Origin: Candidatus Hodarchaeota archaeon
Lineage (GTDB): Archaea; Asgardarchaeota; Lokiarchaeia; Sigyniarchaeales; SOKP01
Assembly: GCA_048887225.1 (NCBI GenBank)
Contig: JBHLJY010000007.1
Coordinates: 51,294 to 115,293, forward strand
Direction: 5' to 3'
DNA: 64,000 nucleotides
In this document: positions 1 to 64,000 of the stretch, piece after piece
Layout: every line of letters starts with the position of its first letter
Position numbering within the stretch: position 1 is the first letter of the stretch
Translations under genes and position numbers: made by a program
The notes under the pieces: generated by a model
Seen by the model: the letters and a program-made list of their open reading frames with translations, nothing else
Told to the model about the DNA's origin: nothing
Database searches by the model: none

Positions 1-785
1 ATGATAGATTTTCGTCATTTACGAATCTCAAAAAAATTTTAAAAGTAAGTACTGGTACGATTTATCATCATCTAGATTCATTATCTCAATTGATTGAACA
101 GAAAGAGGACAAAAAGTATTATTTGACTGACTTAGGAATGTACGCATATAATTCTTTAAAAGAAAATATTGAGATAATAGAATCGCCAGATATTTCAAAA
201 CGGGAATTTAATTCGCCTTTTTTGAGATTTTTAATGTTTTTAACTCCTAAAAAATTTATTTCATTTGAAGAAAAAGATAAAGTTTATAATTCCATAGTTT
301 CTCTTAGTATTTTAATGATAGGCGCGATACTTTGTGGATTAAACGCATTTTACACATTTTTTATATTTCATATAGAAACTACAGAAGATATTTATAAGTT
401 AGAAATTATTTCTCACGTATATTTTTCTATATTATATATACTTAATTTCATAATTTCTTTTTTGCTCGTAGAAGGAAGTTGTCGTTTATTTTACAAGAAA
501 AAAGAGAGAACCCTCGATTTCCTCTTTACCTTACCGATTATATTTTATCCGATGGTAATTTACTTATTAATACATTTCATTTTATTATCTTCAGAATTAC
601 TTATTAAAATAACATTTTTCCGTATTATAGATGTCTTTCTACTCATTTTTTTTCAAGTTTTATCCCTGTGGTTGTTAACCTATAGTATTAGTGTGAATAA
701 AGGATTAAAAATCGAAAATGGATTAATAGTTTCTTTATTTCTACATTGGGGTAGTTTTACAATTGTTTTGTTTTTACTTATTTGA
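1..785 (+). CDS. 5'-truncated gene: winged-HTH (ArsR-like) N-terminus fused to a multi-pass membrane domain
   Basis: The frame of ORF 90..785 stays open back to the window edge. It reads ...KVSTGTIYHHLDSLSQLIEQKEDKKYYLTDLG, an ArsR-type recognition helix plus wing. This is followed by about 5 hydrophobic segments. Confidence 0.5.
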   Translation, partial: DRFSSFTNLKKILKVSTGTIYHHLDSLSQLIEQKEDKKYYLTDLGMYAYNSLKENIEIIESPDISKREFNSPFLRFLMFLTPKKFISFEEKDKVYNSIVSLSILMIGAILCGLNAFYTFFIFHIETTEDIYKLEIISHVYFSILYILNFIISFLLVEGSCRLFYKKKERTLDFLFTLPIIFYPMVIYLLIHFILLSSELLIKITFFRIIDVFLLIFFQVLSLWLLTYSISVNKGLKIENGLIVSLFLHWGSFTIVLFLLI

Positions 786-790
786 ATGTT

Positions 791-2092
791 TCATAAATTA
801 ATTGAATAAAAATCTAATTTTTTGAAGGTTTCCATAATTTTAGTCAATCTTATTCGTGAAGATTCGTAATTTTTCTCTTTTGTAGCTATAAAACATGAAT
901 ATCGAATATTTCTATTTTGATTTGAGTTATTAAACGAAATTGGGGGAGTAACAAGTTCAGGTATTTCTTTAACCAATTTAGGGATTATTTCTTCCTTAAT
1001 TTCAATAGCAGTTTTATTACCATTATAATCCAATTCTATTCTTGAAAATTGTGAAAAATTCCTAAAATGTATTTCAGAGGAACTCAAAGACTTCATTTTA
1101 GTATCCCAGATTAATTCAGCGAGATTCTTATCAACAATATTTCTTATTCCAATATACGAGGTAGTTAATCTTGGATTTATTTCTATGAAATATATTGATT
1201 TATCTTTTTTTCTTATAAAATCAATTCCGTAGTAGCTTGAAAATTTTGAAAGATCCATATTTTCTAAAATTTTGACTAAATTTTTTGTTATTTCTTCATA
1301 ATTTTCTGCGGGAGTGGTTCCACCGAGATATTCAGATTCCCCGTTATGATTCTTTATATTAAGATTTTGAGTGTTAACACTTAAAATAATTGGGTTACTC
1401 GAAGTTCCTATCAACGATACACTCAAATCTCTCCCCTCTATAAATTCTTGGAGAATATAATTTCTATTAATATCAAGTTTTTCAGTTAGATCTTTAAAAA
1501 ACTCTCTTATTTGTTTTTCATTTTCAAAATAAAAGATATTCCCCGCTCCTACACCATCTTCTGGTTTAATTATTACTGGACAAGTTAATTGATTAAATTT
1601 TTGAATAATAGAGTTTGCATTAAAATTTTGTTTTTTTCTAGAAATCAGAAATGATAGTGGAGTATTTGCCTTAAAAGTTTTAAAAAATTCATATGTATCT
1701 AATTTATAAGTGCCTAAAGTTATACCATCTAAATCCTCGCTTAAAATTTCCTTATTATTATTTTTTACGATTTTAGTAAGTTTATAAAGAATATCTGAAA
1801 ATTCTGGAGCAATGAGAAAGCAAAATTCGCAATTTTTAACTTCCTTTTCAAACTTTACGAGATAATCATCATTTGCATTAACTTGTTTTATAATATCAGC
1901 TTGTAAAAATTTCTTGTAAGAGATTCCTCTATAATCTAAAAGTATGCTAATTTCAAAATCTAATGATTTAAAATCCTCTATGATTGATCTTAACATCCCA
2001 AATCCTTCGCAAAATAACGAAGTAGGGATGTTAACTTGATTAAATCCACCACCTGAGGCAAATTCAAATAAAAAGATTTTTTTTTTACTCAT
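791..2092 (-). CDS. ATP-grasp family ligase (COG1821/MfnD-like, tentative)
   Basis: 433 aa. The N-terminus FEFASGGG...EGFGMLRSII, the core IIKPEDGVGAGNIF and FIEINPRLTTSY are typical of the ATP-grasp fold. Substrate unknown. Confidence 0.65.
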   Translation of the reverse strand: MSKKKIFLFEFASGGGFNQVNIPTSLFCEGFGMLRSIIEDFKSLDFEISILLDYRGISYKKFLQADIIKQVNANDDYLVKFEKEVKNCEFCFLIAPEFSDILYKLTKIVKNNNKEILSEDLDGITLGTYKLDTYEFFKTFKANTPLSFLISRKKQNFNANSIIQKFNQLTCPVIIKPEDGVGAGNIFYFENEKQIREFFKDLTEKLDINRNYILQEFIEGRDLSVSLIGTSSNPIILSVNTQNLNIKNHNGESEYLGGTTPAENYEEITKNLVKILENMDLSKFSSYYGIDFIRKKDKSIYFIEINPRLTTSYIGIRNIVDKNLAELIWDTKMKSLSSSEIHFRNFSQFSRIELDYNGNKTAIEIKEEIIPKLVKEIPELVTPPISFNNSNQNRNIRYSCFIATKEKNYESSRIRLTKIMETFKKLDFYSINL

Positions 2093-2225
2093 ATCACTTA
2101 TTATAATTTCATTTTTCTGATTTTTAAAGATGAGTCTTTCATACAGTTTATTTAATTAAGTTTAAAAAAAAATGATGAATATCTTATTTAACTCAAATTT
2201 AATAAAAAAACTTTAAGGTTATAAT

Positions 2226-3464
2226 ATGTCATCTTTTTTTCCAGAAGAGACAATGCAGAGAATAAGATTTCTGCATTATAAAATTAAACAACTAGGAGAC
2301 GCTTTAGAAAACGACGAAGATTTTAGCTTAGACGATCTTAACTTAGTTTTTGAATATACAATGATTTTAAATGTAATTTATAAAAAAGAAGATCACAAAA
2401 AGATTTTAAAAGAATTAGATATAATTCCATCTTTTCATGATCCTATCGAGGACAAAGAGATAGAAATAAATGATTTGATTTTTGAATGCGCTCGTGCTTT
2501 ATGGATATTGGCAAGAGCTTATTCAAAACTTTCAGATAATTTTGAGGATGAGGAAGATTTTGAGAATGCTATAATTGCAATGGTAGAATGTAGCAAGATT
2601 TACAAAGCAGCGGCCTATTTCAGCGCAGCCGCTATTAATCAAAAAGAAAAAAGCAGTACGCTACTCCCTGATAATTTAGAATTAACTTCTGAAGAAGCTC
2701 GCGGGTTGGCTCAAAGTATTGCTGCCGCAAAGGAAGAAGATAATAATAATTTATATTTTTCCTCAAAATTGTATTCAGGACTCTCATTACTATCAAAAAG
2801 ATTATTTTACCTAAAAAAACACAATGAAATAAAAAAACAACAAATAAGAGCCCAATTTCATTATGATATGGGGAAAGCGTGTCACCTAAAAGCCCGTGCA
2901 TCCTTAGAATCTTCGATAACAGATATTAATCTAGAAAAAGTAAAGAAATTAAAACAAAAAGCTCAATTTTACTATTTAAAGGCTAAAGATATCTGGGAAA
3001 ATATGCTTAACAATTTAAAGGATCTTACAAAAAAGGAAGAAGAGAATTTAGATAACAACATATCTGTAGTTAAGGAGCATCTAAATGAAATCGATGAAGA
3101 GATTTTAGATTACGAAGAGATAAAGAGAATTCAGGATCCTGAGCCAGTTATAGTAGTTCCTGAAAATTTAGCGCCTTTTGTACCGAAATCGACAGTATAT
3201 TTAACTAAATTCGTACCGAAAGATTTAAATGTAAAAAGATTTAAGAATTTCCAACGCAAGAAATTGGAACAAAAAATACCTTATAGTAGAAAAGAGAAAC
3301 TAATAGATAAAAAGGCAGGAATCGTTAGAACCTTAAATGAATTAAAACAATTGAAGGATAATAAGGAGATCGCCATAGAGAAATTCGCTGAACTTATGGA
3401 AAAATACTCTACAAAACTTAAAATGGTAGATACGGCTATAGAAAAACTAAATTCTAAGTCTTAA
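2226..3464 (+). CDS. hypothetical all-helical / coiled-coil protein
   Basis: 412 aa long ORF. It has an Ala-rich helical repeat-like core and a K/E-rich C-terminal coiled-coil. No motif recognised. Confidence 0.5.
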   Translation: MSSFFPEETMQRIRFLHYKIKQLGDALENDEDFSLDDLNLVFEYTMILNVIYKKEDHKKILKELDIIPSFHDPIEDKEIEINDLIFECARALWILARAYSKLSDNFEDEEDFENAIIAMVECSKIYKAAAYFSAAAINQKEKSSTLLPDNLELTSEEARGLAQSIAAAKEEDNNNLYFSSKLYSGLSLLSKRLFYLKKHNEIKKQQIRAQFHYDMGKACHLKARASLESSITDINLEKVKKLKQKAQFYYLKAKDIWENMLNNLKDLTKKEEENLDNNISVVKEHLNEIDEEILDYEEIKRIQDPEPVIVVPENLAPFVPKSTVYLTKFVPKDLNVKRFKNFQRKKLEQKIPYSRKEKLIDKKAGIVRTLNELKQLKDNKEIAIEKFAELMEKYSTKLKMVDTAIEKLNSKS

Positions 3465-3530
3465 TTTTTTCTGAAAACTTTAATTTTTTAAATTATTTTC
3501 ATTTTTATTTTAAGAACTCTTTATTTAATC

Positions 3531-3800
3531 ATGTCTGATCAATTGGCATTATTAAAAAATATAAAAAGCATATTATCGGATTTAGTTTATATTAATGGAG
3601 TAATCGCAACAGAAATAATAAGAATTACAGAAAATACTGCTGTTATTCGCCGTGGAGAAGAATTCCTGAATAAAAGTACATGTATTCAAGAACATAATCA
3701 ACTAAATAAACGAATTATAGATATAGTAAAAAAAAACTGTCTTAATTTAGAAGACACCACAAGTTTAAAAAATCATGTTTTAAAACACGGAGACCAATAA
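3531..3800 (+). CDS. hypothetical small protein
   Basis: 89 aa ORF with ATG start in an otherwise empty gap. No motif recognised. Confidence 0.35.
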   Translation: MSDQLALLKNIKSILSDLVYINGVIATEIIRITENTAVIRRGEEFLNKSTCIQEHNQLNKRIIDIVKKNCLNLEDTTSLKNHVLKHGDQ

Positions 3801-3868
3801 AAATAATTCAATTTAAAGCATTTAATTTAAAAGAATAAAAACAATTTAAATTAGCTTAGGGTAATATA

Positions 3869-4591
3869 ATGGATAAGATTAATATAGAAAATATTAATAT
3901 TCCAATAAAAAAGGATAACATTTGCCTTAAGGGGTCTATATATTTTTCTTCAAATACTCCCACTAAGGCTCCTTGGATTATAGTTTTAGCTGGTTTATTA
4001 TATCACAGAGGTAGTAAATTCGTCAAATCCTACATTGAAAGATTTGCTTACGCAGGATATTATGTTTTATCTTATGATTATCGTGGTCATGGTGAAACCG
4101 TTAAAGAAACGGGAAAATTTAAATATATTGAAATGATACCAAAAATTTATTTGGATATTCATGAAGCTATAAGTTGGATATTAGATAAACAATCTAATAG
4201 GATTTTGAACGACAAAATTGTATTATTTGGAAGAAGTGTAGGAGGAGCAATTATATTAACTAATGGTTTTATAGATGAAAGAGCGAAAATCTTAATTCCT
4301 CTTTGTACAAGATATGACTATGCATCTATTGGAATTAAATACCCTCAAAATCTAATTGAAAAAATTAGTCCTAAGTATTTTTTAAAAGAAGATCCGTCAA
4401 ATAATCATAGAATTTTAATAGGGCATTGCAAAGATGATCAGAGAATGCCTTTTGAAAATGTTATACAAATAAAAGAGCATCTTGCTTTAAGTGATGAAAA
4501 TGTTATGATATTTGATGAAGGGGGACATTCCTTCAAAGGACATCGAGAGGAAGTATTTGAACGCTCTATCAATTTTTTAAAAAAATTATAA
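3869..4591 (+). CDS. alpha/beta hydrolase (dienelactone hydrolase / S9-like)
   Basis: 240 aa. Nucleophile elbow GRSVGG, a C-terminal GHCKDD acid and GGHSF histidine, and YDYRGHGET typical of the fold. Confidence 0.7.
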   Translation: MDKINIENINIPIKKDNICLKGSIYFSSNTPTKAPWIIVLAGLLYHRGSKFVKSYIERFAYAGYYVLSYDYRGHGETVKETGKFKYIEMIPKIYLDIHEAISWILDKQSNRILNDKIVLFGRSVGGAIILTNGFIDERAKILIPLCTRYDYASIGIKYPQNLIEKISPKYFLKEDPSNNHRILIGHCKDDQRMPFENVIQIKEHLALSDENVMIFDEGGHSFKGHREEVFERSINFLKKL

Positions 4592-4640
4592 GAAAAGAAT
4601 TAATAAATTAAATATCAAATTATAAAAAAGTGTAAATTTA

Positions 4641-5543
4641 ATGGACAAAATTCTGATTGTAGGACCTGCATCTCAAATTCTTGGGGTAAAAATCGCTCAA
4701 GAATTAGGCATCGAAAGCCTGAATACTGAATTTAAAACTTTCCCCGACGGAGAAAACTATTTAAGAATCAATATTGAAGATGAAACAGAAATAAAAGGAA
4801 AAGAAGTTATAATTGTTCAATCATCTGGACCAAGTTCTAGTGGTAATCAAAATACCAGATTATTTGAACTTTTTATGATGATAGACTCCGTAAAGCGCAT
4901 TGGAGCAGCAAAAATCATTGTAGTAATCCCTTATTTTGCTTATGGTCGTCAAGATAAAATATTTAGACCCGGTGAGAGCCAATTTGCTAATCTAATTATA
5001 AGAATTATAGATTCTATGGGCATCGATGAACTTTATATAGTGGATATTCATGCTCCAGAAGTTTTAGAAGAAACTTTTTGCAAAACTATAAATATTGATT
5101 CCATGAAAGTATTAGCTGATTATATTAAGTCAAAAGGTGCTAAAGATATTGTAGTTGTCGCTCCAGATAAAGGTGCTGTCGAAAGATCGAAAGCTTTTGC
5201 GAAATATTTTGGAAAAAATGTGCCTGTAGATTGTTTTGAAAAGAAAAGAGATTTTAAAACAGGTGAAATAACAATGTCGGGTAATTTAAGTCTTGAAGAT
5301 AAAGATGTAGTAATTTCTGATGATATTATTGCAACAGGCGGTACTATGGCCACAGCAATAAAATTGTCTAAAGAAAGTGGAGCAAATAAAATCTATGCTG
5401 TTGCTACTCACGCATTGTTATTACAAAATGCAAAATATAGGATATTGAATGCGGGTGCAGATGAAATAATTGGGACAGATTCTATAGATAACGAAGCTGC
5501 CAAAGTTTCATTAGCAAAAACAATCGCAAACTTCCTAATATAA
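4641..5543 (+). CDS. prs: ribose-phosphate pyrophosphokinase (PRPP synthetase)
   Basis: 300 aa. Contains FPDGE, YFAYGRQD, VDIHA and the PRPP-binding loop VISDDIIATGGT. Confidence 0.9.
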   Translation: MDKILIVGPASQILGVKIAQELGIESLNTEFKTFPDGENYLRINIEDETEIKGKEVIIVQSSGPSSSGNQNTRLFELFMMIDSVKRIGAAKIIVVIPYFAYGRQDKIFRPGESQFANLIIRIIDSMGIDELYIVDIHAPEVLEETFCKTINIDSMKVLADYIKSKGAKDIVVVAPDKGAVERSKAFAKYFGKNVPVDCFEKKRDFKTGEITMSGNLSLEDKDVVISDDIIATGGTMATAIKLSKESGANKIYAVATHALLLQNAKYRILNAGADEIIGTDSIDNEAAKVSLAKTIANFLI

Positions 5544-5555
5544 GAACTAAAATGA

Positions 5556-6098
5556 TTAATAATTATTTATTATTCCCAAAACTATTCTTCTGGTTTTGTT
5601 TTTTAAATCCTCAATAGTAGAGCTATTTTCTATTTTATATTCAGCTTTCTTAATAACATCCTTTAATCCGAAATGAATTTCCCTTTTGTCCCTTTCTCTT
5701 AATTCACTAATAGTCTTAGGATCATCGCGACGTCCTCTTTCATAAAGTCTTTTGAATCGTATATTTTCATCAATAACCGTTGCTATTAAAGGGAATTTCC
5801 AACTCTTTCTAAATATATTTATTTCTGCGATTGATCTCACACCATCTACAAAGATAACATCGCACTTTAAATTATTAATTAATTCAACGCACATTTTAGC
5901 AATAATTTCTTGTCCACCTTCGTTTCTTAAATTATTTGCAATCTTTCCTAAATTTACGTCTGTAGGTTCGATACCCCTTATTTTTGCTTCGTTCCGTATT
6001 ACATCTCCCATTGTGATTATTGTCCCTAAATCGCTTATTGCTTCCATTGCAGTTGATTTACCGGAACCAGGAAGACCACAGAATCCTATTACTTTCAA
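5556..6098 (-). CDS. P-loop nucleotide kinase, archaeal UPF0200 / CoaE-like family
   Basis: 180 aa. Walker A GLPGSGKST at the N-terminus, and FVDGVRS plus RGRRDD typical of small NMP/dephospho-CoA-kinase-like proteins. Confidence 0.7.
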   Translation of the reverse strand: MKVIGFCGLPGSGKSTAMEAISDLGTIITMGDVIRNEAKIRGIEPTDVNLGKIANNLRNEGGQEIIAKMCVELINNLKCDVIFVDGVRSIAEINIFRKSWKFPLIATVIDENIRFKRLYERGRRDDPKTISELRERDKREIHFGLKDVIKKAEYKIENSSTIEDLKNKTRRIVLGIINNY

Positions 6099-6205
6099 TT
6101 TGGTAAAATTAAATTTTTAAATATAATTTATATATTAAGTTTATATTTAAATTCTATATAGTCTTAATGAAGAAATGATTAAAAACCGTATAAAAAAATT
6201 CATTT

Positions 6206-7318
6206 ATGAATGTAGATCCAATTTCAGATCCTATTTCTGCTCCTGTTTTTCTTTCATATAAAGCATATAGGAGAATCGTTGGATATGCAACTAGGTATGC
6301 TAATAATCATATTGATGAGAAAGACTGGAAGGAAGTTTATGGAATATTAATAGGATCCGTAGAAAAAAATAAAAAAGTAGTTATAAAAGACGCCGTTCCT
6401 GTTTGTACTGGTTTGAGAACAGGAGTAGAATTAGAACCTATACATTATGTAGATTTATCACAAATTGATGCCTCTTTATATGAAAGATTTATTAAAAATA
6501 AAACAACAGATTTTTTTATCGGATGGTGGCATTCACATCCAGGATTAGGTTTTTTCTTTTCAGAAATAGATTGCAAGACGCATTTAGGATATCAAGATAA
6601 AAATCCTTTCGCTATTGGTTTAGTTTTTGACCATACTAAGATGAGTCCAAATTCTTTGGGTATAGCTGCTTTAAGATTAGATAATCCAGAAAAAGGTATA
6701 TTTAGTAAATATGTATTAGTAAAATTAAATTATAAGGGAAAAAAAAAAGCTATAAATCAAAAGATAAAAAAATTAAGAGGTGCTATTCAAAACAACATAA
6801 AGATGGTGCTTAAAGAACTCGATTATATAGATGATATTTTAGTAAGAAGGGAATTAATCAATCTACAGAAAAATTATGGGTTAATTCTAGTTTCAAAAGA
6901 CAACAATTTAGATATTAAAAAGCAAGACAAGGGTAAAATACAGGATGAGAATAAACTATATGTAGGACAGCCAAAAGATTATAAGAAGTCTTATAAAATA
7001 CCAAGATTTAGAAACGAGATCGAAGGAGATTTATTAATGTATTCAACAATTTTAAAACATTTTTCAGAAAGGGGAAATACAATAAAATTTGAAAAGAAAT
7101 TGACTAAGTATAAAAAAAAATTAAGAAAAAGGTTAAAAAAACCTAATCAATGGTATAACCGGTTAATGAATGATTTTACAAAAAGAATTGAGATTATAAA
7201 TCCCTATAAAGATTATTTAGACACCAATGAAAGAAAGATCATAGAAGTTTTTAAAAAAACCATAACAGAATATTATAAAATCTTAAATAATCTAAACAAA
7301 AAAGCAGAGTTAAATTAA
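6206..7318 (+). CDS. JAMM/MPN+ metalloprotease (Rpn11/CSN5-like isopeptidase) with long Lys-rich C-terminal extension
   Basis: Complete JAMM motif: upstream Glu (GVELEP), then WWHSHPGLGFFFSEID, which fits HxHx7Sx2D. About 170 aa of K-rich helical sequence follow the catalytic domain. Confidence 0.8.
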   Translation: MNVDPISDPISAPVFLSYKAYRRIVGYATRYANNHIDEKDWKEVYGILIGSVEKNKKVVIKDAVPVCTGLRTGVELEPIHYVDLSQIDASLYERFIKNKTTDFFIGWWHSHPGLGFFFSEIDCKTHLGYQDKNPFAIGLVFDHTKMSPNSLGIAALRLDNPEKGIFSKYVLVKLNYKGKKKAINQKIKKLRGAIQNNIKMVLKELDYIDDILVRRELINLQKNYGLILVSKDNNLDIKKQDKGKIQDENKLYVGQPKDYKKSYKIPRFRNEIEGDLLMYSTILKHFSERGNTIKFEKKLTKYKKKLRKRLKKPNQWYNRLMNDFTKRIEIINPYKDYLDTNERKIIEVFKKTITEYYKILNNLNKKAELN

Positions 7319-7532
7319 AATGCCTAGTTAATGCAATATAGAAATTTATCAGATGTGCTTTATTGAGAGATAATAAAAACTGTCTGATTTTAGTATTTGC
7401 TTTTTAATACATTTAAATATTTAAAAACTAATAACAAATTAAGAAGTTTTAAAAAATTTTATATTCATAAAAATATACTATTTATTGTATAACTTCTTTT
7501 TAATCAACAACGTAAAATTTTTATGGTTTTAT

Positions 7533-7850
7533 ATGGCTAACGCAAATACGATTTTTATTAAAAATCGACGAGATAAAAGTAAGATCATTAAAGACGCGAT
7601 TTTTGCTTTCTCTGGTGGGCGAAAATCTATTTTAATCAAAGGTGAAGGTGAAGAAATATCAACTGCGGTTGAAATTGCCGAGATTCTAAAAAATCGATTA
7701 TATCCTGGTATAGAAATAGAAAATGTGTCTTTGGGAAGTCGTCCCTTTTATGAACGCAAGCATAGAGGCTATAATTATAGAAATAAATCTAATCAAAATA
7801 AAAAAGATATAATTTCTAAAATCGAAATTTTACTTAAAACTAAATCTTAA
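7533..7850 (+). CDS. albA: DNA/RNA-binding protein Alba
   Basis: NTIFIKNRRDKSKIIKDAIFAFSGGRKSILIKGEGEEISTAVEIAEILKNR matches the Alba fold signature. The ATG at 7533 is preferred over the TTG-extended track ORF at 7485. Confidence 0.8.
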   Translation: MANANTIFIKNRRDKSKIIKDAIFAFSGGRKSILIKGEGEEISTAVEIAEILKNRLYPGIEIENVSLGSRPFYERKHRGYNYRNKSNQNKKDIISKIEILLKTKS

Positions 7851-7889
7851 ATGTAATTCTATGACATTTAAAAAATTTTGTTGTGATTT

Positions 7890-8063
7890 ATGACAATTGG
7901 CTTTAAGAATTTAGGACCTATGATTAAGGAGTTAAGATTACCTGTTGTATGTGAAAAATGTGGTAATTATATATATAAGATGTGGTTTTACGATGAAAAT
8001 TCTAAACATAAGGAAAAAATCGTTTTTGTTTGTAAAAACTGCCATAATAATTCAAAAAAATAG
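7890..8063 (+). CDS. small zinc-ribbon protein (57 aa), absent from the ORF track
   Basis: Hand translation gives MTIGFKNLGPMIKELRLPVVCEKCGNYIYKMWFYDENSKHKEKIVFVCKNCHNNSKK*. It has two CxxC pairs. It lies 39 nt downstream of alba on the same strand. Confidence 0.4.
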   Translation: MTIGFKNLGPMIKELRLPVVCEKCGNYIYKMWFYDENSKHKEKIVFVCKNCHNNSKK

Positions 8064-8069
8064 GAAATT

Positions 8070-8921
8070 CTAAATTTTATAGTTATTAGTTTTATCCAAT
8101 TTTTTAGCTACTTTTTTCTGTTTTTTGTTTTCTAAGTACTTGTTCCAATCGAAAGCAAAGATAATGTACATCATAGTTAACGTCACTAACAGCATTATAC
8201 TTTCAGTAACAACGCTTTGGATGTCGTCAGAATTAACCCCAAATGCAGAAAAACCTAATAATAATAGAATGGGGAGTAAAACATAAAAAATGGTAGTAAT
8301 ATTTTTTCCTAACCACCCAGATATTAAACATTTTGAAAAATTAAACTCTTTTTTTTCCAACATTCCTAAAGCTATCCATAATGGATCATCAGGAATAGGT
8401 AAGGCAGCAGCAAGAAATATATATAAATACGTGCGATTGGGGTGATCAAGAATTAATTTACCAAAACCTTTGACATTTTCAAGGGTTCTAGAATCTTTGC
8501 TTTCTGTAAATTTTCTTGCGCCTCTTCCCAGTAAGAAACTAGTAAGTTCACCTAACGCGCAACCTAGACCAGCAGCAATTGCAATCCCTATGATCTCGAA
8601 CCAGAAGGGTGCTGTCAATAATATTTCTTCCATTCTTAACCCATTATTCCTATATCTTAAATAAATAGAATTAGATAAAGAAAATAGTACAAAAGGGAAA
8701 GGTATTGGAAATCCTATACTTGCACTTCCAATGAAACAGATAATGAGCGAAATTAAAAGCGCCCATAAATAATTTGGTCCTTTAGTAAGATTTGCAATTT
8801 CTTGCCTTCCTTTTATTATGGTGTTTTGAATATCTGGCACTAGAAAAAATAATACAAGATAAATTACTACTGCTAAATAAAAGAATGTAAAAACAATAGT
8901 TAAATTCTTTCCTATCCCCAT
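8070..8921 (-). CDS. integral membrane protein (DedA/VTT-like, tentative)
   Basis: 283 aa with about 6-7 hydrophobic segments. The family assignment is weak. Confidence 0.55.
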   Translation of the reverse strand: MGIGKNLTIVFTFFYLAVVIYLVLFFLVPDIQNTIIKGRQEIANLTKGPNYLWALLISLIICFIGSASIGFPIPFPFVLFSLSNSIYLRYRNNGLRMEEILLTAPFWFEIIGIAIAAGLGCALGELTSFLLGRGARKFTESKDSRTLENVKGFGKLILDHPNRTYLYIFLAAALPIPDDPLWIALGMLEKKEFNFSKCLISGWLGKNITTIFYVLLPILLLLGFSAFGVNSDDIQSVVTESIMLLVTLTMMYIIFAFDWNKYLENKKQKKVAKKLDKTNNYKI

Positions 8922-8957
8922 TCTTAGAATTAACTCTTTTATTTTTTATCTTAGTTT

Positions 8958-9347
8958 TTATTTGATCTTAAATATTTTGGTGTTCAATCCATTCCTTGCG
9001 TACAAAATTTCTTCAGTAATAATAACTTTACCAACTTTATTTACCTTATTTGGCATTTCAAGATTTTCAATAACTATAATCAATTCATCTGTTTTCGGAT
9101 TATAAACCAAATCGCCTTTTTCAACATCTTTGATAGATTTTGGATTTATACCTTCTCTTAAACCCAAACCAGGAAGCGTCCAATATTTCTTCGATCCAAA
9201 ACTAAAACGTCCTCTTAGTACAAATGGCATCTTATCAAGTATTGCATCAGCAGAAATCGGAGCAAAAATACGGTCAATATAACCGTTTAAAGGTGTTATC
9301 CCGAAAATTTCAATCTTGATAGGGATATCTCCACCTGATTCTGACAT
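8958..9347 (-). CDS. cyclophilin-like (TM1367-like) small protein, tentative
   Basis: 129 aa. The pattern PISADAILDKMPF...GDLVYNPKTDELIIVIE...VGKVI resembles the cyclophilin-like fold family, recalled from memory only. Confidence 0.4.
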   Translation of the reverse strand: MSESGGDIPIKIEIFGITPLNGYIDRIFAPISADAILDKMPFVLRGRFSFGSKKYWTLPGLGLREGINPKSIKDVEKGDLVYNPKTDELIIVIENLEMPNKVNKVGKVIITEEILYARNGLNTKIFKIK

Positions 9348-9863
9348 ATTCTATAAATAAAGTAAATAAATATTTATATTATTTCAAAAAAGTAAAATTT
9401 TTAAATGTTTTATTTTAGCGAGGAATTTTGTATAATAGGAAGATTTAAATAACTAAAAAAAGATACTATATGTGGACAATAGAAGATATGCAATGGTTAA
9501 AAAACGTAAACACAGTCTGAGCTGTTGAGCTGTATTACGAATATTTTTAATCGGTTCTTAATTCTCGACAATTTTTTATTAATAACCTTAGCACATATTA
9601 ACAGAAAAAATACTTATATATTCCTTTATTACTCTTGTACAAAAGTACATTTTAATAAAGAATTACACAAAATTAACTAAATACGTTCCTTATAACTTTA
9701 AAGATTAGAGACAAAGCAACTTTTCTACTTTGATCTCTTGTCGATTTAAATAGTTATTTCTAATACCCGAGACAATTAAACCATAAAAATCGTTCTTATG
9801 AAAAAACAAAAATAGAAGCTTTGATTTCGTAGGATAATTGTCAGATCTTAAAAAAATAACGAT

Positions 9864-10748
9864 CTAAATTCCTTCGAAACAATAATTCTTTAAATTATCG
9901 GAGCTTCTATTGTCCTCTTTTTTTCTCCTTTTTAAAAGATTATTAAATATATTTAAATCCGTTTCATAATCAATATCGTGAAAATTGATTTTTTTTTCTA
10001 TTTCCATGGCAATTATTTCACTTCCATTTCTTATCATATGATTTATAATTTCTCTAATTGTATTTACCGAAAATTTATTCTCAAATTTTTTAATCCGTTT
10101 AATAAAATCAAACGAAAATATAAAAACAGGTATTATTTGTTTTATAAAATCTGAATCAGAAAAGTCCTGTAATTTATATTTTTTAATTTGTCTTATAAAG
10201 CATTTAGAGTCTTTCTTCTCTATATCAGCGATTGAAATTGTTTTAGATTCTTGTTGTTCTTTTAGAGCGCTAATTATCATTTCTCTGTAAAAGATTAAAG
10301 GATATTTTTGAATGAGATTAAAATTATTAACAATAATGCTAAAAATTTGATTTAGTAGATTAAATTGAAAAATTGTGTCTCCAGGAATCACAATATATAT
10401 AGAATTTCTCTTAAATACATTTTTACTTGTAGTAATGGTTAAAAATGAATATAAGGGTCCTAATTTATATTGATTGCCAGAATCTATTATTATCAGTTTT
10501 TCTTCAAAATTAGAATTATAATTCTTTATTGAGGAAACACATTCATCAATCTTCATTCCCAAATGGCCTTTTACTATAGCGATTCGATGAATTCCTAATT
10601 CAATTAAACTAGAAATCGTATGCTCTAAAATTGAAATATTATTTAATTCTTTAATTTTTATCAATGGTTTTGGGATGTTCTTGGTAATTTCTTTAAGTCT
10701 GATTCCTTCTCCAGCACATAGAATTATTGCTATAATTTTATTTTTCAA
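9864..10748 (-). CDS. sugar-phosphate nucleotidyltransferase family protein
   Basis: 294 aa. The N-terminal IILCAGEGIRLKEITKNIPKPLIKI matches the GxGxRL...PKPL signature of NTP-transferases. Confidence 0.65.
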   Translation of the reverse strand: MKNKIIAIILCAGEGIRLKEITKNIPKPLIKIKELNNISILEHTISSLIELGIHRIAIVKGHLGMKIDECVSSIKNYNSNFEEKLIIIDSGNQYKLGPLYSFLTITTSKNVFKRNSIYIVIPGDTIFQFNLLNQIFSIIVNNFNLIQKYPLIFYREMIISALKEQQESKTISIADIEKKDSKCFIRQIKKYKLQDFSDSDFIKQIIPVFIFSFDFIKRIKKFENKFSVNTIREIINHMIRNGSEIIAMEIEKKINFHDIDYETDLNIFNNLLKRRKKEDNRSSDNLKNYCFEGI

Positions 10749-10750
10749 AA

Positions 10751-11668
10751 CTATTCTCTCGTCGTGACTATAGTTTTGCCGTCCAAATCAATTACAATAG
10801 TGTGTTCTTCTTGAGCTACAGGAGCTCCAGTTCTTTCCACTAAAATTGGATAATGATCAAGTATTTTTTTTCTTAGAAATGAATCTATTATTCTATTAAT
10901 TTTAGTTTTAGGGATGAGATTATGATTTTCGAGGAAACGAGGTGAGAATGGAAGATGTTTACAGTATTTCTCAATATTATTCATAAATCCTTGTTCTTCG
11001 TAAGGTATATTTTTCTTAATTTTTTTAACAAATCGATAAATGTAAGAGCGTTGTCCATTGTCAACTCTTCCTACTCCAGAAGTTGCGAATGGTTCACACG
11101 CATAGGCATCGCCAGGCTTTAAAACTTGATTATGAATTTTTTCTTTGTAATTTGGGATAAATGGTCCTGCGTGTAAAATGTATTGCTTTAATTCATGACC
11201 CCCTAAATTTACAATTGGTCTTAAACCATGAGCGATAATTCTATTTGCAATAGCTTCACCCATTTCATATAATTTGATACCCGGCTTAAAAATCTCAATC
11301 GCAGCTTCAAGACCTTCTTTTGCTGCATCGACATAATTTTGAAGTTCAGGGTCATTATCAATATTAATTGTAAAAGCCGAATCCGCTATATACCCATTAA
11401 AGTGAGCCCCAATATCGATTTTTAATAAACCATTCTCGGGAACGACCGTATTATCATCTATAGGAGGGCTATAGTGAGCAGCAATTTCATTTAAAGAGAT
11501 ATTTATGGGAAAAGCCAATTCACATCCATTATTTAATATCTTAGCCTCACATCTATTGGCAATTTCTAAAAATGAGGCACCTGATTTTGCAATTTCACGA
11601 GCTAGCTTTTTAGCAGCGATTACAGCTTTTCCAGCTTTTATATAATCTTGGAGATAATCTTCACTCAT
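10751..11668 (-). CDS. map: methionine aminopeptidase, type 2 (archaeal)
   Basis: 305 aa. Contains AFPINISLNEIAAHY, KIDIGAHFNGYIADSAFT, GHELKQY and EEHTI metal-ligand blocks. Confidence 0.9.
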   Translation of the reverse strand: MSEDYLQDYIKAGKAVIAAKKLAREIAKSGASFLEIANRCEAKILNNGCELAFPINISLNEIAAHYSPPIDDNTVVPENGLLKIDIGAHFNGYIADSAFTINIDNDPELQNYVDAAKEGLEAAIEIFKPGIKLYEMGEAIANRIIAHGLRPIVNLGGHELKQYILHAGPFIPNYKEKIHNQVLKPGDAYACEPFATSGVGRVDNGQRSYIYRFVKKIKKNIPYEEQGFMNNIEKYCKHLPFSPRFLENHNLIPKTKINRIIDSFLRKKILDHYPILVERTGAPVAQEEHTIVIDLDGKTIVTTRE

Positions 11669-11700
11669 TTTTGAATAAATATTAAAGTAATTAAAATGGA

Positions 11701-13032
11701 TTAAGGAGTTAATCTATCTGGAGTTCGCGGATACATCACGCTTTCTCTGATATCTTCCAATCCACACAAAAATGTGACCCATCTTGCTATACCAAGACCA
11801 AAACCAGCGTGAGGTGGCATACCAAAATCAAATGTTCGAAGATGCGACTCAAATGAAGCAGAATTTAGCCCCTTTGCTTCAAGCGTCGCAGTTAATTGTG
11901 CTTTATTATGAACCCTTGTCCCACCTGACGTTAATTCTAACCATCCCATTTGTAGATCGAATGATTCACTATATTTTGGGTCTTTTGATGGCATAATGTA
12001 AAATGGTTTAATTGACATGGGCCAATGAGTGATGTAATAATATCCTGTTAATTCTTCTCCTAATTTTCGATAAGCTTCTGTCGAAATATCCTCACCCCAT
12101 TCAATTTCTATTCTAAATTTAGTATTTATTAATTCCAAAATCTCGTCGTAAGTATATCGAGGGAAAGGAATTTCTGGTACTGTTGTCTTGTTTTCCATTT
12201 TTAAAAACTTTAACGCATCCATTTTATTCTTTCTAATATCTTTGATAACATTATGAATTAATTCTTCTAAAATCTTGAGGATATCACTCATATCTGCAAA
12301 GGCCATTTCGATATCTAGGACAAAAATCTCACATAAATGCCTTTTTGTACGACTCTTCTCAGCTCTGAAACATGGGCTAATTTCAAAAACACGTTCATAT
12401 ACACCACTTAATTGTTCTTTATATAATTGGGCTGACTGTGTTAAAAAGGCTTCTCTCTCAAAATACATAATCGGAAATAATTCAGTCCCTCCTTCTGTTG
12501 CTGATCCGATAATTTTCGGTGTTGTCATTTCTGTAAAATCGTTTGCAAATAGAAATTTTCGAATAGCTCTTAGTAATTCTCCTCTTATTTCAAAAATTGC
12601 CTGATTTCTTAGAGATCTCAAATCTAAAGCTCTATTATTTAGTCTAAGATCCAATTCTGAAAGAGTCTCTCCAGTCATATCTATTGGTAGCTTTTCTGGA
12701 GTTTTATTAAGAATTTTTATCTCAATGGGAATAATTTCAATACGACCAGGAGCTTTATCAAAAGCTTTTACTTTTCCTTTTACCATAATACAATATTGAT
12801 ACCCTAATTTAGCTTTTTCAAAAACTTCGTTGGAAACGATACCTTTTTTTAAGGTTATTTGTCGCTCGCCATATTTGTCTTGAAGGTTTATAAACTTTAA
12901 ACCTCCAAGATCTCTATAATTGCGAACCCAGCCGCCAAGTATCACTTCTTGATCAACTAATTCAGGAGTAACATCTTTTGTATAATGTGTTTTTCTCCAT
13001 TCACCAATTTCATCTAGCATATTTTGTGGCAA
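11701..13032 (-). CDS. aspS: aspartyl-tRNA synthetase (archaeal/eukaryotic type, possibly non-discriminating)
   Basis: 443 aa. N-terminal OB anticodon-binding domain (GWVRNYRDLGGLKFINLQD) and class II motifs FEISPCFRAE and GFGLGIARW. Confidence 0.9.
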   Translation of the reverse strand: MPQNMLDEIGEWRKTHYTKDVTPELVDQEVILGGWVRNYRDLGGLKFINLQDKYGERQITLKKGIVSNEVFEKAKLGYQYCIMVKGKVKAFDKAPGRIEIIPIEIKILNKTPEKLPIDMTGETLSELDLRLNNRALDLRSLRNQAIFEIRGELLRAIRKFLFANDFTEMTTPKIIGSATEGGTELFPIMYFEREAFLTQSAQLYKEQLSGVYERVFEISPCFRAEKSRTKRHLCEIFVLDIEMAFADMSDILKILEELIHNVIKDIRKNKMDALKFLKMENKTTVPEIPFPRYTYDEILELINTKFRIEIEWGEDISTEAYRKLGEELTGYYYITHWPMSIKPFYIMPSKDPKYSESFDLQMGWLELTSGGTRVHNKAQLTATLEAKGLNSASFESHLRTFDFGMPPHAGFGLGIARWVTFLCGLEDIRESVMYPRTPDRLTP

Positions 13033-13107
13033 ACAATAATTTTTTTTAAAAATTAAAATTTGAAATGTAGAATAACAATAAAATTTTTTGTCTTCTTATT
13101 CTAAATT

Positions 13108-14619
13108 ATGGTAAATTTAAATTGGAAAGGGAAACCTGAAAATAAAAGAATTTCGTCAGAAAATCAAAAAGAGTTTCCTTTTCAAATTATAGAAATTCAT
13201 CACCTCATTCAACAACAGATAGTAAATAGAAAATTTAATAAAAGTTGGGAAAATCTCTTGATCTGGGGTGATAATCTTCCTATTATGTCGCATTTATTAA
13301 AAGATTTTAAAGGAAAAATAAATCTCATTTATATTGATCCCCCTTTTTATACAGGAGGGGATTTTAATTATAAAATTCAAATAGGAGAGAAAGAGATTTC
13401 TAAAAAATCGAAACATTGGATAAGAATAAAAGCGTATAGTGATTGTTGGAAAAACGGCCTCGAGTCTTATCTTAATTTCATTTACGAAAGATTACTTTTA
13501 ATGAAAGAATTATTAGCACATAATGGTTCAATTTACATTCATTTAGACTGGCACGTATCTCATTACGTTAAAATTATGCTTGATGAGATATTTGGAATTG
13601 AAAATTTTAGAAATGAAATCATTTGGGCGTATCCTGCAGCATCTGTACAAACAAGAAGATTTTTTATGCGATCATTTGATATCTTACTATTTTATTCAAA
13701 ATCAGATGATTATATTTTCAACGACGATCCAAATATCTATATGGAGTATTCTGATCGCGTTAAAATGGCATTAAAAGAAGATAATAAAGGGATTTATTAT
13801 TATCGTGGTGGTAGTCACAATGGCAAAAAATTATCACGAAAAGTATACATTAAAAATCAAGGAATTTTTCCAAGAGATGTATGGAATGATATTCCTTATG
13901 TGAGAGCCAATACTTTAGAATATCAAGGTTTTTCAACTCAAAAACCAGAACGCCTTTTAAAACGGATTATTTTAGCATCTACTAATGAGAATAATTTAGT
14001 AGCAGATTTTTTTTGTGGATCTGGAACGACTTTAACTGTTGCGGAGAAGCTAGGAAGGCGATGGATCGGCTCTGATTTAAGTCAACAAGCAATTCATATG
14101 ACCAGAAAAAGACTGCTCGATATCCATAATAGCAACGATATTTATAAATGGAACGAGAACTTTAATAAAAAGCCTCAATATTTTAAAATTTTAAAGTTAA
14201 TAGAAATTGTTGATGAGCCAATTATTCCAATTGATTTTTTAACAGAAAACGCCAAAGAAATAGATTTTTTAAAAATGGCGGGAAATATCACATTTAATAT
14301 TAAAATTAAAAAAAAAGAAAAAAAGATATTAATAGTATTATGTAATTACACTATTCCTTTTATAAATTTCATCTCTGAAAATGTTAAACAATTTATATCA
14401 TCATTCTCAGATTGGATCGATTATTGGTCAATAGATTTTAATTTTCAAGATAATAGTTTTAATAATATGTGGGCCTCTTATAGAACTCCAAAAAAAAGAA
14501 GACTGTCTCTTATCGCGTCATTTAATTATAAAAAACCTGGAGATTATCAAATATTAGTAAAAGTTATTGACATTTTTGGAATAGAAACAATTCAAAGTTA
14601 TACTGTAAAAATTATTTAA
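13108..14619 (+). CDS. DNA methyltransferase, beta-class N4/N6 (PF01555-like), with uncharacterised C-terminal ~160 aa
   Basis: Motif IV IYIDPPFYTG precedes motif I FFCGSGTT, which is the beta permutation. No nuclease gene is adjacent. Confidence 0.85.
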   Translation: MVNLNWKGKPENKRISSENQKEFPFQIIEIHHLIQQQIVNRKFNKSWENLLIWGDNLPIMSHLLKDFKGKINLIYIDPPFYTGGDFNYKIQIGEKEISKKSKHWIRIKAYSDCWKNGLESYLNFIYERLLLMKELLAHNGSIYIHLDWHVSHYVKIMLDEIFGIENFRNEIIWAYPAASVQTRRFFMRSFDILLFYSKSDDYIFNDDPNIYMEYSDRVKMALKEDNKGIYYYRGGSHNGKKLSRKVYIKNQGIFPRDVWNDIPYVRANTLEYQGFSTQKPERLLKRIILASTNENNLVADFFCGSGTTLTVAEKLGRRWIGSDLSQQAIHMTRKRLLDIHNSNDIYKWNENFNKKPQYFKILKLIEIVDEPIIPIDFLTENAKEIDFLKMAGNITFNIKIKKKEKKILIVLCNYTIPFINFISENVKQFISSFSDWIDYWSIDFNFQDNSFNNMWASYRTPKKRRLSLIASFNYKKPGDYQILVKVIDIFGIETIQSYTVKII

Positions 14620-14623
14620 TTAT

Positions 14624-15769
14624 TTATTTCATTAATTCTCTAAGAAGCATTGTAGCATAGGATCCTTTTGGGAGTGAAAATTCAATTTTTATTTTTTTTT
14701 TACCTGGAAAAAGATCATCATCGTTTAGTTCAACGATATTTAATCCAGTAGGTTTGGCAATCATAGCTCTAAATGAACCTTTAAATCCAAACTCATATAA
14801 TAAATCGCTTTTGTAAATGTTCTTATCAATATGTTCTTCTTTAATGATTACTTCAAAAAGATTTTTCATAAGGAGAAAGTGATCTAAATTAGTGTTATAT
14901 CCTACAATAGGAACAACTATCGTAGCCCTATTGACTTTTATTGCTTCGTCCAAATATTCATCATAAAGCCCCCCAAGCCTACCATATATATATTTTATTT
15001 GAGTAACATTTCCATTATCATCATCTAAAATACTAATAGTATCTCCTTTAACCGGTTTTAAGGGTATTCCCATTTTGACTCGTAGAGAAATCATTTTATT
15101 AAAAATGTAAGATTGAAACGAGCTAATTAATAAATTTTTTAAGTCTGGAGGGATTGCATTAAAGCAACCTTTATAATCTCCAGGAAAGTCTATTAAATGT
15201 TTAATCATAGACCTTTCATAAGAGAGGCTTTTTGGAAAGGTTTCATAAATCTTTTCAAGGTCAATATTATTCTTTACATTACTACGAATAGACTGCAATT
15301 GAGGACTTTCGGAAGAGTATTTCACTGAAACAAACTCATCGAACGCTTTTTCAAAATTTCCTTCTAACAAATACCTTCCTATTTTATGAGAATTAGGTCT
15401 ATACTTTCCGAATCTTTGAAGTCCAAAATAATTTGGGAATCCTTGCTTTTCTAAAAGTTCAATTAAATAATCAATATTTTTCTCTAAATTCTCTTTATTA
15501 TCAATATTTCTTATTACTATTGTAAAATTATTACCCCAATTAACTCCTAATTTTACTGGCTTTTTGGTTGGTTCAATACATCTAAAAAACAAATCCCTTA
15601 TCTTTAATCTTTTTAATTGTTCAATAAAATTTCCTCTAATAGAAAGCTTTTGAACGCTAATTGAACATTTATCTTTTAATCCAGAATAATATACAAAATT
15701 CGGTGAGATCTTTAAAGCTTGACTAATTTCATTTATAGCTTCAAAAGTGTCTTTATTAATCTTAATCAA
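14624..15769 (-). CDS. truD: tRNA pseudouridine synthase TruD/Pus7 (track ORF; true N-terminus probably lies upstream, see findings)
   Basis: Contains the catalytic GLKDK motif, plus NYFGLQRFG and the C-terminal LPKGSYATMLLRE. The frame stays open upstream to about 16006 and encodes the conserved N-terminal GIGGVYKNTYKDFIVKE block. Confidence 0.85.
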   Translation of the reverse strand: MIKINKDTFEAINEISQALKISPNFVYYSGLKDKCSISVQKLSIRGNFIEQLKRLKIRDLFFRCIEPTKKPVKLGVNWGNNFTIVIRNIDNKENLEKNIDYLIELLEKQGFPNYFGLQRFGKYRPNSHKIGRYLLEGNFEKAFDEFVSVKYSSESPQLQSIRSNVKNNIDLEKIYETFPKSLSYERSMIKHLIDFPGDYKGCFNAIPPDLKNLLISSFQSYIFNKMISLRVKMGIPLKPVKGDTISILDDDNGNVTQIKYIYGRLGGLYDEYLDEAIKVNRATIVVPIVGYNTNLDHFLLMKNLFEVIIKEEHIDKNIYKSDLLYEFGFKGSFRAMIAKPTGLNIVELNDDDLFPGKKKIKIEFSLPKGSYATMLLRELMK

Positions 15770-15978
15770 ATTAAATGTGGTATATTTATCTTTTGAATCT
15801 TCTAAAAAAGGTGTATAGGTGAAATCGTCTTTAATTTCGAGGATTTTCCCTTTAGTGGTTATTTCTTTTACTATAAAATCTTTATAAGTGTTTTTGTATA
15901 CGCCACCAATGCCACCTATTTCTGCTGTGCTGTATATCTCAATTCCTACAAATTTTTCAACATCCGTGTTGTTATTCT

Positions 15979-16335
15979 TTATAATAATTGCAAATCTCCC
16001 GTTATTTTATCAATTTCAGTTGATAAAGCAGGACCTATCCCCAAAGCAGTCATAGTACCAGGATCTAATTGAGTTAAACCTGCATCCTTAACAAGAAAAC
16101 ATGGAATTCTATTTTTAAGTACCTTCTTATATATTTCATTAATTTCTTCCATACTACTAACCTTTAATATAACTTTTTTTTGTCCTGAATTTTTCCATTT
16201 TTTCCATTCTTTTTTAGTTTTTACTCTTGCTAAATCGGAGGCAGAAACACTAGCATGACATGCTTGAGCACATTTCTTCCCAGCACTCATCTTTAAATCT
16301 ATTCTAATTAAAATAACTTGTTTAAATTTATACAT
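15979..16335 (-). CDS. pth: peptidyl-tRNA hydrolase, archaeal Pth2 type
   Basis: 118 aa. Contains [37 protein letters not shown]. Confidence 0.9.
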
Positions 16336-16376
16336 AGACGAATACCAAGGTTATTCTTAGGAAATTATTTTATCGA

Positions 16377-16892
16377 TTATAAGTATTCAATCCTTGTAGT
16401 ATTTCCAGTCAATTCATAAATTAATTCTTCAAGCTCGTTACTGGTGAATAGTATATTATTTTTGTCCGATTTACGAATTACAGCTTTGAATTCTATATCC
16501 CCAGTAGCAAGGAAAATTTCATTTAAAGAAACTAGTTTGCTTGGAGCAATTAAACTTTCAACCACGGGTCTAGGTTTGTTAGTCTTCTCGATTAAAATTA
16601 TCTTGTCGATCTTATATGATTCTCTTATCCATTCCATTAATTCTTTAGTAAATTTTAATTTATCTTTATATCCGACTTCAAGGATGACGACATCCTCATA
16701 ATCTATTGCCTTATAAAAAGATACCTCTTTTAAGAAGCCAAATTGTTCGTGATCATTTTCCTCCAGCTCAACCAAATCTTTTGCTAAATCTAATTCGAAT
16801 TCTGTCAATTTTCCTGTATCTAATCTTTTTTGACAGCTATTACATAAAAATCCTGAATTAACGCAAGTAAGACAGGCTGGAAGAACTTTCAT
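16377..16892 (-). CDS. zinc-ribbon protein of unknown function in a translation-gene neighbourhood
   Basis: 171 aa. The N-terminus has CLTC...CNSC. It sits between pth and eL38 on the same strand. Confidence 0.5.
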   Translation of the reverse strand: MKVLPACLTCVNSGFLCNSCQKRLDTGKLTEFELDLAKDLVELEENDHEQFGFLKEVSFYKAIDYEDVVILEVGYKDKLKFTKELMEWIRESYKIDKIILIEKTNKPRPVVESLIAPSKLVSLNEIFLATGDIEFKAVIRKSDKNNILFTSNELEELIYELTGNTTRIEYL

Positions 16893-16917
16893 TACCTAAT
16901 TGAATACTTATTTTTTT

Positions 16918-17112
16918 TTATAATTCAATTATATCGCAACTAATTTGCTTAATTAGTCGTTCAGCTGAGCTTGGGTCAGTTTTGAATGTATAAAGTATTT
17001 TTTTTGTGCGAAGTTTCAATTTAACTACATCTTTTATTCGTTTTACCCGACAGTGGAAAGCGTTCTCAGCTAACTCAAGGAATTTTTCTTCGTCAAATAT
17101 TTCTCTTGGCAA
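16918..17112 (-). CDS. rpl38e: ribosomal protein eL38
   Basis: 64 aa, TTG start. MPREIFDEEKFLELAENAFHCRVKRIKDVVKLKLRTKKILYTFKTDPSSAERLIKQ is collinear with eukaryotic RPL38 ([47 protein letters not shown]...). Confidence 0.8.
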   Translation of the reverse strand: MPREIFDEEKFLELAENAFHCRVKRIKDVVKLKLRTKKILYTFKTDPSSAERLIKQISCDIIEL

Positions 17113-17316
17113 ACCTAATTACACTATAACAAAATCAATTATTTATTAAATCAATTATTTATTTTCTATACTTAATAAAATTTTAATTTTTTTATTACAT
17201 AAAACAACCATCTAGCCATAAAACTTATTTGAAATCTCTTTTTTTACAAATCATTCATATTTATTTATTATCAAGACAATTTTAGTGGAAAAAAAAGAAA
17301 TATAAATTGATTTAAT

Positions 17317-17481
17317 ATGAGCCCGCTTGACGATCCAGTGAAGAGAAAAATAGCACAATACCATCTTTTATTAAAGAGTGTCTGCCGCAGATGCGGTGCT
17401 CTTAACCCACCAAGAGCTACTAAATGCCGACGTTGTCACGGTAAAGATTTACGTGAGAAAAAAAAAGATTTGCAAAAGTAA
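17317..17481 (+). CDS. rpl40e: ribosomal protein eL40 (54 aa), absent from the ORF track, not fused to ubiquitin
   Basis: Hand translation gives [54 protein letters not shown]. The C-x2-C-x(11)-C-x2-C zinc ribbon and [11 protein letters not shown] block are characteristic of L40e. Confidence 0.8.
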
Positions 17482-17544
17482 CTCTTAATTTTCGTTTTAA
17501 AGATAAAATTTTCGTAAACTTTTTTAATTTTATGACTTAGAGAT

Positions 17545-17554
17545 CTATATAAAG
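17545..17554 (+). promoter_or_regulatory. TATA-like box upstream of the thermosome gene
   Basis: The sequence ctatataaag is centred about 38 nt upstream of the ATG at 17587. This spacing is compatible with an archaeal TATA at about -26 and a short leader. Confidence 0.3.
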
Positions 17555-17586
17555 AACTTAAATTATAAAAATAGAGTGAAATAAGT

Positions 17587-19275
17587 ATGGCACAATTAGG
17601 CGGACAACCTATATTATTATTGAAGGAAGGCACTGAAAGAACTCGTGGGAAGGATGCTATGACGAATAATATCGCAGCAGCAAAAGCTATAGCAGAGGCA
17701 GTAAGAACATCATTAGGGCCTAAAGGTATGGATAAAATGTTGGTAGATCAATTTGGTGATGTCGTAATCACTAATGATGGAGCTACAATCTTAAAAGAGA
17801 TTGATGTACAACATCCAGCGGCTAAAATGATGGTAGAGGTGGCAAAAACTCAAGATAGTGAAGTCGGAGATGGGACAACAACCTCTGTAGTTCTGGCAGG
17901 GGAATTATTAAAGAGAGCAGAAAAGCTCATTTTGCAAAAAATCCATCCAACCGTAATAACAGAAGGATTTCGAAAAGCTGCTGAAAAATCTATTGAGATT
18001 CTTGATAAAATGTCAATAAAAAGCGGTATAGACGACGAAACGCAACTTAAAAACGCTGCAATGACCTGTATGTCTAGCAAAATTGTATCCGAATCAAGGG
18101 AACAATTAGCAGCAATTTGTATGGAAGCGATTAAATCAATTGCTGAAAAGGATGATAACGGAAATTGGGTAGCGGATATTGATAAGGTTCAAATTCAGAA
18201 AAAAGAAGGCGAGTCAATGGATGACACACGCCTCATTAAAGGTATCATTTTGGATAAAGAAGTAGTAAGCCCAAGCATGCCTAAATCTGTAAAAGATGCT
18301 AAAATCCTTTTACTACAAAGTGCTATTGAGATTGAGAAGACGGAATTTGATAGTAAGCTTCAAATAACCTCTCCAGAACAAATTCAGCAATTCTTAGACG
18401 AAGAGGAAAAAATGCTTCGAACTATGGTTGAAAAAATTATTAATTCTGGTGCGAATGTTGTTATTTGTCAGAAAGGAATAGATGATATGGCACAACATTT
18501 TCTATCTAAAGCTGGAATTATGGCAGTAAGACGGGTAAAAAAATCTGACCTTGAGAAACTGTCAAAAGCAACTGGTGGAATGATTTTTACGAATTTTGAT
18601 GATGCAACAGGAGATAAACTTGGATGGGCAGGATTGGTGGAAGAACGAAAAATTATGAAAGATAGTTGGATTTTTATTGAAGAATGTAAGGATCCTAAAT
18701 CCGTAGTAATTTTAATCAGAGGAGGTACCGAACTTATAGTAGACGAAGTTGATAGGGCTATTCACGATGCATTATGCGTAATTCGGGATGTCGTAGAAGA
18801 TCAAAAAATTGTAGGCGGGGGAGGTGCTCCAGAACTAGAAACAGCAATTCAATTAAGAAAATTTGCATCAACTTTAGGTGGGCGGGAACAATTGGCTGTT
18901 GAAGTATTTGCTGATAGTCTTGACATTGTACCAAAAACCTTAGCTGAAAACGCAGGGCTAGATCAAATCGAAATACTAATGAAATTGAGAGCAACTCATC
19001 AGCAAGGAAATAAATTTGCTGGTCACGATTTAGATACTGGTGAAATCATTAAAGACATGATGGAAGTTGGAGTTGTTGAGCCTACAGCTGTTAAAGTACA
19101 AGCAATTAAAAGCTCAGTTGAGGCTGCATCAATGATATTAAGTATTGATGATGTAATCGCAGGAGCCAAGAGTGCAATGCCCCCAATGCCTCCAGGAGGA
19201 GGAATGCCTCCAGGCATGGGAGGTATGGGAGGTATGCCTCCAGGTATGGGTGGGATGCCTCCAGACATGATGTAA
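17587..19275 (+). CDS. ths: thermosome subunit (group II chaperonin, CCT homologue)
   Basis: 562 aa. Contains [24 protein letters not shown], and a C-terminal GGM-type tail ([20 protein letters not shown]). Confidence 0.95.
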
Positions 19276-19432
19276 GAATTTTTATTTTTTTTTCTATTAT
19301 TTTTATTTCTTTATTGATACTACATTGGCTACTTTAAAATTTATTTTTCCTTTCTAATAGATTTGTTTTCAATTTCTTTTTCTTTTTCATTATAAATTAA
19401 ACTTTTAATTGGATTGTATCATTGTGAGTATT

Positions 19433-20236
19433 ATGAAATTTATTGATTTATCTATACCTATTATAAATCCAGATGAGATGATTTTTGATCCTCCAGCAAC
19501 TCAACCTCACATCGATTATAGCGATCACGATATGGGAGCAGAGCAAATGATGGGTTTATTTATGAAAATTAACCCAAAAGAACATTTACCTAATGGAAAA
19601 GGATGGGCTACAGAATTAATTCAACTAAGTACTCACAGTGGTACACACATGGATGCACCTTGGCATTTTTCATCTATTCAAGATAAGGAAATTGGACAAA
19701 AGGTGGCGAAGACCATTGATGAGTTCCCTTTGGAATGGGGTATTGGACCTCTTATAGTAATAGATTGCACTGATTATGAAGATGGATATGTATTGAAACC
19801 AGTAGATATTGATAAAAAATTAGATAATATTAATCATAAATTAAAAGAGGGAGATATTATGTGTGTCCATACTAATGCTTCAAAATATGCTGGCACCAAG
19901 GAATATACGAGCCGAGGGGCTGGGATTGGAAGAGAAGCAACGCTTCATATAATTAGACAAGGTGTTCATGTCGTAGGAACTGATGCCTGGAGCTGGGATG
20001 CCCCTTTTATGTATACTTCAAATAAATGGAAGAAAATGGTAAGAGCTAAAGCACCAGATCCCTCTATCATCTGGGAAGGACATTTTGCTGGTATAGAGCT
20101 TGGTTATTTTCAGATGGAAAAAATGGTAAATTTAGATAAAGTACCACCCGTTGGGGCAACAATTTATTGCTTTCCAATAAAGATTGCTCGAGCGAGTGCT
20201 GGTTGGGTTCGAGCAGTAGCAACTGTTCTAGACTAA
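19433..20236 (+). CDS. cyclase family protein (kynurenine formamidase-like)
   Basis: Contains the signature HSGTHMDAPWHF (HxGTHxDxPxH). The ATG at 19433 (MKFIDLS) is preferred over the TTG at 19409. Confidence 0.75.
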   Translation: MKFIDLSIPIINPDEMIFDPPATQPHIDYSDHDMGAEQMMGLFMKINPKEHLPNGKGWATELIQLSTHSGTHMDAPWHFSSIQDKEIGQKVAKTIDEFPLEWGIGPLIVIDCTDYEDGYVLKPVDIDKKLDNINHKLKEGDIMCVHTNASKYAGTKEYTSRGAGIGREATLHIIRQGVHVVGTDAWSWDAPFMYTSNKWKKMVRAKAPDPSIIWEGHFAGIELGYFQMEKMVNLDKVPPVGATIYCFPIKIARASAGWVRAVATVLD

Positions 20237-20312
20237 TCTTTGTAAAATAATTGAGCTTAAGAATTAATATTTATTTAAAACATATGTACTTTAATATATT
20301 GGATTCTTGATT

Positions 20313-21410
20313 ATGACGAACAATAAAAAAATTGGTATAATTGTTGATAACGATTTTGCTTCCATGAATAATCCTCCTTATCCTCATCCTATGTTTGTTT
20401 CCTATGAGAATCCTAATCGAATTAAATTTATAATTAATTATTTCGATAAAATACATCTTTTTGAAGATGAAAGAATAATTAAACTGTCTCCTATGTTAAT
20501 AAACGAAGAGATTATTGAATTAGGTCATTCAAGATATTATATTGATTCTATTAAGCGACTTTCAAATTACGGAGGCGGACTGTTAGGGGATGAAATCTTC
20601 ATTACAAATGATACGTTTTATTTAGCGAAAAAAGCTATCGGTGGAGCTATAAGTGCCGTTGAAAATGTAATTAAGCAAGAAGTAAATCAATCATTTGCTC
20701 TTATTAGACCTCCTGGGCACCATGCTTTACGAGAAATGAGTTCTGGACTTAGTATTTTTAATAATATTGCGAGTACAGTTCTTTACTTGAGAAAGATTTT
20801 AAAATATGAGAAAAAAATTGCTATAATAGATATAGACGATCACTTTGGAGATGGAATTGTTCAATATTTTTATAATGATCCGAGTGTACTCTATTTTTCT
20901 GTCCATGAGTTTGATTTTGTAGAGGGAGAATTAGGATTTCCTGATGAATTAGGCAAAGGTGAAGGACTTGGTAAAAGTATCAATTTTCCGATTCCAGTCG
21001 GTCTAAGTGATGGAGAATTCTTGGAATTTATGGACATTCTTGAACCTATTTTAAAAGAATATCAACCAGACCTTATCCTAATCGCTGCTGGATTTGATAT
21101 GTATTTCGCTGATCCAGTTGGAAATTGCAATTTAACTAGCATATCTTATTTCAGATTCGCCGAAAAAATTTTAAAAATAGCAGAAAAAGTCTGTAAAGGC
21201 AAATTATCGTTCATATTAGAAGGAGGATATGATTTAATAGGGTTGCCTTACTGCGTTCACTCTGTTATAAAAGCTCTATTAAATGAAAAATATGAACGCC
21301 CATTATTTGAAAATTTGGATTTCCAATATGAAACTAAAATGGATGAATTAATTAAAATTAAAAATTCCTTAAAGGAATTATTGAAAAATTATTGGAATTC
21401 AATAGAATAA
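20313..21410 (+). CDS. histone deacetylase / acetoin-utilisation (HDAC/AcuC) family deacetylase
   Basis: Contains RPPGHHA, DIDDHFGDG, AAGFDMY and LEGGY. The ATG at 20313 is preferred over the TTG at 20307. Confidence 0.85.
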   Translation: MTNNKKIGIIVDNDFASMNNPPYPHPMFVSYENPNRIKFIINYFDKIHLFEDERIIKLSPMLINEEIIELGHSRYYIDSIKRLSNYGGGLLGDEIFITNDTFYLAKKAIGGAISAVENVIKQEVNQSFALIRPPGHHALREMSSGLSIFNNIASTVLYLRKILKYEKKIAIIDIDDHFGDGIVQYFYNDPSVLYFSVHEFDFVEGELGFPDELGKGEGLGKSINFPIPVGLSDGEFLEFMDILEPILKEYQPDLILIAAGFDMYFADPVGNCNLTSISYFRFAEKILKIAEKVCKGKLSFILEGGYDLIGLPYCVHSVIKALLNEKYERPLFENLDFQYETKMDELIKIKNSLKELLKNYWNSIE

Positions 21411-21430
21411 TAAAAAAAATTTTTAATTTT

Positions 21431-21832
21431 TTATAAAAGGCTAGTTAATTTTAATGCGTAAGATTGTACAGCAAATAATGCATCTCTTGGTCCTACTTGA
21501 GGATTTATATAACAGATTAAGGCGCCATTACCTCCGATAGGAACAGGAGCAATAATAATATGTCCCTGACCGGTAATATTTGTCCCAATTTTTCTCTCTT
21601 CCGTGTTTTCCACGACCATGTATTTAATTCCTTGTATTGTTATACTTGTAATGCCTTTTTGACCTAGATCGGGATTATTTTGGATTAATTCATTAATAGG
21701 ACCTAAATCATTTGAAATATCCCAATTTTCGGTCTGTGTAACGAGTGAACCATCCAGACCGATTATAGCAACGCCATGAACATTTTGTTCCTCATCTAAC
21801 AGATCGTTAATTAAACTCTCTATTGTTGACAT
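21431..21832 (-). CDS. profilin-like protein (Asgard-type profilin)
   Basis: 133 aa. AIIGLDGSLVTQTENWDIS, then GITIQGIKYMVVENTEE.., then IIIAPV....ALICYINPQVGPRDALFAVQSYALKL are collinear with eukaryotic profilin blocks (AIIGHDGSVWAQS / LGGTKYMVIQGE / [25 protein letters not shown]). Confidence 0.75.
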   Translation of the reverse strand: MSTIESLINDLLDEEQNVHGVAIIGLDGSLVTQTENWDISNDLGPINELIQNNPDLGQKGITSITIQGIKYMVVENTEERKIGTNITGQGHIIIAPVPIGGNGALICYINPQVGPRDALFAVQSYALKLTSLL

Positions 21833-21932
21833 TTTTTACAAAACATTTTATTATAATCTTATTATATGTAATACAACTAAAATTTATATTTAAATACTTT
21901 TCATATAAAGTGGTGACAAAATTATTTTTAGA

Positions 21933-22472
21933 TTGATGAAGAAAGCTGTAAAAATGACACTTCGGGAGAAAAAAATGTTTGTCGTTTTTATGCTTATATA
22001 TACAATATTAATTTTTTTAACAAGTTTTTTTATTCAGATAGCAACAACTCCTAATGGTGGTGGCGGAGAACTTACAACTTTTTTTATAATAATTTTCTTT
22101 TCTACATCGCTAGTTCTTTCTCTTTTATATGCATGGATAATTGTTGCCAGAAATAGAAGAACATTTGCAACATTAAAGTGTATAGGTTGGACCAATGGAA
22201 ATATTAATAGGTTAGTTACAGGAATTATTTTATATACGACTCTTATGGGTTTTATCATTGTAATAGAAGTGTTATTTCATTATGCGGCTATAGTTACATA
22301 CCTGCAATCAGCAAATATATCAGCAAACATACCTGCAATATTAATTAGCTTAGTTCCAGTTGCTTTAACATTTGTAGTTTTTTTAGTTGTTCAATTAGTC
22401 GCAATTCTTTTAGCAAATAGGAAAGTTTTAAAGGTAAGACCAATGTTAGCACTAAAAAGGGTAGGTGAATAA
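21933..22472 (+). CDS. small ABC transporter permease (FtsX-like, 4 TM)
   Basis: 179 aa with four hydrophobic segments. It overlaps the downstream ATPase gene by 8 nt, which suggests translational coupling. Confidence 0.55.
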   Translation: MMKKAVKMTLREKKMFVVFMLIYTILIFLTSFFIQIATTPNGGGGELTTFFIIIFFSTSLVLSLLYAWIIVARNRRTFATLKCIGWTNGNINRLVTGIILYTTLMGFIIVIEVLFHYAAIVTYLQSANISANIPAILISLVPVALTFVVFLVVQLVAILLANRKVLKVRPMLALKRVGE

Positions 22473-23160
22473 AAAGATGCCAGTAGTTAAAGACGTTATA
22501 ATTGATGCTATTGATGTAAATAAAGAATATAGACGAGCTGGGGCAATAATAAGAGCGTTAGTAGATATTAATCTTACAATTAAATCGGGTGAATTTGTTA
22601 TAATTCAAGGACCAACTGGATGCGGAAAGTCAACATTACTTAATGTGTTATCAGGTTTGGATTTACCAGACTCAGGTAAAATAATTTTTGATGGTGAAAA
22701 TATAGCAAGGGCTACGGAAACACGCTTAGCTAAAATTAGACGTCAAAAAGTTGGTATGGTTTTTCAAGACTTCAATCTAATTAAAACTCTGACAGCAATG
22801 GAAAATGTCGAATCAATGTTATGGCCTACAGTATTAAGTAATAAGGAGATCGAAAATAGAGGTATTGTAGCTCTACGAGATGTAAATATGCTTGAAAGAA
22901 AAGACCATTTCCCTGTTGAAATGAGTGGAGGCGAAAAACAACGGGTAGCAATTGCAAGAGCAATAGTGGGGAAACCGAGAGTCGTCTTCGCTGACGAGCC
23001 CTCGGGTAATTTAGATCCTGATTCAGAAAATCAAATTATGGAACTTTTAAAAAATATAAATCGCGATTATGAAACAACAATTCTATGTGTTTCACATCGA
23101 GATTCCGTAGCTAAACATGGTGATAGAATAGTTAAAATGGATAACGGAAAAATTATTTAA
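22465..23160 (+). CDS. ABC transporter ATP-binding protein (LolD/MacB-type)
   Basis: Walker A GPTGCGKST, Q-loop, signature MSGGEKQRVAIARA, Walker B VVFADEPSGNLD, and H-loop VSH. Confidence 0.9.
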   Translation: MNKKMPVVKDVIIDAIDVNKEYRRAGAIIRALVDINLTIKSGEFVIIQGPTGCGKSTLLNVLSGLDLPDSGKIIFDGENIARATETRLAKIRRQKVGMVFQDFNLIKTLTAMENVESMLWPTVLSNKEIENRGIVALRDVNMLERKDHFPVEMSGGEKQRVAIARAIVGKPRVVFADEPSGNLDPDSENQIMELLKNINRDYETTILCVSHRDSVAKHGDRIVKMDNGKII

Positions 23161-23375
23161 GTTAAATATTAAAAATTTCTTTTAATTTTTTTTGAGTTTT
23201 TGTCGTTTTGATAATTATTGGACTAAAGATCATTTTAATACTAGTAATTTTGATTTAATCAAGATAAATATAAATATCTTAAGAATATAAAAATATTATA
23301 AAATTAAATAATAAGATAAATAAAGAGGTTTTAAATATCGGATTTTTACGGATTTTTGGATCGGGCATCGTTGGA

Positions 23376-23975
23376 ATGATATTAATGATTCCAATAGCTT
23401 ATATTTGTTTTGTTTCATTTGATACGCTAAGCTTAATTACTGGCGGTTTAATTCAAAATATACTTGGGTTGGTAAGTGGTTATGGAGAAATTGTTATGTT
23501 TATTTTCGGTGCGTTCTTAGGAGTAGGTTTAGTTTGTATATTTCCGATTCATTGGGCTCTTATAAATCATCCTGATAATATATTGTTATTATTAGCACTT
23601 GTACTTCCTTGGATTATTACTTGCTCTATAGCTTCGTTTTTGTTTGCTCATAGTCCCCGAGGAGGTATACATACGAGTTTAGCTATTGGACTTGGCTATT
23701 TCATTCTGATGACGATTCCTTACCTTCTATTCTCGTTTTTTTTAAGTCAAGCTGGTCTTGCAGGAGTTAGTATAATTGATGGTATCACAATAGGATTAAC
23801 TGGGATGCCATGGGTACTTTCAGCTCTTACTGCTACAATGGAAGGAGCTGGCATTGGAGCAGTTTTTGGAGCGCTTGTTGGTAGTTTTAAATATAAACCA
23901 GAAGGAAAAGAAAAAAAGAAGTCAAAAAAATCTAAAAAAGAGTTAGAATCCATAGTGGAGCCCACTTTTGATTAA
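23376..23975 (+). CDS. integral membrane protein with Lys-rich C-terminal tail
   Basis: 199 aa with about 5 TM segments. It ends in KPEGKEKKKSKKSKKE. Confidence 0.55.
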   Translation: MILMIPIAYICFVSFDTLSLITGGLIQNILGLVSGYGEIVMFIFGAFLGVGLVCIFPIHWALINHPDNILLLLALVLPWIITCSIASFLFAHSPRGGIHTSLAIGLGYFILMTIPYLLFSFFLSQAGLAGVSIIDGITIGLTGMPWVLSALTATMEGAGIGAVFGALVGSFKYKPEGKEKKKSKKSKKELESIVEPTFD

Positions 23976-24190
23976 TAATTTAGTATAACTGCTACAACCA
24001 AATTTATTGATGAATATTACACCAATTATGGAGAAAAACTAATTCTAGGAAATGACTTCTTACTAATTGTGGAGCTAAAAGAAAGTAATTTGTTTATCTT
24101 AAGAAAAGTTATTAAATTTTTAAATTTTAAAAATAAATATATTTTATATAAGAAAAATAGGTATAAAAATTAAGTTAGAGATGGCATATT

Positions 24191-25216
24191 ATGCCTAAGG
24201 AAATTAGAGGTATTATCGTAAGTCGATTAGTTGTTTTAATATCTATAATAGTGCTTCCAATAATTATATTTTTGATTTTTATTTTTGCGGATTTTAAACT
24301 TTGGTTTTCTGACAATCTGGCTTTAAATTTTTGGATAATAAAAATTCTCTGTCCTTTAATATTTAGCATATCATGGATTTTTTTTTTAATTCTATTTTCA
24401 ACAAGATTTTCAATAGCTATTGAATCTATGGATAAAACCGTTGCGGTTGTTCCTATTAGATTGAAACTATTTTTTGGAGCAAATGCGCTCTTTATTCTTT
24501 TTATATTTGTGTTTCCAATAATCACACCAATAATATCTGTTTTAAGTTTCTGCAGTATAGCTTGGAGGTTAACTTTTAGAAAGGAAGCATGGGAGGAACA
24601 AAAAACTCCCATGTTCACAAAGATTTTAATGGTAATTTTTTCAGTACTGCCAATCATTTGTTCAATAATCATATTACCACAATATTTAATTTTAGCACTC
24701 TTCTTATGGGAGGATTTATGGGTTCCTCTATTGCCTTATCTTTTTAAAATTTCATACGCAATATATACAGCATTGGCAATTGGTTCATTATTTTTCTTGA
24801 TTGCAAATAGAGGTATTAGTGAATATGAACAAATCTTTGCTGAGCCTAAATCAGAAGCAACAATTTGGTATATTAGAATTCTTGAACTATTTTTATTTAT
24901 TTTCTTTTTGTTTTTAGAAGGATTTTTTACTGGATTTCAAAGATTTGAAATCATTGATTTATTCTATTATAGCGGTTTTTTCATTGGAATCATCGTAGCT
25001 TTTATTAATTTTATTAACGGTAAAAGGAAAGACGTTAGTTTTAAAAGTTATTTTTTCGGGTATCTTTTAGCAGGAGTTTTTATGGGAGCAAATCTGCTTA
25101 TATTTAATGCCGAATTATCATTTTGGATTCAAATGTGGAGTTTGATAATTTCTGCTGTTTTATTCATTTTTATCTTCTTTTTTACGTTTATACGAGTAGA
25201 AGAATCTGAATTTTAG
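24191..25216 (+). CDS. polytopic integral membrane protein
   Basis: 341 aa with at least 8 hydrophobic segments. No motif recognised. Confidence 0.6.
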   Translation: MPKEIRGIIVSRLVVLISIIVLPIIIFLIFIFADFKLWFSDNLALNFWIIKILCPLIFSISWIFFLILFSTRFSIAIESMDKTVAVVPIRLKLFFGANALFILFIFVFPIITPIISVLSFCSIAWRLTFRKEAWEEQKTPMFTKILMVIFSVLPIICSIIILPQYLILALFLWEDLWVPLLPYLFKISYAIYTALAIGSLFFLIANRGISEYEQIFAEPKSEATIWYIRILELFLFIFFLFLEGFFTGFQRFEIIDLFYYSGFFIGIIVAFINFINGKRKDVSFKSYFFGYLLAGVFMGANLLIFNAELSFWIQMWSLIISAVLFIFIFFFTFIRVEESEF

Positions 25217-25252
25217 TACTAATAATTAATAATTCTTTTTTTTTAAGCTTTT

Positions 25253-25287
25253 ATCTTTCTAATCAATAATTAGAAAGATTTATTTTT
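25253..25287 (+). terminator. hairpin plus T-run downstream of the membrane gene
   Basis: A perfect 11 bp inverted repeat, atctttctaat / attagaaagat, has a 5 nt loop and is followed by ttatttttt. A T9 run also lies at about 25236..25244. Confidence 0.3.
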
Positions 25288-25505
25288 TATATTTAGAAGA
25301 GAGAGGTGACCACTTTAACTATGGTAAATTTTTTCTTTAAAATATAATTTAAGTGAAAAATTGAGATTTATATTAATAATTGAACTATATATAGTTAAGC
25401 TATTAACTATAATTCAAAGAATTTAAAGATTCTACTGCAATCGAACAATAATTATTATATAGTTGATTTAAAATTATAAATTTAAGAATATTTATTTTTT
25501 AAAAC

Positions 25506-27713
25506 TTGTTTATAAGAAAAGATGTGATGAAAGAAATGAATTTTAAGGCTTTAATGATTATTGCATTTTTCGTTGTTTCGATGATTTCAATTCCAACAAT
25601 GGTTTTTGGACAAGAAGATGAAGACTCTGATGAAGAAGATCAGGCTGGTAATTTTAAGGATTTCCGTGGAGGTTTTGGTGGAATTTTTAGCGAGAACATG
25701 GGTTATGGTGGAGATTTAATTGGGAGATTGTTTGAAATTCTTCTTCTCGACGGAGTAGATCTTGAAGATGATGAAGAAGGAGATGGAATTTATGTATTAT
25801 CTGCCAGTGATACAGAAACTTATACGGGCGAATATGATTTTGCAAAGGAAGGAGATACTGAGGAGATCCATTATTTACCATTTGTAGACTATTTAAGTCA
25901 TAACGAAACCTTCGGGACACAAAAATGGCATTCTCCTGACGGAATAAATGATTATAATGAAACTCATATAGACGGATTTGCCTATTGCAGAATTGAAAAA
26001 TCGGGAGGATTCGATTATGATTTACTCGTTGGTGCTGCTCTCACTCTTATTATCTGGGACTATGATGGATCCTTTATTGAGGCTGCTCAAAAAGTGCTTT
26101 CTTGGGCAGAAAAATTCGATGAAGATGAGGATGATCCAGAAGTAATTGCTGAGGGAATTGAAGTATTGACATGGCTCTTAGTTCATATAAATGATATTTT
26201 TACTGGTGATGAATTATTTGTATTTAATCCAATTGTTTGGCAACAATTAGATATAACACCTTGGAATAGCAGTTTAGGGAAACCATCCGATTTCAATATT
26301 ACTAAAACTTGGTATGATACTGGTGATGATAATGAAATTGATGGTGATGACATAAAAATCAAAGATAAAACTTATCCTCCTATTGATGGTCAGGATATTT
26401 TAGATGATTGGTTAGCTAATGCAACTGGTCCATTAAGAGATAGTTACATGCAGTGGTTATTGAATGATACTATTCCTGCTGAGGATGTGATAGAAACTAT
26501 CTGGACTCAATTTTCATTTGATATTGCTCAATTATGGATGAAAGAGTTCTACATTGAAATAGATATGAGCAAAGTAGATGAAATTAACGACGATGATGAT
26601 GTTGAGGAAGTTTTTGGTGGATGTGAAATCGAATTTTTTCTCTTCACACATCATTTAGCTGGCGTTTTTCTATATAATGATGATAATGAGGATGAAAAAA
26701 TTACGGTTGCATATGATTATCTCAGAAACGAATCCGCAGATTTAGGGCCTGATGGGAAGCATCCAATAATATATACGAATGGAACAGCAGCAATGATACC
26801 CACCTCTAACGAAGTTACCCATCAATTAATATTAGGAACTGTCGGGGGGTTTAGTTTTGATGAACCAGATGTTAAGGATGATACTGTAAAATGGGGATTA
26901 AGCTTGAGCAATGCAAATGTTTCGGCTGTACCAGTGGGTGTCGATCTAAATTCTTATCTTAATGCACCTCAGGAACAACTTGATACAATATTTTTTGGTT
27001 TAGAATTTGAAACCGATATGGAAGATCCTGATGATGAAGGTGAAATAGAAGCAGAAGGAAAATTAAAACTAGATACTTACTGGGCTGAATGGAATGATGG
27101 GAATGGCCCTAATAACCAAGATGTCGAGCAATATGCATTAGATATGGCAATCATCTATGTATCAACCGTTTTACACTTTGAACTAGACATGGATAAGGAT
27201 GATGAACCTGATGATCCTGATGATGAGTATTTGGATGAACAAGATTACTCCTCAACAACACATACTTTAAAAGTTGGAGATTATATTGAAGAAGATGCTG
27301 AGGATAAGCTTGATTTTGTCGACATTGCTGGTCCATATTATTCTCTTATCAATAGTAGTGGGAGTAATATTATTGATCAAGCAACTACAAGTATTATCCC
27401 TGTTGCATTATGGGAAGGAGAACACGTTTCGCATGGTAAATATGCAGGTGAAGAAGAAACACCCGAGGATGAAAATTCTAGTGATATTGATACTGTAATA
27501 AATGCTAAATGGAGTATCGTTCTCTATGCTGTTTGTTATCCTGGCTTTAATGGTACAGGTATGGGTATCTTGCATGACCCTATTTTCAATGTTTACATGG
27601 TTTTTACACCTGAAACTGCTGGTTTCTGGGCTTTAATTCTTTTAATAGCTGGCATCGGATTGGCAGGAGTAGCAACGATTTTAATTAAAAGAAGAAAGGA
27701 TAGGAAATTCTAA
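25506..27713 (+). CDS. large, highly acidic secreted/cell-surface protein with N-terminal signal sequence and C-terminal TM anchor
   Basis: 735 aa. The N-terminal hydrophobic signal is ALMIIAFFVVSMISIPTMVFGQ. The body is very D/E-rich with many N-x-S/T sequons. The C-terminal TM is FWALILLIAGIGLAGVATILI followed by KRRKDRKF. Alternative starts are GTG 25524 and ATG 25527. Confidence 0.7.
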   Translation: MFIRKDVMKEMNFKALMIIAFFVVSMISIPTMVFGQEDEDSDEEDQAGNFKDFRGGFGGIFSENMGYGGDLIGRLFEILLLDGVDLEDDEEGDGIYVLSASDTETYTGEYDFAKEGDTEEIHYLPFVDYLSHNETFGTQKWHSPDGINDYNETHIDGFAYCRIEKSGGFDYDLLVGAALTLIIWDYDGSFIEAAQKVLSWAEKFDEDEDDPEVIAEGIEVLTWLLVHINDIFTGDELFVFNPIVWQQLDITPWNSSLGKPSDFNITKTWYDTGDDNEIDGDDIKIKDKTYPPIDGQDILDDWLANATGPLRDSYMQWLLNDTIPAEDVIETIWTQFSFDIAQLWMKEFYIEIDMSKVDEINDDDDVEEVFGGCEIEFFLFTHHLAGVFLYNDDNEDEKITVAYDYLRNESADLGPDGKHPIIYTNGTAAMIPTSNEVTHQLILGTVGGFSFDEPDVKDDTVKWGLSLSNANVSAVPVGVDLNSYLNAPQEQLDTIFFGLEFETDMEDPDDEGEIEAEGKLKLDTYWAEWNDGNGPNNQDVEQYALDMAIIYVSTVLHFELDMDKDDEPDDPDDEYLDEQDYSSTTHTLKVGDYIEEDAEDKLDFVDIAGPYYSLINSSGSNIIDQATTSIIPVALWEGEHVSHGKYAGEEETPEDENSSDIDTVINAKWSIVLYAVCYPGFNGTGMGILHDPIFNVYMVFTPETAGFWALILLIAGIGLAGVATILIKRRKDRKF

Positions 27714-27984
27714 ATCTAATACAATATTTTTTTAAATTTTTTTTTAATTTTAATTTTTAACTTAAGAATTCTACTCTATTATTAATTATATTGTTTTTTA
27801 ATGTAAATAAAAACCTATTTTCAAGAGATTTATCATTAGGAACAATTTTAAGTGTTTTACAACAAAGACTTGCGATATATATTTAAATTTTATAAAATAT
27901 TTATACAAAAAATACTTAAATTTTTGATAATAAAAGACTTTTTTTAAAGAACTTAGAAATAATTATTGAAGAGGTTTCTCAAAT

Positions 27985-29775
27985 ATGAGTCCAATTAAAA
28001 TGGACGATACTTATCAAGTAAATGAGAACAAGCGATGGTTTCAAAAATGGTGGCCAGAAAATGTGCCGAAAAATGTAACTTTTAAAGAAATGACAATGAA
28101 TGATATGTTAGACGAACAAGTAGAAAAATATAGGCGCGATAATTTTATCTATTTTTTAGAAACTTGGATGACCTATGGAGAATTTCATCAATATGTTTTA
28201 GCATTGGCTACGGCTCTGGCTAATTTAGGTGTTAAAAAAGGTGATGTTGTTGCATTTCATTTACCAAATTGCTTCCAATATATTATTAGTTATTTTGCCA
28301 CAACAAGAATAGGTGCTATTTCTTCTGGTATAAATCCTACATATCAACCTTTGGAAATTCTTCATCAATTAGACATTATTAAACCTAAAGTTTTAATCGT
28401 GTTAGATGCATTGTACGAAAATTACATCATGCCAATAATAGCCAAATCAAGAATAGAAAAACTAATTTACACTAATGTTGCGGATATGGCGCATGGATTA
28501 GGGATTAAAAGAGCTCTCGGAAAACTTTTAAAAAAGATACCTAAAGGAAAAGTAGATCGCCCTGGGGCAATTAACTTTATGGATCTCTTAGATACTATAC
28601 CAAACGTTCCTAAAGTGGATATAGACGTTAAAACTCATCCTGTAACTTACATAATGACGGGAGGGACGACTGGATTACCAAAAGCAGCAGTAATAACGCA
28701 TTTTAATGCTGTATCGAACGCTAAACAATGCATGTATTGGTTAGGAGGAGAAAAACCTGGTATTGGAAGTGTAGGGATACTGCCTTTATTCCACAGCTTT
28801 GCTCATACTGTAATTATGAATGCCTCTATTGCGTTTGGAGGTTGGATCATGCTATTTCCAAGACCACCAACAGTAGAAGATTTATGCAAACTTATAGAAG
28901 AGATTCCTTGTCCAGAAGGTTTAGTGTATGCGGGAGCAGAAATTTTATTCAAAAATTTAGCAGAATTTAGAGCCATTAAAAAGTATCCAAAAGTTATGGG
29001 AAAATTAATATTATGCGTATCTGGGGCAGGACCACTACACAGACCAGTTCGAGATGCGTTTATCAAAAATACTGGAGGAAATATTGTTGAAGGGTATGGA
29101 TTGACCGAGACATCGCCCGTTGTGAGTGCAGGAAATCTGTTCAGTGAGAGCCCAATTGGCGTAATCGGTATGCCTGTCCCAGGAACTAAATGGGGTATCT
29201 GGCCCATAGAGGACTTTTCTAAAGGTCCAATTTGCTTAGGCAACCCAGACGATACAAATTTCAGTGAGGAGCACTCAGGTGAGATATGTGTTTATGGTCC
29301 ACAAGTAATGTTAGAATACTTAAACGAGCCCAAAGAAACTGCTAAAACCATCAAAGAATATAAGGGGCAACTATGGCTTTTAACTGGAGATATCGGATTT
29401 ATGAATGAAGATGGGACAATCGAAATTAGAGACCGAAAGAAACAACTTATTAAATATAAAGGTTATTCTGTGTATCCCAAAGAAGTAGAGGAGCTTCTAA
29501 TGAAGCATCCAGAAATTTCTGAGGCTGCTGTAGCTGGTCTACCGCATGAAGAATTTGGAGAGGCTGTAAAAGCTTGGGTTGAAGTTATTTCAGGCTCTAT
29601 GTTAACCCCTGATGATATTAAAGCTTGGGCTGAACAGAACATGACACATTATAAAAGGCCACTTTACATCGAAATACTTGAAGAGGTTCCTAAAAATTTG
29701 ATAGGAAAAGTTCAAAGAAGGATTTTACAAATTAATGACCCTCTTTGGAGAGCAAAGTATGGAGATACTCAGTAA
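27985..29775 (+). CDS. AMP-dependent acyl-CoA synthetase (long/medium-chain fatty acid-CoA ligase family)
   Basis: 596 aa. AMP-binding motif YIMTGGTTGLPKAA, plus EGYGLTETS, TGDIGFMNEDG, DRKKQLIKYKG. Confidence 0.85.
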   Translation: MSPIKMDDTYQVNENKRWFQKWWPENVPKNVTFKEMTMNDMLDEQVEKYRRDNFIYFLETWMTYGEFHQYVLALATALANLGVKKGDVVAFHLPNCFQYIISYFATTRIGAISSGINPTYQPLEILHQLDIIKPKVLIVLDALYENYIMPIIAKSRIEKLIYTNVADMAHGLGIKRALGKLLKKIPKGKVDRPGAINFMDLLDTIPNVPKVDIDVKTHPVTYIMTGGTTGLPKAAVITHFNAVSNAKQCMYWLGGEKPGIGSVGILPLFHSFAHTVIMNASIAFGGWIMLFPRPPTVEDLCKLIEEIPCPEGLVYAGAEILFKNLAEFRAIKKYPKVMGKLILCVSGAGPLHRPVRDAFIKNTGGNIVEGYGLTETSPVVSAGNLFSESPIGVIGMPVPGTKWGIWPIEDFSKGPICLGNPDDTNFSEEHSGEICVYGPQVMLEYLNEPKETAKTIKEYKGQLWLLTGDIGFMNEDGTIEIRDRKKQLIKYKGYSVYPKEVEELLMKHPEISEAAVAGLPHEEFGEAVKAWVEVISGSMLTPDDIKAWAEQNMTHYKRPLYIEILEEVPKNLIGKVQRRILQINDPLWRAKYGDTQ

Positions 29776-29851
29776 AGTTGTATTATAATTATTATTTTAT
29801 TCAAGTTTTATATTTTCTTTATTTCATAAGAGTTAAATCAATTATTAAAAA

Positions 29852-30376
29852 TTAGTAAAAACCTGAATCTTCCATCATTAATCTAGTTAATGCTTCGAAA
29901 GTTGTTTCTACATTCTCCCCTGTTTTCGCACTGCATTCTATAAATGCAGCAACATCCCTTGATTTGGCCATTTTTATACCCTCTTCACCTGTTACTTCTC
30001 GCTCGACAGCAAGATCGGCTTTCCCACCGACTACAATTATTGGAAATAATTTATTCATTTCTTTTTGAATTACAAGCAACCAATCGTCAATATGAGCTAA
30101 AGATGAATAATTTGTTATGTCGTACATAAAAATTCCTCCGGCTGCGCCTCTGACATAAGTTGGTAATATAAATCTAAATCTTTCTTCTCCACCAAAATCC
30201 CAAATTTGCAATTTAATTTTTTTATCATCAATTTCTAGACTCTTTACTTCAAATTCTACTCCAATAGTCATTCTGGAATCGGATTTAAAAAGATTAGTCA
30301 TGTATCTCTGAGTTAATGTGGTTTTTCCAGTACCTGCATCACCAAAGATGACTATTTTATAAGTCGCGTCGTACAT
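29852..30376 (-). CDS. small GTPase, Rab/Ras-like (divergent G3 and G4 motifs)
   Basis: G1 GDAGTGKTT, switch I TIGVEF, G3 WDFGGEE (Glu where Rab/Ras have the catalytic Gln), G4 GGKAD (not NKxD), G5 ECSAK. Confidence 0.9.
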   Translation of the reverse strand: MYDATYKIVIFGDAGTGKTTLTQRYMTNLFKSDSRMTIGVEFEVKSLEIDDKKIKLQIWDFGGEERFRFILPTYVRGAAGGIFMYDITNYSSLAHIDDWLLVIQKEMNKLFPIIVVGGKADLAVEREVTGEEGIKMAKSRDVAAFIECSAKTGENVETTFEALTRLMMEDSGFY

Positions 30377-30588
30377 CTTGAATATAGGATTTTTTTTCTT
30401 AGCTCAATAGATAGATTTTTCAATAATTTATAAATTCCTCAAACTTATAAATAATTTTATATTATTTAGACGTTTTTGAATTTAAATTTAATTCAATCAA
30501 TACATATAAAATATGTAAAAAACTGATAAAATTTAACAAATTTTCATTATTATTGAACTTTGAATAAATTATTGTTTAATTAACTTCT

Positions 30589-32307
30589 ATGAAAGTAATT
30601 AATAAAAATACTATTGCGAAATATCTAAATAATTACATATCTGACTATTCAATAGAGGATCTCGAAAGTTTTATTGAAATTCCACCAGCAGGAATTAATT
30701 TTTCATATGCTTTCCCAGCTTTTCCATTAGTTAAATATAAAAAAAAGGATCCTACGTTTATAGCTAAGAATTTGGAGAAGAAATTTATCTTACCGGATTT
30801 TCTAGATAAAATTGAGGCAAATGGACCATATTTGAATTTTAGAGTTAACGCAAAATTAGTTTTAGAGAATATTTTTAAACTTCAAAATGATTATGGAAAG
30901 ATTAAAGAAGTTATTAAAAAAAGCGAATTAAATCCTCAAAAAATTATTATAGAGTATCCATCACCTAATACAAATAAACCGCTTCATTTAGGCCACATAC
31001 GAAACATGCTAATAGGGAATGCCCTTTCAAATCTTCTAAAATATAAAGGTCATAATGTATTCAAAGTTAATTTAAACAATGACCGAGGCATTCATATCTG
31101 TAAAAGTATTCTCGCGTATAAGAAATGGGGAAATAATCAGGAACCTATAGATAAAAAAACAGACCATTTTGTTGGCGATTTTTATGTCAAATATAATCTA
31201 ATGGAACAAAAAAATAAAAAGCTAATCAATGAAGCAAAAGAACTTTTAAAATTATGGGAACAAGAAGATTCCGAAACAAGAGCAATGTGGAAAAAATTAA
31301 ATTCATGGGCCTTGAAGGGTTTCAAAGAAACTTACGCTAAATTCGATATTTCATTTGATAAAGAATATTACGAATCAGATTTCTATTTGAAAGGAAAATA
31401 TAAGGTTATTGAGGGCTTAAATAAGGGTATTTTTGAAAAAAGAGATGATGGAGCTATATTTGCTAAATTAAAAGATAAATTTGATCTTCCAGATAAAATT
31501 TTACTTAGAAGTGATGAAACCTCAATTTACATAACTCAAGAGATTTACTTAGCTTCCTTGAAAAAACAAGATTTTGATTATGATAAATCAATTTATATCG
31601 TTGGAAATGAACAAGACCTTTATTTTAAACAATTTTTTGCAGTTTTAGACATGATGGGCTTTAAAGAGGAGATGTATCATTTATCTTACGGAATGATTAG
31701 TCTACCTGAAGGAAAAATGAAAAGTAGAGAAGGAACTGTTGTTGACGCTGACGATATTGTTGAGGAAATGGAAAATCTGGCTTTCGAGGAGGTTAATAAA
31801 AGATATCCAGAACTTTCAAATGAAGAAAAATCGCATCGAGCGAAAATTATTGGAATGGCAGCTTTGAAATTTTTTATATTAAAATATAATCCAAAGTCAG
31901 ATTTTATATTCAATCCAAAAGAAAGCATTTCGTTTGAGGGAGAAACAGGACCCTATATTCAATATTGTTTTGCGAGAATTCAATCAATAATTAATAAATC
32001 AAAAGAAAACATTAGTTTAGATATAAACTTTGAATTATTGAATCATGAAAAGGAAATAAATTTAATAAAGCAATTAAATTATTTTCCAGAAATATTAGAT
32101 TCTACAATCAATACATATGGAATACATCTAATACCTCAATATCTTTTAACTTTAGGTCAAATATTTAATTCTTTTTATGGCGAATGTCAAGTTATTTCAG
32201 AAAATAAGGAATTAGAAAAAGCAAGATTATTATTAATAAAATGCGTTCAGATTATAATAAAAATTGGCTTAAATATTTTAGGTATTGATATATTAAACGA
32301 GATGTGA
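30589..32307 (+). CDS. argS: arginyl-tRNA synthetase
   Basis: 572 aa. HIGH-type PNTNKPLHLGHIRN, KMSKS-like GKMKSREG, and a C-terminal DALR anticodon-binding helix region. Confidence 0.9.
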   Translation: MKVINKNTIAKYLNNYISDYSIEDLESFIEIPPAGINFSYAFPAFPLVKYKKKDPTFIAKNLEKKFILPDFLDKIEANGPYLNFRVNAKLVLENIFKLQNDYGKIKEVIKKSELNPQKIIIEYPSPNTNKPLHLGHIRNMLIGNALSNLLKYKGHNVFKVNLNNDRGIHICKSILAYKKWGNNQEPIDKKTDHFVGDFYVKYNLMEQKNKKLINEAKELLKLWEQEDSETRAMWKKLNSWALKGFKETYAKFDISFDKEYYESDFYLKGKYKVIEGLNKGIFEKRDDGAIFAKLKDKFDLPDKILLRSDETSIYITQEIYLASLKKQDFDYDKSIYIVGNEQDLYFKQFFAVLDMMGFKEEMYHLSYGMISLPEGKMKSREGTVVDADDIVEEMENLAFEEVNKRYPELSNEEKSHRAKIIGMAALKFFILKYNPKSDFIFNPKESISFEGETGPYIQYCFARIQSIINKSKENISLDINFELLNHEKEINLIKQLNYFPEILDSTINTYGIHLIPQYLLTLGQIFNSFYGECQVISENKELEKARLLLIKCVQIIIKIGLNILGIDILNEM

Positions 32308-32339
32308 AAATTAAATAATTAAAGAGATTAATTTCTATC

Positions 32340-33248
32340 ATGAAATTTTTTGATTTTGGAGAAGTCATCGATTCTAATACTGAATTCGTAATATTTGGCA
32401 TCCCTTGGGATTATTTATCGTCTAATAAAGCACCTAACTCAGCAATGGCACCAAATAAAATACGTGAAATTACAGAAAATTTGGCACTTACTACTGAAAT
32501 GGGTTTTAAGATACCTAATTTAAAAGTGGTAGATTTTGGAAATATAAACATTATATCGACGAATGTTAATAAAAATCTAAAGGAGATCAAAAACTTCGTT
32601 AAGAAAATTTATAAACAAAAGAAAAATGTTATTCTCGTAATGATTGGAGGAGACCATTTTTGCACTTTTCCTGTTATAAAAGCTATTGGTAATAATTTTA
32701 ATAATAGAAGTGAATTTGGTGTAATTATATTTGATTCTCATATGGATTTCTACGAACAATGGGATAAAAATATTTATTCACATGCCACAATCTCTCATAG
32801 AATTTACGATTTAGATTACATAAATAATAAAAATCTCATAATTGTGGGAACGAGAGACATTGATATTCCAGAGTTAACCATAGCAAATAAGGAGAATATT
32901 GTACATCTTGATGCTTATATGTTAATTGATGATGGTTTAGAAAAATTTATAGAACGCATCGTCGACTTTTTTAAACAATCAAATATCAATTACATTTATG
33001 TTTCGATCGATATAGACGTATTAGATCCTTCTATTGCACCAGGCACAGGTTACGCTATCCCTGGAGGATTGTCTTATCGAGAAATGTGGCAAATTCTAAA
33101 AGAATTAGCAAAACAATTTAATATTGTAGGATTTGATTTAGTAGAACTCGCACCAAATTTAGATCTCTCCAATAATATGACCTGTAATTTAGCTGCCAAG
33201 TTAGTAATTGAATTAATATCTTTCATCGCGAATAATAAAAAAATTTAA
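32340..33248 (+). CDS. speB: agmatinase / ureohydrolase family protein
   Basis: Mn-ligand blocks IGGDH, FDSHMD, SIDIDVLDP, and LVELAP. Confidence 0.85.
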   Translation: MKFFDFGEVIDSNTEFVIFGIPWDYLSSNKAPNSAMAPNKIREITENLALTTEMGFKIPNLKVVDFGNINIISTNVNKNLKEIKNFVKKIYKQKKNVILVMIGGDHFCTFPVIKAIGNNFNNRSEFGVIIFDSHMDFYEQWDKNIYSHATISHRIYDLDYINNKNLIIVGTRDIDIPELTIANKENIVHLDAYMLIDDGLEKFIERIVDFFKQSNINYIYVSIDIDVLDPSIAPGTGYAIPGGLSYREMWQILKELAKQFNIVGFDLVELAPNLDLSNNMTCNLAAKLVIELISFIANNKKI

Positions 33249-33257
33249 TTGATTTAA

Positions 33258-34208
33258 ATGCCCGTTGAAGATTTTAAAGAAAAATTGAAGAATGTAAAAC
33301 AGCTTAAAATATCGGAAAATACAAAAATTGATGAATTAATTAAATCTTTTAAAGATACGGGATTTAACGCCAAACGTTTAGCTTTAGCATGTAAAATTTA
33401 TAAAGAAATGGTTGATGATAAAGATTGCGTTAAATTTTTTGGATTAGCAGGCGCCCTAGTACCTGCAGGAATGCGAGGAATCATACATGATTTTATTAAG
33501 GAAGGTTTTATTAATGTATTTGTTACAACGGGCGCAACCTTAACGCACGATATTGCTGAAACTCTAGGTTATCATCATCTTCAAGGAGATGTTAATATTA
33601 GTGAGATTGATGATTCAAATTTGCGTGAAATAGAGATAAATAGAATTTACGACGTTTTTCTGCCTAATAATGTTTATGAAGGGATTGAAAATTTTATTTC
33701 GCAATTAAAAATTCCCGATAACAATATGTCTGTTAGTGCATTTTTAAAATATTTAGGAGAGCAAATATACGATAATACAAATTCAATTTTAAAGATCTGT
33801 GCGGAGAAGAACGTGCCTATATTTTGTCCAGCTTTTACAGACTCAGGACTAGCGCTACAATTGGGATTTCATAATCAAACATTGAATCTTAACCATTTTA
33901 AAGACATGCTCGAAATGGTTAATTTAGCTTGGGAAGCAAAGAAAGCTGGTGTATGTATTGTTGGAGGTGGAGTGCCTAAAAATTTTATTATGCAATCGCT
34001 TCAATTTTGTCCAAACGCAGCTTCTTATGCTATTCAAATAACTATGGATCGACCGGAAACTGGCGGCCTTAGTGGTGCTACATTGCAAGAAGCAATTTCA
34101 TGGGGAAAAGTAAGCAAGAAAGCTAAATATTCTACAGTTATTTCAGACGCAACAATTGTGCTACCCTTAATCTTTTGGTATCTAAAAACATTAAAAAAAG
34201 CTCATTAG
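33258..34208 (+). CDS. dys: deoxyhypusine synthase
   Basis: 316 aa. Contains GLAGALVPAGMR, TTGATLTHD, VGGGVPKNF, and ISWGK with the catalytic Lys region. Confidence 0.9.
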   Translation: MPVEDFKEKLKNVKQLKISENTKIDELIKSFKDTGFNAKRLALACKIYKEMVDDKDCVKFFGLAGALVPAGMRGIIHDFIKEGFINVFVTTGATLTHDIAETLGYHHLQGDVNISEIDDSNLREIEINRIYDVFLPNNVYEGIENFISQLKIPDNNMSVSAFLKYLGEQIYDNTNSILKICAEKNVPIFCPAFTDSGLALQLGFHNQTLNLNHFKDMLEMVNLAWEAKKAGVCIVGGGVPKNFIMQSLQFCPNAASYAIQITMDRPETGGLSGATLQEAISWGKVSKKAKYSTVISDATIVLPLIFWYLKTLKKAH

Positions 34209-34242
34209 ATATATATATTACTCAAAATAAGAAAAGGTTTAA

Positions 34243-34707
34243 TTAATAAAAAGTACCTTTTAATTTTTGTTCGATTGTTTTTGTATCTGAACCAAATATT
34301 TCATCAAGATTTCTCCTAAAATTTTTAAATTGAGATATTTCAGACAAATTTTTTCCATCGTATTTTGCTTTAAATTGACCTATCACTTTCTTTAATGAAG
34401 GTTGAACAATTTTGTGAATAGCTTTATCTATTTTTTTCTCTTTATCTAATATAGCGTAAGAAATTATACTTTCTGGATCTGGACTGTCAGAAGGTTTGAT
34501 TTGGTCATCAATAAAAGCGATAATATACTTTTTCATTTCAAAATATTCCACTAGATCTGTTGAAAATGAGATTTCAGCGAAATCTTTGAGTGCCATTAAT
34601 AAACTAGCACGAAGATCAGCATCGATTTGTTCTACTGAAGTTTTATGATAGCTCGCATTTGCTAAAGTAAATCCTCTGAATAATATTCCAGCTTCGCGAA
34701 TGACCAT
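34243..34707 (-). CDS. small longin/roadblock-like protein (inferred fold), function unknown
   Basis: 154 aa. The residue pattern suggests beta-beta-alpha-beta-beta-beta-alpha: IREAGILF / FTLANASY / DADLRASLLMALKDFAEISF / LVEYFEM / KYIIAFIDD / SIISYAILD / long helix. Secondary structure was judged by eye. Confidence 0.4.
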   Translation of the reverse strand: MVIREAGILFRGFTLANASYHKTSVEQIDADLRASLLMALKDFAEISFSTDLVEYFEMKKYIIAFIDDQIKPSDSPDPESIISYAILDKEKKIDKAIHKIVQPSLKKVIGQFKAKYDGKNLSEISQFKNFRRNLDEIFGSDTKTIEQKLKGTFY

Positions 34708-34860
34708 TTTAAAATTATAATTTCTATATTTTTGGAAAGAAATTATATTATATATTATTATATATAGCTTGATAATAAATTTAATTGGTTCTAAAAGAAT
34801 TTCTTTTTATATGAATTATAAAATAGATAATTAGAAAAAATTCAATTTTTATATCATCAG

Positions 34861-35490
34861 ATGAAAAATAAGAACCAAATAAATCCTTATGATATTTGTA
34901 CGTGGCGTCCTATATCTGAGTGTAATAATTGCACGCTAAAAGGTTATCTAAAATGTCATTTTAAAAAAAAAAATTTGTTAAATTTTATAGGATTATTTCT
35001 ATTATTCGCCATACCCGCTTTTGCTGGAGTAATTATTGCAGATTATGGATGGTATCTTTTAGGATGGATTGCGTTTTGGATATTTTTTTTTGAGTTCTGG
35101 GAAATTCGAATCCTGTGCAGTCATTGCCCGTTTTATGCAGAAAAAGGAAGATTTATTCATTGTTTTGGTAATTACAAAAGTTTAAAAGTATGGAAATATC
35201 ACCCTGAACCCATCAGCCGTAGCGAGAAGATACAGCTTTTAATAGGATTTCTAATCTTTTTTGGATACCCGTACATCTTTATGATACTTGGGAAGCAATA
35301 TGTCTTTATAATACTTACTTCGATTGGGTTAATTATCTTTCTTGGAGTTTTAATTAAACGAAGATGTGCTAAATGTATTAATTTTTCTTGTATTTTTAAT
35401 CGAGTTCCCAAAGAAGTCGTTGATGAATTTCTCAATAAAAATCCGATAATGAAAGAAGCTTGGGAAAAAGCAGGTTATCGATTGAGTTGA
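34861..35490 (+). CDS. Cys-rich integral membrane protein
   Basis: 209 aa with about 4 TM segments. Cys clusters: CTW..C..C, CSHCPFY and CAKCINFSC. Confidence 0.5.
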   Translation: MKNKNQINPYDICTWRPISECNNCTLKGYLKCHFKKKNLLNFIGLFLLFAIPAFAGVIIADYGWYLLGWIAFWIFFFEFWEIRILCSHCPFYAEKGRFIHCFGNYKSLKVWKYHPEPISRSEKIQLLIGFLIFFGYPYIFMILGKQYVFIILTSIGLIIFLGVLIKRRCAKCINFSCIFNRVPKEVVDEFLNKNPIMKEAWEKAGYRLS

Positions 35491-35631
35491 TTGTCTAAAT
35501 ATTTCCCATATAATTTCATCAATTAAGAGGCTGTAAATTAGAATAAATTATCTCAGAAAATTAAATGTTTATATAAGATTAGGGGCAATTTTAATATATT
35601 AAGTCTTTAAATTACAAATGAGGTATATACA

Positions 35632-35895
35632 ATGGCGAGAGATTTTACAGTTGCAGATGTATTAGGAATAATAGCTATAATAGTAGCTATAATAGGATTA
35701 ATCTTTGAACCTTTAATACTAGGCGTTGTTGCTATAATCTTAGCGTTAATAGGATTGTATCTAGTTAGAGGTTCTGATAGAAAAAACATTTTTTGCATAA
35801 TAGGATTAATTCTCGGTATAATTTCTGTGATTTATGGCATAATTATACTTATTATGCGTTTAACGCATGTACCTCCAGGTCAAGCAAAAAAATAA
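35632..35895 (+). CDS. small two/three-TM membrane protein (DUF4190-like)
   Basis: 87 aa, Ile/Gly-rich repeated TM helices. Confidence 0.45.
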   Translation: MARDFTVADVLGIIAIIVAIIGLIFEPLILGVVAIILALIGLYLVRGSDRKNIFCIIGLILGIISVIYGIIILIMRLTHVPPGQAKK

Positions 35896-36035
35896 ATTCT
35901 TTTTTTTTTTCTTATTTTAAATCAAAATTATCATTAAAATATCTTAATTTTCCAATGGAAACCAACCAAGAAATCGAAGAGTTTTTAAATGAACTCGATC
36001 GAGAGAAAGTAAAGAAACAGAAATAAGATGTTGAA

Positions 36036-37220
36036 ATGATCGATAAAAAAAAAATTAAATCTTGTGCAGAGAATATAACAAAATGTGTCAATATTAAGGA
36101 AGGTGAATGTGTCTATATTAAGGGTGGTGTTTATTGCCAAGAACTTCTAGAAGAGGTTGCTTTAGAAGTTTTAAGAAAGGGAGGTCTTCCTCATATAAGT
36201 TCAACCACAGATTATTTTTCAGAAATGATTTATAGTGAAGAGCAGATAAAAATAGAGACATTGGAAAAGACTCCAATTCACATTCTAAAACTTATTGAAC
36301 ATCTCGATGTTTATATCGTTATTGAACCTTTCGAGGATCCTTCATTACGAAATAAATTTCCCAGAGACAAATTATTTGCATCATCAAAAGCATCAGCACC
36401 AATAAAGGATATTTTATATGGAAGTAAAAAGGAGTACGCTCCCGGAAAAAAATGGTGTTACGCAGGTTTTCCGTCTAAAAAAGCAGCAGAATTTTATAAT
36501 ATCAATTATGACTTATATGAAAAATTTATTGTTGATGGAATGAGTGTTCCTATTGAAGATTTAATGAAGATTACCAGAAATTTAGGAAAAAACTTTGAAA
36601 ATGCAAAAAATGTTCATATTAAAGATGAATTAGGAACTGATTGCTGGGTTTCAATTGAAAATCGCAGGATTAATTATGATGCGGGTATGTTAACGGATGA
36701 AATGATTGCTGTAGGAGATTTAGGTGGAAATCTGCCCGCGGGAGAAATCTTTATTGCTCCAAATGAAAATTTGGGCGAAGGTAAGCTTTTTTGTCCATTA
36801 ACGATTGATAGATATAGTAATAAGATCTTGAAAAATGTAGAATTATATTTTAAAGATGGAGTACTACAAGTTGATAAGGTTTTAGCTGATAATGATTTGA
36901 AAGATTTAATATCAAGCTTTAAAGAGTGTGAGGAAATTGATAAAACCAAAGATCTTGCTGAAATAAGAACATATAATGTAGCAGAGCTCGGAATTGGGTG
37001 TAATCCGAAGATAACTCAAGCAATTGGTTATATCCTAACCGATGAAAAAATTACAGGTAGCGTTCATATAGCCTTTGGATCAAATAAAATGTATGGTGGT
37101 ACATCCATATCTCAAATGCATTGGGATTTTGTAACAGCACCTAAAGCGAATATTACAATTGAATATAAAAATGGGGCAAAAAGAATTATAATGGAAGAGG
37201 GTAACTTAATCGAAGAGTAA
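36036..37220 (+). CDS. aminopeptidase, peptidase M29 (AmpS / aminopeptidase T) family
   Basis: 394 aa. Contains GGNLPAGEIFIAP, AELGIGCNP, GSVHIAFG, QMHWDF. Confidence 0.8.
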   Translation: MIDKKKIKSCAENITKCVNIKEGECVYIKGGVYCQELLEEVALEVLRKGGLPHISSTTDYFSEMIYSEEQIKIETLEKTPIHILKLIEHLDVYIVIEPFEDPSLRNKFPRDKLFASSKASAPIKDILYGSKKEYAPGKKWCYAGFPSKKAAEFYNINYDLYEKFIVDGMSVPIEDLMKITRNLGKNFENAKNVHIKDELGTDCWVSIENRRINYDAGMLTDEMIAVGDLGGNLPAGEIFIAPNENLGEGKLFCPLTIDRYSNKILKNVELYFKDGVLQVDKVLADNDLKDLISSFKECEEIDKTKDLAEIRTYNVAELGIGCNPKITQAIGYILTDEKITGSVHIAFGSNKMYGGTSISQMHWDFVTAPKANITIEYKNGAKRIIMEEGNLIEE

Positions 37221-37264
37221 ATTCATATTTCTTTATATTATTAATTAAAAAACTACTTTCCGTT

Positions 37265-37759
37265 TTATAAAGAGTAATTTTCCAAAAATTGTACAATTTC
37301 TTCTAGCACTAATTTTTTAAATGTTATTCTGTCTGCTTTAAAGTTATGTTTTTTAACCATTGTTTCTTTCATTGTTGAATAACTAATATACACTAAACCA
37401 ACAGGTTTTTCTGGACTCCCTCCTTTTGGGCCAGCAATGCCCGTAATTCCAATACCTATATCACATGGTTTCGACATTATTCTAACGTTATAAGCCATTT
37501 GTATTGCTACTTCTTCTGATACAGCACCATATTCTTCAATATATTTAGGATTTATTTTTAGGATATCAATTTTAGCTTGATTTCCATAAGAAACGATTCC
37601 TCTTTCAAAAGTTTTTGATGCTCCCGATATGCTTGTAAACATATGTGATACATACCCTCCAGTACAAGATTCAGCAATAGCAATCCAAATATTATTCTCA
37701 GAAAATTTATGGATAATTTTTTTAATTCTTTCATTAAGATCTTGGGACATTATTCTCAA
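37265..37759 (-). CDS. pncC: CinA C-terminal domain protein / nicotinamide-nucleotide amidohydrolase PncC
   Basis: 164 aa. Contains AESCTGG, ITGIAGPKGGSPEKPVGLVYI. Confidence 0.85.
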   Translation of the reverse strand: MRIMSQDLNERIKKIIHKFSENNIWIAIAESCTGGYVSHMFTSISGASKTFERGIVSYGNQAKIDILKINPKYIEEYGAVSEEVAIQMAYNVRIMSKPCDIGIGITGIAGPKGGSPEKPVGLVYISYSTMKETMVKKHNFKADRITFKKLVLEEIVQFLENYSL

Positions 37760-37897
37760 ATTAAATGTATAAACTTTTTTAATATCAATTTTTTATAAAA
37801 CTACAACTAATAAAAATTAATAAACACTAGAAATAACATAATTCTGAATTTAAAAATTAATAATTATAATCGGAAAAAAATTTAACAGAGTGATTGA

Positions 37898-38431
37898 ATG
37901 AGTCAAAATGAGAACGCATTTGTATTCAAAATAACTGTAATTGGAGATGGAGCTGTAGGAAAAACTTCTTTAATTAAGAAATACACCCAAGGTTCATTTC
38001 AAAAAGATTATATTAAAACTTTAGGAGCACAGTTTTCTAAATATGACGAGGAAATAGATGGCGATAATGTCAAATTATTTTTTTGGGATATTGCCGGTCA
38101 GGCGGAATTTATGTTTATGCGCCCTACTTTTTATAAAGGGTCAAAAGCAGCTATCATTGTATTTTCTCACGCCCCTGGAGAAGAAGAAAGTTATGAACAC
38201 GTTGTTCAGTGGCATGATGATATCAAAAATTTCTGTGGAGATTTACCTATAGTATTATTTGGAAATAAACTTGATTTAGTTAACGAGAAGAATTTAGATG
38301 ATAAAAAAGTACAAGATTTAATAAAAGACCGAAATTTCCTTGGATATTATAAAACTAGTGCAAAAACTGGTAGTGGAGTGTATAAAGCTTTTCAAGCAAT
38401 AATAAGGGAATTATATAATAAATATAAATAA
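37898..38431 (+). CDS. small GTPase, Rab-like
   Basis: G1 GDGAVGKTS, switch I TLGAQF, G3 WDIAGQ, G4 GNKLD, G5 TSAKTG. No C-terminal Cys prenylation motif. Confidence 0.9.
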   Translation: MSQNENAFVFKITVIGDGAVGKTSLIKKYTQGSFQKDYIKTLGAQFSKYDEEIDGDNVKLFFWDIAGQAEFMFMRPTFYKGSKAAIIVFSHAPGEEESYEHVVQWHDDIKNFCGDLPIVLFGNKLDLVNEKNLDDKKVQDLIKDRNFLGYYKTSAKTGSGVYKAFQAIIRELYNKYK

Positions 38432-38461
38432 AGGCGCCTAATACCTATTTTGACGATATAG

Positions 38462-38755
38462 ATGTATACTGACCAAGAATATCCTAAGATCCTATTTTTT
38501 TCATCTAATCATTGCGCACCTTGTAAACCTGTTGAAGAAATAATAAAAAGAATTAATATTTCAATGTTCGGAAAAAAATTATATATAGAAAAAATTGATA
38601 TTGAAGAGAGTGCAAACAGAAATGTCATACAAAAACACCGAATAACGACAATACCCACAATAATTATTGCAGACAGAAGACTCACCAAAAACATTCAAGA
38701 GGAAGAAATTATTGATGCTATTCTCTACGGCTTCATTTCGTCAGTTAAAATATGA
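38462..38755 (+). CDS. thioredoxin-fold protein (CAPC active site)
   Basis: 97 aa. CAPC lies after the first strand (FFSSNHCAPC), with a cis-Pro region TTIPTIII. Confidence 0.7.
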   Translation: MYTDQEYPKILFFSSNHCAPCKPVEEIIKRINISMFGKKLYIEKIDIEESANRNVIQKHRITTIPTIIIADRRLTKNIQEEEIIDAILYGFISSVKI

Positions 38756-38807
38756 ATAAAATCAAAAAAAGTAAAATGAATATTAAATATAAAATAATTT
38801 ACAAAAA

Positions 38808-39296
38808 GTGAAAAATATGGACCGCCAATTATTATCAAAAATATTGTCACAAATGAAAAAACATCTCAAAGAAAAGAAGGAAATAGGGGATATGAAAGTT
38901 GGAGCTTTACTAGCTTTGGGACACCAATTAGAAGCTATATTTTATTATTTAGGCCACGAATTAGGAACTATTCTAAGTGTTAAACGAGTTAAAGATGTAA
39001 AACATATTCCCGAAGCGTTAAAAAAAATAATTTCGGAATATAATATTGGAGATATTACAATTACGGAAAGTAAAGAAGAAATAGTTTCATTAAAATTGAA
39101 AGGGCACTCTTCTAGTAAAGATTTAATTGGAAAAGGTATAAAAGCAGAAGGAAATTTTTGTTCTTTTGAAGCAGGGATGCTAGCTGGGATTGTCGAACGA
39201 ATGAGTAATATCCACTGCTTTGCTCAAGAGTTAAATTGTAGTTTACAATCCGGAGAAGGTGCATGCGAATTCATGATAGTATTTCAGAAAGATTAA
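38808..39296 (+). CDS. V4R domain protein (Bet3/TRAPP-fold-related)
   Basis: 162 aa. The C-terminal GNFCSFEAGMLAGIVERMSNIHCFAQELNCSLQSGEGACEFMIVF fits the V4R Cys pattern (C.F.aG.l.G.....E..C...G...C.F). GTG start; an alternative ATG is at 38817. Confidence 0.65.
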   Translation: MKNMDRQLLSKILSQMKKHLKEKKEIGDMKVGALLALGHQLEAIFYYLGHELGTILSVKRVKDVKHIPEALKKIISEYNIGDITITESKEEIVSLKLKGHSSSKDLIGKGIKAEGNFCSFEAGMLAGIVERMSNIHCFAQELNCSLQSGEGACEFMIVFQKD

Positions 39297-39388
39297 TTAT
39301 TTTTAATCTCTCAAATATCATAAAATTATTAATAATCGCGCGAATATTATAACGATATATAGAAAGTAAATTATCTTATTGATCGAAA

Positions 39389-39919
39389 ATGACTGAAAGA
39401 AATTATGTTGTTAAAATTTGTTTGTTAGGGGAAGCAAATGTGGGAAAAACTTCATTGGTGTATAGATTTATTGAAAATAAATTCAGAGACAACTATAAAA
39501 GTACTCTGGGAGTTAATCTTTTAAAGAAAGATCTCGATATTGATAATTACACGGGAGTTTCGGCTCAAATATGGGATCTTGGAGGGCAAGAATCTTTTAA
39601 AAGTCTAAGGAAATTATATTTAGAGGGAGCCAATGGTGCTCTTATAGTTTACGATACAACAAAAAGAAAGACCTTTGATAGCCTCAGCGATTGGGTTCAA
39701 AGCTTTCGAGAATCAAGGGGAGATCAACCGTTATTATTAATAGGAAATAAAATTGATTTAAAAAATAAGATAAAAATCGACGAAAAAGAAGCTAAAGAAT
39801 ATGCGGAAAAAAATCAAATGGCGTTCCTTCTAACATCGGCAAAAACTGGTAATAACGTTGAAACAGCATTTAAAGAATTAATAAAGACTATCCTCGATAA
39901 AGCTATGTCGAATAAATAA
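39389..39919 (+). CDS. small GTPase, Rab-like
   Basis: G1 GEANVGKTS, switch I TLGVNL, G3 WDLGGQ, G4 GNKID, G5 TSAKTG. No prenylation Cys. Confidence 0.9.
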   Translation: MTERNYVVKICLLGEANVGKTSLVYRFIENKFRDNYKSTLGVNLLKKDLDIDNYTGVSAQIWDLGGQESFKSLRKLYLEGANGALIVYDTTKRKTFDSLSDWVQSFRESRGDQPLLLIGNKIDLKNKIKIDEKEAKEYAEKNQMAFLLTSAKTGNNVETAFKELIKTILDKAMSNK

Positions 39920-40130
39920 CTAGTAAATCATTTTATTTCATATTTCCATTTTTAACAAATAAAAAAAATATGTTTAAAAATACTCTTCAAATTTGATGTT
40001 TTAAGGTTTATTTATTTTTAAAACAATTCCTTTATAAAGGATACTTTACTTTATAAAAAATATAAAAAAAAAACCCATACTTTTTTCTTAATAAAACTCA
40101 ATTTATCAAATATCTGCTTTAGATGTAATA

Positions 40131-40781
40131 ATGTCAGAGGAAGAAGAAGAGGAAGAGGGCGAAGAAGAGGAAGAGAAGTATGATTATGAAACTGACTTAG
40201 ATTATAAAATAGAGAATGTTGTAGCAACTGTAAGCGTTGAGATTACTGAAAAGATCGACCTTAACCAAATTGCCCGAAAACATGCAGAAGTAGAATATAA
40301 TCCAGAGAGATTTCCAGGATTAGTGATGAGAATCGAAAAGCCACGTGCAACTATTCTTATTTTCTCTACTGGAAAAATGGTAGTTACCGGATTAAGAAGA
40401 GCAGCTGAGGCTCAAAGAGTTGTAGAAAAAGTAGTAAAAAATATTAGAAAAGCTGGAATTAAATTAGCTAATCCTGAAATTACAATTCAAAATATTGTCG
40501 CTTCTGGAGATCTTCATACAAACATTGACTTAAATATGGCAGCGATTGTTATGGAATATGCAATGTACGAGCCTGAAGTATTCCCTGGTTTAATTTATCG
40601 GATGCAAGATCCTAAAACAGTATTTTTAATTTTTAGTACTGGGCGCATTGTGTGCACAGGTGCTAAACAAAAAGAAATTGTTAGGGACGCCGTTTTAAAA
40701 TTAAACCAACAAGTCCGTGAACTGGGCGTTGCTAAAAAAGATATTGCCGAATCTGAATATCAAGATATAACTTTTATCTAA
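40131..40781 (+). CDS. tbp: TATA-box binding protein with acidic poly-Glu N-terminal extension
   Basis: Two TBP repeats (IENVVATVSV...FPGLVMR...IFSTGKMVVTG and IQNIVASGDL...FPGLIYR...IFSTGRIVCTG). These are preceded by MSEEEEEEEGEEEEEKYDYE. Confidence 0.95.
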   Translation: MSEEEEEEEGEEEEEKYDYETDLDYKIENVVATVSVEITEKIDLNQIARKHAEVEYNPERFPGLVMRIEKPRATILIFSTGKMVVTGLRRAAEAQRVVEKVVKNIRKAGIKLANPEITIQNIVASGDLHTNIDLNMAAIVMEYAMYEPEVFPGLIYRMQDPKTVFLIFSTGRIVCTGAKQKEIVRDAVLKLNQQVRELGVAKKDIAESEYQDITFI

Positions 40782-40815
40782 TTTTTTATTTTTTCCCCTT
40801 ATTTTTACAATATTT

Positions 40816-41097
40816 CTATAAAGAACCGCAAAATTTACGTTTAATAACATTTTGAAATTCTTTAAGAACCCTCTTATTGACTATTCCATCACCATTGTTA
40901 TTATAAAGAAGCACTATTTCTCCTGAACTTAAATCTTTAAATCCCGCAACTTCAAAATGATTATGACTATTAGCGCAAGAAATATATACCGAATCTTTTT
41001 GATTGTCGAAATTTAACTCTGAATCACATGTAGGACAATGATTTAGTTCAATTGATTGAATACTCCGCAATAATTTGTTCATTTCATCGCAGTACAT
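40816..41097 (-). CDS. hypothetical small Cys/His protein
   Basis: 93 aa. Contains HCPTC....C..H.H, a possible zinc site. No family recognised. Confidence 0.4.
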   Translation of the reverse strand: MYCDEMNKLLRSIQSIELNHCPTCDSELNFDNQKDSVYISCANSHNHFEVAGFKDLSSGEIVLLYNNNGDGIVNKRVLKEFQNVIKRKFCGSL

Positions 41098-41162
41098 AAC
41101 AGGAAAAATTACTAAATCGTTAAAGAAAGAAAGTATTATTTGAATAATACTAAATTCAAATT

Positions 41163-41435
41163 TTAAAAGGAATAGTCAAAGTTTTTAAATTTATTTTGAG
41201 GCTCTTTAATTTCGTAATCAACTTTATCAACATGTGCATATTTTGGACCTTTTTTAGAAAACTCAAGTAATTCAAGCAATTTTTCACGGGGTCCTTCTGC
41301 TTCAATATATACACTACCATCTGGCATATTTTTAACGTAACCAGTTAAACCTAATTTTCTAGCAACTTTTCGAGTCGTATAACGAAAAAAAACTCCTTGA
41401 ACTAGTCCATAAACGTTAATAATAATTCGCTTCAT
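41163..41435 (-). CDS. acyP: acylphosphatase
   Basis: 90 aa. Contains VYGLVQGVFFRYTTRKVARKLGLTGYVKNMPDGSVYIEAEG. Confidence 0.85.
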   Translation of the reverse strand: MKRIIINVYGLVQGVFFRYTTRKVARKLGLTGYVKNMPDGSVYIEAEGPREKLLELLEFSKKGPKYAHVDKVDYEIKEPQNKFKNFDYSF

Positions 41436-41460
41436 TTCAAATAATTAATTTCTTATTTAA

Positions 41461-42594
41461 TTATTTACTCACTAGCTTTTTCATAATATTAATATATTCA
41501 TCTAAATCTTCTTTTAATATTTCAGGATGAATATCCAGAGCAAAAACCTCCTCTGTTACTTTTTCTACGACTGGTAGATTAATCTTTGAATATTCAATAT
41601 CTTTTCCATAAAAGGGACAAGACCATGGACAACCCTTAGGATATGCTATTTTTTCTTGAAATAATTTAGTCTGATATAATGGAATGGGATATAGTACTTT
41701 GCTCTGAGGAAATTTTTCTATGAAATGTTGTTTGTTTAATCCAATTATATTAGGTTGAATTCTTCCAATCCAATAATTAAAGGCGGGTTCACAATATTCT
41801 GGAACATAAGGAGGATCAATTCCATTGATATCATTTACTTTATCTGTTAAATATTGTGCATTTTTATTTCGCGCCTTTACGTAATCATCTAACTTCCTTA
41901 ATTGAACTCTTCCGATTGCTCCTTGAATTTCAGTCATTCTATAATTCCAACCTAAACGATTATAAACATACCAAGAAGGTTCACCATGATGCCTGATTAA
42001 TCTACATAACTCAGCTAATTTGTCATTATTGGTGGTGATCATTCCCCCTTCTCCCGTAGTCATATTTTTAGAAGGATAAAAACTAAAAGCACTAAAATTT
42101 CCTAATGATCCTACTTTTTTGCCTTTATATTTTGCTCCATGTGCTTGACATGCATCTTCAATAATATACAAATTATTCTCTTTAGCAATTTCCAAAAGAG
42201 GGTCCATATCAGCTGTTAATCCAGCTAAATGTACAGGAATTATTGCCTTGGTTTTATTTGTTATCCGTTTACTTATTGAATCTGGATCTAAGGTATAGGT
42301 TTTGTTGTCTATATCAGCAAATATAGGAATTGCGTTATTTTGCAAAATTGAGCTTGCCGTAGCTATAAAAGTAAAAGGAGGAACAATTATTTCATCACCA
42401 GGTCCAATTCCCAATGCTGCAATAGCAATATGGAGGGCCGCAGTTCCAGAATTAACTCCAATAGCATGTTTTACACCAATATAATTTGCAAATTCTTTTT
42501 CAAAATTTTTTACGACATTTCCAGCTAATAAGGTTAGCATCTGAGATTCAATTACCTTAATAACTTCTTTTTTTTCTTCCTCAGTAAGATTCAT
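41461..42594 (-). CDS. DegT/DnrJ/EryC1/StrS family PLP-dependent sugar aminotransferase
   Basis: 377 aa. Contains NSGTAALHIA, DACQAHGA, and SFYPSKNMTTGEGG with the PLP Lys. Confidence 0.9.
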   Translation of the reverse strand: MNLTEEEKKEVIKVIESQMLTLLAGNVVKNFEKEFANYIGVKHAIGVNSGTAALHIAIAALGIGPGDEIIVPPFTFIATASSILQNNAIPIFADIDNKTYTLDPDSISKRITNKTKAIIPVHLAGLTADMDPLLEIAKENNLYIIEDACQAHGAKYKGKKVGSLGNFSAFSFYPSKNMTTGEGGMITTNNDKLAELCRLIRHHGEPSWYVYNRLGWNYRMTEIQGAIGRVQLRKLDDYVKARNKNAQYLTDKVNDINGIDPPYVPEYCEPAFNYWIGRIQPNIIGLNKQHFIEKFPQSKVLYPIPLYQTKLFQEKIAYPKGCPWSCPFYGKDIEYSKINLPVVEKVTEEVFALDIHPEILKEDLDEYINIMKKLVSK

Positions 42595-42706
42595 TTTAGC
42601 CTCTTAAATCTTTATTTTTTTAAGATTTGATTATAGCACATATAAATAAAAAAAAGAATAGCCATCTTAAGAATGTGCTTATTAAAAAATAGAAAGGAAA
42701 GGCTTT

Positions 42707-43285
42707 TTAGTATAATATAAAATATGTGTTATTTGTACTATTGTAAGCAACTATTTTATCTTTAAGAAGACTTTTTATAACGCTCTCTAACCAACGCTCA
42801 CTAGTTTTTACTTGTTTTTTAATATCGTTATAACTTAGTTGATCATTCGTAGCTAATAAGAATAAGATTCTGCTTTTAATAGTTAATTGGTTTGAACTTA
42901 GTACTCTATCAATTCTTTTTTCTAAATCATAGAGTCTCATCTTCAAATCTGCGACCTCATTACTTAATTTAGCAATGACCTCATCTCTAGTTCTAAAGAC
43001 ATTTAAACTGAATTTAAATCTCCTTTCTAATTGTTCCTTTAAATCCTCTTCATTTTCATATTTATCAAGATCTTTGTTGAATTCTTCAAGAACGATTAGA
43101 TAATCGTTGCCTTCATCAAATTTGTCTAATACAAGAACAATCACTATTTCTTTTTTGGAATTATAAAAGGAAACTGAATTCCATTCTTTCTCTTCCGTTA
43201 TGATATACGATTCCGTAAAATTATGAGAAATTTGAATTTGTTGTACTACGCTATCAGGAATATTGAGATCCCCTGGAAACTTCAA
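42707..43285 (-). CDS. hypothetical protein: longin/roadblock-like N-terminal half, coiled-coil, C-terminal winged-helix-like segment
   Basis: 192 aa from a TTG start. The frame is open about 20 codons further upstream (KIIPKGIFLIKWDEVIGGTIYL) without a canonical start. The C-terminal LSYNDIKKQVKTSERWLESVIKSLLKDKIVAY looks wHTH-like. Confidence 0.45.
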   Translation of the reverse strand: MKFPGDLNIPDSVVQQIQISHNFTESYIITEEKEWNSVSFYNSKKEIVIVLVLDKFDEGNDYLIVLEEFNKDLDKYENEEDLKEQLERRFKFSLNVFRTRDEVIAKLSNEVADLKMRLYDLEKRIDRVLSSNQLTIKSRILFLLATNDQLSYNDIKKQVKTSERWLESVIKSLLKDKIVAYNSTNNTYFILY

Positions 43286-43522
43286 ATAAATTGTTCCACC
43301 AATTACCTCATCCCACTTTATTAGGAAGATTCCTTTAGGTATTATCTTTCACCAATAAATTTAATATATAATTTTAAAAATAAACTTTTATGACTTAATA
43401 ATAATCGTATTGTATTTTCTTTATATTTTTATTTGAAATTTTTTAAGAAAAATAGTTCATTAAGTAAGATTATCTAAAAAAATATATATGACAAATTCGA
43501 TTTCTTAAATAGAGGATTCTTT

Positions 43523-43792
43523 ATGTCTGTTTATTACGTCTATATCTTAGAAACAGTAACTAATAACGGTAAAAAAGGCTATTATACTGGATATACTAAT
43601 GATTTATTTAGAAGATGGAATCAACATCGAAATGGGACTGGGGCTAAATATTGTCGAGGTAAAAAAAAAGTTGAATTAAAGTATTTTGAAACCTATACAA
43701 ATAGAAAAGAAGCTATGAGACGTGAATTAGAAATTAAGTCTTTTTCAAGGCAAAAGAAATCAGAATTAATTAAGAACTTCATTTATAGCTGA
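43523..43792 (+). CDS. GIY-YIG nuclease superfamily protein (UPF0213/SLX1-like catalytic domain only)
   Basis: 89 aa. Contains YYVYILE...GYYTGYTNDLFRRWNQHRNG...E. Confidence 0.8.
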   Translation: MSVYYVYILETVTNNGKKGYYTGYTNDLFRRWNQHRNGTGAKYCRGKKKVELKYFETYTNRKEAMRRELEIKSFSRQKKSELIKNFIYS

Positions 43793-43800
43793 TTTAATCG

Positions 43801-44601
43801 TTGGAAAAAGATAACTTTTTGATTTGTTTAGCTGGGTTACCAGCATCGGGTAAATCTAATTTTGCTAATAAGTTGAGAGAATTATTAGAGAAAAGATTTA
43901 ATAATTTGAAGGTAAAAATTATAGATCCAGATAAGATTAGGGAGAATATAGTTCCAGGTGAATTTGATTATAATAAAGAACAAATAGTTCGAAACAAAAA
44001 CTTAGAATCTGTAAAAAAGGAACTGGATTCAGGTTTCATCGTTATTAACGATGATTTAAATTATTACACCAGTATGAGACACGATTTGAAAGAAATTGCT
44101 GAAAATTTGGGTCTGAAATATTTCATAATTCATATATCGACACCACTTGAAATTTGCATAAAATGGAATGAAGAGAGAGGTAAACCAATTCCAAACAGCG
44201 TGATTCTTAATATAAGTCAAAAATTTGACGAATTTGGTAAATATAATTGGGATATTCCTATAGCAAATTACGATCTCTCTAAATTGAAAGATTTAAATCA
44301 ATCAATTGAAAAATTGATTAATACCTTTATTCAAAACTTAAAACTCTTGAAAATTAGAACAGAAAAAAAAGAAATTGTTCAGCAAAGTTTAAGTCTGGAT
44401 AATGAAAAATTAGATAGAATAACGAGAAAGATAGTTGGAGATTTATTAAGAACTCCTAAATATCGCTCTTTAAAGAATAAAATTATAAAATATCGAAAAA
44501 TGTATGTGAAAAAGAGAGCAAATACAGTTTTAAGTGAATCTGATATTATAAAAACTTTTAAGCAATATTTAGAGAAGAGTTTAAACATTAAAATTTCCTA
44601 A
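43801..44601 (+). CDS. pstK: L-seryl-tRNA(Sec) kinase (PSTK) / KTI12 family P-loop kinase
   Basis: 266 aa, TTG start 8 nt after the GIY-YIG stop. Contains Walker A GLPASGKSN and VINDDLNYYTSMRHDL. The basic C-terminal domain (LDRITRKIVGDLL..KYRKMYVKKR) is collinear with archaeal PSTK as I recall it. Confidence 0.6.
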   Translation: MEKDNFLICLAGLPASGKSNFANKLRELLEKRFNNLKVKIIDPDKIRENIVPGEFDYNKEQIVRNKNLESVKKELDSGFIVINDDLNYYTSMRHDLKEIAENLGLKYFIIHISTPLEICIKWNEERGKPIPNSVILNISQKFDEFGKYNWDIPIANYDLSKLKDLNQSIEKLINTFIQNLKLLKIRTEKKEIVQQSLSLDNEKLDRITRKIVGDLLRTPKYRSLKNKIIKYRKMYVKKRANTVLSESDIIKTFKQYLEKSLNIKIS

Positions 44602-44722
44602 GAATTCTTTGAGTAGAATGTTATTAAAAATAAAGAAAAAGAAAATAAACCATTAATTCCTTTAAATACTTGGATTAAAATATTTTATATATTAGTACAT
44701 CAAATTTCAATCAAAATCGAAA

Positions 44723-46999
44723 ATGACACAAGAAAAAAAGGCAATAAAATTAAGAATAGAAAGATTAGAAAAAAATCGTAGCGGGCGCAGTTTATGTTAT
44801 GTGGACCAAGATGCTATCAACCAGTTAGGTTTATCTACAGGTGATATAATTGAAATTAGAGGTAAAAAAAAGACCACAGGAATAGTTGTGGCCAGTGTAG
44901 CTGATAAAGGTAAAGGTATTATTAGGATAGATGGGATTCAAAGGCTAAACGCAGGTGCCACTATCGGAGAGTATGTTACCATACAATTAGCAGAAGTTTT
45001 TGCTGCAGAAGAGATCGTTTTGACTCCCACGAGACCAAATATTGATATGAAAAGACAAGCTGAAGCAATAAAGGGTAAATTGATTGATAAACCTGTGGTA
45101 ATCGGAGATATTGTTGATGTATTAGGAGCATTCGTGCAAAGGGATGATCCTGATAATCCTATGGCCGAAATCATGAAAATGTTTCCTTTTTTCAAAGGTG
45201 GAGGAAGGCGTCCTACATTAGGAACTTTAAGGCTTATTGTAGAAAATACTAGACCTTCGGGTAAAGTAGTTCGAATTACGCGTAATAGCAAAATAAAAGT
45301 AAACAAACGGGTTGCTGTATTAAATGTCTCAGGAGAAATTGTAACCTACGATGATGTAGGGGGTTTAAGTGATGAAATTCAGAGGATAAGAGAGATGGTC
45401 GAATTGCCTTTAAAGCATCCAGAACTTTTTCACAGGCTAAATATTGATCCTCCTAAGGGAGTTCTTTTCTATGGACCATCTGGAACGGGAAAAACTTTAT
45501 TAGCTAAAGCTGTATCTCAAGAATCAAACGCTTATTTCATAACCATCAACGGTCCAGAAATTATGAGTAAATTTTATGGGGCAAGCGAAGGGAGACTTCG
45601 AGATATTTTTACAGAAGCTGAAGATAATGCTCCATCAATAATTTTTATAGATGAAATTGATTCTATCGCGCCAAAAAGACAAGATGTCACTGGAGAAGTT
45701 GAAAGGCGTGTTGTTTCTCAGCTGCTTTCTTTACTGGATGGACTAAGAGCGAGAGGAGAAGTAATTTGCGTTGGAGCTACTAATAGAATAAATTCACTTG
45801 ATCAAGCATTAAGACGACCAGGTAGATTTGACCGTGAAATTGAATTTGGGGTACCTAATGTGAAAGGTAGAAAAGAGATATTTCAAATCCACACTAGGGG
45901 TATGCCTATTGAGCCAGATGTAGACCTTGACCATTATTCAGAAATAACTCATGGTTTTGTAGGCGCTGATATTATGGCAATAAGTAGAGAAGCAGCTATG
46001 CTTTCATTAAGAAGGATTTTGCCTAAAATAAATTTAGATGAGCCCATACCTAGTGAAATAATTCAAGAATTAAAAATTAAAGACGAAGATTTTGTGCAAG
46101 CTATCAATATGATAGAGCCATCAGCAATGCGGGAAGTTATGATTGAGATCCCTAACGTGCTTTGGGAAGATATTGGGGGGTTAACGGAGATAAAACAGGA
46201 GTTGAAAGAAGCTGTTGAATGGCCATTAATGTATCCAAAATTATTCAAGAAAGCGGGGATACGCCCTCTCAATGGAATATTATTATTTGGTCCACCAGGG
46301 TGCGGAAAAACATTATTAGCAAAAGCAGTTGCAACAGAAACTAAATCTAATTTTATTACTGTAAAAGGACCTGAAATTTTTTCTAAATGGGTAGGAGAAA
46401 GCGAAAGATCTGTAAGAGAAATCTTTAGAAAAGCTCGACAGGCAGCACCTTCTATAGTTTATTTCGATGAAATTGATGCAATTAGTTCTGATAGAGGTGA
46501 ATATCAAGGAACACATATTTATGATTCGATAGTCAATCAAATTCTTGTTGAAATGGATGGTATCGAAAATAGAAAAGGGATTGTGGTTATAGCAAGTACG
46601 AATAGACCTGATTTAGTAGATCCAGCGTTATTAAGGCCGGGAAGGTTTGATAGATTATTATTTGTGACTGCACCTGATTATGATGCAAGGATTAAAATCT
46701 TAAAAGTTCATACTAAAAATATGCCATTAACTAAAGATATTTCCTTGAAAAAAATTGCTCAAATTACTGAGGGTTATAGCGGAGCCGATTTAGAAAATTT
46801 ATGCCGTGAGGCGGGGATGAATGCTATTAGAGAAAAAATGACAGATTTAGAAAAAATCGAATGGAAACATTTTGAAAAAGCAATGGAAAAAATTAAATCG
46901 ACATTATCTAAAGAAGTTGTTGAAAGGCACGAACAGTTGGCTAAACAAATAACTGAATCTCGTAATATAAGAGATACATCCGCAGATCTTTATAAATAA
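44723..46999 (+). CDS. cdc48: CDC48/VCP-like AAA+ ATPase (two AAA domains plus N domain)
   Basis: 758 aa. N-terminal double-psi barrel region. D1 has [16 protein letters not shown] and D2 has [16 protein letters not shown]. Both have the SRH RPGRFDR. Confidence 0.95.
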
Positions 47000-47143
47000 A
47001 TTGAATTTAAATTATGTATTAATAATAATTCTTCATTTTTTTAACACTTTTGAAGGTTTATTTTAAAATCTTCACCATAGAAAATGTTTATATAAAACAT
47101 CATCAAAGTTAGAGTAATTAAAAAAATTTTAGAGTTACTTTCT

Positions 47144-48343
47144 GTGAGTGAAGTAAAGATTGATTGGGAAGGTCACGTAAAAAAATATCAAGCCGCTATG
47201 GAAGAACTTAACCTTGATTTCTGCGTTTTGACTCGTATTAAATCCATTACTTACCTTTCTGGTTGTTTCGTTCCATGGAAAAGTGTAATTTTCCTACCCA
47301 AGGAGGGGGTGGGTGAGCCAATATTATTCACTGTACTTTTAGATGTAGAACGAATCAAGGCCGAGGGGAAGATTGAAACCCAGGGCTGGGGGCCAATGAA
47401 AGGTTTTTATTGGGAGAAAAAAATACAATCTGCTGCCAAAAAATCCGGTCTATTCAAACCAAAAGGAACTCCACCTCGAATTGGTGTTGAACTCGGGTTA
47501 GATATTTGTGTTACGGGACAAATGCTTTCTTATTCAGAGGCAGAACTTCTTAGAAAAGTATTCCCTGGATGTGAATTGATTGATTTTAACGATAAAACAG
47601 AGCGGATTCAATTAATTAAAGAACCTGAAGAAATAGCTATGCTACGTAAAGCAAGTGAAATAACAGATATAGGTCAAAAGGCCGTGAAAAAAGCTTTGAG
47701 TGAACGACCATCTGGGAAAGTTTTCACAGAAAATGAAATTGCTGGTATTGGTACATTAGCGATGAGGAAAGCTGGAAGTAATTACGAATGGACTTTCACT
47801 GGAAATCAAGAGATTGGATCAGGATATAGAGCAAGTTGGACATTTAATGGATGTACACCTGCTACAAATAAGCAAGTTAAAGAAGGTGAGTCATTATTAG
47901 TAGACTTACACAGTGAAATTGGCTGCTATCTCGGTGATCTTAGTCATAATTATGTTCTTGGAAAGTGTCATCCTGGATTAAAGACCTTTAACAATATATA
48001 CGAACAATTATGTTATACTCTCATAGATAATATGGTTGTTGGTAATACTTTTGAGGAATGTTATAATGAAGTGCGAAAAGTGGCCGATAAAGCAGGATTT
48101 GGGAATGATTTATTTTTCGGGCTAGGGCATGGAATAGGTTGTATAGGAAACGAATCATGGCCAGTTGTAGTACCTGGGAAAGAATGGGGACCCATGGTGT
48201 TTGAAGAGAATATGGTAGAAATTGCTGCAGTCGTTTTTAATAAACCAGGGCTAGGAGGATTGAGGTTAGAATCACCAACATTTTTAACGAATAAGGGTGC
48301 TGAAGTCCTCCCGAAGACGCCATTTGAAGTAGATTACATATAA
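47144..48343 (+). CDS. peptidase M24 family (Xaa-Pro dipeptidase/creatinase-like)
   Basis: 399 aa, GTG start. Creatinase-like N domain and pita-bread C domain with LVDLHSEIGCYLGDLS, GLGHGIG, and EENMVE. Confidence 0.8.
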   Translation: MSEVKIDWEGHVKKYQAAMEELNLDFCVLTRIKSITYLSGCFVPWKSVIFLPKEGVGEPILFTVLLDVERIKAEGKIETQGWGPMKGFYWEKKIQSAAKKSGLFKPKGTPPRIGVELGLDICVTGQMLSYSEAELLRKVFPGCELIDFNDKTERIQLIKEPEEIAMLRKASEITDIGQKAVKKALSERPSGKVFTENEIAGIGTLAMRKAGSNYEWTFTGNQEIGSGYRASWTFNGCTPATNKQVKEGESLLVDLHSEIGCYLGDLSHNYVLGKCHPGLKTFNNIYEQLCYTLIDNMVVGNTFEECYNEVRKVADKAGFGNDLFFGLGHGIGCIGNESWPVVVPGKEWGPMVFEENMVEIAAVVFNKPGLGGLRLESPTFLTNKGAEVLPKTPFEVDYI

Positions 48344-48361
48344 ATTTCTTTTTTATATTAA

Positions 48362-49525
48362 CTATAATTCTTTCACAAAACTTTCGATTCTATCCATAGC
48401 TTCCCTAAGTTTGCCAACATCAATTGCATAAGAAATTCTTAACTTATCAGCTGAGAAAGAACCAAAAATATCTCCTGGAACGATTGCTACTCCTTTTTCC
48501 TTAATAATTTTTCTTGAAAACTCTTGACTGCCTATTTGAAAGTTTTTTATAGAGGGCATAATATAAAATGCACCACGAGGTTTAAGAACATCAAAACCAA
48601 TCTCTTTTAATCTATTATATGCTAAAAGCCGTCTTTCGTCGAATCTCTTTAAAATCTCATCGAAAAAGCTAATATCCATTTTTAATGCTTCTACAAAACC
48701 ATATTGAGCAGCGTGATTTGTACCCGCAATTGTATATTGGAGGTATTTTTCCATTAGATCAATAATTTCTTTATTAGCTGCAACATATCCCAGCCTAAAA
48801 CCCGTAGCGGAGTACAGTTTACTCATTGCGTTAAGTGTCACTGTTCTCTCAAACATATCATTAAGTGATGCCGGACTAATATGCACCAAATCCTCGTAAA
48901 TATAATTCTCATATACCTCATCGCTTATCAAATATAAATCGTGTTCAAGTACCATCTCAACGATCTCTTCTAATTCTCTTTTTTCTAACACATAACCAGT
49001 TGGATTATTCGGCGAATTAATAAGGATTGCCTTGGTTTTATTAGAAATTGATGCTTTCATTTCCTCGATATTTAGACTAAAGTCTGAATTACGCTCAATT
49101 TCAACAACTTTTACACCAAAAAAAGAACTGCAATAGAAATACGACACGAAATTAGGTGATGAAAGAATTAACTCGTCACCGGGATTAAATATCGATGCAA
49201 ACGTAAGAGTAATGGCGTTTGAGCCCCCATTACATAAGATAATATTTTCTTTCCAATTTATTTTAATATTATTATTTTTTTCTAACTTCTTTTCAAGCAG
49301 TTCTAATAGCTTTGGAATTCCTCTCGTTGGAGCATACATCGTGATGTTTTTTTTTAGCGCTTCAATATTACCTTGTATTGCTGGCTGAGGTGTGGGAAAA
49401 TCAGGTTGACCAATACCAAGGCTAATAACATCAGAGCGCCCAGCCGCAAGATCAAATAGTTCCCTAATCTTGGATTTTGGAGCTGCAATTACTCTTTGAG
49501 ATAGGTCTTTCATAATATATATCAC
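48362..49525 (-). CDS. class I/II PLP-dependent aminotransferase (aspartate aminotransferase family)
   Basis: 387 aa. Contains NSPNNPTG and NAMSKLYSATGFRLGY with the PLP Lys. Confidence 0.9.
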   Translation of the reverse strand: MIYIMKDLSQRVIAAPKSKIRELFDLAAGRSDVISLGIGQPDFPTPQPAIQGNIEALKKNITMYAPTRGIPKLLELLEKKLEKNNNIKINWKENIILCNGGSNAITLTFASIFNPGDELILSSPNFVSYFYCSSFFGVKVVEIERNSDFSLNIEEMKASISNKTKAILINSPNNPTGYVLEKRELEEIVEMVLEHDLYLISDEVYENYIYEDLVHISPASLNDMFERTVTLNAMSKLYSATGFRLGYVAANKEIIDLMEKYLQYTIAGTNHAAQYGFVEALKMDISFFDEILKRFDERRLLAYNRLKEIGFDVLKPRGAFYIMPSIKNFQIGSQEFSRKIIKEKGVAIVPGDIFGSFSADKLRISYAIDVGKLREAMDRIESFVKEL

Positions 49526-49605
49526 TGACTTAATTATTTTTAAATAATTTTGTCTTTAAAGAATAAATATATAAAAAGAGTTATTAGTCAAATTACAAAA
49601 TTTAA

Positions 49606-50154
49606 CTAAGCCTTTTTACCCAATTTGTTTAAAATATTATGGACCAGATTTTCAAAAGCCTTTTCTACATTCTCGCCATATTTTGCGGAAGTTTCTATGA
49701 AATCACTCGCATTAATTTCGCTCCCAAAACTACTACCCTCCTCTGTTGACACTACTCGCTGTTCCGATAAATCAGTCTTGTTTCCAATTAAAATATAAGT
49801 CCCTTCTTTTTTAACATATTTATTGAAATCCCGCAACCATTTAGAATTAATTGTCTCAAAAGTAGCACGTCTAGTTATGTCATAAACTAATAACGCTCCA
49901 ACGCATCCTTGGAAATACATTGAGCGAATTACATTATATTTTTCTTGTCCAGCAAGGTCCCACATTATAAGGCGAACATTAGCATTAATTTTTTCCAAAT
50001 GCATATCCTTTCTAATTATGTTCGCCCCAAGCGTAGGTTTATAATCTTCCTGAAACGAATGTTCTATATACTGGTTAATTAGAGATGTTTTACCTACAGC
50101 TGCATCTCCCAAAACCACTATTTTGAACACGAATTCTTTAACTTCTTCCGACAT
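49606..50154 (-). CDS. small GTPase, Rab-like
   Basis: G1 GDAAVGKTS, switch I TLGANI, G3 WDLAGQ, G4 GNKTD, G5 TSAKYG. Close paralogue of 50809..51345. Confidence 0.9.
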   Translation of the reverse strand: MSEEVKEFVFKIVVLGDAAVGKTSLINQYIEHSFQEDYKPTLGANIIRKDMHLEKINANVRLIMWDLAGQEKYNVIRSMYFQGCVGALLVYDITRRATFETINSKWLRDFNKYVKKEGTYILIGNKTDLSEQRVVSTEEGSSFGSEINASDFIETSAKYGENVEKAFENLVHNILNKLGKKA

Positions 50155-50202
50155 TTTTAATATCTCTATCCTTGTAATTATTATATTTTTTTTATTCTTT
50201 AT

Positions 50203-50709
50203 TTATTTTTTCCATATTAATTTCAAAATATATGGTTTATGAGTAAGATCTGGTATCTTTTCATCTTCATTTGTATAAATAACTCTTCTATTGTCTGGTA
50301 TCGCTTTTTTTAAAGAAGTGACGAGAAAACCAGTGAATAAATTGCATGGAACTCCAACCTCACTGCAAAAAATACAATTTTGAATTTCAACTGTAACAGA
50401 ATTTTTTCCTTGATCTATTATTCGAACGGCCCAATTTGTTTTAATTAATACGTTAATTTCTTGAATTATTTCTTCAAAAGGTTTTCCCCAGGGAAAAAGA
50501 TAAAAAGCAAATTTTTTACCGACTTCATATTGAAGTCTGTAACATCCGTATAACAATAATTCTTGAGCTTTGATGATTTTCTTAAAAGATAAAAAATCTA
50601 TCGTATCGTTTGGATCTACATTTTTGTTATCTTTTATCTTTAACATATCAGCTTCTCTTAACACAGATTTCATTCCATCGTAATCAAGAATATCTAAATA
50701 AGCTTGCAA
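50203..50709 (-). CDS. V4R-like domain protein (partial motif), function unknown
   Basis: 168 aa, TTG start. IQNCIFCSEVGVPCNLFTGFLVTSL matches the first half of the V4R Cys motif (C..C.....PC....G.l). The terminal E..C...G..C.F block was not seen. Confidence 0.45.
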   Translation of the reverse strand: MQAYLDILDYDGMKSVLREADMLKIKDNKNVDPNDTIDFLSFKKIIKAQELLLYGCYRLQYEVGKKFAFYLFPWGKPFEEIIQEINVLIKTNWAVRIIDQGKNSVTVEIQNCIFCSEVGVPCNLFTGFLVTSLKKAIPDNRRVIYTNEDEKIPDLTHKPYILKLIWKK

Positions 50710-50808
50710 TAGAGCCGTAACAACCTTGTTTTTTACTTCCTCTTTATATTCGCCTACTATTAAAGTTCACCAATTATTAATATTGCAATCAACAAAATTT
50801 AATCCCAT

Positions 50809-51345
50809 TTAAATTTTCACTCCATAATTACTTAAAATGTTATAGGCTAAATTTAAAAACGCTTTTTCAACGTTTTTTCCAGTTTTGGCACTTGTTTCTA
50901 TGAATTCAATTGCTTTAATTCGCTCCGCCATGTTATGAGCATCATCTTTAAAAACATATCTTTGCTCTTCTAAATCGGCTTTGTTTCCAATTAAAATATA
51001 TGATCCCTCTTTTTCGACATGGTTTTTATAATCTGTAAGCCACTTATACTCAACATTTTCAAAGGAAGAATATCTAGTAATATCGTAAACTAATAACGCT
51101 CCTGCGCATCCTTCATAATATGCACCCCTAGTTTTTTCATATTGTTCTTGTCCAGCAATATCCCAGAGAATTAAACGAGCATTGGAATTAATTTGCTCTA
51201 ATTTGATGGTTTTCATGATTAAATTCACGCCCATAGTTGCTTTGTAATCTTCTTTAAACCTTTCCTCTACAAATTGGTTTACTAATGATGTTTTCCCAAC
51301 TCCAGTGTCTCCTAATACTGCAAGTTTTAATACGTAGTCTGACAT
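50809..51345 (-). CDS. small GTPase, Rab-like
   Basis: G1 GDTGVGKTS, switch I TMGVNL, G3 WDIAGQ, G4 GNKAD, G5 TSAKTG. Confidence 0.9.
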   Translation of the reverse strand: MSDYVLKLAVLGDTGVGKTSLVNQFVEERFKEDYKATMGVNLIMKTIKLEQINSNARLILWDIAGQEQYEKTRGAYYEGCAGALLVYDITRYSSFENVEYKWLTDYKNHVEKEGSYILIGNKADLEEQRYVFKDDAHNMAERIKAIEFIETSAKTGKNVEKAFLNLAYNILSNYGVKI

Positions 51346-51367
51346 TTTATCTTCCTTTTTTCTTTAT

Positions 51368-51796
51368 TTAAAGATCTAAAAGAGATAATCCAAATTGTGG
51401 ATCAACAGCACGATTTAATTTTTGACCAATTTCATAAATATAAACTTCTCCAGTAATGGAAACGATTGATGGTGTACTTAAATGACCCCCAATAATATTA
51501 TAATCCTCTCTACCAACTGATACATGGATATGTATTATTGGTTCTCCATCCTTATAAGAAATATTTCCCATGCAAGAAATTAATTCAACATTTTCTTCAA
51601 AAGTTTTAAAATTATATTTTTTTTCCTTAATATTAAAATATCCGATTGTGAATTTTTTAAAAGCTCCAATAACGTTGATTAATCCGGCTTTAATATTATA
51701 TTTTTTAACAATTTCTTTTATAGCATCAATTAAATCCTCATCAGCCATTACTCTCGCAACAATAACCCTACCGATATTTGTTTCGATACTTTTCAT
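51368..51796 (-). CDS. PPC / DUF296 domain protein
   Basis: 142 aa. Contains IGRVIVARV..DEDLIDAI, AGLINVIGAF, and ELISCMGNISYKDGEPIIHIHVSVG, typical of DUF296 (COG1661). Confidence 0.7.
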   Translation of the reverse strand: MKSIETNIGRVIVARVMADEDLIDAIKEIVKKYNIKAGLINVIGAFKKFTIGYFNIKEKKYNFKTFEENVELISCMGNISYKDGEPIIHIHVSVGREDYNIIGGHLSTPSIVSITGEVYIYEIGQKLNRAVDPQFGLSLLDL

Positions 51797-52033
51797 TTTT
51801 TTAGAAAGATCTATCAGATTTTTTAGCGTTTATATTCAAGGAATACTTAAAATTACTATAAAATTCTTTAAATCCAATGTTTTTTATATTTTTTTTATAA
51901 TTTTACTTTTATTTATAGATTTGGTTTTTTATAATGACATGAATTGTTATTACTATTTTTTTCTAAGAGTAAAAAATTAATTATTCTGATTTTTATATAA
52001 TTTAACAATCAATGAATTTGTAATATTTTAATT

Positions 52034-52930
52034 ATGAGCGAAAAGGTCACGATTTCTGGCGTTGAATTGAAGTTAACCGAGCCTGCTGAAGTTGATATGG
52101 CGTGGGTTGGTAATGAAGATATAATTAATGAATTAAAAGCGGCATGGATGGTTGTTGATGAGAAAGAGGATCTCCCACTAAATCCTAGAATATTAGGAAA
52201 ACCTGGAGTGGGAAAAACAACGCTTGCATATGCTACTGGTAAATTGTTAAATAAGTATGTTTATATATTTCAGTGTACAATGGACACCAGACCAGAGGAT
52301 CTTTTAATTAGCCCGGTTATTTCCTCTGATAATAAAATTGCTTATGTTGCTAGTTCGTTAGTGTCTGCTATGATTAAAGGAGGTGTATGTCTTTTGGACG
52401 AAGGGAATCGTATGAGCGAGAAAAGCTGGGCCTCTTTAGCTCCATTGATGGACAAGCGACGTTACGTGGACTCGATAATAGCAGGTATAAGAATTTATGC
52501 TCATCCCGATTTTCGCTTATGTGTTACTATGAATAGCGACAGTAGCACCTATGAAGTCCCAGAATATATTCAATCTCGTCTACAACCTAAAGTTTATATC
52601 GATTTTCCCAATAGAGTTGACGAATTAAAAATTTTAAAATATAATTTACCGTTTGCTTCAGATAAAATTTTGGAATATTGTGTAGATTTTCTCCAGAATG
52701 CACATATTCACGATGAGCCATTTACGGTAAGAGAAGGCATAAATATTGTAAGGTATTACGTTAAAACTCGGTCTTTAAACGGAAAAGATAAAATTACTTT
52801 AAATAAAAAAGAATTCAAAAGTTCTATTGCACACATTTTAGAAGAAAGTTCGAAAAGATATTGTCCCGATGAATATGAGGAATTTTTAGAAAAGCAAAAA
52901 GAAGAATTTTCAGATCGTCTCCTATTTTAA
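52034..52930 (+). CDS. AAA+ ATPase, MoxR / AAA_5 (dynein-related) type
   Basis: 298 aa. Walker A GKPGVGKTT, Walker B VCLLDEGNR, and a single AAA module with a short lid. Confidence 0.8.
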   Translation: MSEKVTISGVELKLTEPAEVDMAWVGNEDIINELKAAWMVVDEKEDLPLNPRILGKPGVGKTTLAYATGKLLNKYVYIFQCTMDTRPEDLLISPVISSDNKIAYVASSLVSAMIKGGVCLLDEGNRMSEKSWASLAPLMDKRRYVDSIIAGIRIYAHPDFRLCVTMNSDSSTYEVPEYIQSRLQPKVYIDFPNRVDELKILKYNLPFASDKILEYCVDFLQNAHIHDEPFTVREGINIVRYYVKTRSLNGKDKITLNKKEFKSSIAHILEESSKRYCPDEYEEFLEKQKEEFSDRLLF

Positions 52931-53027
52931 ATAAATTTTTAATATTTTATAATCATTGGACTAAAAAAGATTTAAAAATTAAATTACAAAATATAACACA
53001 ACTAAAAATAAGACGTGATAATAAGAA

Positions 53028-53780
53028 ATGTCGAATGAAAATGTAAATAGGGAATTGTCGAATTTTGGGAGAAGAATGAAAATATTAGCGATAATGACGC
53101 TTGTAGGTTTCATATTGGGCATAGTAGGATGGTTTATAAATGTAACAATTATTAGTATTATAATAAGTATAATTATTATAATCTATTTCCTATTATTGCT
53201 AGGGAATATTAAGAGAGCTGGTAGAACACTTAATAATAAAGATTTACTATCATTTTCTCCTAGATTTTTATGGGGGACTATTATAAGATTCATTGGGAAC
53301 CAATTATTTGGAATTGGAATTTTATTCATATTGATACTTATATATGGTGGAGAACCTCTCGCAACAGTGATCCCTTTTATAATAACGGCACTTATAGGTG
53401 TAGCCCTTATAATCATAGGATCGATATTAAGATTTATGGCATGGGGAGGTTTAGCTACTTTTTTTGAAACAAATTATCAACTATTTCCCCCAAATATCAG
53501 TGGTAATGGAAAAACGGGAGCTAAAATGTGTAAAATTGCAACTATTCTTGACATGACAATATTTCTTTCATCTATTGGAGATATTTTAAGGATAATAGGA
53601 TATTTCAAATTGGCTTCCTTAAAAGATTTAATAGGAGCTCCAGTTCAGCCAGTACCTCAGCCTTTAGCGCCAATGCCTACTCCTGTAGAAGCTCCATCAG
53701 CGAATTTTTGTCCAGAATGTGGAAGTGCTATTACTCAAGGAGCAAGATTTTGTCCAAGTTGTGGAAGTGAAATACTTTAA
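53028..53780 (+). CDS. membrane protein with C-terminal Pro-rich linker and double zinc ribbon
   Basis: 250 aa with about 5 TM segments, then PVQPVPQPLAPMPTPVEAP, then FCPECGSAITQGARFCPSCGSEI. Confidence 0.65.
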   Translation: MSNENVNRELSNFGRRMKILAIMTLVGFILGIVGWFINVTIISIIISIIIIIYFLLLLGNIKRAGRTLNNKDLLSFSPRFLWGTIIRFIGNQLFGIGILFILILIYGGEPLATVIPFIITALIGVALIIIGSILRFMAWGGLATFFETNYQLFPPNISGNGKTGAKMCKIATILDMTIFLSSIGDILRIIGYFKLASLKDLIGAPVQPVPQPLAPMPTPVEAPSANFCPECGSAITQGARFCPSCGSEIL

Positions 53781-53898
53781 TCTTTTTTTTTTATTTTAAT
53801 TTTAATTTAAACATTTTTATTATTGTAATAACTCTAAAACATGATAACTTAATCTTTGAGCTTAGAAATATAATATAAACCTATAGGAACAATTCTGA

Positions 53899-55893
53899 AT
53901 GAATAAAACTCCATATCTTAAGTATAAAAACATTTACGTCATTCCATCTTTTCATTCGAGAATAGAATTTTCTAAATTAGTTCGTACAGCATATTTTTTG
54001 GTATTTCCAGATGTAATCGCAGTTGAATTACCAGACAATATAAGAAACGAAGTAATAGAAGGAATAGAAAGATTACCGTTTTTATCTTTAATTGCGTACA
54101 CAGATACACTCAGTCCAAAAAAAATGAATTTTGTACCTATTGATCCAGGAGATTCAATTATAGAAGGGATAAAGATCGGATTAGAATTTGGTGTTCCAAT
54201 TGAGTTTATTGATTTATCTATAACAGATTATTTGCCAACCAGCTTTAGACTACCAGATGATCATTCTTTAAATGAAATAGGACTGCCCTTATTTTACCAA
54301 AAAATTTCAAAATATTTTAGAAAAGAATTTATGACCAAAAAAATAGAATTAAGAGATAAATTAAGTTTAGAGGATTATTTAAAAAACCAAGAAAATCGAG
54401 AGCAAAAATATGACTTTTTAGAGAAGGATGTACTTCGCGAGAGATATATGGCATCGCATCTTTTAAAAATGATGCCTTTATATCATAGAATCTTGTTTAT
54501 TGTAGGTATGGCTCATTGGGAAAATATTAAATATTATTTAGAGAATCCCGAAAAAATTCAGGATGTAGAATTAGATTTAATCCCTTATAAATTTGTTAAA
54601 ATCTATAATGTGAAAAATAAGGACGCTCGATTCCTTTTAAGAGAATTACCTTATAATACCTACAAATGGTTAAAATTCAAAGAAAAATATTCAAAGGAAG
54701 TCTTAGAAGAACTTGAATCTCCAAATGAATTATATACGATTCTTGAATCTTATAATAAAATTGATCATATTAGAAAGATATTTTTAAAAGCGAAATATGA
54801 TTACGAGGAAGAATTTAAAGAATTTGTTGATCTTCACAAATTAAAAACATTGTTTCAATATTCAAGGAATTTATCATTAGCAGAACAAAGATTATTGCCT
54901 AACCTTGCACATTTATTAATTTCTTCTAAAAATATCGTTGATGACGATTACGCTTGGAAAGTATTAAAAAAAGCAACTAAATATCCTTATGATGATGAAA
55001 GCAATAAATATGAAACGATGAAATTAAGCTTAGAAGGGGGATACGATCCTAGTGGACGATATATAAAATTGAGAAGACGCCATCCTTATGACTATGGTAA
55101 AGAGCGAGAGGTTCCTCTAAACAAACGACCTGAAGAAGAATATGAAGGACAATGGAGAGATGAATGGGAAGAAGGTAAATGGAATACCGTTTCGTGGCCT
55201 CCAGAGGATATAATTGAGGAGGATTATTTCGCTTATATTCGTAAGAGAGCGCTTAAGAACCTTAAAAATCAGCGAATTAAAATAGAAGAATTCAAATCGA
55301 GTCTAATGGATGGCATCGCAATTAAAGAAACAATTAGAAATTGGGCTTTTAAGAAAAAAATTTATGTGCGAAACGAACAACAAATTCAAGGAAAAATTGA
55401 TACTCTTGTTGTCATTTTCGATCAGGATGATGAAGATGTGGAGAAATACCCTTATAGATTAACCTGGTGGGCGGAACATGATAGAGAAAGCGATATGGCC
55501 TTCTACTCAACACTTCCAGGAGACTATTTAATTGGACCAGGAATCTCTCATGTAGAGATAGGAGGGATTTTATCTATTTTTCCTCCTCCGAGATTAAAAG
55601 AGGTCTTTAGATCGTATATGGATTATGAGTATCGCGATACTCTTAATAAAGCTGAAAGGCTTTTGAAGGCAGCCATCCTATATTCGAAAGAAAGATATAT
55701 AATATATGTTGGGGAAGAAACACCAAGGAAATACTTCTATTCTATGGCAGGAGTTAAAAATAGAGAAATTTTATATATCCCATTAGATTATTTTAGTCAA
55801 GAATCACTCAAAACCATTAAACATATTCATATACTTGCCGGAAAAGACAAAAGGAAAATTGCTCATAACTATATCTTTTTAGACACACATTAA
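53899..55893 (+). CDS. large protein with TraB/GumN-like N-terminal domain (DUF5682-like, tentative)
   Basis: 664 aa. The N-terminal IPSFHSRIEFSKLVRTAYFLVFPDVIAVELPDN and the later RERYMASHLL...RILFIVGMAHWENI resemble TraB-family blocks (GTAHVS..PD.VaVEL / ERD..MA...vVGaGH). The remaining ~450 aa are unrecognised. Confidence 0.5.
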   Translation: MNKTPYLKYKNIYVIPSFHSRIEFSKLVRTAYFLVFPDVIAVELPDNIRNEVIEGIERLPFLSLIAYTDTLSPKKMNFVPIDPGDSIIEGIKIGLEFGVPIEFIDLSITDYLPTSFRLPDDHSLNEIGLPLFYQKISKYFRKEFMTKKIELRDKLSLEDYLKNQENREQKYDFLEKDVLRERYMASHLLKMMPLYHRILFIVGMAHWENIKYYLENPEKIQDVELDLIPYKFVKIYNVKNKDARFLLRELPYNTYKWLKFKEKYSKEVLEELESPNELYTILESYNKIDHIRKIFLKAKYDYEEEFKEFVDLHKLKTLFQYSRNLSLAEQRLLPNLAHLLISSKNIVDDDYAWKVLKKATKYPYDDESNKYETMKLSLEGGYDPSGRYIKLRRRHPYDYGKEREVPLNKRPEEEYEGQWRDEWEEGKWNTVSWPPEDIIEEDYFAYIRKRALKNLKNQRIKIEEFKSSLMDGIAIKETIRNWAFKKKIYVRNEQQIQGKIDTLVVIFDQDDEDVEKYPYRLTWWAEHDRESDMAFYSTLPGDYLIGPGISHVEIGGILSIFPPPRLKEVFRSYMDYEYRDTLNKAERLLKAAILYSKERYIIYVGEETPRKYFYSMAGVKNREILYIPLDYFSQESLKTIKHIHILAGKDKRKIAHNYIFLDTH

Positions 55894-55959
55894 ACAGACT
55901 AAAAACAGTCTTTTTTCAAAAGAAAAAATATAGTTGATAAAAAATTTAAAAAAATAAAA

Positions 55960-57675
55960 TTACTTTTCAATAGACTCTACATATTCTGAAATTTTCTCAG
56001 TTATTATTTCTGGTTTCTCGGCTTCGGCACCCTTTTTCACATGAGCAAGTTCCAAGCGCTCCCTATGCAAGGTATTCATAGCACAAAAGGGCACTTCCAA
56101 AACTTTGGTTGGGTCATCTGGGTCAATTATTCCATAGTGTACAAGACAGGACTTTATCCTATTAAGGTCAAAATTATAAGCGTCTTGAAAATGCATTGCA
56201 CTAACAAGCATATTGCCAGTAAGTAAAAAGTTGCCAGCTGTTCTCATGTTTGGAGCAATTACTAGTTTGCCTAATGATTGAAAAAATTTGCTATCTAACA
56301 CTTTTTTAATTTTTACATATTTAAACATACCAGCAAAGAAATAGGCCTTCATCATTTGCCTATAGCCAATATTGGTCATATCATCGATAAATTTTCCAAC
56401 TGTAGCTGCAAGGCTACCATAATCCGCTAAATTAATGTTTCCTAAAAGACCGGTAGGTTTTGGCACTTCCCTCGATTGGACCATGTCGTAGACTTTGTTA
56501 GACCATCTAAGTAATCCTTCTACATCTACATAATGTTCAATGGGTTCCCACTCATTATTTTTGTTTATGATCCCTATAGTGGCAAAACCACAGTCGTGAT
56601 GGCTTGTAGTTGACCAATTCGGAGCATCATCAAACCATGCTAATAATCCCGTGAATTTGGCAGTTGTTGCGAGAGGATAAAATTTTGTAATCATATTATT
56701 TGTTGCTTTATTAATATCTACTTTTAGGTCGGAAGTTGTGTATCTTAAATCCATTAATTCTTCGAAACTTATACGACCACATAGAGAAACTGGTTGGAAA
56801 ACCACACCCCCACATATGTCTTTATATTCTTTGGCAAATTCCATAATTGGGCCAACTTGACTGTCGTTTACACCTTTAGCTATAACAGGGACTAACATAA
56901 GAGTAATTCCGCCTACTTTTCGAATATTATCAACAGCTCTCTTTTTGATGGGCCAAAGATTAACTCCTCTTACTTTTTTCCAAACCTCAGGAGCGTCGGT
57001 TGCATCAAACTGTAAATATATAGTATCGAGTCCAGCATCTTTCATTTCTTGAAGATATTCAATTGATTTAGCAATTCTTATCCCATTTGTTGAGACCATA
57101 ATATCAAGAAATCCCATCTCTTTACCTACTCGAATCATTTCTGGGAGATCGTCTCGAAGCGTTGGTTCTCCGCCAGCAAATTGAAGCAAAACTGCTGGAG
57201 TTGGTTTCATAGATCTAAAATGTTCCATAATTTGTATGATATCGTCGAAACTAGGCTCAACAACATAACCTTTCGCACTCGCATTCGCGAAACAGATAGG
57301 GCATGCCAGATTACACCTATTAGTGATATCTATTAAACATATACAAGGAGCACTTAGATGATTCTTACAAATGCCACAATCATAGGGACATCCTTTCGCA
57401 TCTTCCCTAATTCCTGAAGATACTTCACAAGGTTTCGTTGAAATTTTATCGCCTTTTGTCGAACCGATTTCTTCTGTAAATTTCATGCTCCACTTGTAAT
57501 CGTCAGCATTGATGGAGATTTTATCCTTGAACTCGCCATGATCTTCACAAGTTTTTCGAAGCATTACATAATTATTTGTAGGATCTACATAAAATTGCGC
57601 TGGTATTTGCGTTAAGCATTCTGGGCACAAAGACATAGTTTCCCGTACAATCTCATACTCTGTCATAAAAATCAA
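55960..57675 (-). CDS. radical SAM enzyme, COG1964-type (tetraether lipid synthase Tes/GDGT-MAS-like candidate)
   Basis: Contains the N-terminal zinc-ribbon-like CPEC...CEDHG, the Cys-rich CPYDCGICKNH...PC, and the radical SAM CNLACPIC (Cx3Cx2C). Length is about 570 aa. The likely true start is the ATG at 57666 (MTEYEIV). Confidence 0.8.
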   Translation of the reverse strand: MIFMTEYEIVRETMSLCPECLTQIPAQFYVDPTNNYVMLRKTCEDHGEFKDKISINADDYKWSMKFTEEIGSTKGDKISTKPCEVSSGIREDAKGCPYDCGICKNHLSAPCICLIDITNRCNLACPICFANASAKGYVVEPSFDDIIQIMEHFRSMKPTPAVLLQFAGGEPTLRDDLPEMIRVGKEMGFLDIMVSTNGIRIAKSIEYLQEMKDAGLDTIYLQFDATDAPEVWKKVRGVNLWPIKKRAVDNIRKVGGITLMLVPVIAKGVNDSQVGPIMEFAKEYKDICGGVVFQPVSLCGRISFEELMDLRYTTSDLKVDINKATNNMITKFYPLATTAKFTGLLAWFDDAPNWSTTSHHDCGFATIGIINKNNEWEPIEHYVDVEGLLRWSNKVYDMVQSREVPKPTGLLGNINLADYGSLAATVGKFIDDMTNIGYRQMMKAYFFAGMFKYVKIKKVLDSKFFQSLGKLVIAPNMRTAGNFLLTGNMLVSAMHFQDAYNFDLNRIKSCLVHYGIIDPDDPTKVLEVPFCAMNTLHRERLELAHVKKGAEAEKPEIITEKISEYVESIEK

Positions 57676-57861
57676 ATTTTCATTTATTAACTATTTATTT
57701 TGTATAAATAATTATTTGATTAAATAAAATAACTTGTTATAAAAATGTTTTAAGAGTAAAAATAATCTTAAGAATATTATTTTTAAATATCCATTTAAGG
57801 AATCATCATACGAAATTATTACATAGAGAAATCCCTAAACTCTTTTTTTATTTATTATTTA

Positions 57862-57875
57862 ATCTTGATCAAGAT
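57862..57875. promoter_or_regulatory. perfect 14 bp palindrome next to the candidate RNA
   Basis: The sequence atcttgatcaagat is its own reverse complement. It lies 15 nt from the terminal helix of the GC-rich element, inside a divergent intergenic region. Confidence 0.25.
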
Positions 57876-57889
57876 ATTAAAGAAAAAGA

Positions 57890-58008
57890 GACTCCTGCCA
57901 GCCAGACCTAAAGAGAAGGTCAGAAATTAAATAGGGGGAGGAGGGCAAAATCATAGCGTACTAAAATACGCTAACCAAAAGACAAAAATCCAGGGTGCGG
58001 CAGGAGTC
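57890..58008. ncRNA. candidate structured small RNA of unknown family (strand uncertain; + slightly favoured)
   Basis: A GC-rich island lies in a 565 bp AT-rich intergenic region. The perfect 10 bp terminal helix pairs gactcctgcc (57890..57899) with ggcaggagtc (57999..58008). Internal hairpins are gacc/ggtc (57905..57921) and tagcgta/tacgcta (57954..57973). There is a purine tract, agggggaggaggg. A T7 run follows directly on + (58010..58016), and tcttttt follows on -. Confidence 0.45.
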
Positions 58009-58240
58009 ATTTTTTTAAAGTTTTTATATAGGTTAGATTTTACTAATTGTATTTTGAGTTGTAAATGAAATTTAAATTTTTATCTTAAGATAATATATAC
58101 TTTCCATTATATAAAATAATTATAATAAAAATTTAACAGTAATATTTAAATTAATAGAGTGGTATTTTACAAAATTGTTAAATGCTTCTTTGGCTATTTG
58201 CTGATTGGAAAATTAAAATAATATAATTATATAGGCTTTT

Positions 58241-58636
58241 ATGGTAGACAAGAAAGAGGAAAAAGAAAAAAGCCCCTTAGGAAGGATTGAGCCCGAATTT
58301 AAATTCGATGTTGGCACAGTTGTATTCTTTTTTATTGGATCAATTATTTCTTGGTTGAATATGTTATTGATTTTTGCGTTCATGGAAGTTTGGGCTTTTT
58401 TATCTATTATTCTTATTTCAAGCATTCCAGGAATAATTGTTGCTTATAAAAACAGGTATTGGGGTTATGGATTTATGTTTGGATATTCTATGGCAGGAAT
58501 TCCATTTATGATTTTTGTTGATTTGTTTATAGGAGGCTATGTTTTTGCAACAGCATTATTTATTTTTATAATCATGTGGCTGGTGTTTTGGAAAACGTGG
58601 AGATCTCTTTCGGCAATTAAAAAAGAAAGCGAATAA
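58241..58636 (+). CDS. small 4-TM membrane protein
   Basis: 131 aa with a charged N-terminus and then four hydrophobic segments. It lacks CrcB motifs. Confidence 0.55.
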   Translation: MVDKKEEKEKSPLGRIEPEFKFDVGTVVFFFIGSIISWLNMLLIFAFMEVWAFLSIILISSIPGIIVAYKNRYWGYGFMFGYSMAGIPFMIFVDLFIGGYVFATALFIFIIMWLVFWKTWRSLSAIKKESE

Positions 58637-58651
58637 AATTGAGTACTAAAT

Positions 58652-58870
58652 TTATAAGAAGATCAGTTTCTTGCATTTCACGCATTTTTTTCCTTCTTCC
58701 TTTGCTTTTTTCGCACACTCTAAACAATATTTTGTTTTACAAGCTGTGCATTGATAAATATCTCCTTTCAAATCTCCTTTATGGAATAGACAAAAATTCT
58801 CTCCAATTTTCTCGTATTTAGGAGGTAATACTGGAGGAGGGGGTATTTCTTTATTACTCATAATTACCAA
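58652..58870 (-). CDS. small zinc-finger protein with 8 Cys/His ligands and N-terminal poly-proline stretch
   Basis: 72 aa. It starts with IPPPPVLPP. The ligand pattern is C-x2-H-x11-C-x2-C-x4-C-x2-C-x10-C-x2-C, which is two-zinc, RING/B-box-like spacing. An ATG at 58861 is an alternative start. Confidence 0.5.
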   Translation of the reverse strand: MVIMSNKEIPPPPVLPPKYEKIGENFCLFHKGDLKGDIYQCTACKTKYCLECAKKAKEEGKKCVKCKKLIFL

Positions 58871-58882
58871 ATTTAATTATTT

Positions 58883-59359
58883 CTAACCTTTTTTATTATA
58901 AATTGGAATATCTTCGATATCGACTTCAATCACCTTCATGATTGCCTTGAATTTTTCTTTAATAGACAGAATTTTAGTAGCGTCTAAATCTTCTGCAATA
59001 ATATAAGTCTCATAAAAACACTTTTCCATTTCGTAGCAGAGACCGGTTGTATGTAAAATATCTTTACTTAAATCTAGTTCTCTTAACACGCTAGATATCC
59101 CTTTCACTAGATCTGGTGAAAATTCAGTTAATTTTATTAGAACTTTTTTAATATTACTTGTTTTCGTAGGAAAACAGCTTGTTTTAACCACATCTTCTCG
59201 AGAAATGAAAATCAATAAATAATAAGGAGTTTCTGAAATTTCTTTTAAAACTTCTTTAGGAAAAATAGAATTCCTTAATTGGTCTCTATTTATTATCAAA
59301 CCTAAAGAAATTCTATTCTTTTCTTTGCTTTTATCGCTTTCAATTCCCATATTAATCAA
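58883..59359 (-). CDS. hypothetical protein (possibly ACT-like C-terminal half)
   Basis: 158 aa, same strand and 12 nt upstream of the zinc-finger gene. No firm motif. Confidence 0.45.
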   Translation of the reverse strand: MINMGIESDKSKEKNRISLGLIINRDQLRNSIFPKEVLKEISETPYYLLIFISREDVVKTSCFPTKTSNIKKVLIKLTEFSPDLVKGISSVLRELDLSKDILHTTGLCYEMEKCFYETYIIAEDLDATKILSIKEKFKAIMKVIEVDIEDIPIYNKKG

Positions 59360-59576
59360 TACTTATTATAATGTATTAAACAAATTTGTTGAATAAAATA
59401 TTTAATTTTTATAATTTTTTAATTGTTACTTATTTTTTTATTGAAGAAAAAAACATCATATCACCGAGATAACGTATGTATTTTTTATAAAAACTGTTTT
59501 TTTTTCTTTTAAAGAAAGAGATTTTACAAAGAAAAGCTAAAAAAATAACTATATTAATATCTAAGATCGATAGATT

Positions 59577-60080
59577 ATGTCTTTAAGATGGAAAAACGAT
59601 TATATGGAAAACTTTGGATTTAAACATAAACAATTAGAATTCAACGATAATAGATTTCACGCGATTTATTTCGTAGATAGTGTGACAGGTGCTTTACTTT
59701 TAAGTAATAGATATTCAGATAACTCTCCCGGAATATCTAAAAATTACGACGATTTAATTGGCAGTTTTTTGAACGCAATAAACATGTTTATTAGAGAAAT
59801 TAAAAGCAATAAAGACGAAGAAATTCAAGAAATAAATTTTAAAAAAACGCGAATCATTTATGAGAAGAGAGGGCGATTAATTTGTATCGCAATTTCTAAA
59901 AAAACCAATCTCCAAACTGAAAGACAGATCATTCACGAAATTATGAAAGATTTTTATTATAGATTTGAACATGAGATAAATGAATTCAAAGGTTTCATTG
60001 AACCTAAAATTTTAGATTATAAAACCCGATTAAAATACCTAAATTTGAACTCCTTAGTCTCGTTCAATAAAAATATTTAA
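59577..60080 (+). CDS. small longin/roadblock-like protein (inferred fold), function unknown
   Basis: 167 aa. Pattern FHAIYFVDS / ALLLSNRY / DDLIGSFLNAINMFIREI / IQEINFKK / TRIIYEKRG / LICIAISKK / TERQIIHEIMKDFYYRFEHEI fits beta-beta-alpha-beta-beta-beta-alpha. Confidence 0.45.
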   Translation: MSLRWKNDYMENFGFKHKQLEFNDNRFHAIYFVDSVTGALLLSNRYSDNSPGISKNYDDLIGSFLNAINMFIREIKSNKDEEIQEINFKKTRIIYEKRGRLICIAISKKTNLQTERQIIHEIMKDFYYRFEHEINEFKGFIEPKILDYKTRLKYLNLNSLVSFNKNI

Positions 60081-60089
60081 AAAAAAGCG

Positions 60090-61427
60090 TTAACTCTTTC
60101 TGTGTTTTTTTAGTTGATCTAACCATTTTTCTAAGTCAGTTTTAGTTGTTTCGCGTTCATCTGGTTCACGTCCGATTTTTTTTTGTTCAATTTTTTCAAT
60201 CTCGGATTCGAGTTTTTCACCTATTGCTTTTACATCAGCTTTCAAACTTTGCCGTTTTTCGTCCAATTCACGTTGTTTATCTATTCTAAAGGCTTTTTCC
60301 CCAACTGAATGAGTTATAGCTTTAGCTGAAGTTTCCATATCAGGTTTTAACTCTTTAAGTTCAGTGTCCCTCTCTCTTTTTTTGTCAATCATGAATGCTT
60401 TTTCACTGACAGACTTACTTATGGCTTCAGCAGTGCTCTCTATTCTTGGTTTCAATTCTTTAAGTTGAATATCTTTTTCTCTTTTCTTTTCAATCATGTG
60501 AGCTTTTTCTTCGATTGATTTACTTATTGCTTTGGCAGATTTTTCCATGTCCGGTTTTAATACTTTGCGTAGAGTATCTCGTTCTTTTTGTTTCTCGATC
60601 ATAAAGGCTTTTTCGCCGATAATTTTGTTAATCGCCTCGGCAGATTTCTCAATTTCAGGTTTTAATTTCTTAAGTTGAATACTTTTTTCCCTCTGTTTTT
60701 CGATCATAAAAGCTTTTTCTCCGACAGATTTTCTAATTGCTTCAGCGGTACTTACTATTCTGGGCTTCAATTCTTTAAGTTGAATGTCTTTGTCTCTTTT
60801 CTTTTCAATCATATAAGCTTTTTCTTCGATTGATTTACTTATTGCTTCGGCAGATTTTTCCATGTCCGATTTTAATTCCTTGCGTTGAGCATTTCTCTCT
60901 TTCTTCTTTTCAATCATAAAGGCTTTTTTGTCGACAGATTTGCTAATTGCTTCCATTGATTTTGCTATGTTTGGTTTCAAACCTTTAAGTTGAGCGTCTC
61001 TTTCCCTCTGTTTTTCGATCATAAAAGCTTTTTCGCTGACAGATTTACTTATAGCCTCAGCGGTGCTTTCTATTCTGGGTTTCAATTCTTTAAGTTGAAT
61101 TTCTTTTTCTCTTTTTTTGTCGATCATATATGCTTTTTCTCCAATTGATTTGCTGATTATCTCGGCAGATTTTTCAATGTCTGGTTTTATTCCTATACGT
61201 TGAAGATCCTTTTCTCTTTTTTTATCAATCATAAAAGCTTTTTCGCCAATAGATTTTTCTATTTGTGTTTTACTTTCTTCGAAAGATTTCTTTCTTCGTT
61301 CTTCAGTTTTTTTTAAATATTTTTCTCTCTCCTCCTTTTCTTGTTTGAATAGATCTTCAATAATTTTTTTCTGTTTTTTGACGTCTTCTGGATCTAATGG
61401 TTTTTCATTTTCTTCCATAAAATTCAC
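60090..61427 (-). CDS. repeat protein: ten tandem 35-aa Lys/Glu-rich helical repeats
   Basis: 445 aa. The motif (E/S)KA(F/Y)MI(D/E)K recurs at residues 61, 96, 131, 166, 201, 236, 271, 306, 341 and 376, an exact period of 35. Confidence 0.75.
   Translation of the reverse strand: MNFMEENEKPLDPEDVKKQKKIIEDLFKQEKEEREKYLKKTEERRKKSFEESKTQIEKSIGEKAFMIDKKREKDLQRIGIKPDIEKSAEIISKSIGEKAYMIDKKREKEIQLKELKPRIESTAEAISKSVSEKAFMIEKQRERDAQLKGLKPNIAKSMEAISKSVDKKAFMIEKKKERNAQRKELKSDMEKSAEAISKSIEEKAYMIEKKRDKDIQLKELKPRIVSTAEAIRKSVGEKAFMIEKQREKSIQLKKLKPEIEKSAEAINKIIGEKAFMIEKQKERDTLRKVLKPDMEKSAKAISKSIEEKAHMIEKKREKDIQLKELKPRIESTAEAISKSVSEKAFMIDKKRERDTELKELKPDMETSAKAITHSVGEKAFRIDKQRELDEKRQSLKADVKAIGEKLESEIEKIEQKKIGREPDERETTKTDLEKWLDQLKKHRKS
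60228..61280 (-). repeat. coding tandem repeat, 105 bp unit, organised in 315 bp (3-unit) super-repeats
   Basis: DNA segments about 315 bp apart are near-identical. One example is ttcaatcat(a/g)t(a/g)agctttttcttcgattgatttacttattgctt(c/t)ggcagatttttccatgtcc at about 60490 and about 60800. Protein units 2-3-4, 5-6-7 and 8-9-10 correspond. Confidence 0.85.
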
Positions 61428-61544
61428 TCTTATAAAAAAAGAAGGTCCTTAGTTATAATTATAAGACCTTGATTATTATAATTTTCTTATTGAAAATTAA
61501 TTTTATAAAAAAATTAAAATGAACCAATATTGCTTTCAAAACTC

Positions 61545-62297
61545 TTATTTATTTATTGGAAGAGGTTCAAATGATTCATCTATAGAATCCATTAAACTCA
61601 AAACAGTAAGTCGCATTGCCAGCATTTCTTCAACTTCTTTCATTAATTTCTTATACGATTCTGACTCCTTTGATAAATTATACTCACCAACCAGTTGATC
61701 ATAAGTTTCTTTTAACTGTAATTTTAAAGTGTCTTGACTATCTAAGCTAAGTTCTTGAATTTCAAGCCAATTATCAATCTCTTTCTTTATTTTAATTTCA
61801 TTTTCATCGTTTAAGATATAAGAAACCTCTATTTCCTCATAATCCTTAATTTTGCTGAGATAGTCTTCATCTGAATACATTGGTTTAAGTAATAATCCGA
61901 GATTAATAATTAAAGGCTGAAGCTGTAATTTCTCTAAGGAACGGGAAAGAAAATTAAGGATTTCTTCTTTTTGTGATAGATTAGAATAGGTAATATATTC
62001 CTGAACAAATCTCATAAGTGAATTTTTTATTAATAACTCGTCGTAGTCTTCTAAATTTTCAGCCTTTATTTCTAAAGTTTTTTTTATACAAATAAAAACA
62101 GAATTCATAAAGGGTTTTATTTCTTTAAACATAGCAAAATTAGTTATAAAATTAAATGTTTTACCTAAGACTTTTGATTTTATATCCTCCGATTCCGATT
62201 TAAAAGTATAGTTTACAACTTCCTCCAGATCAAATCTATCATCAGGAATTGATAAAAAGCTTTTTATCTCGGAATATAAAGATCTAAGTTCAGTCAC
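61545..62297 (-). CDS. hypothetical acidic helical protein
   Basis: 250 aa, E/D/L/K-rich. It sits on the same strand between the DUF362 gene and the repeat-protein gene. Confidence 0.5.
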   Translation of the reverse strand: MTELRSLYSEIKSFLSIPDDRFDLEEVVNYTFKSESEDIKSKVLGKTFNFITNFAMFKEIKPFMNSVFICIKKTLEIKAENLEDYDELLIKNSLMRFVQEYITYSNLSQKEEILNFLSRSLEKLQLQPLIINLGLLLKPMYSDEDYLSKIKDYEEIEVSYILNDENEIKIKKEIDNWLEIQELSLDSQDTLKLQLKETYDQLVGEYNLSKESESYKKLMKEVEEMLAMRLTVLSLMDSIDESFEPLPINK

Positions 62298-62394
62298 TAC
62301 AATTAAAGTAATAGTGTATGCTTTTTTATAATTTTTTTTATAAAATCTCTATGAATTCATTTTAAAAATTGATTTTAAAAACTTTTTTATTTTA

Positions 62395-63744
62395 TTACAA
62401 AGGCATTAATGCTTTACTACCATGTTTTTTAGCGGCTTCAAGGAGAGCCATTGCCTCTTGAATTGGAATTGACTCTGGAACTAAATCAAATACGTTCATA
62501 CCCGATAATTTTAGCGTAGCATTAACAGTTTCAGCTAGATTATTGCAATCCCCAGTAAAAAAAATCTTTTTTTTACCAAATTCTTTTTTCATTTTTTCAC
62601 CAATTTCATCGATAGCGCAATAACCTGCCACGAGACCTTTTTTATATCCTTCAGCTTTTAATTGATCTACAAGATCTTCGTCAAATCCTTTCCCCATTAT
62701 AAGAAACCACCCACCTTTAAATTTTTCGGGATAATCATAAGCAAGCAACTGTAAAATAGTTAATGGATTGTTCTGACAACCTTCCCTACATATTAGTTCC
62801 TTCCCTTTTACGATTTTAACGTCTTCTGGAAATTCTTGTAATAGATCCCAATCATATTTTTCTTTGAACTCTTCCAAATCTTTCCCTATTACTTTGATTT
62901 TACTTAAATCTCCTTCACCTAATCCTCGCTCGTGGGCTATTTTCAAATGAGGAATTTCGTCTATAGTTAAACCAAAAGCTCTTCCACCAATGACATCAAC
63001 AGCTAACGTGTCTCTTCCTCCGATTAATATGTTAAATTGTTTAACGAGTCGATCTTCCCAGGCAGTCGGAGGATAATGCCCGTGAGTGGTCCCTTCAATT
63101 CCATCGATAATTGTTATATCCGGTTTAATGTATTCATACACATCAATCAATTTTGAATGCAAATTATAGTTGTGATCTTTACCCCGGTCTTCATGTTGGG
63201 GATATCCCCATTGATTCTTTATGCCAAGTGTAACTCCTGCCATTGAATGAGTTTTAAGTTTTGGCAAGTTGATATAAGTTATCGAATCTCTATTTTCCAT
63301 AATTTTAACAATTGTCATAGGTAATCTAAAAGTCTTTAAATTGTATCCTTTAGGATCGTCTTTTGAAGATGGTTTTCCCTTGAACTCGAAGGTTTTAGTA
63401 TCTTCCTCGTCTAAATATATGATTTTTGCTCCTGCCTTTTTACAAACTTCCTTGTAACCTGTAATTGCGAAGACAATCCGCGTCATGTTTGATTGAGTGC
63501 TATTTTCCATAACATAAACTTTTGCACCAAGATTATTTAGGTATTTTATAACAGCCTCTAAAACTTCTGGAGAGGTATAAGCATGTTTCTTAAAATCTAT
63601 ACCATTTACTTTAATGTAGACTTCTTTTGAGCTTTTCAGGATGGGTTCTCCAGATTTCTCAATATTGGAAAACATTTGACCTACAGCAGGTTTAATCCCT
63701 TGTTTGGTATCAACTAAATATACTTCTGTCATTATTATAGTCAC
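62395..63744 (-). CDS. DUF362 domain protein with C-terminal extension
   Basis: 449 aa. The N-terminal KEVYIKVNG..., VYVMENS, LPKLKTHSMAGVTLGIKNQWG and IIDGIEG are typical DUF362 blocks. Confidence 0.65.
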   Translation of the reverse strand: MTIIMTEVYLVDTKQGIKPAVGQMFSNIEKSGEPILKSSKEVYIKVNGIDFKKHAYTSPEVLEAVIKYLNNLGAKVYVMENSTQSNMTRIVFAITGYKEVCKKAGAKIIYLDEEDTKTFEFKGKPSSKDDPKGYNLKTFRLPMTIVKIMENRDSITYINLPKLKTHSMAGVTLGIKNQWGYPQHEDRGKDHNYNLHSKLIDVYEYIKPDITIIDGIEGTTHGHYPPTAWEDRLVKQFNILIGGRDTLAVDVIGGRAFGLTIDEIPHLKIAHERGLGEGDLSKIKVIGKDLEEFKEKYDWDLLQEFPEDVKIVKGKELICREGCQNNPLTILQLLAYDYPEKFKGGWFLIMGKGFDEDLVDQLKAEGYKKGLVAGYCAIDEIGEKMKKEFGKKKIFFTGDCNNLAETVNATLKLSGMNVFDLVPESIPIQEAMALLEAAKKHGSKALMPL

Positions 63745-63852
63745 CTTAATTTCATCTAATGCAATATAATAAAAAATATTATCAATAATTCAAGGAACCT
63801 TTTTTATTTTATTAGAATTAGAATTAAATTAAAGAAATAAAATGTGTAAATT

Positions 63853-64000
63853 ATGCCATTTTTCGAATATAATGGAAAAAAGATATTTTATCAATTTAGT
63901 GAAAAAGAAAAAGAGAGAACTATTATTTTTATTCACGGTTCAGGAGAAAACTCACACATATGGAAAAAGCAACTTAATGACCTAAATCTTAATTATAACC
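63853..64000 (+). CDS. alpha/beta hydrolase, 3'-truncated by the window end
   Basis: MPFFEYNGKKIFYQFSEKEKERTIIFIHGSGENSHIWKKQ is a typical N-terminus with the HG oxyanion motif. Confidence 0.5.
   Translation, partial: MPFFEYNGKKIFYQFSEKEKERTIIFIHGSGENSHIWKKQLNDLNLNYN

Follow-up and report, generated by a model that had tools for sequence, protein, structure and literature searches.

A lokiarchaeal genome carries roughly a hundred genes for small GTPases, and the locus studied here raises the question of which proteins one such GTPase works with. In a 64,000-nucleotide stretch of DNA from a Candidatus Hodarchaeota archaeon (GCA_048887225.1 JBHLJY010000007.1:51294-115293; hereafter the window), genes for a thioredoxin and a V4R protein lie between two genes for Rab-like GTPases. 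The initial annotation proposed that the V4R protein is a dedicated regulator of both GTPases, possibly with a redox input through the thioredoxin, and drew an analogy with the TRAPP complexes. Do these genes form a unit, and what could the V4R protein do to either GTPase? All four open reading frames lie on the plus strand and are separated by the 30, 52 and 92 nt first described (Table 1). Comparison with orthologues places the start of V4R-A at ATG 38817, not at GTG 38808, so that the spacer between Trx and V4R-A becomes 61 nt. The CinA gene is oriented divergently from GA1, across the intergenic region listed in the table.

Table 1. Features of cassettes A and B and of their neighbourhood in the window.
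Feature	Position	Strand	Description
GA1	37898-38431	+	Rab-like small GTPase, soluble, 177 aa; first gene of the triad
Thioredoxin (Trx)	38462-38755	+	97 aa, CAPC active site, T-I-P-T cis-Pro loop; second gene of the triad
V4R-A	38817..39296	+	Stand-alone V4R/Bet3-fold protein, 159 aa, Cys C115/C134/C141/C150; third gene of the triad
GA2	39389-39919	+	Rab11/Ypt31-like small GTPase, 176 aa; neighbour outside the triad operon
CinA-GA1 intergenic region	37760..37897	+	Presumed triad promoter region, from position only
T-rich tract TTATTTTT	39297..39304	+	Directly 3' of the V4R-A stop codon; presumed end of the triad transcript
TATA-binding protein (TBP) gene	40131..40781	+	Pfam TBP E = 2e-58; block with GA2
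Uncharacterised winged-helix-like protein	42707..43342	-	About 211 aa; may be an additional component or an output of the module
PCC (DUF296) domain protein	51368..51796	-	Upstream member of cassette B; Pfam PCC E = 2e-33
GB1	50809..51345	-	Rab-like GTPase, variable upstream member of cassette B; Pfam Ras E = 2e-51
Family B protein	50203..50760	-	About 185 aa, unannotated, H-NOX-like fold, cassette B; CxxCxExxxxC motif
GB2	49606..50154	-	Rab-like GTPase, tightly linked downstream of family B; Pfam Ras E = 1e-51

The conserved unit is the triad GA1-Trx-V4R-A, not a GTPase-V4R-GTPase sandwich. In a survey of junctions across 80 species-level genomes, those inside the triad were intact wherever they could be evaluated (GA1-Trx in 77/77 loci, Trx-V4R-A in 79/79), whereas the flanking ones were kept in 40/71 (CinA-GA1) and 41/71 (V4R-A-GA2) loci and neighbouring junctions were repeatedly broken; GA1 was never missing from the triad in 85 loci. 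The expectation that the gene order would extend beyond this genome held: the cassette A arrangement is found in at least 88 independent genomes and contigs and that of cassette B in about 80, far beyond chance. Background synteny is high in the clade of the window, where CinA is kept in 71/74 loci and TBP in 68/69. The triad is also present in 8/8 loci of a divergent clade, with identities to the window of 54-59% for the GTPase, about 49-56% for Trx and 43-52% for the V4R protein, the yardstick being a KTI12-like neighbour that is only 34-44% identical. None of these eight loci keeps any of the window neighbours CinA, M29, TBP and AcyP; their upstream flanks vary, and several have downstream genes in common. 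These data show that the triad is conserved as an uninterrupted unit on one strand across Loki-type Asgard archaea independently of flanking synteny.

The GA1-Trx spacer is 2-4 nt long in 38/77 loci, and a GGAG/GAGG-like motif lies in the purine-rich spacer ahead of the V4R-A start. Tracts of five or more T (T5+) occur in 3% of GA1-Trx spacers, in 6% of Trx-V4R-A spacers and in 9% of the 100 nt regions 5' of GA1 across orthologous loci, while in 62/80 loci (78%) one follows V4R-A within 100 nt, with a median distance of 16 nt from the stop codon. From their sequences, GA1, Trx and V4R-A very likely make up a functional operon; spacers in the divergent clade are longer, from 6 to 409 nt, and some hold T-tracts, which means that the three genes are not everywhere strictly co-transcribed. 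Among GA1, Trx, V4R-A and GA2 the evolutionary rates are correlated with r = 0.78-0.89, compared with 0.44-0.72 for four of the five syntenic control genes, in a test that is confounded by shared phylogeny and in which one gene outside the cassette was equally high.

GA2, in contrast with the triad genes, appears to be a neighbour that is transcribed apart and coupled to TBP. Among 71 loci the V4R-A-GA2 junction was intact in 41, inverted in 25 and interrupted by insertions in 5. GA2 always lies on the strand of TBP and upstream of it, the V4R-A-GA2 and GA2-TBP junctions switch orientation in the same 25 loci, and in the inverted-GA2 loci displayed the inverted TBP gene sits between V4R-A and GA2: GA2 and TBP invert as one block. 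Since GA2 is followed by a T5+ tract in 98% of loci, it and TBP are probably transcribed separately. In the divergent clade, a GA2 orthologue was found upstream of GA1 in 3/8 loci (L166, L171, L173) and was absent from the few kb of flank sampled in the other five. The proposal of a V4R protein dedicated to both GTPases therefore keeps its operon link to GA1 only, with GA2 inverted in 25/71 loci.

Both GTPases are complete. Pfam Ras (PF00071) matches GA1 at E = 2e-42 and GA2 at E = 2e-49, and the four GTPases of the two cassettes score 144.8-175 bits against a cut-off of 21.6. The G1, G3, G4 and G5 motifs (GDGAVGKT, WDIAGQ, NKLD and TSAK in GA1; GEANVGKT, WDLGGQ, NKID and TSAK in GA2) are kept across 70-77 orthologues, WDIAGQ being invariant among those of GA1. 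No Cys occurs in the last six residues of any of the 77 GA1 or 70 GA2 orthologues, in agreement with PMC4915359. The Pfam match, the motifs and the orthologue C-termini thus all support the earlier description of Rab-like GTPases with a catalytic Gln and no prenylation Cys; without a prenylatable C-terminal Cys, GA1 and GA2 would fall outside the eukaryotic Rab family proper. The best solved relatives of GA1 are Rab23, Rab1B and Rab9A, and also Ran (E = 1e-33 to 1e-26), and those of GA2 are Rab11, the Thorarchaeota Rab 7ezb and Ypt31/32 (E about 1e-37).

The thioredoxin-fold gene reported between the first GTPase and the V4R gene was confirmed. Its product scores above the Pfam cut-offs of Thioredoxin_2 (PF13098; 29.1 against 27 bits) and Thioredoxin (PF00085; 28.3 against 23.5), its PDB matches are thioredoxins, and both Cys of the CxxC are invariant (100%) in 77 orthologues. 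The [IV]P[T] loop is shared by the window protein and the divergent clade.

The window sequence of V4R-A falls under the Pfam cut-offs of V4R (PF02830; 20.5 against 31 bits) and DUF2507 (31 against 35), and the Pfam search gave no TRAPP_Bet3 (PF04051) match at E <= 0.1. Of the profiles initially proposed for searching, Ras matched both GTPases, PF02830 stayed below its cut-off and PF04051 gave none. Most V4R-A orthologues carry precomputed PF02830 and/or PF10702 hits, which places the family at the edge of these models. Its best sequence-level family match is the V4R half of NCBIfam MsvR (E = 4e-9; profile positions 92-236 of 236, with 36.5 bits against a cut-off of 220); an HTH is absent, and only the V4R half of the MsvR architecture is present. 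Foldseek searches with the AlphaFold (AF2) model (pLDDT 85, pTM 0.86) returned the V4R protein MJ1460 first (2oso/2osd; E = 1e-6, 25% identity), followed by YslB, TRAPPC3/Bet3 and PoxR/MopR, and a profile search with V4R-A also picked up 2osd (E = 0.005). The TRAPPC3/Bet3 chains 2j3t_A, 6aq3_D, 7e8t_C and 7u06_F aligned with TM 0.61-0.66 and probability 1.00. The model thus recovers the V4R/Bet3 fold that had been suggested for the central protein, with MJ1460 as the best match. The Cys motif noted at its end is also conserved (residues numbered from ATG 38817). Thirty-six V4R-A residues are invariant across both clades, and in some divergent members of the family C141 and C150 (P0366) or C134 (L167) are missing. 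The gaps between the four Cys are 19/7/9, compared with 19/7/8 in MaMsvR (C206/C225/C232/C240), a correspondence of spacing alone. The family is narrow, with 7 of 1.84 billion representative proteins at E <= 1e-30, and some sources name its members 'predicted hydrocarbon binding protein'. Natural Trx-V4R-V4R fusions of 480 and 513 aa, with CAYC or CVHC motifs, each occur in 8-9 independent assemblies that carry the label Lokiarchaeota, Hodarchaeota or Asgard group. No GTPase-V4R fusion occurred among 50 representative hits or 120 close homologues.

Our leading reading, which we hold tentatively, is that the triad may encode a thiol/redox-gated (or ligand-gated) GTPase switch module. What V4R-A senses would be either redox state, perhaps at a site that is Zn-Cys4 or forms a disulfide, or a hydrophobic ligand in its pocket; the co-expressed Trx would reduce or reset the V4R-A site. 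Because V4R-A lacks a DNA-binding domain, its state would be relayed by protein-protein contact to the co-expressed GA1, whose nucleotide state would be altered unless V4R-A is instead a GA1 effector. It is probable that Trx acts on V4R-A, and conceivable, with chances somewhat short of even, that V4R-A directly binds or regulates GA1. The redox input suggested earlier is the best-supported part of this scheme, being favoured by the invariant CxxC, the MsvR-like Cys4 spacing and the Trx-V4R fusions, and is still inferred. A parallel for the Cys4 site is Thor-TRAPPC3, in which four Cys at the same structural elements bind Zn. Looser partners, perhaps with an output towards transcription, may include GA2, the winged-helix-like protein listed in Table 1 and a stand-alone RAM-domain protein that recurs near the triad in the divergent clade.

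This winged-helix-like protein begins with an alpha/beta domain, followed by a coiled coil and by a winged-helix-like C-terminal domain with weak matches to the HTH domains of Lrp/AsnC, MarR, TrmB and HlyU. Its apparent start is an ATA at 43342 with GGTGA ahead. It is kept in 56/62 loci of the window clade, its rate co-varies with those of the four cassette proteins (r = 0.84-0.88), and orthologues (about 30-32% identity) lie downstream of the triad, on the opposite strand, in 4/8 divergent loci. PADLOC defence models gave two marginal hits only (E = 0.005 and 0.009), none of them for the GTPases.

The precedent for a redox-sensing V4R domain is MsvR, whose Cys make its DNA binding respond to redox state and are substrates for reduction by the thioredoxin system (PMC3729527; PMC7278568), H2O2 oxidising the thiols and thioredoxin re-reducing them (PMC7278568). 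Its V4R domain is what V4R-A resembles most closely at the sequence level, and both are likely dimeric small sensors. However, MsvR is a methanogen-restricted transcription factor with an N-terminal HTH, whereas V4R-A, far below the MsvR cut-off, lacks a DNA-binding domain and shares its gene unit with a dedicated Trx and a Rab-like GTPase. The precedent also serves the first alternative, that Trx and V4R-A are a redox pair only, a 'split MsvR' that is co-expressed with GA1 without touching it and has its output through other partners, for instance a winged-helix or RAM-domain protein of the neighbourhood. The fusions speak for it, since they join Trx and not a GTPase to V4R in the sampled hits, as do the HTH+V4R architecture present among distant V4R-A relatives (P0401) and the recurrence of winged-helix and RAM-domain proteins nearby. 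We nevertheless consider it unlikely, since GA1 is the most tightly apposed gene, was not lost from a single triad and has switch regions under family-specific constraint: the marked columns of switch I (YIKTLGAQFS) and switch II (LFFWDIAGQxEFxFMRPTFY) are each at least 95% identical in both clades, and both switches differ from those of the GA1 paralogues. Moreover, cassette B couples a protein of H-NOX-like fold to a GTPase without any Trx.

A second alternative, which we find improbable, is that V4R-A is a ligand or lipid sensor or carrier, with a hydrophobic molecule in its cavity, in the way that PoxR takes up phenols and Bet3 palmitate, and a structural Zn held by its Cys; GA1 would control the loading or be controlled by it, and Trx would do no more than protect the Zn-thiolate. 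The fold matches to the ligand-binding domains of PoxR, MopR and DmpR and to palmitoylated TRAPPC3 agree with this, as does the hydrocarbon-binding name given to some family members. Tran et al. (2024) conclude that Asgard TRAPPC3/V4R proteins probably bind ligands and that their Zn-Cys4 fastens the sheet to helix D; Thor-TRAPPC3 (7yh3) ranks 38 among the V4R-A Foldseek hits. By analogy with Thor-TRAPPC3 and PoxR, the V4R-A Cys4 could be a purely structural Zn site and not a redox switch. Against this alternative, a Trx with an invariant CxxC, fused to V4R elsewhere in Asgard, is better explained by thiol redox on the V4R domain. V4R-A shares with Thor-TRAPPC3 and the MK-D1 proteins of that study (WP_147663132.1 and WP_147661794.1), which have Zn-Cys4 sites, a small size, an Asgard origin and the fold. 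It differs in sitting in a GTPase unit, whereas Tran et al. (2024) reported that the GTPase genes of MK-D1 do not, as a rule, share operons with genes for TRAPPC3-like proteins. In MK-D1 the GA1- and GA2-like GTPases have accessions (WP_147663613 and WP_147663611) distant from those of the two proteins analysed by Tran et al., so V4R-A is probably a third family.

The TRAPP analogy itself is weak. It would make V4R-A a Bet3-type exchange factor or regulator of both flanking GTPases, in a minimal ancestor of the TRAPP-Rab pair. V4R-Bet3 homology is established (PMC2253512), the model superposes on TRAPPC3/Bet3 chains including those of TRAPP-Ypt1 and TRAPP-Ypt32 (TM up to 0.65), and Bet3 provides part of the Rab interface, its C-terminus wedging switch I (PMC10152722). 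In addition, the closest solved relatives of GA2, Rab11 and Ypt31/32, are TRAPPII substrates, and a GA2 orthologue lies near the triad in both clades. However, in TRAPP it is the longin subunits C1 and C4 that build most of the Rab-binding catalytic site, and four subunit types are required for the minimal GEF (PMC10152722), while the operon has no longin gene and the Pfam/NCBIfam searches found no longin or roadblock family match in the cassette proteins. V4R-A has no TRAPP_Bet3 match, and its nearest relatives are archaeal V4R sensors, MJ1460 (25% identity) and MsvR. GA2 appears not to be co-transcribed, is inverted in 25/71 loci and is absent from the sampled flanks of 5/8 divergent ones, and the obligatory Trx is left unexplained. 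What the two systems have in common is the fold (TM 0.6-0.65 to TRAPPC3 chains) and a Bet3-fold protein alongside Rab-like GTPases. They differ in that V4R-A retains the Cys4 site lost in eukaryotic TRAPPC3, has an obligatory Trx and lacks sequence-level Bet3 membership, and in that its GTPases have no prenylation tails. We regard an exchange factor of this kind as very doubtful. There is a slim chance that the triad preserves an archaeal forerunner of the Rab-TRAPP relationship, in which the Bet3 fold binds the GA1 switches directly and sets the nucleotide state of GA1, gated by the redox state of a Zn-Cys4 site that the dedicated Trx resets. If so, the contact between the Bet3 fold and Rab predates eukaryogenesis and began as a redox/ligand signalling switch, not as a membrane-traffic device; were the N-terminal domain encoded at 42707-43342 longin-like, it would supply a second TRAPP-type fold.

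That the triad is no functional unit at all, and merely reflects inherited synteny among related GTPase-rich genomes, is strongly disfavoured and very improbable: CinA, the M29 peptidase, TBP and AcyP are indeed kept in 86-99% of the window-clade loci, but internal junctions are never broken where every flanking one is, the triad persists in 8/8 divergent loci without the window's other neighbours, the T-tract pattern fits an operon and Trx-V4R fusions exist.

Under the preferred reading of a gated GTPase switch, the triad links an Asgard GTPase to a concrete candidate for its regulator. MglA-MglB and the Asgard Rag-like/roadblock operons likewise place a Ras-superfamily GTPase beside a small dimeric presumed regulator. 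In the cassettes described here, however, the partner has a V4R/Bet3 or H-NOX-like fold, not a roadblock or longin one, and in the triad Trx is interposed. GA1 keeps its catalytic Gln, whereas MglA is not known to use one.

The GTPase-V4R-GTPase order had been noted a second time at 49606..51345. A GTPase-X-GTPase order does exist there, on the minus strand, but the central protein belongs to a different family (family B), with an H-NOX-like fold. No similarity between the sequences of family B and V4R-A could be detected (BLASTP E = 0.72; hhalign probability 0.4%), and family B has no Pfam or NCBIfam match, Pfam HNOB included. Its AF2 model (pLDDT 85.8) matched the H-NOX domains 1u4h, 3tf0 and 3iqb first (E = 3.5e-7, TM 0.62-0.65 over about 195 columns), then YslB and then TRAPPC3, so that any likeness to V4R-A appears to be at the level of fold only. 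The apparent start is an ATA at 50760 after GGTGA, conserved in 8 related contigs. As in H-NOX operons, the protein, whose model matches H-NOX over its full length (TM about 0.63), adjoins a signalling protein. It differs in having a CxxCxExxxxC motif in place of a recognisable haem-binding one, with no invariant or near-invariant His among 39 orthologues, and in having as its partner a Rab-like GTPase, not a kinase or cyclase.

GB2 lies directly downstream of family B in 63/65 loci, and the pairing holds where the upstream context is replaced (24/70 loci). Directly upstream, a GTPase is found in only 33/70 loci, and the PCC protein lies upstream in most; GB1 and GB2 are 56% identical. T5+ tracts occur in 39% of the spacers before GB2 and in 77% of those after it. 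With the order PCC-(GB1)-H-NOX-like protein-GB2 and no Trx, cassette B is a counterpart of the triad that uses another protein family; here too a Rab-like GTPase is tied to a protein of the same broad fold group, one unrelated to V4R-A.

The conserved unit of cassette A is a triad of GTPase, thioredoxin and V4R genes (GA1, Trx and V4R-A) found across Loki-type Asgard archaea. This partly supports the first interpretation, in which the V4R protein may be a regulator of the two GTPases flanking it, possibly with a redox input through the thioredoxin: the conserved unit is the triad, and the GTPase-V4R-GTPase sandwich is not the conserved feature. The description of the cassette itself, four co-directional ORFs with spacers of 30, 52 and 92 nt in gene order, was confirmed at the coordinates listed in the table, in a window that is AT-rich (about 30% G+C). 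Both outer genes, GA1 and GA2, encode GTPases by Pfam Ras match and by motif, with G1, G3, G4 and G5 complete, the catalytic Gln in place (WDIAGQ, WDLGGQ) and no Cys at the C-terminal ends, and the second gene is indeed a CAPC thioredoxin.

Coordinates of the features discussed, in the window unless a fetched locus (L) is named
Feature	Position	Strand	Description
GA1	37898-38431	+	Small GTPase, 177 aa; Pfam Ras 144.8 bits
Trx	38462-38755	+	Thioredoxin, 97 aa, CAPC; above Pfam cut-offs
V4R-A	38808-39296 as first called; true start ATG 38817	+	159 aa
GA2	39389-39919	+	Small GTPase; Pfam Ras 167.8 bits
GA2 with TBP	39389-40781	+	
wHTH gene	42707-43342	-	Uncharacterised protein, about 211 aa; N-terminal alpha/beta domain, coiled coil, winged-helix-like C-terminus
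Cassette B GTPase, central gene, second GTPase	49606-51345	-	
Family B	50203-50760	-	Central gene of cassette B
PCC/DUF296 gene	51368-51796	-	
Fifth GTPase	29852-30376	-	Ras family
RAM-domain gene	L165 6223-6483; L166 5880-6128; L167 5483-5755; L168 1929-2192; L170 6116-6373; L172 8222-8479		
RAM-domain gene	L173 5874-6122	-	
FAD/NAD-binding oxidoreductase	L166 2203-3567	+	
FAD/NAD-binding oxidoreductase	L173 1520-2827	-	
Ras + SIR2_2 + TPR protein	L169 4234-7017	-	927 aa

The nearest solved structures are Rab23, Rab1B, Rab9A and Ran for GA1, and Rab11, a Thorarchaeota Rab (7ezb) and Ypt31/32 for GA2. Switches I and II of GA1 are almost fully conserved over the two sets of loci analysed here (the window clade, 80 loci close to the window, and a divergent clade of eight), unlike those of GA2 and of the two cassette B GTPases, GB1 and GB2, and both CxxC cysteines of Trx are kept in every orthologue. 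The fifth GTPase of the window carries Glu for the catalytic Gln (WDFGGEE) and stands alone between acyl-CoA synthetase and arginyl-tRNA synthetase genes, with no V4R-like neighbour.

The start of V4R-A was reassigned because its homologues are all 159 aa long. Its identification as a V4R protein holds for the fold: the protein falls below the Pfam thresholds for V4R and for DUF2507, yet NCBIfam MsvR matches it with its V4R half (E = 4e-9), and its confident AlphaFold2 model (pLDDT 85, pTM 0.86) predicts a structure that is closest in the PDB to MJ1460, an archaeal V4R protein, and then to YslB/DUF2507, to many chains of TRAPPC3/Bet3, to PoxR/MopR/DmpR and to H-NOX. In both clades the N-terminal helix pair GALxALGxQLxAxxYxxGHELG is invariant, the motifs FCSFEAG and HCFAQE are kept, and so, with rare exceptions, are C115, C134, C141 and C150, which in the model would lie at the start of helix 116-130 and in strands 134-140 and 150-156. 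Residues 96-102 (window 39102-39122) read as an invariant G-H-S-S-x-K-D in the window clade, and most divergent-clade members carry there a CxxC (e.g. ECNSCKD), which gives six Cys; the V4R domain of MthMsvR likewise has an additional CxxC-type motif (PMC3729527).

The V4R-A family is very narrow: 1.84 billion representative proteins, searched exhaustively by profile, gave 7 matches at E <= 1e-30. Neither V4R-A nor family B turned out to have another paralogue, either in the window or across the 1.3 Mb of fetched loci. The V4R relatives that come next, at greater distance, include two fusions, P0405 (480 aa) and P0387 (513 aa), each with an N-terminal CxxC thioredoxin domain (motifs CAYC and CVHC) followed by two V4R domains; each of them occurs in 8-9 independent assemblies, whose labels read Lokiarchaeota, Hodarchaeota or Asgard group. 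These fusions are Rosetta-stone evidence that Trx and V4R domains cooperate in Asgard archaea. An apparent DJ-1/PfpI-V4R fusion, P0370, was seen only once, on a contig of 883 nt, and was therefore disregarded as a probable chimera.

Species-representative genomes were scanned and gave 80 loci, nearly all from Loki-type MAGs, and in every locus uncut by a contig end GA1, Trx and V4R-A were contiguous and co-directional. The gene order is thus conserved beyond this genome: at least 85 genomes and contigs of two deeply diverged Loki-type clades carry the triad, among them relatives of MK-D1 and one contig that bears the label Helarchaeota. Inside the window clade gene order is weak evidence alone, because unrelated neighbours are retained almost as often (CinA 71/74, M29 peptidase 62/70, TBP 68/69; 86-99% overall). 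After this calibration raw gene-order conservation was rejected as proof of function, and counts of junction breakage, T-tract analysis and divergent-clade contexts were used in its place. Both junctions inside the triad were intact in all loci (GA1-Trx 77/77, Trx-V4R-A 79/79), and those flanking it in fewer: 40/71 for CinA-GA1, 46/63 for M29-CinA, 33/55 for TBP-AcyP and 41/71 for V4R-A-GA2, the last broken by 25 inversions and 5 insertions. T5+ tracts, an archaeal termination signal, are present in 3% of the spacers between GA1 and Trx and in 6% of those between Trx and V4R-A; past V4R-A, 78% of loci have one within 100 nt, at a median of 16 nt from the stop; in the window, the tract TTATTTTT lies immediately 3' of the V4R-A stop. 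The GA1-Trx spacer measures 2-4 nt in 38/77 loci, and the one between Trx and V4R-A is rich in purines and has a GGAG/GAGG-like motif ahead of the V4R-A start. We also measured rate covariation among the cassette proteins; shared phylogeny confounds this measure, so it is no more than suggestive.

The divergent clade was retrieved with the MK-D1 GA1-like sequence, rebuilt from the supplement of Tran et al., which yielded GA1 orthologues of 184-189 aa. The order GTPase, Trx, V4R was present in all eight loci examined (L165, L166, L167, L168, L170, L171, L172 and L173); of these, L171 is clearly frameshifted and has a stop in frame, and in L173 the Trx was called from a late Met. Identity to the window is 54-59% for GA1, about 49-56% for Trx and 43-52% for V4R-A, against 34-44% for a KTI12-like neighbour used as yardstick. 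CinA, M29, TBP and AcyP are retained in 0/8 of these loci and the upstream flanks vary by locus; downstream, several share the wHTH gene, TatD, GIY-YIG and KTI12. P0312 (L169, 52% identity) was rejected as GA1, being another GTPase paralogue that has neither Trx nor V4R; it adjoins the Ras + SIR2_2 + TPR protein.

The GA1-like and GA2-like GTPases of MK-D1 in the alignment of Tran et al. are WP_147663613 and WP_147663611, two accessions apart, and locus L166, 88% identical to them, has the order GA2, FAD-oxidoreductase, GA1, Trx, V4R, RAM. From the accession numbering and L166, the triad is probably also present, unnoticed, in the cultured MK-D1 lineage. The oxidoreductase (about 440-455 aa), which adjoins GA2 and GA1 in L166 and L173, gave only generic FAD/NAD-binding Pfam matches and no GDI match, and a GDI/REP-like identity was rejected; it could be a redox partner, or unrelated.

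GA2 belongs to another block. Of the 70 loci with GA2 near the triad, 46 have it co-directional and 24 have it inverted, and in the window clade (e.g. L005-L032) GA2 is always directly upstream of TBP on the same strand. Both junctions flanking GA2 switch orientation together in 25/71 genomes, and in the inverted loci inspected TBP, likewise inverted, lies between V4R-A and GA2. Since TBP inverts with GA2, the conserved blocks are GA1-Trx-V4R-A and GA2-TBP. GA2 and TBP are probably separate transcripts, because a T5+ tract follows GA2 in 98% of loci. In 3/8 divergent loci a GA2 orthologue (51-56% identical) is found upstream of GA1. The wHTH gene is retained in 56/62 window-clade loci and has orthologues downstream, on the opposite strand, in 4/8 divergent loci; its rate covariation with the cassette proteins (r = 0.84-0.88) is as strong as among themselves. 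Profile searches gave no identification of its N-terminal domain, longin-like included, and by eye its predicted strand/helix pattern looks longin- or roadblock-like. A stand-alone AsnC-type (AsnC_trans_reg) RAM-domain gene of about 85 aa follows V4R in 7/8 divergent loci, and a search of the window and the 80 window-clade loci gave no homologue. That genes are shared but rearranged points, as we infer, to a functionally linked neighbourhood of transcription-regulatory flavour.

The same GTPase-V4R-GTPase order had been reported to recur in cassette B. There the GTPase-central-GTPase order and the broad fold group stand, but the central protein, family B, belongs to a different family from V4R-A: sequence similarity between the two was not detectable, and searches of PDB sequences, Pfam and NCBIfam gave no match for family B. 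Its model (pLDDT 85.8) predicts a fold that matches H-NOX domains along its whole length, with YslB next and TRAPPC3 after it; a CxxCxExxxxC motif is present and no His is invariant. Across some 80 loci from metagenomes and 4 from genomes, a GB2 orthologue directly follows family B in 63/65 loci, also where the upstream context is replaced (24/70), and a GTPase lies upstream of family B in 33/70. A PCC-domain gene is usually upstream as well. Before family B, 0-10% of spacers contain a T-tract; the share is 39% ahead of GB2 and 77% behind it. Each central protein is therefore tightly linked to a single GTPase, V4R-A to GA1 on its upstream side and family B to GB2 on its downstream side, and in neither cassette is the sandwich the conserved feature. 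Cassette B regularly has the PCC/DUF296 gene upstream (L081-L164), in some genomes with a third GTPase ahead of it, and an aminotransferase gene always follows GB2, with the T-tract between them in 77% of loci.

The closest mechanistic analogue of the triad is MsvR with thioredoxin. In MsvR, the V4R cysteines C206/C225/C232/C240 govern redox-dependent DNA binding, C206A makes binding redox-insensitive (PMC3729527), and the thioredoxin system returns the oxidised protein to its reduced form (PMC7278568). The V4R-A cysteines resemble those of MaMsvR by spacing (gaps of 19/7/9 versus 19/7/8), and in Thor-TRAPPC3 a Zn-Cys4 site ties together the same structural elements as hold them (Tran et al. 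2024, PMC10933270). V4R-A may be a thiol-based sensor (Zn-thiolate or disulfide) or a ligand sensor, which the cassette Trx would reset and which, since it has no DNA-binding domain, would hand on its state by binding the co-translated GTPase GA1. Towards GA1 it might act as a GEF, a GAP, a GDI-like factor or an effector. The triad is probably a GTPase switch gated by redox state or by a ligand.

One alternative is a TRAPP-like exchange factor. V4R-Bet3 homology is established (PMC2253512), but the TRAPP catalytic site is mainly longin-based and a minimal GEF requires four subunit types (PMC10152722), whereas V4R-A lies outside the Bet3 family by sequence and the triad operon has no longin gene. 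The triad is akin to GTPase/regulator operons and Trx-controlled V4R sensors, and is not a TRAPP complex. Surkont and Pereira-Leal (2016) reported that prenylation Cys and canonical Rab regulators are absent, and did not analyse gene context (PMC4915359). In full-text searches of the literature, no paper except Tran et al. 2024, which solved Thor-TRAPPC3 and modelled two MK-D1 TRAPPC3/V4R-like proteins (PMC10933270), linked V4R with small GTPases. A defence-island reading of the cassettes was unsupported by PADLOC, and Rfam gave no RNA elements in window 35000-53000.

In Asgard archaea, Rab-like, Arf-like and Rag-like GTPases number in the dozens, and to our knowledge almost nothing is known of their regulators. 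According to Tran et al. 2024, genome layout is no help in pairing the two: MK-D1 GTPase genes generally lie outside operons with TRAPPC3-like genes, which makes the matching difficult (PMC10933270). The triad supplies a match of the kind that study found wanting, and its proteins, small and soluble (177, 97 and 159 aa), should be easy to express. It makes testable whether the Bet3/V4R fold worked with Rab-like GTPases already before eukaryotes, and whether redox state acts on Asgard GTPase switches. Two uncharacterised protein families are also defined, the narrow V4R-A family and the H-NOX-like family B.

Two genes of the window, family B and the wHTH gene, have ATA exactly at the ATG start of their orthologues (50758-50760 and 43340-43342, both on the minus strand), in each case preceded at 6-7 nt by a Shine-Dalgarno-like GGTGA and closely by an in-frame stop, and both are truncated by ORF callers. 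The family B ATA is conserved in 8 related contigs (L085, L087-L091 and L094 among the loci), and an ATT at 21921 is a candidate of the same kind; such codons suggest AUA/AUU initiation in the window's lineage. Submitter taxon labels are inconsistent (L019, L001, L020, L026 and others), and several MAG labels are unreliable: contigs named Thorarchaeota, Odinarchaeota, Hodarchaeota, Hermodarchaeota and even 'Nanopelagicaceae bacterium' carry cassette proteins about 73-97% identical to those of the window (TBP median 94% over all loci), and are probably mis-binned or mis-assigned Loki-type contigs.

Follow-up and report, generated by a model that had tools for sequence, protein, structure and literature searches.

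A conserved gene pair of a MoxR-class ATPase and an unnamed TraB/Tiki-like partner protein in a Candidatus Hodarchaeota archaeon, its Asgard relatives and bacteria

AAA_5 NTPases with large effector partners are found among defense systems; in McrB-McrC, for example, the pore of an AAA_5-family NTPase ring receives a single effector subunit. Midasin combines a MIDAS domain with six AAA modules. The yehLMPQ genes of E. coli, an uncharacterized cluster, are annotated as encoding a MoxR ATPase, YehM, a VWA protein and a SWIM protein. YehM matched the Pfam model DUF5682 (PF18934) over its full length (330.8 bits), and yehLMPQ is the bacterial cluster of ATPase, DUF5682, VWA and SWIM proteins that the first-pass annotation of the locus described here referred to. 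CbbQ has been remarked to resemble McrB (PMC9976466). Tiki proteins are associated with a 2His/2Glu hydrolase chemistry, and RRSP, a protease with the Tiki fold, cleaves switch I of Ras and Rap1 (PMC6254334).

We analyzed a 64,000-nucleotide stretch of DNA from a Candidatus Hodarchaeota archaeon, referred to below as the window. As first annotated, it contains three co-directional open reading frames, which lie on the positive strand and encode a MoxR-class (AAA_5/AAA_3) ATPase of 298 amino acids (52034..52930), a membrane zinc-ribbon protein of 250 amino acids (53028..53780), and a partner protein of 664 amino acids from an unnamed family (53899..55893). The spacers are 97 nt between the ATPase and membrane genes and 118 nt between the membrane and partner genes. 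These reading frames are genes rather than chance occurrences, with hundreds of homologues and closest relatives that are 55 to 92% identical. RefSeq labels the products of the ATPase-partner pair "AAA family ATPase" and "hypothetical protein," and full-text searches yielded nothing on this pairing or on DUF5682. Because oligo-T runs lie 3' of both the ATPase gene and the inserted membrane gene, co-transcription of the genes in this window appears doubtful.

The ATPase and its partner very probably constitute a two-gene, co-inherited module. When gene neighborhoods were compared, as had been proposed at the outset, the pair was kept across relatives: the ATPase gene lay directly upstream of the partner gene at 64 of 77 informative GTDB species loci from bacteria and archaea, with gaps of -2 to 275 nt between the aligned ends. 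The same co-directional order was found in Promethearchaeota (loci L001, L003, L004, and L013/L014), in Wallbacteria (L006), in Neochlamydia (L143), and at L007/L008 and L009/L010. At 11 of the 77 loci, 9 of them from Planctomycetota, no ATPase was encoded within the 8-kb stretch, and linkage is therefore not obligatory. The pair occurs in Asgard archaea as well as in about a dozen bacterial phyla, being predominantly bacterial in the species-genome sample, and its ATPases and partners span 270 to 300 and 600 to 770 amino acids, respectively. Divergence of the two proteins was correlated across 57 loci (r = 0.94, Mantel p = 0.001); a mirror-tree correlation can also come from shared phylogeny alone. 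No third gene recurred beside the pair, the largest neighbor cluster comprising at most 10 loci of one lineage. A VWA-domain partner nearby is typical, albeit not universal, for MoxR systems; neither a VWA nor a SWIM partner was found among the neighbors in the window or at any related locus. With conservation limited to the ATPase and the partner, a YehLMPQ-like set of four genes (ATPase, DUF5682, VWA, and SWIM) was rejected.

The ATPase belongs to the MoxR class. It consists of a single AAA+ module of about 300 amino acids that scored above the curated Pfam thresholds, with 61.5 bits for AAA_5 (PF07728; cutoff, 22; E = 1.1e-16), the model suggested for this check, and 29.7 bits for AAA_3 (cutoff, 27; E = 6.8e-07). 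The initial description of this protein, a single-module, MoxR-class AAA_5 ATPase paired with a large partner, was thus borne out, and both of its named motifs were located: Walker A (GKPGVGKTT) at residues 55 to 63 (52196..52222, positive strand) and Walker B (LLDEGNR) at residues 120 to 126 (52391..52411, positive strand). By position only, we assigned the sensor-1 region TMNS (52526-52537), a candidate arginine finger in QSRLQ (52571-52585), and sensor-2 in VREGIN (52727-52744), all on the same strand. In our alignment A5, residues G55, P57, G58, and K61 of Walker A and E123 and R126 of Walker B were invariant; K61, E123, R126, T165, N167, and R182 were invariant across the whole alignment, YehL included. 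The Walker A, Walker B, sensor, and arginine-finger residues therefore appear intact, the last two sets as placed by position.

By sequence, the best solved relatives of the ATPase were the AAA modules of midasin (1.4e-12), and CbbQ and NorQ were also among the closest (about 1e-5). The ATPases of the module are 53 to 75% identical among themselves in alignment A5 and 20% identical to YehL. The window ATPase is 53 to 57% identical to those adjoining family members in Wallbacteria and at other distant loci; identity between Asgard and bacterial ATPases averages 0.54 versus 0.20 to YehL. As judged by these sequence comparisons, the module ATPases are a distinct, strongly constrained subfamily. 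An assignment of the window ATPase as a YehL orthologue was rejected, given the BLASTP E value of 0.95 and an identity of 20% rather than 53 to 75%.

The partner has no transmembrane segment, and its homologues are numerous, with 1,273 clusters at 50% identity reaching E ≤ 1e-3. Its AF2 model is confident (pLDDT, 93.7; pTM, 0.89), with lower pLDDT in a loop at about residues 390 to 410. The search proposed earlier with the TraB (PF01963) and DUF5682 models came back empty, as the partner matched neither of them, nor any other Pfam model, at E ≤ 0.1. Distant family members gave marginal matches to both models, those to DUF5682 being confined to three members, at 25 to 28 bits and over short N-terminal stretches. 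The TIGR00261 traB model scored 24.7 bits (cutoff, 178), and aligning the single sequence with E. coli YbaP gave no significant match.

Together with this weak TIGR00261 score, hhalign and Foldseek delimit a TraB/Tiki-like alpha/beta domain at residues 1 to 240 (53899..54618, positive strand). The full partner profile matched DUF5682 over residues 12 to 363. When the domains were compared separately, residues 1 to 240 were the only part that matched (probability, 96.9%; E = 1.4e-10), and the middle region alone matched nothing; the probability was 94 to 97% over both comparisons. This N-terminal domain, TraB/Tiki-like in character, is a homologue of the N terminus of DUF5682/YehM, as had been suspected. 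The top Foldseek match of the partner in BFVD was a "TraB family protein" (E = 2.6e-4; probability, 1.00; 259 columns), and the top match in PDB was chain E of Tetrahymena complex IV (E = 5.6e-3). Tetrahymena complex IV contains a TraB-family subunit, which chain E would appear to be. TM-scores were low because the query has several domains. The N-domain is thus predicted to adopt the TIKI/TraB alpha/beta fold. The blocks on which the first reading was based, FPDVIAVELPDN and ERYMASHLL...IVGMAHW, are present in the 664-residue protein, and the TraB/GumN-like character of its first ~210 residues holds at the level of remote homology and fold, at scores below the curated TraB and DUF5682 thresholds.

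The N-domain contains a candidate His/Glu/His set composed of H19 (in FHSR), E43 (AVELP), R180-E181 (RERYMA), and H206 (VGMAHW); H19, E43, and H206 occupy the alignment columns in which YehM has its invariant H, E, and H. All three are present in the window protein, and the set is invariant or nearly so in Asgard. Outside Asgard its presence depends on the lineage, and of the 78 bacterial and archaeal genomes sampled, 56 no longer have the Tiki-type residues; hydrolysis by the N-domain therefore cannot be the family-wide function. Asgard members appear to retain the complete set, which most bacterial lineages have lost, and we propose only tentatively that the Asgard protein is an active Tiki-type hydrolase.

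In the AF2 model, the N-domain is followed by a helical middle region (residues 241 to 363) and a beta-hairpin/charged-loop segment (residues 364 to 429), which together occupy 54619..55185 on the positive strand. Conservation and the model then define an orphan C-terminal alpha/beta domain at residues 430 to 664 (55186..55890, positive strand) with the motifs SWPPEDIIEE, SSLMDGIAIKETIRNW, WWAEHDRESDMAFYST, GPGISHVEIGG, and HIHILAGKDKRKIA. These ~235 amino acids are the most conserved part of the protein and the near-invariant core of the family: E436, D437, E441, G472, E526, E530, S531, and R652 are present in 78 of 78 independent species genomes and H644 in 77. The domain had no Pfam match even at E ≤ 10, no NCBIfam match, and no match among PDB sequences, and Foldseek returned nothing assignable to it despite the confident model. 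The ~450 residues after the TraB-like part, set aside at first as unassignable, indeed fall into no family of these three collections. A duplication of the N-domain was ruled out by the domain-by-domain hhalign comparison. On balance, we favor the C-domain as the functional center of the partner.

Our best reading is that the pair is a self-contained machine of an undescribed type, in which a MoxR motor works with an effector partner; we assign this overall explanation a probability of about 0.5. The biochemical function that we infer is as follows. The ATPase and partner are likely to form a physical complex, in which a hexameric ATPase ring would dock one partner molecule, as in NorQ/NorD and McrB/McrC, probably via the beta-hairpin/charged-loop segment (residues ~365 to 430) and/or the C-domain. 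By analogy with NorD, that segment may serve as a "finger" in the ATPase pore; the docking mode and stoichiometry are modeled on NorQ/NorD (PMC9976466). Through ATP hydrolysis, the ring would then remodel the conformation of the partner and of anything that the partner holds. The working center would be the invariant acidic/His/Arg/Ser/Thr cluster of the C-domain, whose residues are assumed to converge in one pocket, and this might be either a metal or ligand pocket that replaces the VWA-MIDAS of other MoxR systems or a catalytic site. Since no conserved client gene adjoins the pair, the partner probably acts as the effector in its own right, on a cytosolic substrate that is generally present. 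For the Asgard proteins, that of the window among them, the N-domain would probably add a hydrolytic step (peptidase or esterase), since it keeps the Tiki-type His/Glu/His set; in most bacterial lineages, the Tiki site would be dead and the N-domain a scaffold.

Alternatively, the partner could act solely as an adaptor through which the MoxR ring is tethered, as in maturation chaperones of the NorQ/NorD, CbbQ/CbbO, or CoxD/CoxE type, with the client complex encoded elsewhere and undergoing cofactor insertion or reactivation. The C-domain would then be a cryptic, highly derived VWA-like module. All characterized MoxR ATPases act in this way (PMC3893208; PMC9976466), and the presence of CbbQ and NorQ among the solved relatives of the ATPase is consistent with it. 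Weakly, hhalign paired (probability, 11%; E = 0.0028) the C-domain segment DGIDxRETIRNW..KIYV with YehP just before its VWA beta1/MIDAS, and the VVIFDxD strand of the family then fell opposite LVLLVDQSGSM of YehP. However, the equivalent of the first MIDAS aspartate is variable (D, E, N, R, or S in the compared sequences) and there is no DxSxS motif; ten diverse C-domains gave no match to the VWA and VWA_CoxE models at E ≤ 10, and Foldseek detected no VWA fold with the pLDDT-93.7 model. Moreover, the pair has no conserved client genes next to it, in contrast to the nor, cbb, and cox clusters. We therefore regard an adaptor role as rather unlikely.

It is very unlikely that the pair serves in anti-phage defense or conflict, with a MoxR-type NTPase and an effector acting as in MoxR-vWA ternary systems or McrBC. 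The combination of an AAA_5 NTPase and a large effector does occur in defense, as in McrBC, the ATPase had one weak PADLOC match (TRIP13; E = 7.5e-5), and genes for an AbiEi antitoxin and a recombinase lie close to the Neochlamydia pair. Yet the partner matched nothing in PADLOC or PHROG, no defense-type genes recur near the pair, and the family is essentially absent from mobile elements, being found in 1 of 72,556 plasmids and in no phages. In Promethearchaeota, the pair has a stable, housekeeping-type neighborhood (Cdc48, aminotransferase, Tes) and the partners are 55 to 86% identical, which suggests vertical inheritance and purifying selection rather than patchy turnover of defense islands. 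The module is chromosomal, not mobile or defense-like, and lacks the VWA partner that typically accompanies a MoxR ATPase.

The first-pass annotation had proposed a three-gene archaeal variant of YehLMPQ, with the membrane zinc-ribbon protein replacing the VWA and SWIM partners. The middle protein contains four strongly hydrophobic segments within residues 15 to 146, as judged by hydropathy, and one additional, weaker amphipathic transmembrane candidate, picked by eye from the sequence, as well as a Pro-rich linker at residues 205 to 223; the expected ~5 transmembrane segments (4 to 5 here) and linker were thus recovered. The double zinc ribbon was not. There is one C-terminal ribbon with four cysteines in two CxxC knuckles (residues 228 to 246), the only Pfam match is Zn_Ribbon_1 (34.9 bits, residues 227 to 248), and the DZR model covers only positions 1 to 19 of 45, below its cutoff. 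In favor of the proposal, all three genes of the window point the same way with short spacers between them, and the partner N-domain is homologous to DUF5682. However, the middle gene is missing between the pair in L003, L004, L013, and L014, whose partners are 60 to 76% identical to that of the window and whose pair genes overlap by 8 nt at one extreme and lie 70 nt apart at the other; in L001, the slot holds an unrelated oxidoreductase gene on the opposite strand, and none of the bacterial loci examined has the middle gene. A metagenome scan returned no full-length homologues of the middle protein, only matches to its zinc-ribbon tail, and PADLOC gave no match. The gene is a lineage-specific local insertion between the two module genes and, having no counterpart in the slot elsewhere and no full-length relatives, is therefore not a VWA/SWIM replacement. 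A T10 run follows its stop codon, the ATPase is not of the YehL type, only the partner N-domain matches DUF5682 when domains are compared separately, and the pair is not an archaeal specialty. Synteny in relatives thus holds for the pair and fails for the trio; three genes as a conserved system are refuted, and the proposal as a whole is highly improbable.

In the window (49606-50154 and 50809-51345), as in L001, L003, L004, and L013, the module is flanked by genes for Ras-family GTPases, and one of those in L013 is co-directional with and immediately upstream of the ATPase gene. That the pair is an Asgard-specific regulator whose intact Tiki-type site cleaves or processes these GTPases encoded just upstream, for which RRSP would be the precedent, is the least probable reading: Asgard genomes carry very many Ras-like small-GTPase genes, so that their proximity to the module in a single closely related lineage counts for little, no small-GTPase genes are annotated beside the pair in the annotated bacterial loci, no neighbor family recurs across lineages, and it is the C-domain rather than the Tiki site that forms the invariant core of the family.

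Compared with known systems, the MoxR motor and effector pair that we favor shares with YehLMPQ a MoxR-class AAA_5 ATPase gene directly upstream of a gene for a large cytosolic protein, and with YehM a homologous TraB/Tiki-like N-domain whose H, E-x-P, RE..M, and G..H motifs are in register. It differs in that neither the window nor the related loci have VWA or SWIM genes, in the low identity of the ATPase to YehL (20%, not significant by BLASTP), and in that YehM is without the C-domain motifs of the family; the middle and C-terminal regions of the partner are not DUF5682-like separately, the window protein has no PF18934 match, and the full ~700-residue DUF5682 architecture is not reproduced. 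With the TIKI/TraB/PrgY/GumN/erythromycin-esterase superfamily (Tiki1, RRSP, TRABD, PrgY), the partner has in common a predicted alpha/beta fold and a candidate His...Glu...His order, but it falls below every curated TraB threshold, is not membrane anchored, carries ~420 further residues fused to the N-domain, is coupled to an AAA+ ATPase, and has lost the candidate catalytic set in most bacterial members. Midasin/Rea1 provides the best-scoring solved AAA modules but is a protein of ~4,700 to 4,900 residues, whereas the window ATPase is a single free-standing module; the ATPase is equally conserved in bacteria, and the similarity is therefore not an Asgard-eukaryote signature. Neither the DNA-binding N-domain of McrB nor a PD-(D/E)xK nuclease signature was detected for the window pair, which also has no defense context; like it, McrB-McrC is a two-gene system of an AAA_5-class ring NTPase and a larger effector with no VWA domain. 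The MoxR-VWA pairs (NorQ/NorD, CbbQ/CbbO, RavA/ViaA, and CoxD/CoxE) differ from the window pair, which has no adjacent client operon and a TraB/Tiki-like domain instead of a detectable VWA domain or MIDAS motif, but they share with it the combination of a ~30-kDa single-module ATPase and an adjacent, dedicated partner of ~70 kDa.

The first-pass annotation placed three ORFs on the positive strand exactly where we found them: gene 1, a 298-aa ATPase (52034-52930); gene 2, a 250-aa membrane zinc-ribbon protein (53028-53780); and gene 3, a 664-aa protein, here called the partner (53899-55893). The spacers are 97 nt between genes 1 and 2 and 118 nt between genes 2 and 3, and the sequence-level observation on the three ORFs is thus confirmed. 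Both AAA+ motifs are present in gene 1 (GKPGVGKTT, residues 55-63; LLDEGNR, residues 120-126), and its assignment to AAA_5 was borne out by Pfam (AAA_5, 61.5 bits; AAA_3, 29.7 bits). In gene 2, four segments are strongly hydrophobic; a Pro-rich linker is also present, and a single zinc ribbon with two CxxC knuckles, recognized by Pfam, lies at the C-terminus. The linker and the ribbon had been read correctly, but the label "double zinc ribbon" was unjustified because the DZR model covers only the first 19 of its 45 positions and scores under its cutoff. The window is AT-rich (GC of 0.26-0.36). A 136-aa low-complexity ORF rich in Ile, Phe and Leu (51570-51980, positive strand), partly antisense to a PCC-domain gene (51368-51796, negative strand), is most likely spurious, of the kind that AT-rich DNA yields.

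The three genes had been proposed to form a single system in which the zinc-ribbon protein replaces VWA and SWIM partners, and neither proposal survived comparison with the loci of Promethearchaeota relatives. No zinc-ribbon gene separates the ATPase and partner genes in L004 (75% identity), where the two overlap by 8 nt, in L013/L014 (76% identity, 59-nt gap) or in L003 (60% identity, 70-nt gap). In L001 (56% identity), the slot at 5940-6920 holds an unrelated GFO_IDH_MocA oxidoreductase gene on the opposite strand, and in the closest relative, L011 (86% identity), no match to the tail of the zinc-ribbon protein or of the ATPase is seen in the upstream stub (1-221). A metagenome scan returned no full-length relative of gene 2, all matches being to the generic zinc-ribbon tail (residues ~210-249). 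Since the slots of the relatives differ and gene 2 has no full-length relative in that scan, the content of the slot varies and gene 2 is an insertion specific to its lineage. The interval between the ATPase and partner genes (52931-53898 in the window, 5940-6920 in L001, 1-221 in L011) seems to tolerate insertions. In the window, a T10 run follows the stop codon of gene 2 and a T5 run follows that of the ATPase gene.

The ATPase and partner genes form a widely conserved module. NCBI assigns a copy 100% identical to the window's partner to a "Candidatus Hodarchaeota" MAG. Its relatives are found in Promethearchaeota/Lokiarchaeota MAGs, and on all contigs with progressively more distant homologues an AAA_5 gene of the same orientation immediately precedes the partner gene. 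An exhaustive profile search retrieved 1,273 clusters (50% identity) at E<=1e-3 and 289 at E<=1e-30; members are typically 590-770 aa long, and Helarchaeota and Wallbacteria are among those named. In loci from Wallbacteria (L006), a JGI metagenome contig (L007/L008) and L009/L010, the partner gene is again directly preceded by an AAA_5 gene of 272-292 aa (the two overlap by 4 nt in L009), and all other neighbors differ.

The C-terminal motif E[HN]xxES-x6-T-x7-GPG[IV]-x5-GG, present in 91 of 136 diverse members, was back-translated as a degenerate DNA pattern and scanned against one genome per GTDB species. At least 120 matches were obtained, and all 120 retrieved stretches were true members by HMM, with no false positives. 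By their record titles, the matches listed span Planctomycetota, Acidobacteriota, Nitrospirota, Nitrospinota, Thermodesulfobacteriota, Desulfuromonadaceae/Geobacter, Chlamydiota, Verrucomicrobia, Fibrobacteria, Gemmatimonadetes, Myxococcota, Omnitrophota and others, so the pair is not the archaeal variant it was first taken for. Cultured carriers among the matches listed are Rhodopirellula baltica, Roseiconus nitratireducens, Geomonas edaphica, Paludibaculum fermentans and Thermodesulfobacterium thermophilum, and related Geobacter MAGs also carry the family. Seventy-seven loci among the matches listed were informative, with the 5' end of the partner gene and enough upstream DNA. An AAA_5 ATPase gene was directly upstream in 64 of these (83%), in keeping with the earlier expectation of a MoxR ATPase paired with a large partner; it was 417 nt away in one locus, 5.1 kb away in another, and absent from the stretch in 11, nine of them from Planctomycetota. 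The Planctomycetota loci without an ATPase in the 8-kb stretch (L030, L033, L035, L046, L049, L058, L069, L098 and L109) include those of R. baltica and R. nitratireducens.

All-against-all clustering of the other ORFs revealed no recurrent third gene and no conserved client operon beside the pair in loci among the matches listed, where the largest neighbor clusters comprised at most 10 loci, all Nitrospira. A TtcA-family gene (tRNA 2-thiocytidine, PP-loop) was considered as a third component and rejected: it lies directly upstream of, and co-directional with, the ATPase gene in four of six carrier loci, all four PVC or probable PVC (L009, 6164-7048; L016, Parachlamydiaceae, 7624-7998; L097, a Verrucomicrobia MAG, 7261-7998; L143, Neochlamydia pS13, 3130-3876). 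In L041 it is separated by a gap of ~660 nt, and in L093 it lies ~1.8 kb downstream. The gene order of L009 is that of the Neochlamydia sp. S13 plasmid pS13 (recombinase, SEC-C, TtcA-like, AAA ATPase, partner, SurE, YitT). The adjacency is therefore shared synteny within the PVC lineage, possibly with a local functional link, and the 661-kb contig of L009 (GCA_037189325.1, JBBCKK010044700.1) probably belongs to a chlamydial symbiont in the assembly.

The two proteins behave as a unit. Their pairwise identities across 57 loci are correlated with r=0.94 (Mantel p=0.001), which demonstrates that they are inherited together; as shared phylogeny contributes, the correlation does not on its own prove interaction. 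The ATPase is the more constrained of the two, with a mean Asgard-bacteria identity of 0.54 as opposed to 0.29 for the partner; ATPases adjoining distant family members are 53-57% identical to that of the window. By sequence, its best solved relatives are the AAA modules of eukaryotic midasin/Rea1 (E=1.4e-12), followed by bacterial CbbQ/NorQ at about 1e-5. Since the subfamily is 53-57% identical in bacteria, the likeness to midasin is not an Asgard-eukaryote signature. One JGI homologue of the ATPase is annotated "midasin."

An AlphaFold2 model of the partner built from 23 close sequences was too poor for the C-terminal half (pLDDT of 55.7), whereas a 136-sequence alignment gave a mean pLDDT of 93.7 and a pTM of 0.89. 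Its secondary structure comprises an alpha/beta N-domain (residues 1-240), a helical region (241-363), a segment with a beta-hairpin and a charged loop, the least confident part (364-429), and an alpha/beta C-terminal domain (430-664). This last domain is the most conserved part of the family. Among the matches listed, E436, D437, E441, G472, E526, E530, S531 and R652 occur in 78/78 independent full-length species representatives, H644 and R480 in 77 each, D471 in 75 and T478 in 74, and conservation is similar in 136 representatives. The partner's most conserved domain is nevertheless without a relative in Pfam (no match even at E<=10 for ten diverse members), in NCBIfam or among PDB sequences, and Foldseek gave no match assignable to it.

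By analogy with NorQ/NorD and with McrBC, which serves as a second example of ring-plus-partner docking, the ATPase probably assembles into a ring holding a single partner molecule, and the ring would probably spend ATP on conformational work. In NorQ/NorD, a single ~70-kDa partner sits on a hexamer of NorQ and inserts a beta "finger" into the pore (PMC9976466). The main rival reading is of the NorQD kind and makes the partner an adaptor for a client encoded elsewhere. In our preferred reading, the partner itself is probably the effector and its C-domain probably the working center, because no client operon is conserved beside the pair and because the invariant acidic, His, Arg, Ser and Thr residues of the C-domain form an enzyme-like set. 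A cryptic VWA in the C-domain belongs with the rival readings. The DGIDxRETIRNW..KIYV segment of the C-domain gave a weak hhalign match (probability of 11%) to the pre-VWA segment of YehP, the VWA protein of the E. coli Yeh cluster, after which a VVIFDxD strand of the family falls opposite YehP LVLLVDQSGSM; we hold this as an alternative rather than a result because neither Pfam at E<=10 nor Foldseek supports it. Three further assignments were discarded: a second TraB domain arising by internal duplication (hhalign probability of 0.3% against the N-domain), an HxxE...H zinc peptidase (H527-x-x-E530...H644; H527 is Asn in ~10% of members and no such fold was matched) and a "Mor" HTH at the extreme C-terminus, a weak, recurrent, sub-threshold match where the model has helix-strand-helix.

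The first ~210 residues of gene 3 had been called TraB-like, and the protein compared with the DUF5682 member of a bacterial cluster. Judged by the thresholds of PF01963, TIGR00261 and PF18934, the protein belongs to none of these families: Pfam gave no match at E<=0.1, and TIGR00261 matched residues 79-225 weakly (24.7 bits, cutoff of 178). Three distant members of the family reach 25-28 bits with PF18934, and some distant members have sub-threshold matches to PF01963 or DUF5694. The partner family aligned with a 17-sequence DUF5682 profile over query residues 12-363 (hhalign, 94.3%, E=1.1e-7), and the N-domain alone did so at 96.9% (E=1.4e-10); the middle and C-terminal parts alone gave no match, so the DUF5682 likeness stands for the head only. 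In-register motifs of the partner and of YehM, the E. coli DUF5682 protein, are FHSR/RHHS, AVELP/LIEGP, RERYMA/REAFMA and VGMAHW/CGGWHA. The top Foldseek matches were "TraB family protein [Marseillevirus]" in BFVD (E=2.6e-4, probability of 1.00) and chain E of Tetrahymena complex IV in the PDB (E=5.6e-3). That complex includes a TraB-family accessory subunit (PMC10060162), which we infer to be chain E. Because of the hhalign, Foldseek and sub-threshold family matches, calling the head TraB-like is justified in terms of fold and remote homology.

Hydrolases of the TIKI superfamily employ a His/Glu set (PMC6254334). Across the Asgard alignment, no member departs from E43 or H206, and conservation of H19 is 90% or more. 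For the wider family, the three residues were counted in a dedicated L-INS-i alignment of the N-domain from 78 GTDB species genomes among the matches listed, which replaced an hmmalign alignment with a shifted register and a regular expression that was too strict. Among the matches listed, the triad is intact in 10/11 Desulfobacterota/Thermodesulfobacteriota/Geobacter, 4/4 Chlamydiota/Verrucomicrobia and 5/8 others. It is replaced in 23/25 Acidobacteriota (H19 to P, H206 to L or M), 20/21 Planctomycetota (E43 to P, H206 to D) and 9/9 Nitrospirota/Nitrospinota, again among the matches listed. A retention figure of 82-86% is biased because its representatives were ranked by similarity to the Asgard profile. 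Since the triad is lineage dependent, hydrolysis by the N-domain cannot be a function of the family as a whole. In the window's protein such hydrolysis may still take place, and for the Asgard clade a peptidase or esterase step may be contributed by the intact Tiki-type site.

The pair has the look of a cellular function inherited vertically, not of a defense island. PADLOC and PHROG gave no match to the partner, and tblastn found it in no phage and on one of 72,556 plasmids, a 231-kb non-mobilizable Neochlamydia replicon, where RefSeq names the pair "AAA family ATPase" and "hypothetical protein." Across Promethearchaeota relatives, with partner identities of 55-86%, the setting is stable: Cdc48, an aminotransferase, small GTPases, a PCC-domain protein and a Tes-like radical SAM enzyme. 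In the window, this last gene (55960-57675, negative strand) is convergent with the partner gene and encodes an HMPTM-type zinc ribbon; it scores 414 bits with the NCBIfam model for tetraether lipid synthase Tes (rSAM_GDGT_ether; cutoff of 450) and keeps its position in L001, L003, L011 and L013. The presence of such an enzyme in a Lokiarchaeia-type genome touches on questions of Asgard membrane lipids. Ras-family GTPase genes (49606-50154 and 50809-51345, negative strand) flank a 168-aa ORF without a Pfam match (50203-50709, negative strand). A 187-197 aa gene without a Pfam match lies beside Ras-type GTPase genes in L001, L003, L004 and L013, with such genes on both sides only in L004, and these ORFs may encode an uncharacterized GTPase partner. 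In L013, a GTPase gene lies just upstream of, and co-directional with, the module's ATPase gene. RRSP, a protease of the Tiki fold, cleaves Ras (PMC6254334), and this analogy offers a speculative link between module and GTPases in Asgard archaea. Farther along, a 445-aa Lys/Glu-rich protein (60090-61427, negative strand) contains 8.7 tandem copies of a 105-nt (35-aa) unit of the form ...SAEAISKSxxEKAFMIEKxRExxxQLKELKPxxE (TRF array at 60343-61256, 70% matches).

Full-text literature searches covering DUF5682, YehM, MoxR with TraB and MoxR with Asgard turned up nothing on DUF5682 and no account of this pair, a widely conserved, undescribed two-gene MoxR-plus-partner module with an orphan core domain. 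Its function is readily and directly testable because cultured carriers exist (Geomonas, Paludibaculum, Rhodopirellula and Thermodesulfobacterium), as do Geobacter MAGs. For annotation, the gain is a concrete two-gene definition together with the C-terminal motif as a diagnostic. We give a probability of roughly 15% to the full reading, namely that the pair is an unrecognized class of AAA+ machine in which an orphan, apparently new-fold C-domain replaces the VWA-MIDAS as the working end of a MoxR motor, and which would have ATP-dependent peptidase or esterase activity in the branches that keep an intact Tiki-type site (Asgard, Desulfobacterota and Chlamydiota). If true, the Lon, Clp, FtsH and proteasome families would be joined by an energy-dependent hydrolase of a new type.

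Few AAA+ proteins are as widespread or as little understood as the MoxR ATPases, for which current models presume a VWA partner. The module is a wide-reaching counter-example to this assumption, with a highly constrained ATPase subfamily and a partner without a VWA. Its ATPase is only 20% identical to E. coli YehL, the MoxR ATPase of the Yeh cluster, and the two are not significantly matched by BLASTP. The TraB-like head, common to YehM and the partner, is a module of at least two different MoxR-linked architectures, which clarifies DUF5682/YehM.

Follow-up and report, generated by a model that had tools for sequence, protein, structure and literature searches.

The Element and Its Fold

Does a short G+C-rich island in the AT-rich intergenic DNA of an archaeon mark an RNA gene and, if so, from which strand is the RNA made and what might it do? 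The question is raised by one gap in a 64,000-nt stretch of Lokiarchaeial DNA (hereafter the window), a 565-bp intergenic region between a radical SAM gene on the minus strand and an open reading frame for a 131-aa membrane protein on the plus strand, a divergent setting that an earlier sequence-only reading of this DNA had described correctly. That reading also pointed to a G+C-enriched segment in the gap, and positions 57886-58010 indeed have a G+C content of 47.1% compared with 15.4% and 15.9% in the flanks and 30.2% in the window as a whole. To our knowledge, few non-coding RNAs have been described for the Asgard archaea, which are the closest known prokaryotic relatives of eukaryotes.

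Comparative analysis indicates that this island, which lies far beyond chance, is a real gene for a folded non-coding RNA of ∼125 nt. Its features and those of its flanks are as follows (window coordinates, with the strand that we favor below).

57886-58010, minus strand: small RNA gene, conserved block; ends approximate, borders taken from the alignment of relatives
58010-58030, minus strand: A-rich stretch and TATATAAAAA box upstream of the minus-strand RNA; T7 run on the plus strand
57997-58008, minus strand: second arm of helix P1 (5′ arm on the minus strand); covariation as for 57890-57902
57974-57995, minus strand: family hallmark, ACCAAAAGACAAAAAUCCAGGG on the plus strand and CCCUGGAUUUUUGUCUUUUGGU on the minus-strand RNA; unpaired, between P1 and P3
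57955-57972, minus strand: hairpin P3, with six conserved pairs (57955-57960 with 57967-57972)
57933-57946, minus strand: junction tract, AGGGGGAGGAGGGC on the plus strand and GCCCUCCUCCCCCU on the minus-strand RNA
57905-57921, minus strand: hairpin P2, a 4-bp stem (57905-57908 with 57918-57921) and a variable 9-nt loop
57890-57902, minus strand: arm of P1 on the radical SAM side (3′ arm in the minus-strand RNA); pairs with 57997-58008
57879-57889, minus strand: U-rich tail or terminator candidate UCUCUUUUUCUU, seen in the sequence
57862-57875, no strand: 14-nt palindrome ATCTTGATCAAGAT, outside the element and not conserved

The folding energy of the element is −39.3 kcal/mol on the plus strand (z −4.8) and −41.1 kcal/mol on the minus strand (z −6.2), and none of 200 dinucleotide shuffles folded as well on either strand. 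Homologues share 84-95% identity with the element, and in the alignment of related genomes this conservation stops sharply at both borders. Under our covariance model of the family (R1), the window copy reaches 149.7 bits over 57888-58010, within the range of 75-155 bits found for family members. The comparative evidence, that is, sharply bounded conservation together with covariation in all helices, is decisive for the reality of the gene and confirms the proposal in the sequence-only reading of a structured RNA gene.

The fold is a three-way junction in which a long irregular closing helix (P1) brings together two hairpins (P2 and P3). The perfectly complementary 10-nt ends noted earlier (57890-57899 and 57999-58008) are present and supply 10 bp of P1, which continues past a bulged A at 57900 with 2 bp (57901-57902). 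All 12 pairs of P1 vary among relatives and 11 have changed on both sides, for example GACUCC/GGAGUC to GCCUCC/GGAGGC or to AACUCCUGGUAUC/GAUACCGGAGUU, and in one locus (L004) an extra base pair has been inserted by compensatory change. The second complementarity that had been pointed out, GACC and GGTC separated by 9 nt, forms P2, whose four pairs have all changed on both sides (GACC/GGUC, GACGC/GCGUC, GAUGC/GCAUC, and AACC/GGUU). A 7-bp hairpin, TAGCGTA-CTAAAA-TACGCTA at 57954-57960 and 57967-57973, is likewise present as read; only six of its seven pairs are conserved, and five of these six have changed on both sides (AGCGUA/UACGCU, AGUGUA/UACACU, AGUGUGU/ACACACU, and AGUGCGC/GCGCACU). The hairpin loops vary freely across the family, that of P3 in both length and sequence.

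Over the first set of relatives, 95.7% of cells are paired compared with 29-38% when partners are slid, 20 of the 22 pairs have changed on both sides, and none of 500 shuffles reached the observed covariation values. An independent metagenome set gave 93.5% paired cells against 28-46% for slid partners, with 21 of 22 pairs and 284 double-change cells. Compensatory substitutions beyond controls, the generic signature of a structured non-coding RNA, are thus seen here, and by this measure all three helices are kept by compensatory substitution. A two-state switch, in which the purine tract would compete with the plus-strand 3′ arm of P1, had also been proposed and finds no comparative support, the tract drifting or missing in the wider family while P1 is kept.

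Beyond the junction, a co-varying segment of 10-14 nt lying 24-65 nt outside P1 provides a long-range pairing with the AU-rich end of the junction tract in ∼20-45% of relatives. Common substrings of at least 10 nt were found in 41 of 94 loci; four controls gave 1-3 of 94, and substituting another subfamily's junction gave 6 of 94. In the metagenome set the figures are 15 of 74 loci as against 0. This pairing is not evident in the window copy, where the longest common substring is 6 and the duplex energies are −6.0 and −3.8 kcal/mol. The 14-nt palindrome at 57862-57875, which had been noted as flanking the element, does exist; we reject it as a feature, since the window holds 15 perfect 14-nt palindromes compared with 10.9 in shuffles, which is chance level, and it is not conserved in L001, L003, L004, or L111.

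A Multi-Copy Family in Lokiarchaeia

The window element is one paralogue of a large multi-copy family, previously undescribed, that appears restricted to the Lokiarchaeia (Promethearchaeota). Species-representative Asgard metagenome-assembled genomes (MAGs) contain at least 110 copies (110 loci in GTDB representatives) and sediment metagenomes at least 120 further copies, with up to five paralogues per MAG that are 79-97% identical among themselves. The hallmark block was not singled out in the sequence-only reading, and the element is no isolated oddity: a 19-mer from the block, used alone as the query, recovered >120 further family members of varied architecture.

No model of Rfam 15 (4227 models) matched at its gathering threshold in the whole window or in 18 other family loci. 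With permissive cutoffs the sole hits were NEAT1_2 (17.4 bits; threshold 60) and NsiR1 with two snoRNA models (13-15 bits; thresholds 39-50), and ARAGORN found no tRNA or tmRNA in the window or in seven family loci. Box C/D features are likewise wanting: RUGAUGA is absent from both strands of the window copy, which has a single CUGA on the minus strand, and the main-subtype CUGA stretch 3′ of P3 reads AUGA, CUCA, CUAA, or CUUA in other members. An H/ACA RNA would combine a K-turn and a hairpin bearing a pseudouridylation pocket with an ACA box placed 3 nt before the 3′ end; here the sole ACA on the plus strand falls within the invariant block, ∼25 nt short of that end, no ACA occurs on the minus strand, and Rfam H/ACA models do not match the element. 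The earlier statement that the segment lacks features of tRNA, 5S, C/D, H/ACA, SRP, and RNase P RNAs therefore holds, no such model nor any other in Rfam matching it.

The family is absent from IMG/VR viral contigs, and a full-text literature search with the invariant sequences and for work on Asgard non-coding RNAs returned nothing relevant and no paper containing a family sequence. When the locus was sought in cultured Lokiarchaeia via the membrane-protein family, no multi-Mb contig was found among the best 120 of 300 matches. The novelty that we claim, judged from these sequence comparisons, is that of the family and its architecture and does not extend to mechanism.

The closest parallel in kind is with the GC-rich small RNAs of AT-rich archaea, HgcC/E/F/G, which were reportedly found by Klein, Misulovin and Eddy in 2002 and which we take to be Rfam RF00062, RF00058, RF00057, and RF00064. 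These too are stand-alone structured RNA genes that form G+C islands in AT-rich archaeal intergenic DNA. The family described here has no sequence or structure match to them, is hosted by Lokiarchaeia, and differs in being multi-copy with an invariant unpaired block of 21 nt.

Strand of the RNA

The RNA is most likely a minus-strand transcript (∼58010 to 57885), because isolated mismatches in the helices are of the C.A rather than the G.U type when read on the plus strand. The isolated 1 × 1 mismatches comprise 11 C.A/A.C and 2 G.U in the first set and 13 C.A-type and 5 G.U in the second, or 24 against 7 over both, and the opposite excess would be expected of a true plus-strand RNA. Where one covarying pair has passed into another, the intermediate is A.C on the plus strand and G.U on the minus strand, as in AACC/GGUC (L022) and GCGCG/ACACAC (L074 and L077). 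Helix energies also favor the minus strand, on which P1 is more stable in 51 of 63 distinct versions and P2 in 60 of 73. The earlier emphasis on the plus strand, based on the purine tract AGGGGGAGGAGGG at 57933-57945 and the T7 run at 58010-58016, both of which are present, is thus not borne out by the mismatch types, which point to what had been offered as the mere alternative.

That the same stand-alone RNA is instead transcribed from the plus strand (∼57886 to 58016), with purine-rich junctions and an end at the T7 run, is unlikely, though it can draw on several observations. In such an RNA a tertiary core would be built from the A-rich block ACCAAAAGACAAAAAUCCAGGG, and the G tract GGGGGAGGAGGG could either fold into a two-tier G-quadruplex or bind the 3′-terminal CCUCC of 16S rRNA. 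On this strand the outer pair is G.U in GUGAC...GUCAU, and the unpaired parts are strongly biased to A over T, as is usual for folded RNAs; A- and G-rich junctions are typical of tertiary-folded RNAs, and this feature counts against our minus-strand call. In the plus sense, 8-mers made up of A and T only are most frequent 28-32 nt upstream of P1, and T runs within 15 nt of P1 are commoner in that sense (T≥4 in 68 of 94 loci compared with 47 of 94 in the minus sense; T≥5 in 37 compared with 14), a comparison that is confounded because the flank is T-rich throughout all 70 nt, so that T runs are expected there anyway. Against this stand the mismatch and energy evidence given above and the failure of the wider family to keep the G tract.

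We set aside the T-run and TATA statistics, which are at odds with the mismatch evidence and confounded by flank composition; the energy of the long-range duplex as a guide to the strand, since the G-rich plus strand pairs better with control flanks too; wobble counts in the long-range helix, which are too few to decide; and a bacterial-type promoter and terminator scan, which is uninformative for an archaeon.

The minus-strand RNA has its own candidate signals. As had been read, TCTTTTT follows the element on the minus strand and the TATATAAAAA box (58030-58021) lies 13-22 nt upstream of P1. The usual archaeal distance from TATA box to start is ∼25 nt, and because the box is nearer than this we regard it as a promoter candidate only. 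Across the family, the minus-sense tail after P1 consists of one to three C followed by three to seven U, and a subtype represented by L023 has runs of T6 and T8 after the outer helix in the minus sense. The T7 run (58010-58016) would serve as the terminator in the plus-strand reading.

Genomic Context

The sequence-only reading had left open a stand-alone small RNA or a cis-regulatory leader of a flanking gene; the former stands and the latter does not, given the unrelated neighbors and a 3′ gene that converges on the RNA in about one-third of loci. Specifically, because diverged paralogues adjoin unrelated genes in either orientation, we consider the element a stand-alone RNA gene and not a leader or riboswitch.

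A riboswitch-like leader would control either the radical SAM gene (minus sense, the element lying ∼215 nt upstream of its start) or the membrane-protein gene (plus sense, ∼225 nt upstream). This explanation, which we judge highly improbable, can point to the canonical subtype, 69-71 of whose 112 loci have the element between the two genes. A three-way junction whose junction nucleotides are conserved, combined with an alternative long-range pairing, also resembles the layout of an aptamer with its expression platform. In an unbiased sample, however, the radical SAM gene adjoins the element in only 11 of 89 loci and the membrane gene in only 12 of 84, no protein is enriched among the neighbors, and these share no Pfam theme, the others being as functionally unrelated as DUF2299, a DpnII-like nuclease, a CCG-domain protein, and a metallo-beta-lactamase. 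In the minus sense, the gene on the 3′ side of the RNA is co-directional in 60 loci and convergent in 31 (31/91), the corresponding split in the plus sense being 40 and 36, and co-oriented genes lie at a median distance of ∼355 nt; the family is therefore not consistently found in the 5′ untranslated regions of a coherent group of co-oriented genes near their start codons. The element is unchanged in L003 despite a Na/Ca exchanger gene inserted between it and the radical SAM gene, and one lineage with a 73% identical radical SAM protein lacks it at this site. Riboswitch aptamers with a three-way junction and a pseudoknot do share invariant junction nucleotides and a co-varying long-range pairing with this family; unlike them, the family has no consistent downstream gene class and no Rfam riboswitch match, and its P1 is very stable (12-14 bp), in contrast to the marginal switching helices of riboswitches.

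More remote still is a DNA-level repeat of the MITE or REP kind, with terminal inverted repeats and single-stranded DNA hairpins, spread by a transposase or RAYT-type enzyme. The element is multi-copy and intergenic, it has terminal inverted repeats of 10-13 nt, and the complementarity of a flank segment to an internal segment is loosely reminiscent of the guide or end recognition of IS110 and IS605 systems. Yet copies from one genome share only 79-97% identity, compensatory changes set them apart, their junctions are invariant across species, and one copy is orthologous and syntenic in many species. Mismatches are asymmetric between the strands, the neighborhood is not enriched in any transposase, TnpB, IscB, recombinase, or reverse transcriptase, none of the copies occurs in IMG/VR viral contigs, and the flanks examined show no target-site duplication.

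A leaderless mini-gene starting at a conserved AUG at the minus-strand 5′ edge, with an ORF of 12-41 codons (MTPAAPWIFVFWLAYFSTL in the window), has practically no chance of being correct and is refuted at the family level, since the ATG, found at the model edge in 109 of 167 members with short ORFs after it, is missing in 58 of 167, the hallmark block falls in all three frames from it (59, 41, and 9 members), the peptides are unlike one another (e.g., PWIFVFW and LDFCLLVV), and substitutions keep base pairs, not codons.

With bounded conservation, covariation, and unrelated neighbors taken together, the element very probably represents a real family of stand-alone structured RNAs.

Single-Stranded Blocks

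If the RNA is the minus strand, its unpaired strands are U/C-rich, namely CCCUGGAUUUUUGUCUUUUGG and CCCUCCUCCCCCU. The hallmark block and the junction tract differ in how far their conservation reaches. In the hallmark block of 21 nt, bases outside the search pattern are unchanged in 104 of 104 sequences, and this invariance across divergent architectures implies a conserved molecular partner. The junction tract was invariant in the first collection because the search pattern demanded it; in a collection gathered without that requirement it is exact in 21 of 102 copies and otherwise drifts or is missing. An identity of 13 nt between the hallmark block and a neighboring zinc-ribbon gene was judged coincidental, and AAAATAGGG, considered as a general promoter motif, was rejected, as it occurs 67 times inside elements and 22 times in the specific flank, against just 27 occurrences in the rest of 860 kb. 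A search for complements of the block in rRNA covered 1.6 Mb of sequence, which proved to contain no rRNA.

Possible Function and Known Counterparts

We infer that the RNA probably acts in trans or as the scaffold of a ribonucleoprotein (RNP). In the model that we propose, the minus-strand RNA would begin near AUGAC and end in a C/U-rich tail, its helices forming a clamp that presents two pyrimidine-rich single strands. One of these, the invariant CCCUGGAUUUUUGUCUUUUGGU, would be the docking site for a conserved partner, and the other, the C/U tract GCCCUCCUCCCCCUAUUU, may be a base-pairing end, complementary as it is to purine-rich, Shine-Dalgarno-like GGAGG. In relatives with the long-range pairing, the union of the AU-rich end of the C/U tract with the outside segment might mask the tract or organize it as a pseudoknot. 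Conservation of the C/U tract does not extend to the wider family, and a base-pairing role for it would require targets that differ from one paralogue to another. With the partner left unnamed, we lean modestly toward this stand-alone minus-strand model as a whole, and regard any specific choice of partner and targets as a doubtful inference.

The most plausible partner would be an Sm-like (SmAP/Lsm) ring, because the hallmark block has GAUUUUUGU followed by a stem-loop. An Sm site comprises AAUUUUUGA with a 3′ stem-loop, a combination termed the "snRNP code", and the nonamer consensus is RAU4-6GR (PMC6954390). The family-invariant GAUUUUUGU of the minus strand agrees with this consensus at eight of nine positions, the ninth and last being U where the consensus has a purine, in a setting where U-rich runs are common (30% G+C), and P3 starts 8 nt downstream.

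The minus strand has an unpaired GAUUUUUGU(CU) between two helices and a stem-loop a few nucleotides 3′, which resembles the arrangement in the eukaryotic Sm-class snRNAs (U1, U2, U4, U5, and U7), and the family occurs as several paralogues per genome. U7 has the variant Sm site AAUUUGUCUAG. As with the 5′ end of U7, the pyrimidine-rich strand of this RNA could base-pair with purine-rich targets. Differences from the snRNAs are the U at the ninth position and the lack of an Rfam snRNA match, and the resemblance, drawn from sequence, is a lead only; we know of no spliceosome in archaea. The full version of this idea, an Asgard Sm-class RNP of paralogous RNAs with an Sm site and 3′ stem-loop (GAUUUUUGUCU, near the U7 type), bound by SmAP/Lsm proteins and directing a pyrimidine arm to purine-rich RNA targets, is a long shot.

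Two other groups of RNAs invite comparison. The Y RNAs and bacterial Y-like RNAs, partners of Ro60 and Rsr, are generally known for their size, bulged end helix, and pyrimidine-rich interior, and the family resembles them in its length of ∼100-120 nt, a long bulged helix joining the ends, several paralogues, an extensive internal region rich in pyrimidines, and a 3′ tail rich in U. It lacks the conserved helix sequence to which Ro binds, Y_RNA models do not match, and no TROVE-domain gene was found among the neighbors examined. The bacterial C-rich antisense RNAs RsaE and RoxS pair with Shine-Dalgarno regions through UCCC motifs; like them, this RNA is trans-encoded and carries C/U-rich unpaired motifs (CCCU three to four times on the minus strand) on a stable scaffold, but they belong to another domain of life and show no homology. 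Many archaeal mRNAs are leaderless, and in the window neither flanking gene has a Shine-Dalgarno-like motif upstream.

The family is abundant, with hundreds of copies in public data and several paralogues in a genome, and covariation supports it strongly; its invariant 21-nt block implies a conserved partner that nobody has sought. Should an Sm-like ring prove to be this partner, or purine-rich sites in mRNA or rRNA be targets of the C/U arm, the RNA regulation or RNP biology of this lineage would be open to experiment. Were the Sm-class reading true, the family would be a prokaryotic counterpart, even a relative, of the RNPs ancestral to eukaryotic snRNPs. Whatever the function, the covariance model provides a new gene class for the annotation of Lokiarchaeial MAGs.

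A conserved structure in an AT-rich spacer

The element (window 57886-58010, ~125 nt) lies in the spacer of 565 bp that, as the sequence-only reading had noted, separates a radical SAM gene on the minus strand from a small membrane-protein gene on the + strand. The former carries the Pfam domains Radical_SAM and Zn_ribbon_HMPTM; the latter is an ORF of 131 aa, for which no Pfam match was found. Its G+C content is 47.1%, compared with 15.4% and 15.9% in the two flanks and 30.2% in the whole window. All of the sequence features named in that reading are present in the window.

Features of the element and its flanks, read from the sequence
57862-57875: palindrome, 14 nt
57890-57899 / 57999-58008: perfect inverted repeat, 10 nt
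57905-57908 / 57918-57921: hairpin GACC/GGTC
57933-57945, + strand: purine tract
57954-57960 / 57967-57973: hairpin TAGCGTA/TACGCTA
58010-58016, + strand: T7 run
minus strand: TCTTTTT tail of the element
minus strand, 13-22 nt upstream: TATATAAAAA box

The flanking palindrome (57862-57875) is present but not special, since the window holds 15 palindromes of 14 nt against 10.9 expected and this one is not conserved in the aligned relatives. Predicted folding is much more stable on either strand than in shuffled sequence (z = -4.8 for + and -6.2 for minus).

Judged by substitution patterns in two separately collected alignments, the structure of the element is real. In the genome set (105 rows), 95.7% of cells are in standard pairs versus 29-38% when pairing partners are slid by 1-3 columns, both-sided changes occur in 20 of 22 pairs, and none of 500 shuffles equaled any observed measure. 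The metagenome set, gathered by a different pattern, gave 93.5% versus 28-46%, with 284 double-change cells and 21 of the 22 pairs double-changed, so that covariation in both sets supports the helices. RNAalifold recovered the same helices independently. The fold comprises a long closing helix, P1 (57890-57902 / 57997-58008; 10 bp, a bulged A, and 2 bp in the window copy), whose bulge position differs among subfamilies, two hairpins, P2 (57905-57921) and P3 (57955-57972), and long single-stranded joiners.

Extent and hallmark of the family

When contigs encoding radical SAM homologues were fetched and searched by BLASTN, the element was found in three of them, at 95%, 86%, and 84% identity. 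The conserved stretch in the alignment of relatives coincides with the helix ends to within a few bases on either side, the AT-rich flanks having diverged; hairpin stems are preserved while loops vary in length and sequence, and the closing helix of one relative has a compensatory inserted base pair. At locus L003, a Na/Ca exchanger gene has entered the interval separating the element from the radical SAM gene, leaving the element unaltered.

A pattern of two invariant stretches identified 110 family loci among GTDB species-representative genomes, and the 19-mer CCAAAAGACAAAAATCCAG alone identified at least 120 metagenome contigs; a search of IMG/VR with the family pattern gave zero matches. 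Some MAGs carry 3-5 copies, which are mutually 79-97% identical. Family members score 75-155 bits against R1, a covariance model built on 14 window-type sequences. Second R1 matches lie a few kb from the main copy at L017:7912-8000(+) (46 bits, cut by the locus end) and L065:6923-7003(-) (28 bits, 81 nt only), and these truncated or degenerate copies suggest local duplication and decay of paralogues.

The family hallmark is a 21-22-nt block beside P1 (ACCAAAAGACAAAAAUCCAGGG on +, 57974-57995), the bases of which outside both search patterns are invariant in 104 of 104 sequences. The purine tract appeared equally invariant in the first collection because the pattern used there required it; in the second collection, where it was not required, the exact tract occurs in only 21 of 102 copies, variants include AUAGGAUAAGUAGGGC, AUAGGGUAAGAAUGGC, and AUAGGGAGAGGGC, and L157 and L170 lack it. 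A few RNAs with a different layout also contain the hallmark block, among them L137, in which an 11-bp helix surrounds ~50 nt. Six loci (L020, L037, L079, L119, L148, and L150) have extra-hairpin insertions, placed in the junction that follows the invariant block or replacing P2, sites that evidently tolerate expansion. Just past the + strand 3' arm of P1, L095 and L089 have a short tandem duplication of helix end and tail (GGAGTCATTTTAGGAGTCATTTTAGG and GGAGTCATTTTAGGTGTCATTTTAGG, respectively), which could be a slippage mark or a processing or termination site.

Strand of transcription

The strand evidence is conflicting, with the structural evidence the stronger. A transition in a G-C pair is equally likely to be of the C.A or the G.U type. 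With each distinct member folded using Watson-Crick pairs only, the isolated 1x1 mismatches between pairs on + comprised 11 C.A/A.C, 2 G.U, and 9 other in the genome set and 13, 5, and 10, respectively, in the metagenome set. Such a C.A excess on one strand implies wobble pairs on the opposite strand, and any transcription-linked mutation bias would point to the same strand. The intermediate forms that connect covarying pairs read as A.C on + and as G.U on minus: AACC/GGUC, for example, links GACC/GGUC with AACC/GGUU, and GCGCG/ACACAC links the UA version with the CG version. P1 and P2 are stabler in the minus sense in 51/63 and 60/73 distinct versions, respectively, and the minus-sense tail after P1 is C1-3 then U3-7 across the family (UCUCUUUUUCUU in the window copy). 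Against the minus strand, runs of T>=5 within 15 nt of P1 occur in 37/94 loci on + versus 14/94 on minus, a comparison confounded because that flank is T-rich throughout, and A-rich junctions, as on +, are usual for folded RNAs. On balance, the RNA is likely a minus-strand transcript.

Two orthologous loci from different MAGs (L023:2858-3010 and L048) represent a subtype with a 9-10-bp outer helix (AUGGCAACAAAA / UUUUGUUGCCAU) around P1, bulged by 7 nt on one side and followed in the minus sense by T6 and T8 runs, with TATTTAAAT 21 nt before, an arrangement that also favors the minus strand; this helix has no bulge-helix-bulge geometry, and there is no tRNA nearby. In 109 of 167 members, the 5' edge of the model on the minus strand coincides exactly with an ATG (window 58010-58012, CAT on +); this ATG opens no conserved ORF among the 167 and may be sequence around the transcription start.

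Long-range pairing

The AU-rich end of the junction tract (AAAUAAAAUAGGG on +) has a complementary partner in a 10-14-nt segment that lies toward the membrane gene, 24-65 nt outside P1, and that co-varies with the tract among subfamilies (AAAUAAAAUAGGG, AAACAAAAUAGGG, AAAUACAAUAG, AUCAAAAUAGGG, and AAAUUAAA). Flank and junction share a substring of at least 10 nt in 41/94 loci versus 1-3/94 in four controls, and in 6/94 when the flank is compared with another subfamily's junction; the corresponding figures in the metagenome set are 15/74 versus 0. No such match is visible in the window copy. Members with the flank motif can, on this complementarity, form a predicted pseudoknot-like helix between flank and junction, implying that their RNA, or a precursor of it, extends past P1. 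A role of the motif as a general promoter element was ruled out.

A stand-alone RNA rather than a leader

The sequence-only reading had offered two options, a cis-regulatory leader of a flanking gene and a stand-alone sRNA. The canonical subtype lies beside the radical SAM and membrane-protein genes at 69-71 of 112 loci; in an unbiased sample, these neighbors occur at only 11/89 and 12/84 loci, respectively. No other protein family was found to be enriched near the RNA and no theme is shared among the remaining neighbor genes. The gene 3' of the minus-sense RNA (median distance 355 nt) is co-directional at 60 loci but converging at 31, and reading in the + sense gives 40 versus 36. A related lineage with a 73% identical radical SAM protein has no RNA copy at the corresponding site. 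With unrelated neighbors and 31 converging 3' genes, the RNA is not a leader of a flanking gene, and it is the stand-alone option that holds.

Around the window copy, a gene block (52034-61427; also L001 and L003-L005) is conserved across Lokiarchaeial MAGs in the order AAA_5 (MoxR-like) ATPase, zinc-ribbon membrane protein, 664-aa unknown protein, radical SAM (HMPTM-type), RNA, 131-aa membrane protein, zinc-ribbon protein, 158-aa protein, longin-like protein, and repeat protein. The last (60090-61427, minus strand), 445 aa without annotation, consists almost entirely of ~11 tandem repeats of ~33 aa (…SIGEKAFMIEKQRExDxQLKELKPxIExSAEAIxKS…) and is kept downstream of the RNA at 52/112 loci. Within the block, a 167-aa protein (59577-60080, + strand) shows a weak match, short of the Pfam cut-off (E = 2.8e-4), to the first longin domain of FUZ/MON1/HPS1; longin folds of this kind are eukaryote-signature-like and typical of Asgard genomes. 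The zinc-ribbon gene (69-94 aa, motif FCLFHKG; 58652-58870, minus strand; orthologue, e.g., L001:2806-3015) carries AUUUUUGUCUUUUCC, 13 nt of which are identical, on the same strand, to the invariant block of the RNA and thus complementary to the + strand version of that block. Being coding sequence, the match recurs in at least 12 loci. The identity is probably a coincidence, since an estimate from base composition puts the chance expectation for the collected DNA at ~0.7 matches of this kind.

Novelty and proposed mechanism

No Rfam model matches the window or 18 other family loci, no tRNA-like fold was found in the window and family loci, the element has no C/D or H/ACA boxes, and a text search of the literature did not find the invariant sequences in published papers. 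Together with the lack of a conserved ORF, these results indicate that the RNA represents a new family with a new architecture.

In a minus-strand transcript, the helices would hold out two pyrimidine-rich single strands. The first would be the invariant CCCUGGAUUUUUGUCUUUUGGU, containing GAUUUUUGU, with hairpin P3 8 nt further on. Sm-class RNAs are defined by an Sm-site nonamer and a 3' stem-loop (PMC6954390); GAUUUUUGU is one position short of the nonamer. U-rich RNA is a known ligand of archaeal Sm-like proteins (PMC3710371). The second strand, GCCCUCCUCCCCCUAUUU, is anti-Shine-Dalgarno-like and would be masked in many members by a co-varying leader. Our working model is of a putative trans-acting RNA or RNP scaffold, the C/U arm of which would pair with purine-rich RNA.

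Taxonomic labels

The named source records of the 110 family loci are mostly MAGs labeled Promethearchaeota or Promethearchaeia, with a minority labeled Hermod-, Hod-, Odin-, or Thorarchaeota, some only ‘uncultured archaeon’, and one bacterium. A MAG labeled ‘Candidatus Hodarchaeota archaeon’ at NCBI encodes a protein with 100% identity to the window radical SAM protein, whose relatives are from Lokiarchaeota/Promethearchaeota MAGs. Public labels are inconsistent for L095 (DATKTW010000179.1), L021, L109, L111, and the window's own source. One family-bearing contig, assigned to a ‘Candidatus Nanopelagicaceae bacterium’ MAG, is probably Lokiarchaeial and mis-binned, and loci in Odin-, Thor-, Hermod-, and Hodarchaeota-labeled records are near-identical to those of Promethearchaeota MAGs.
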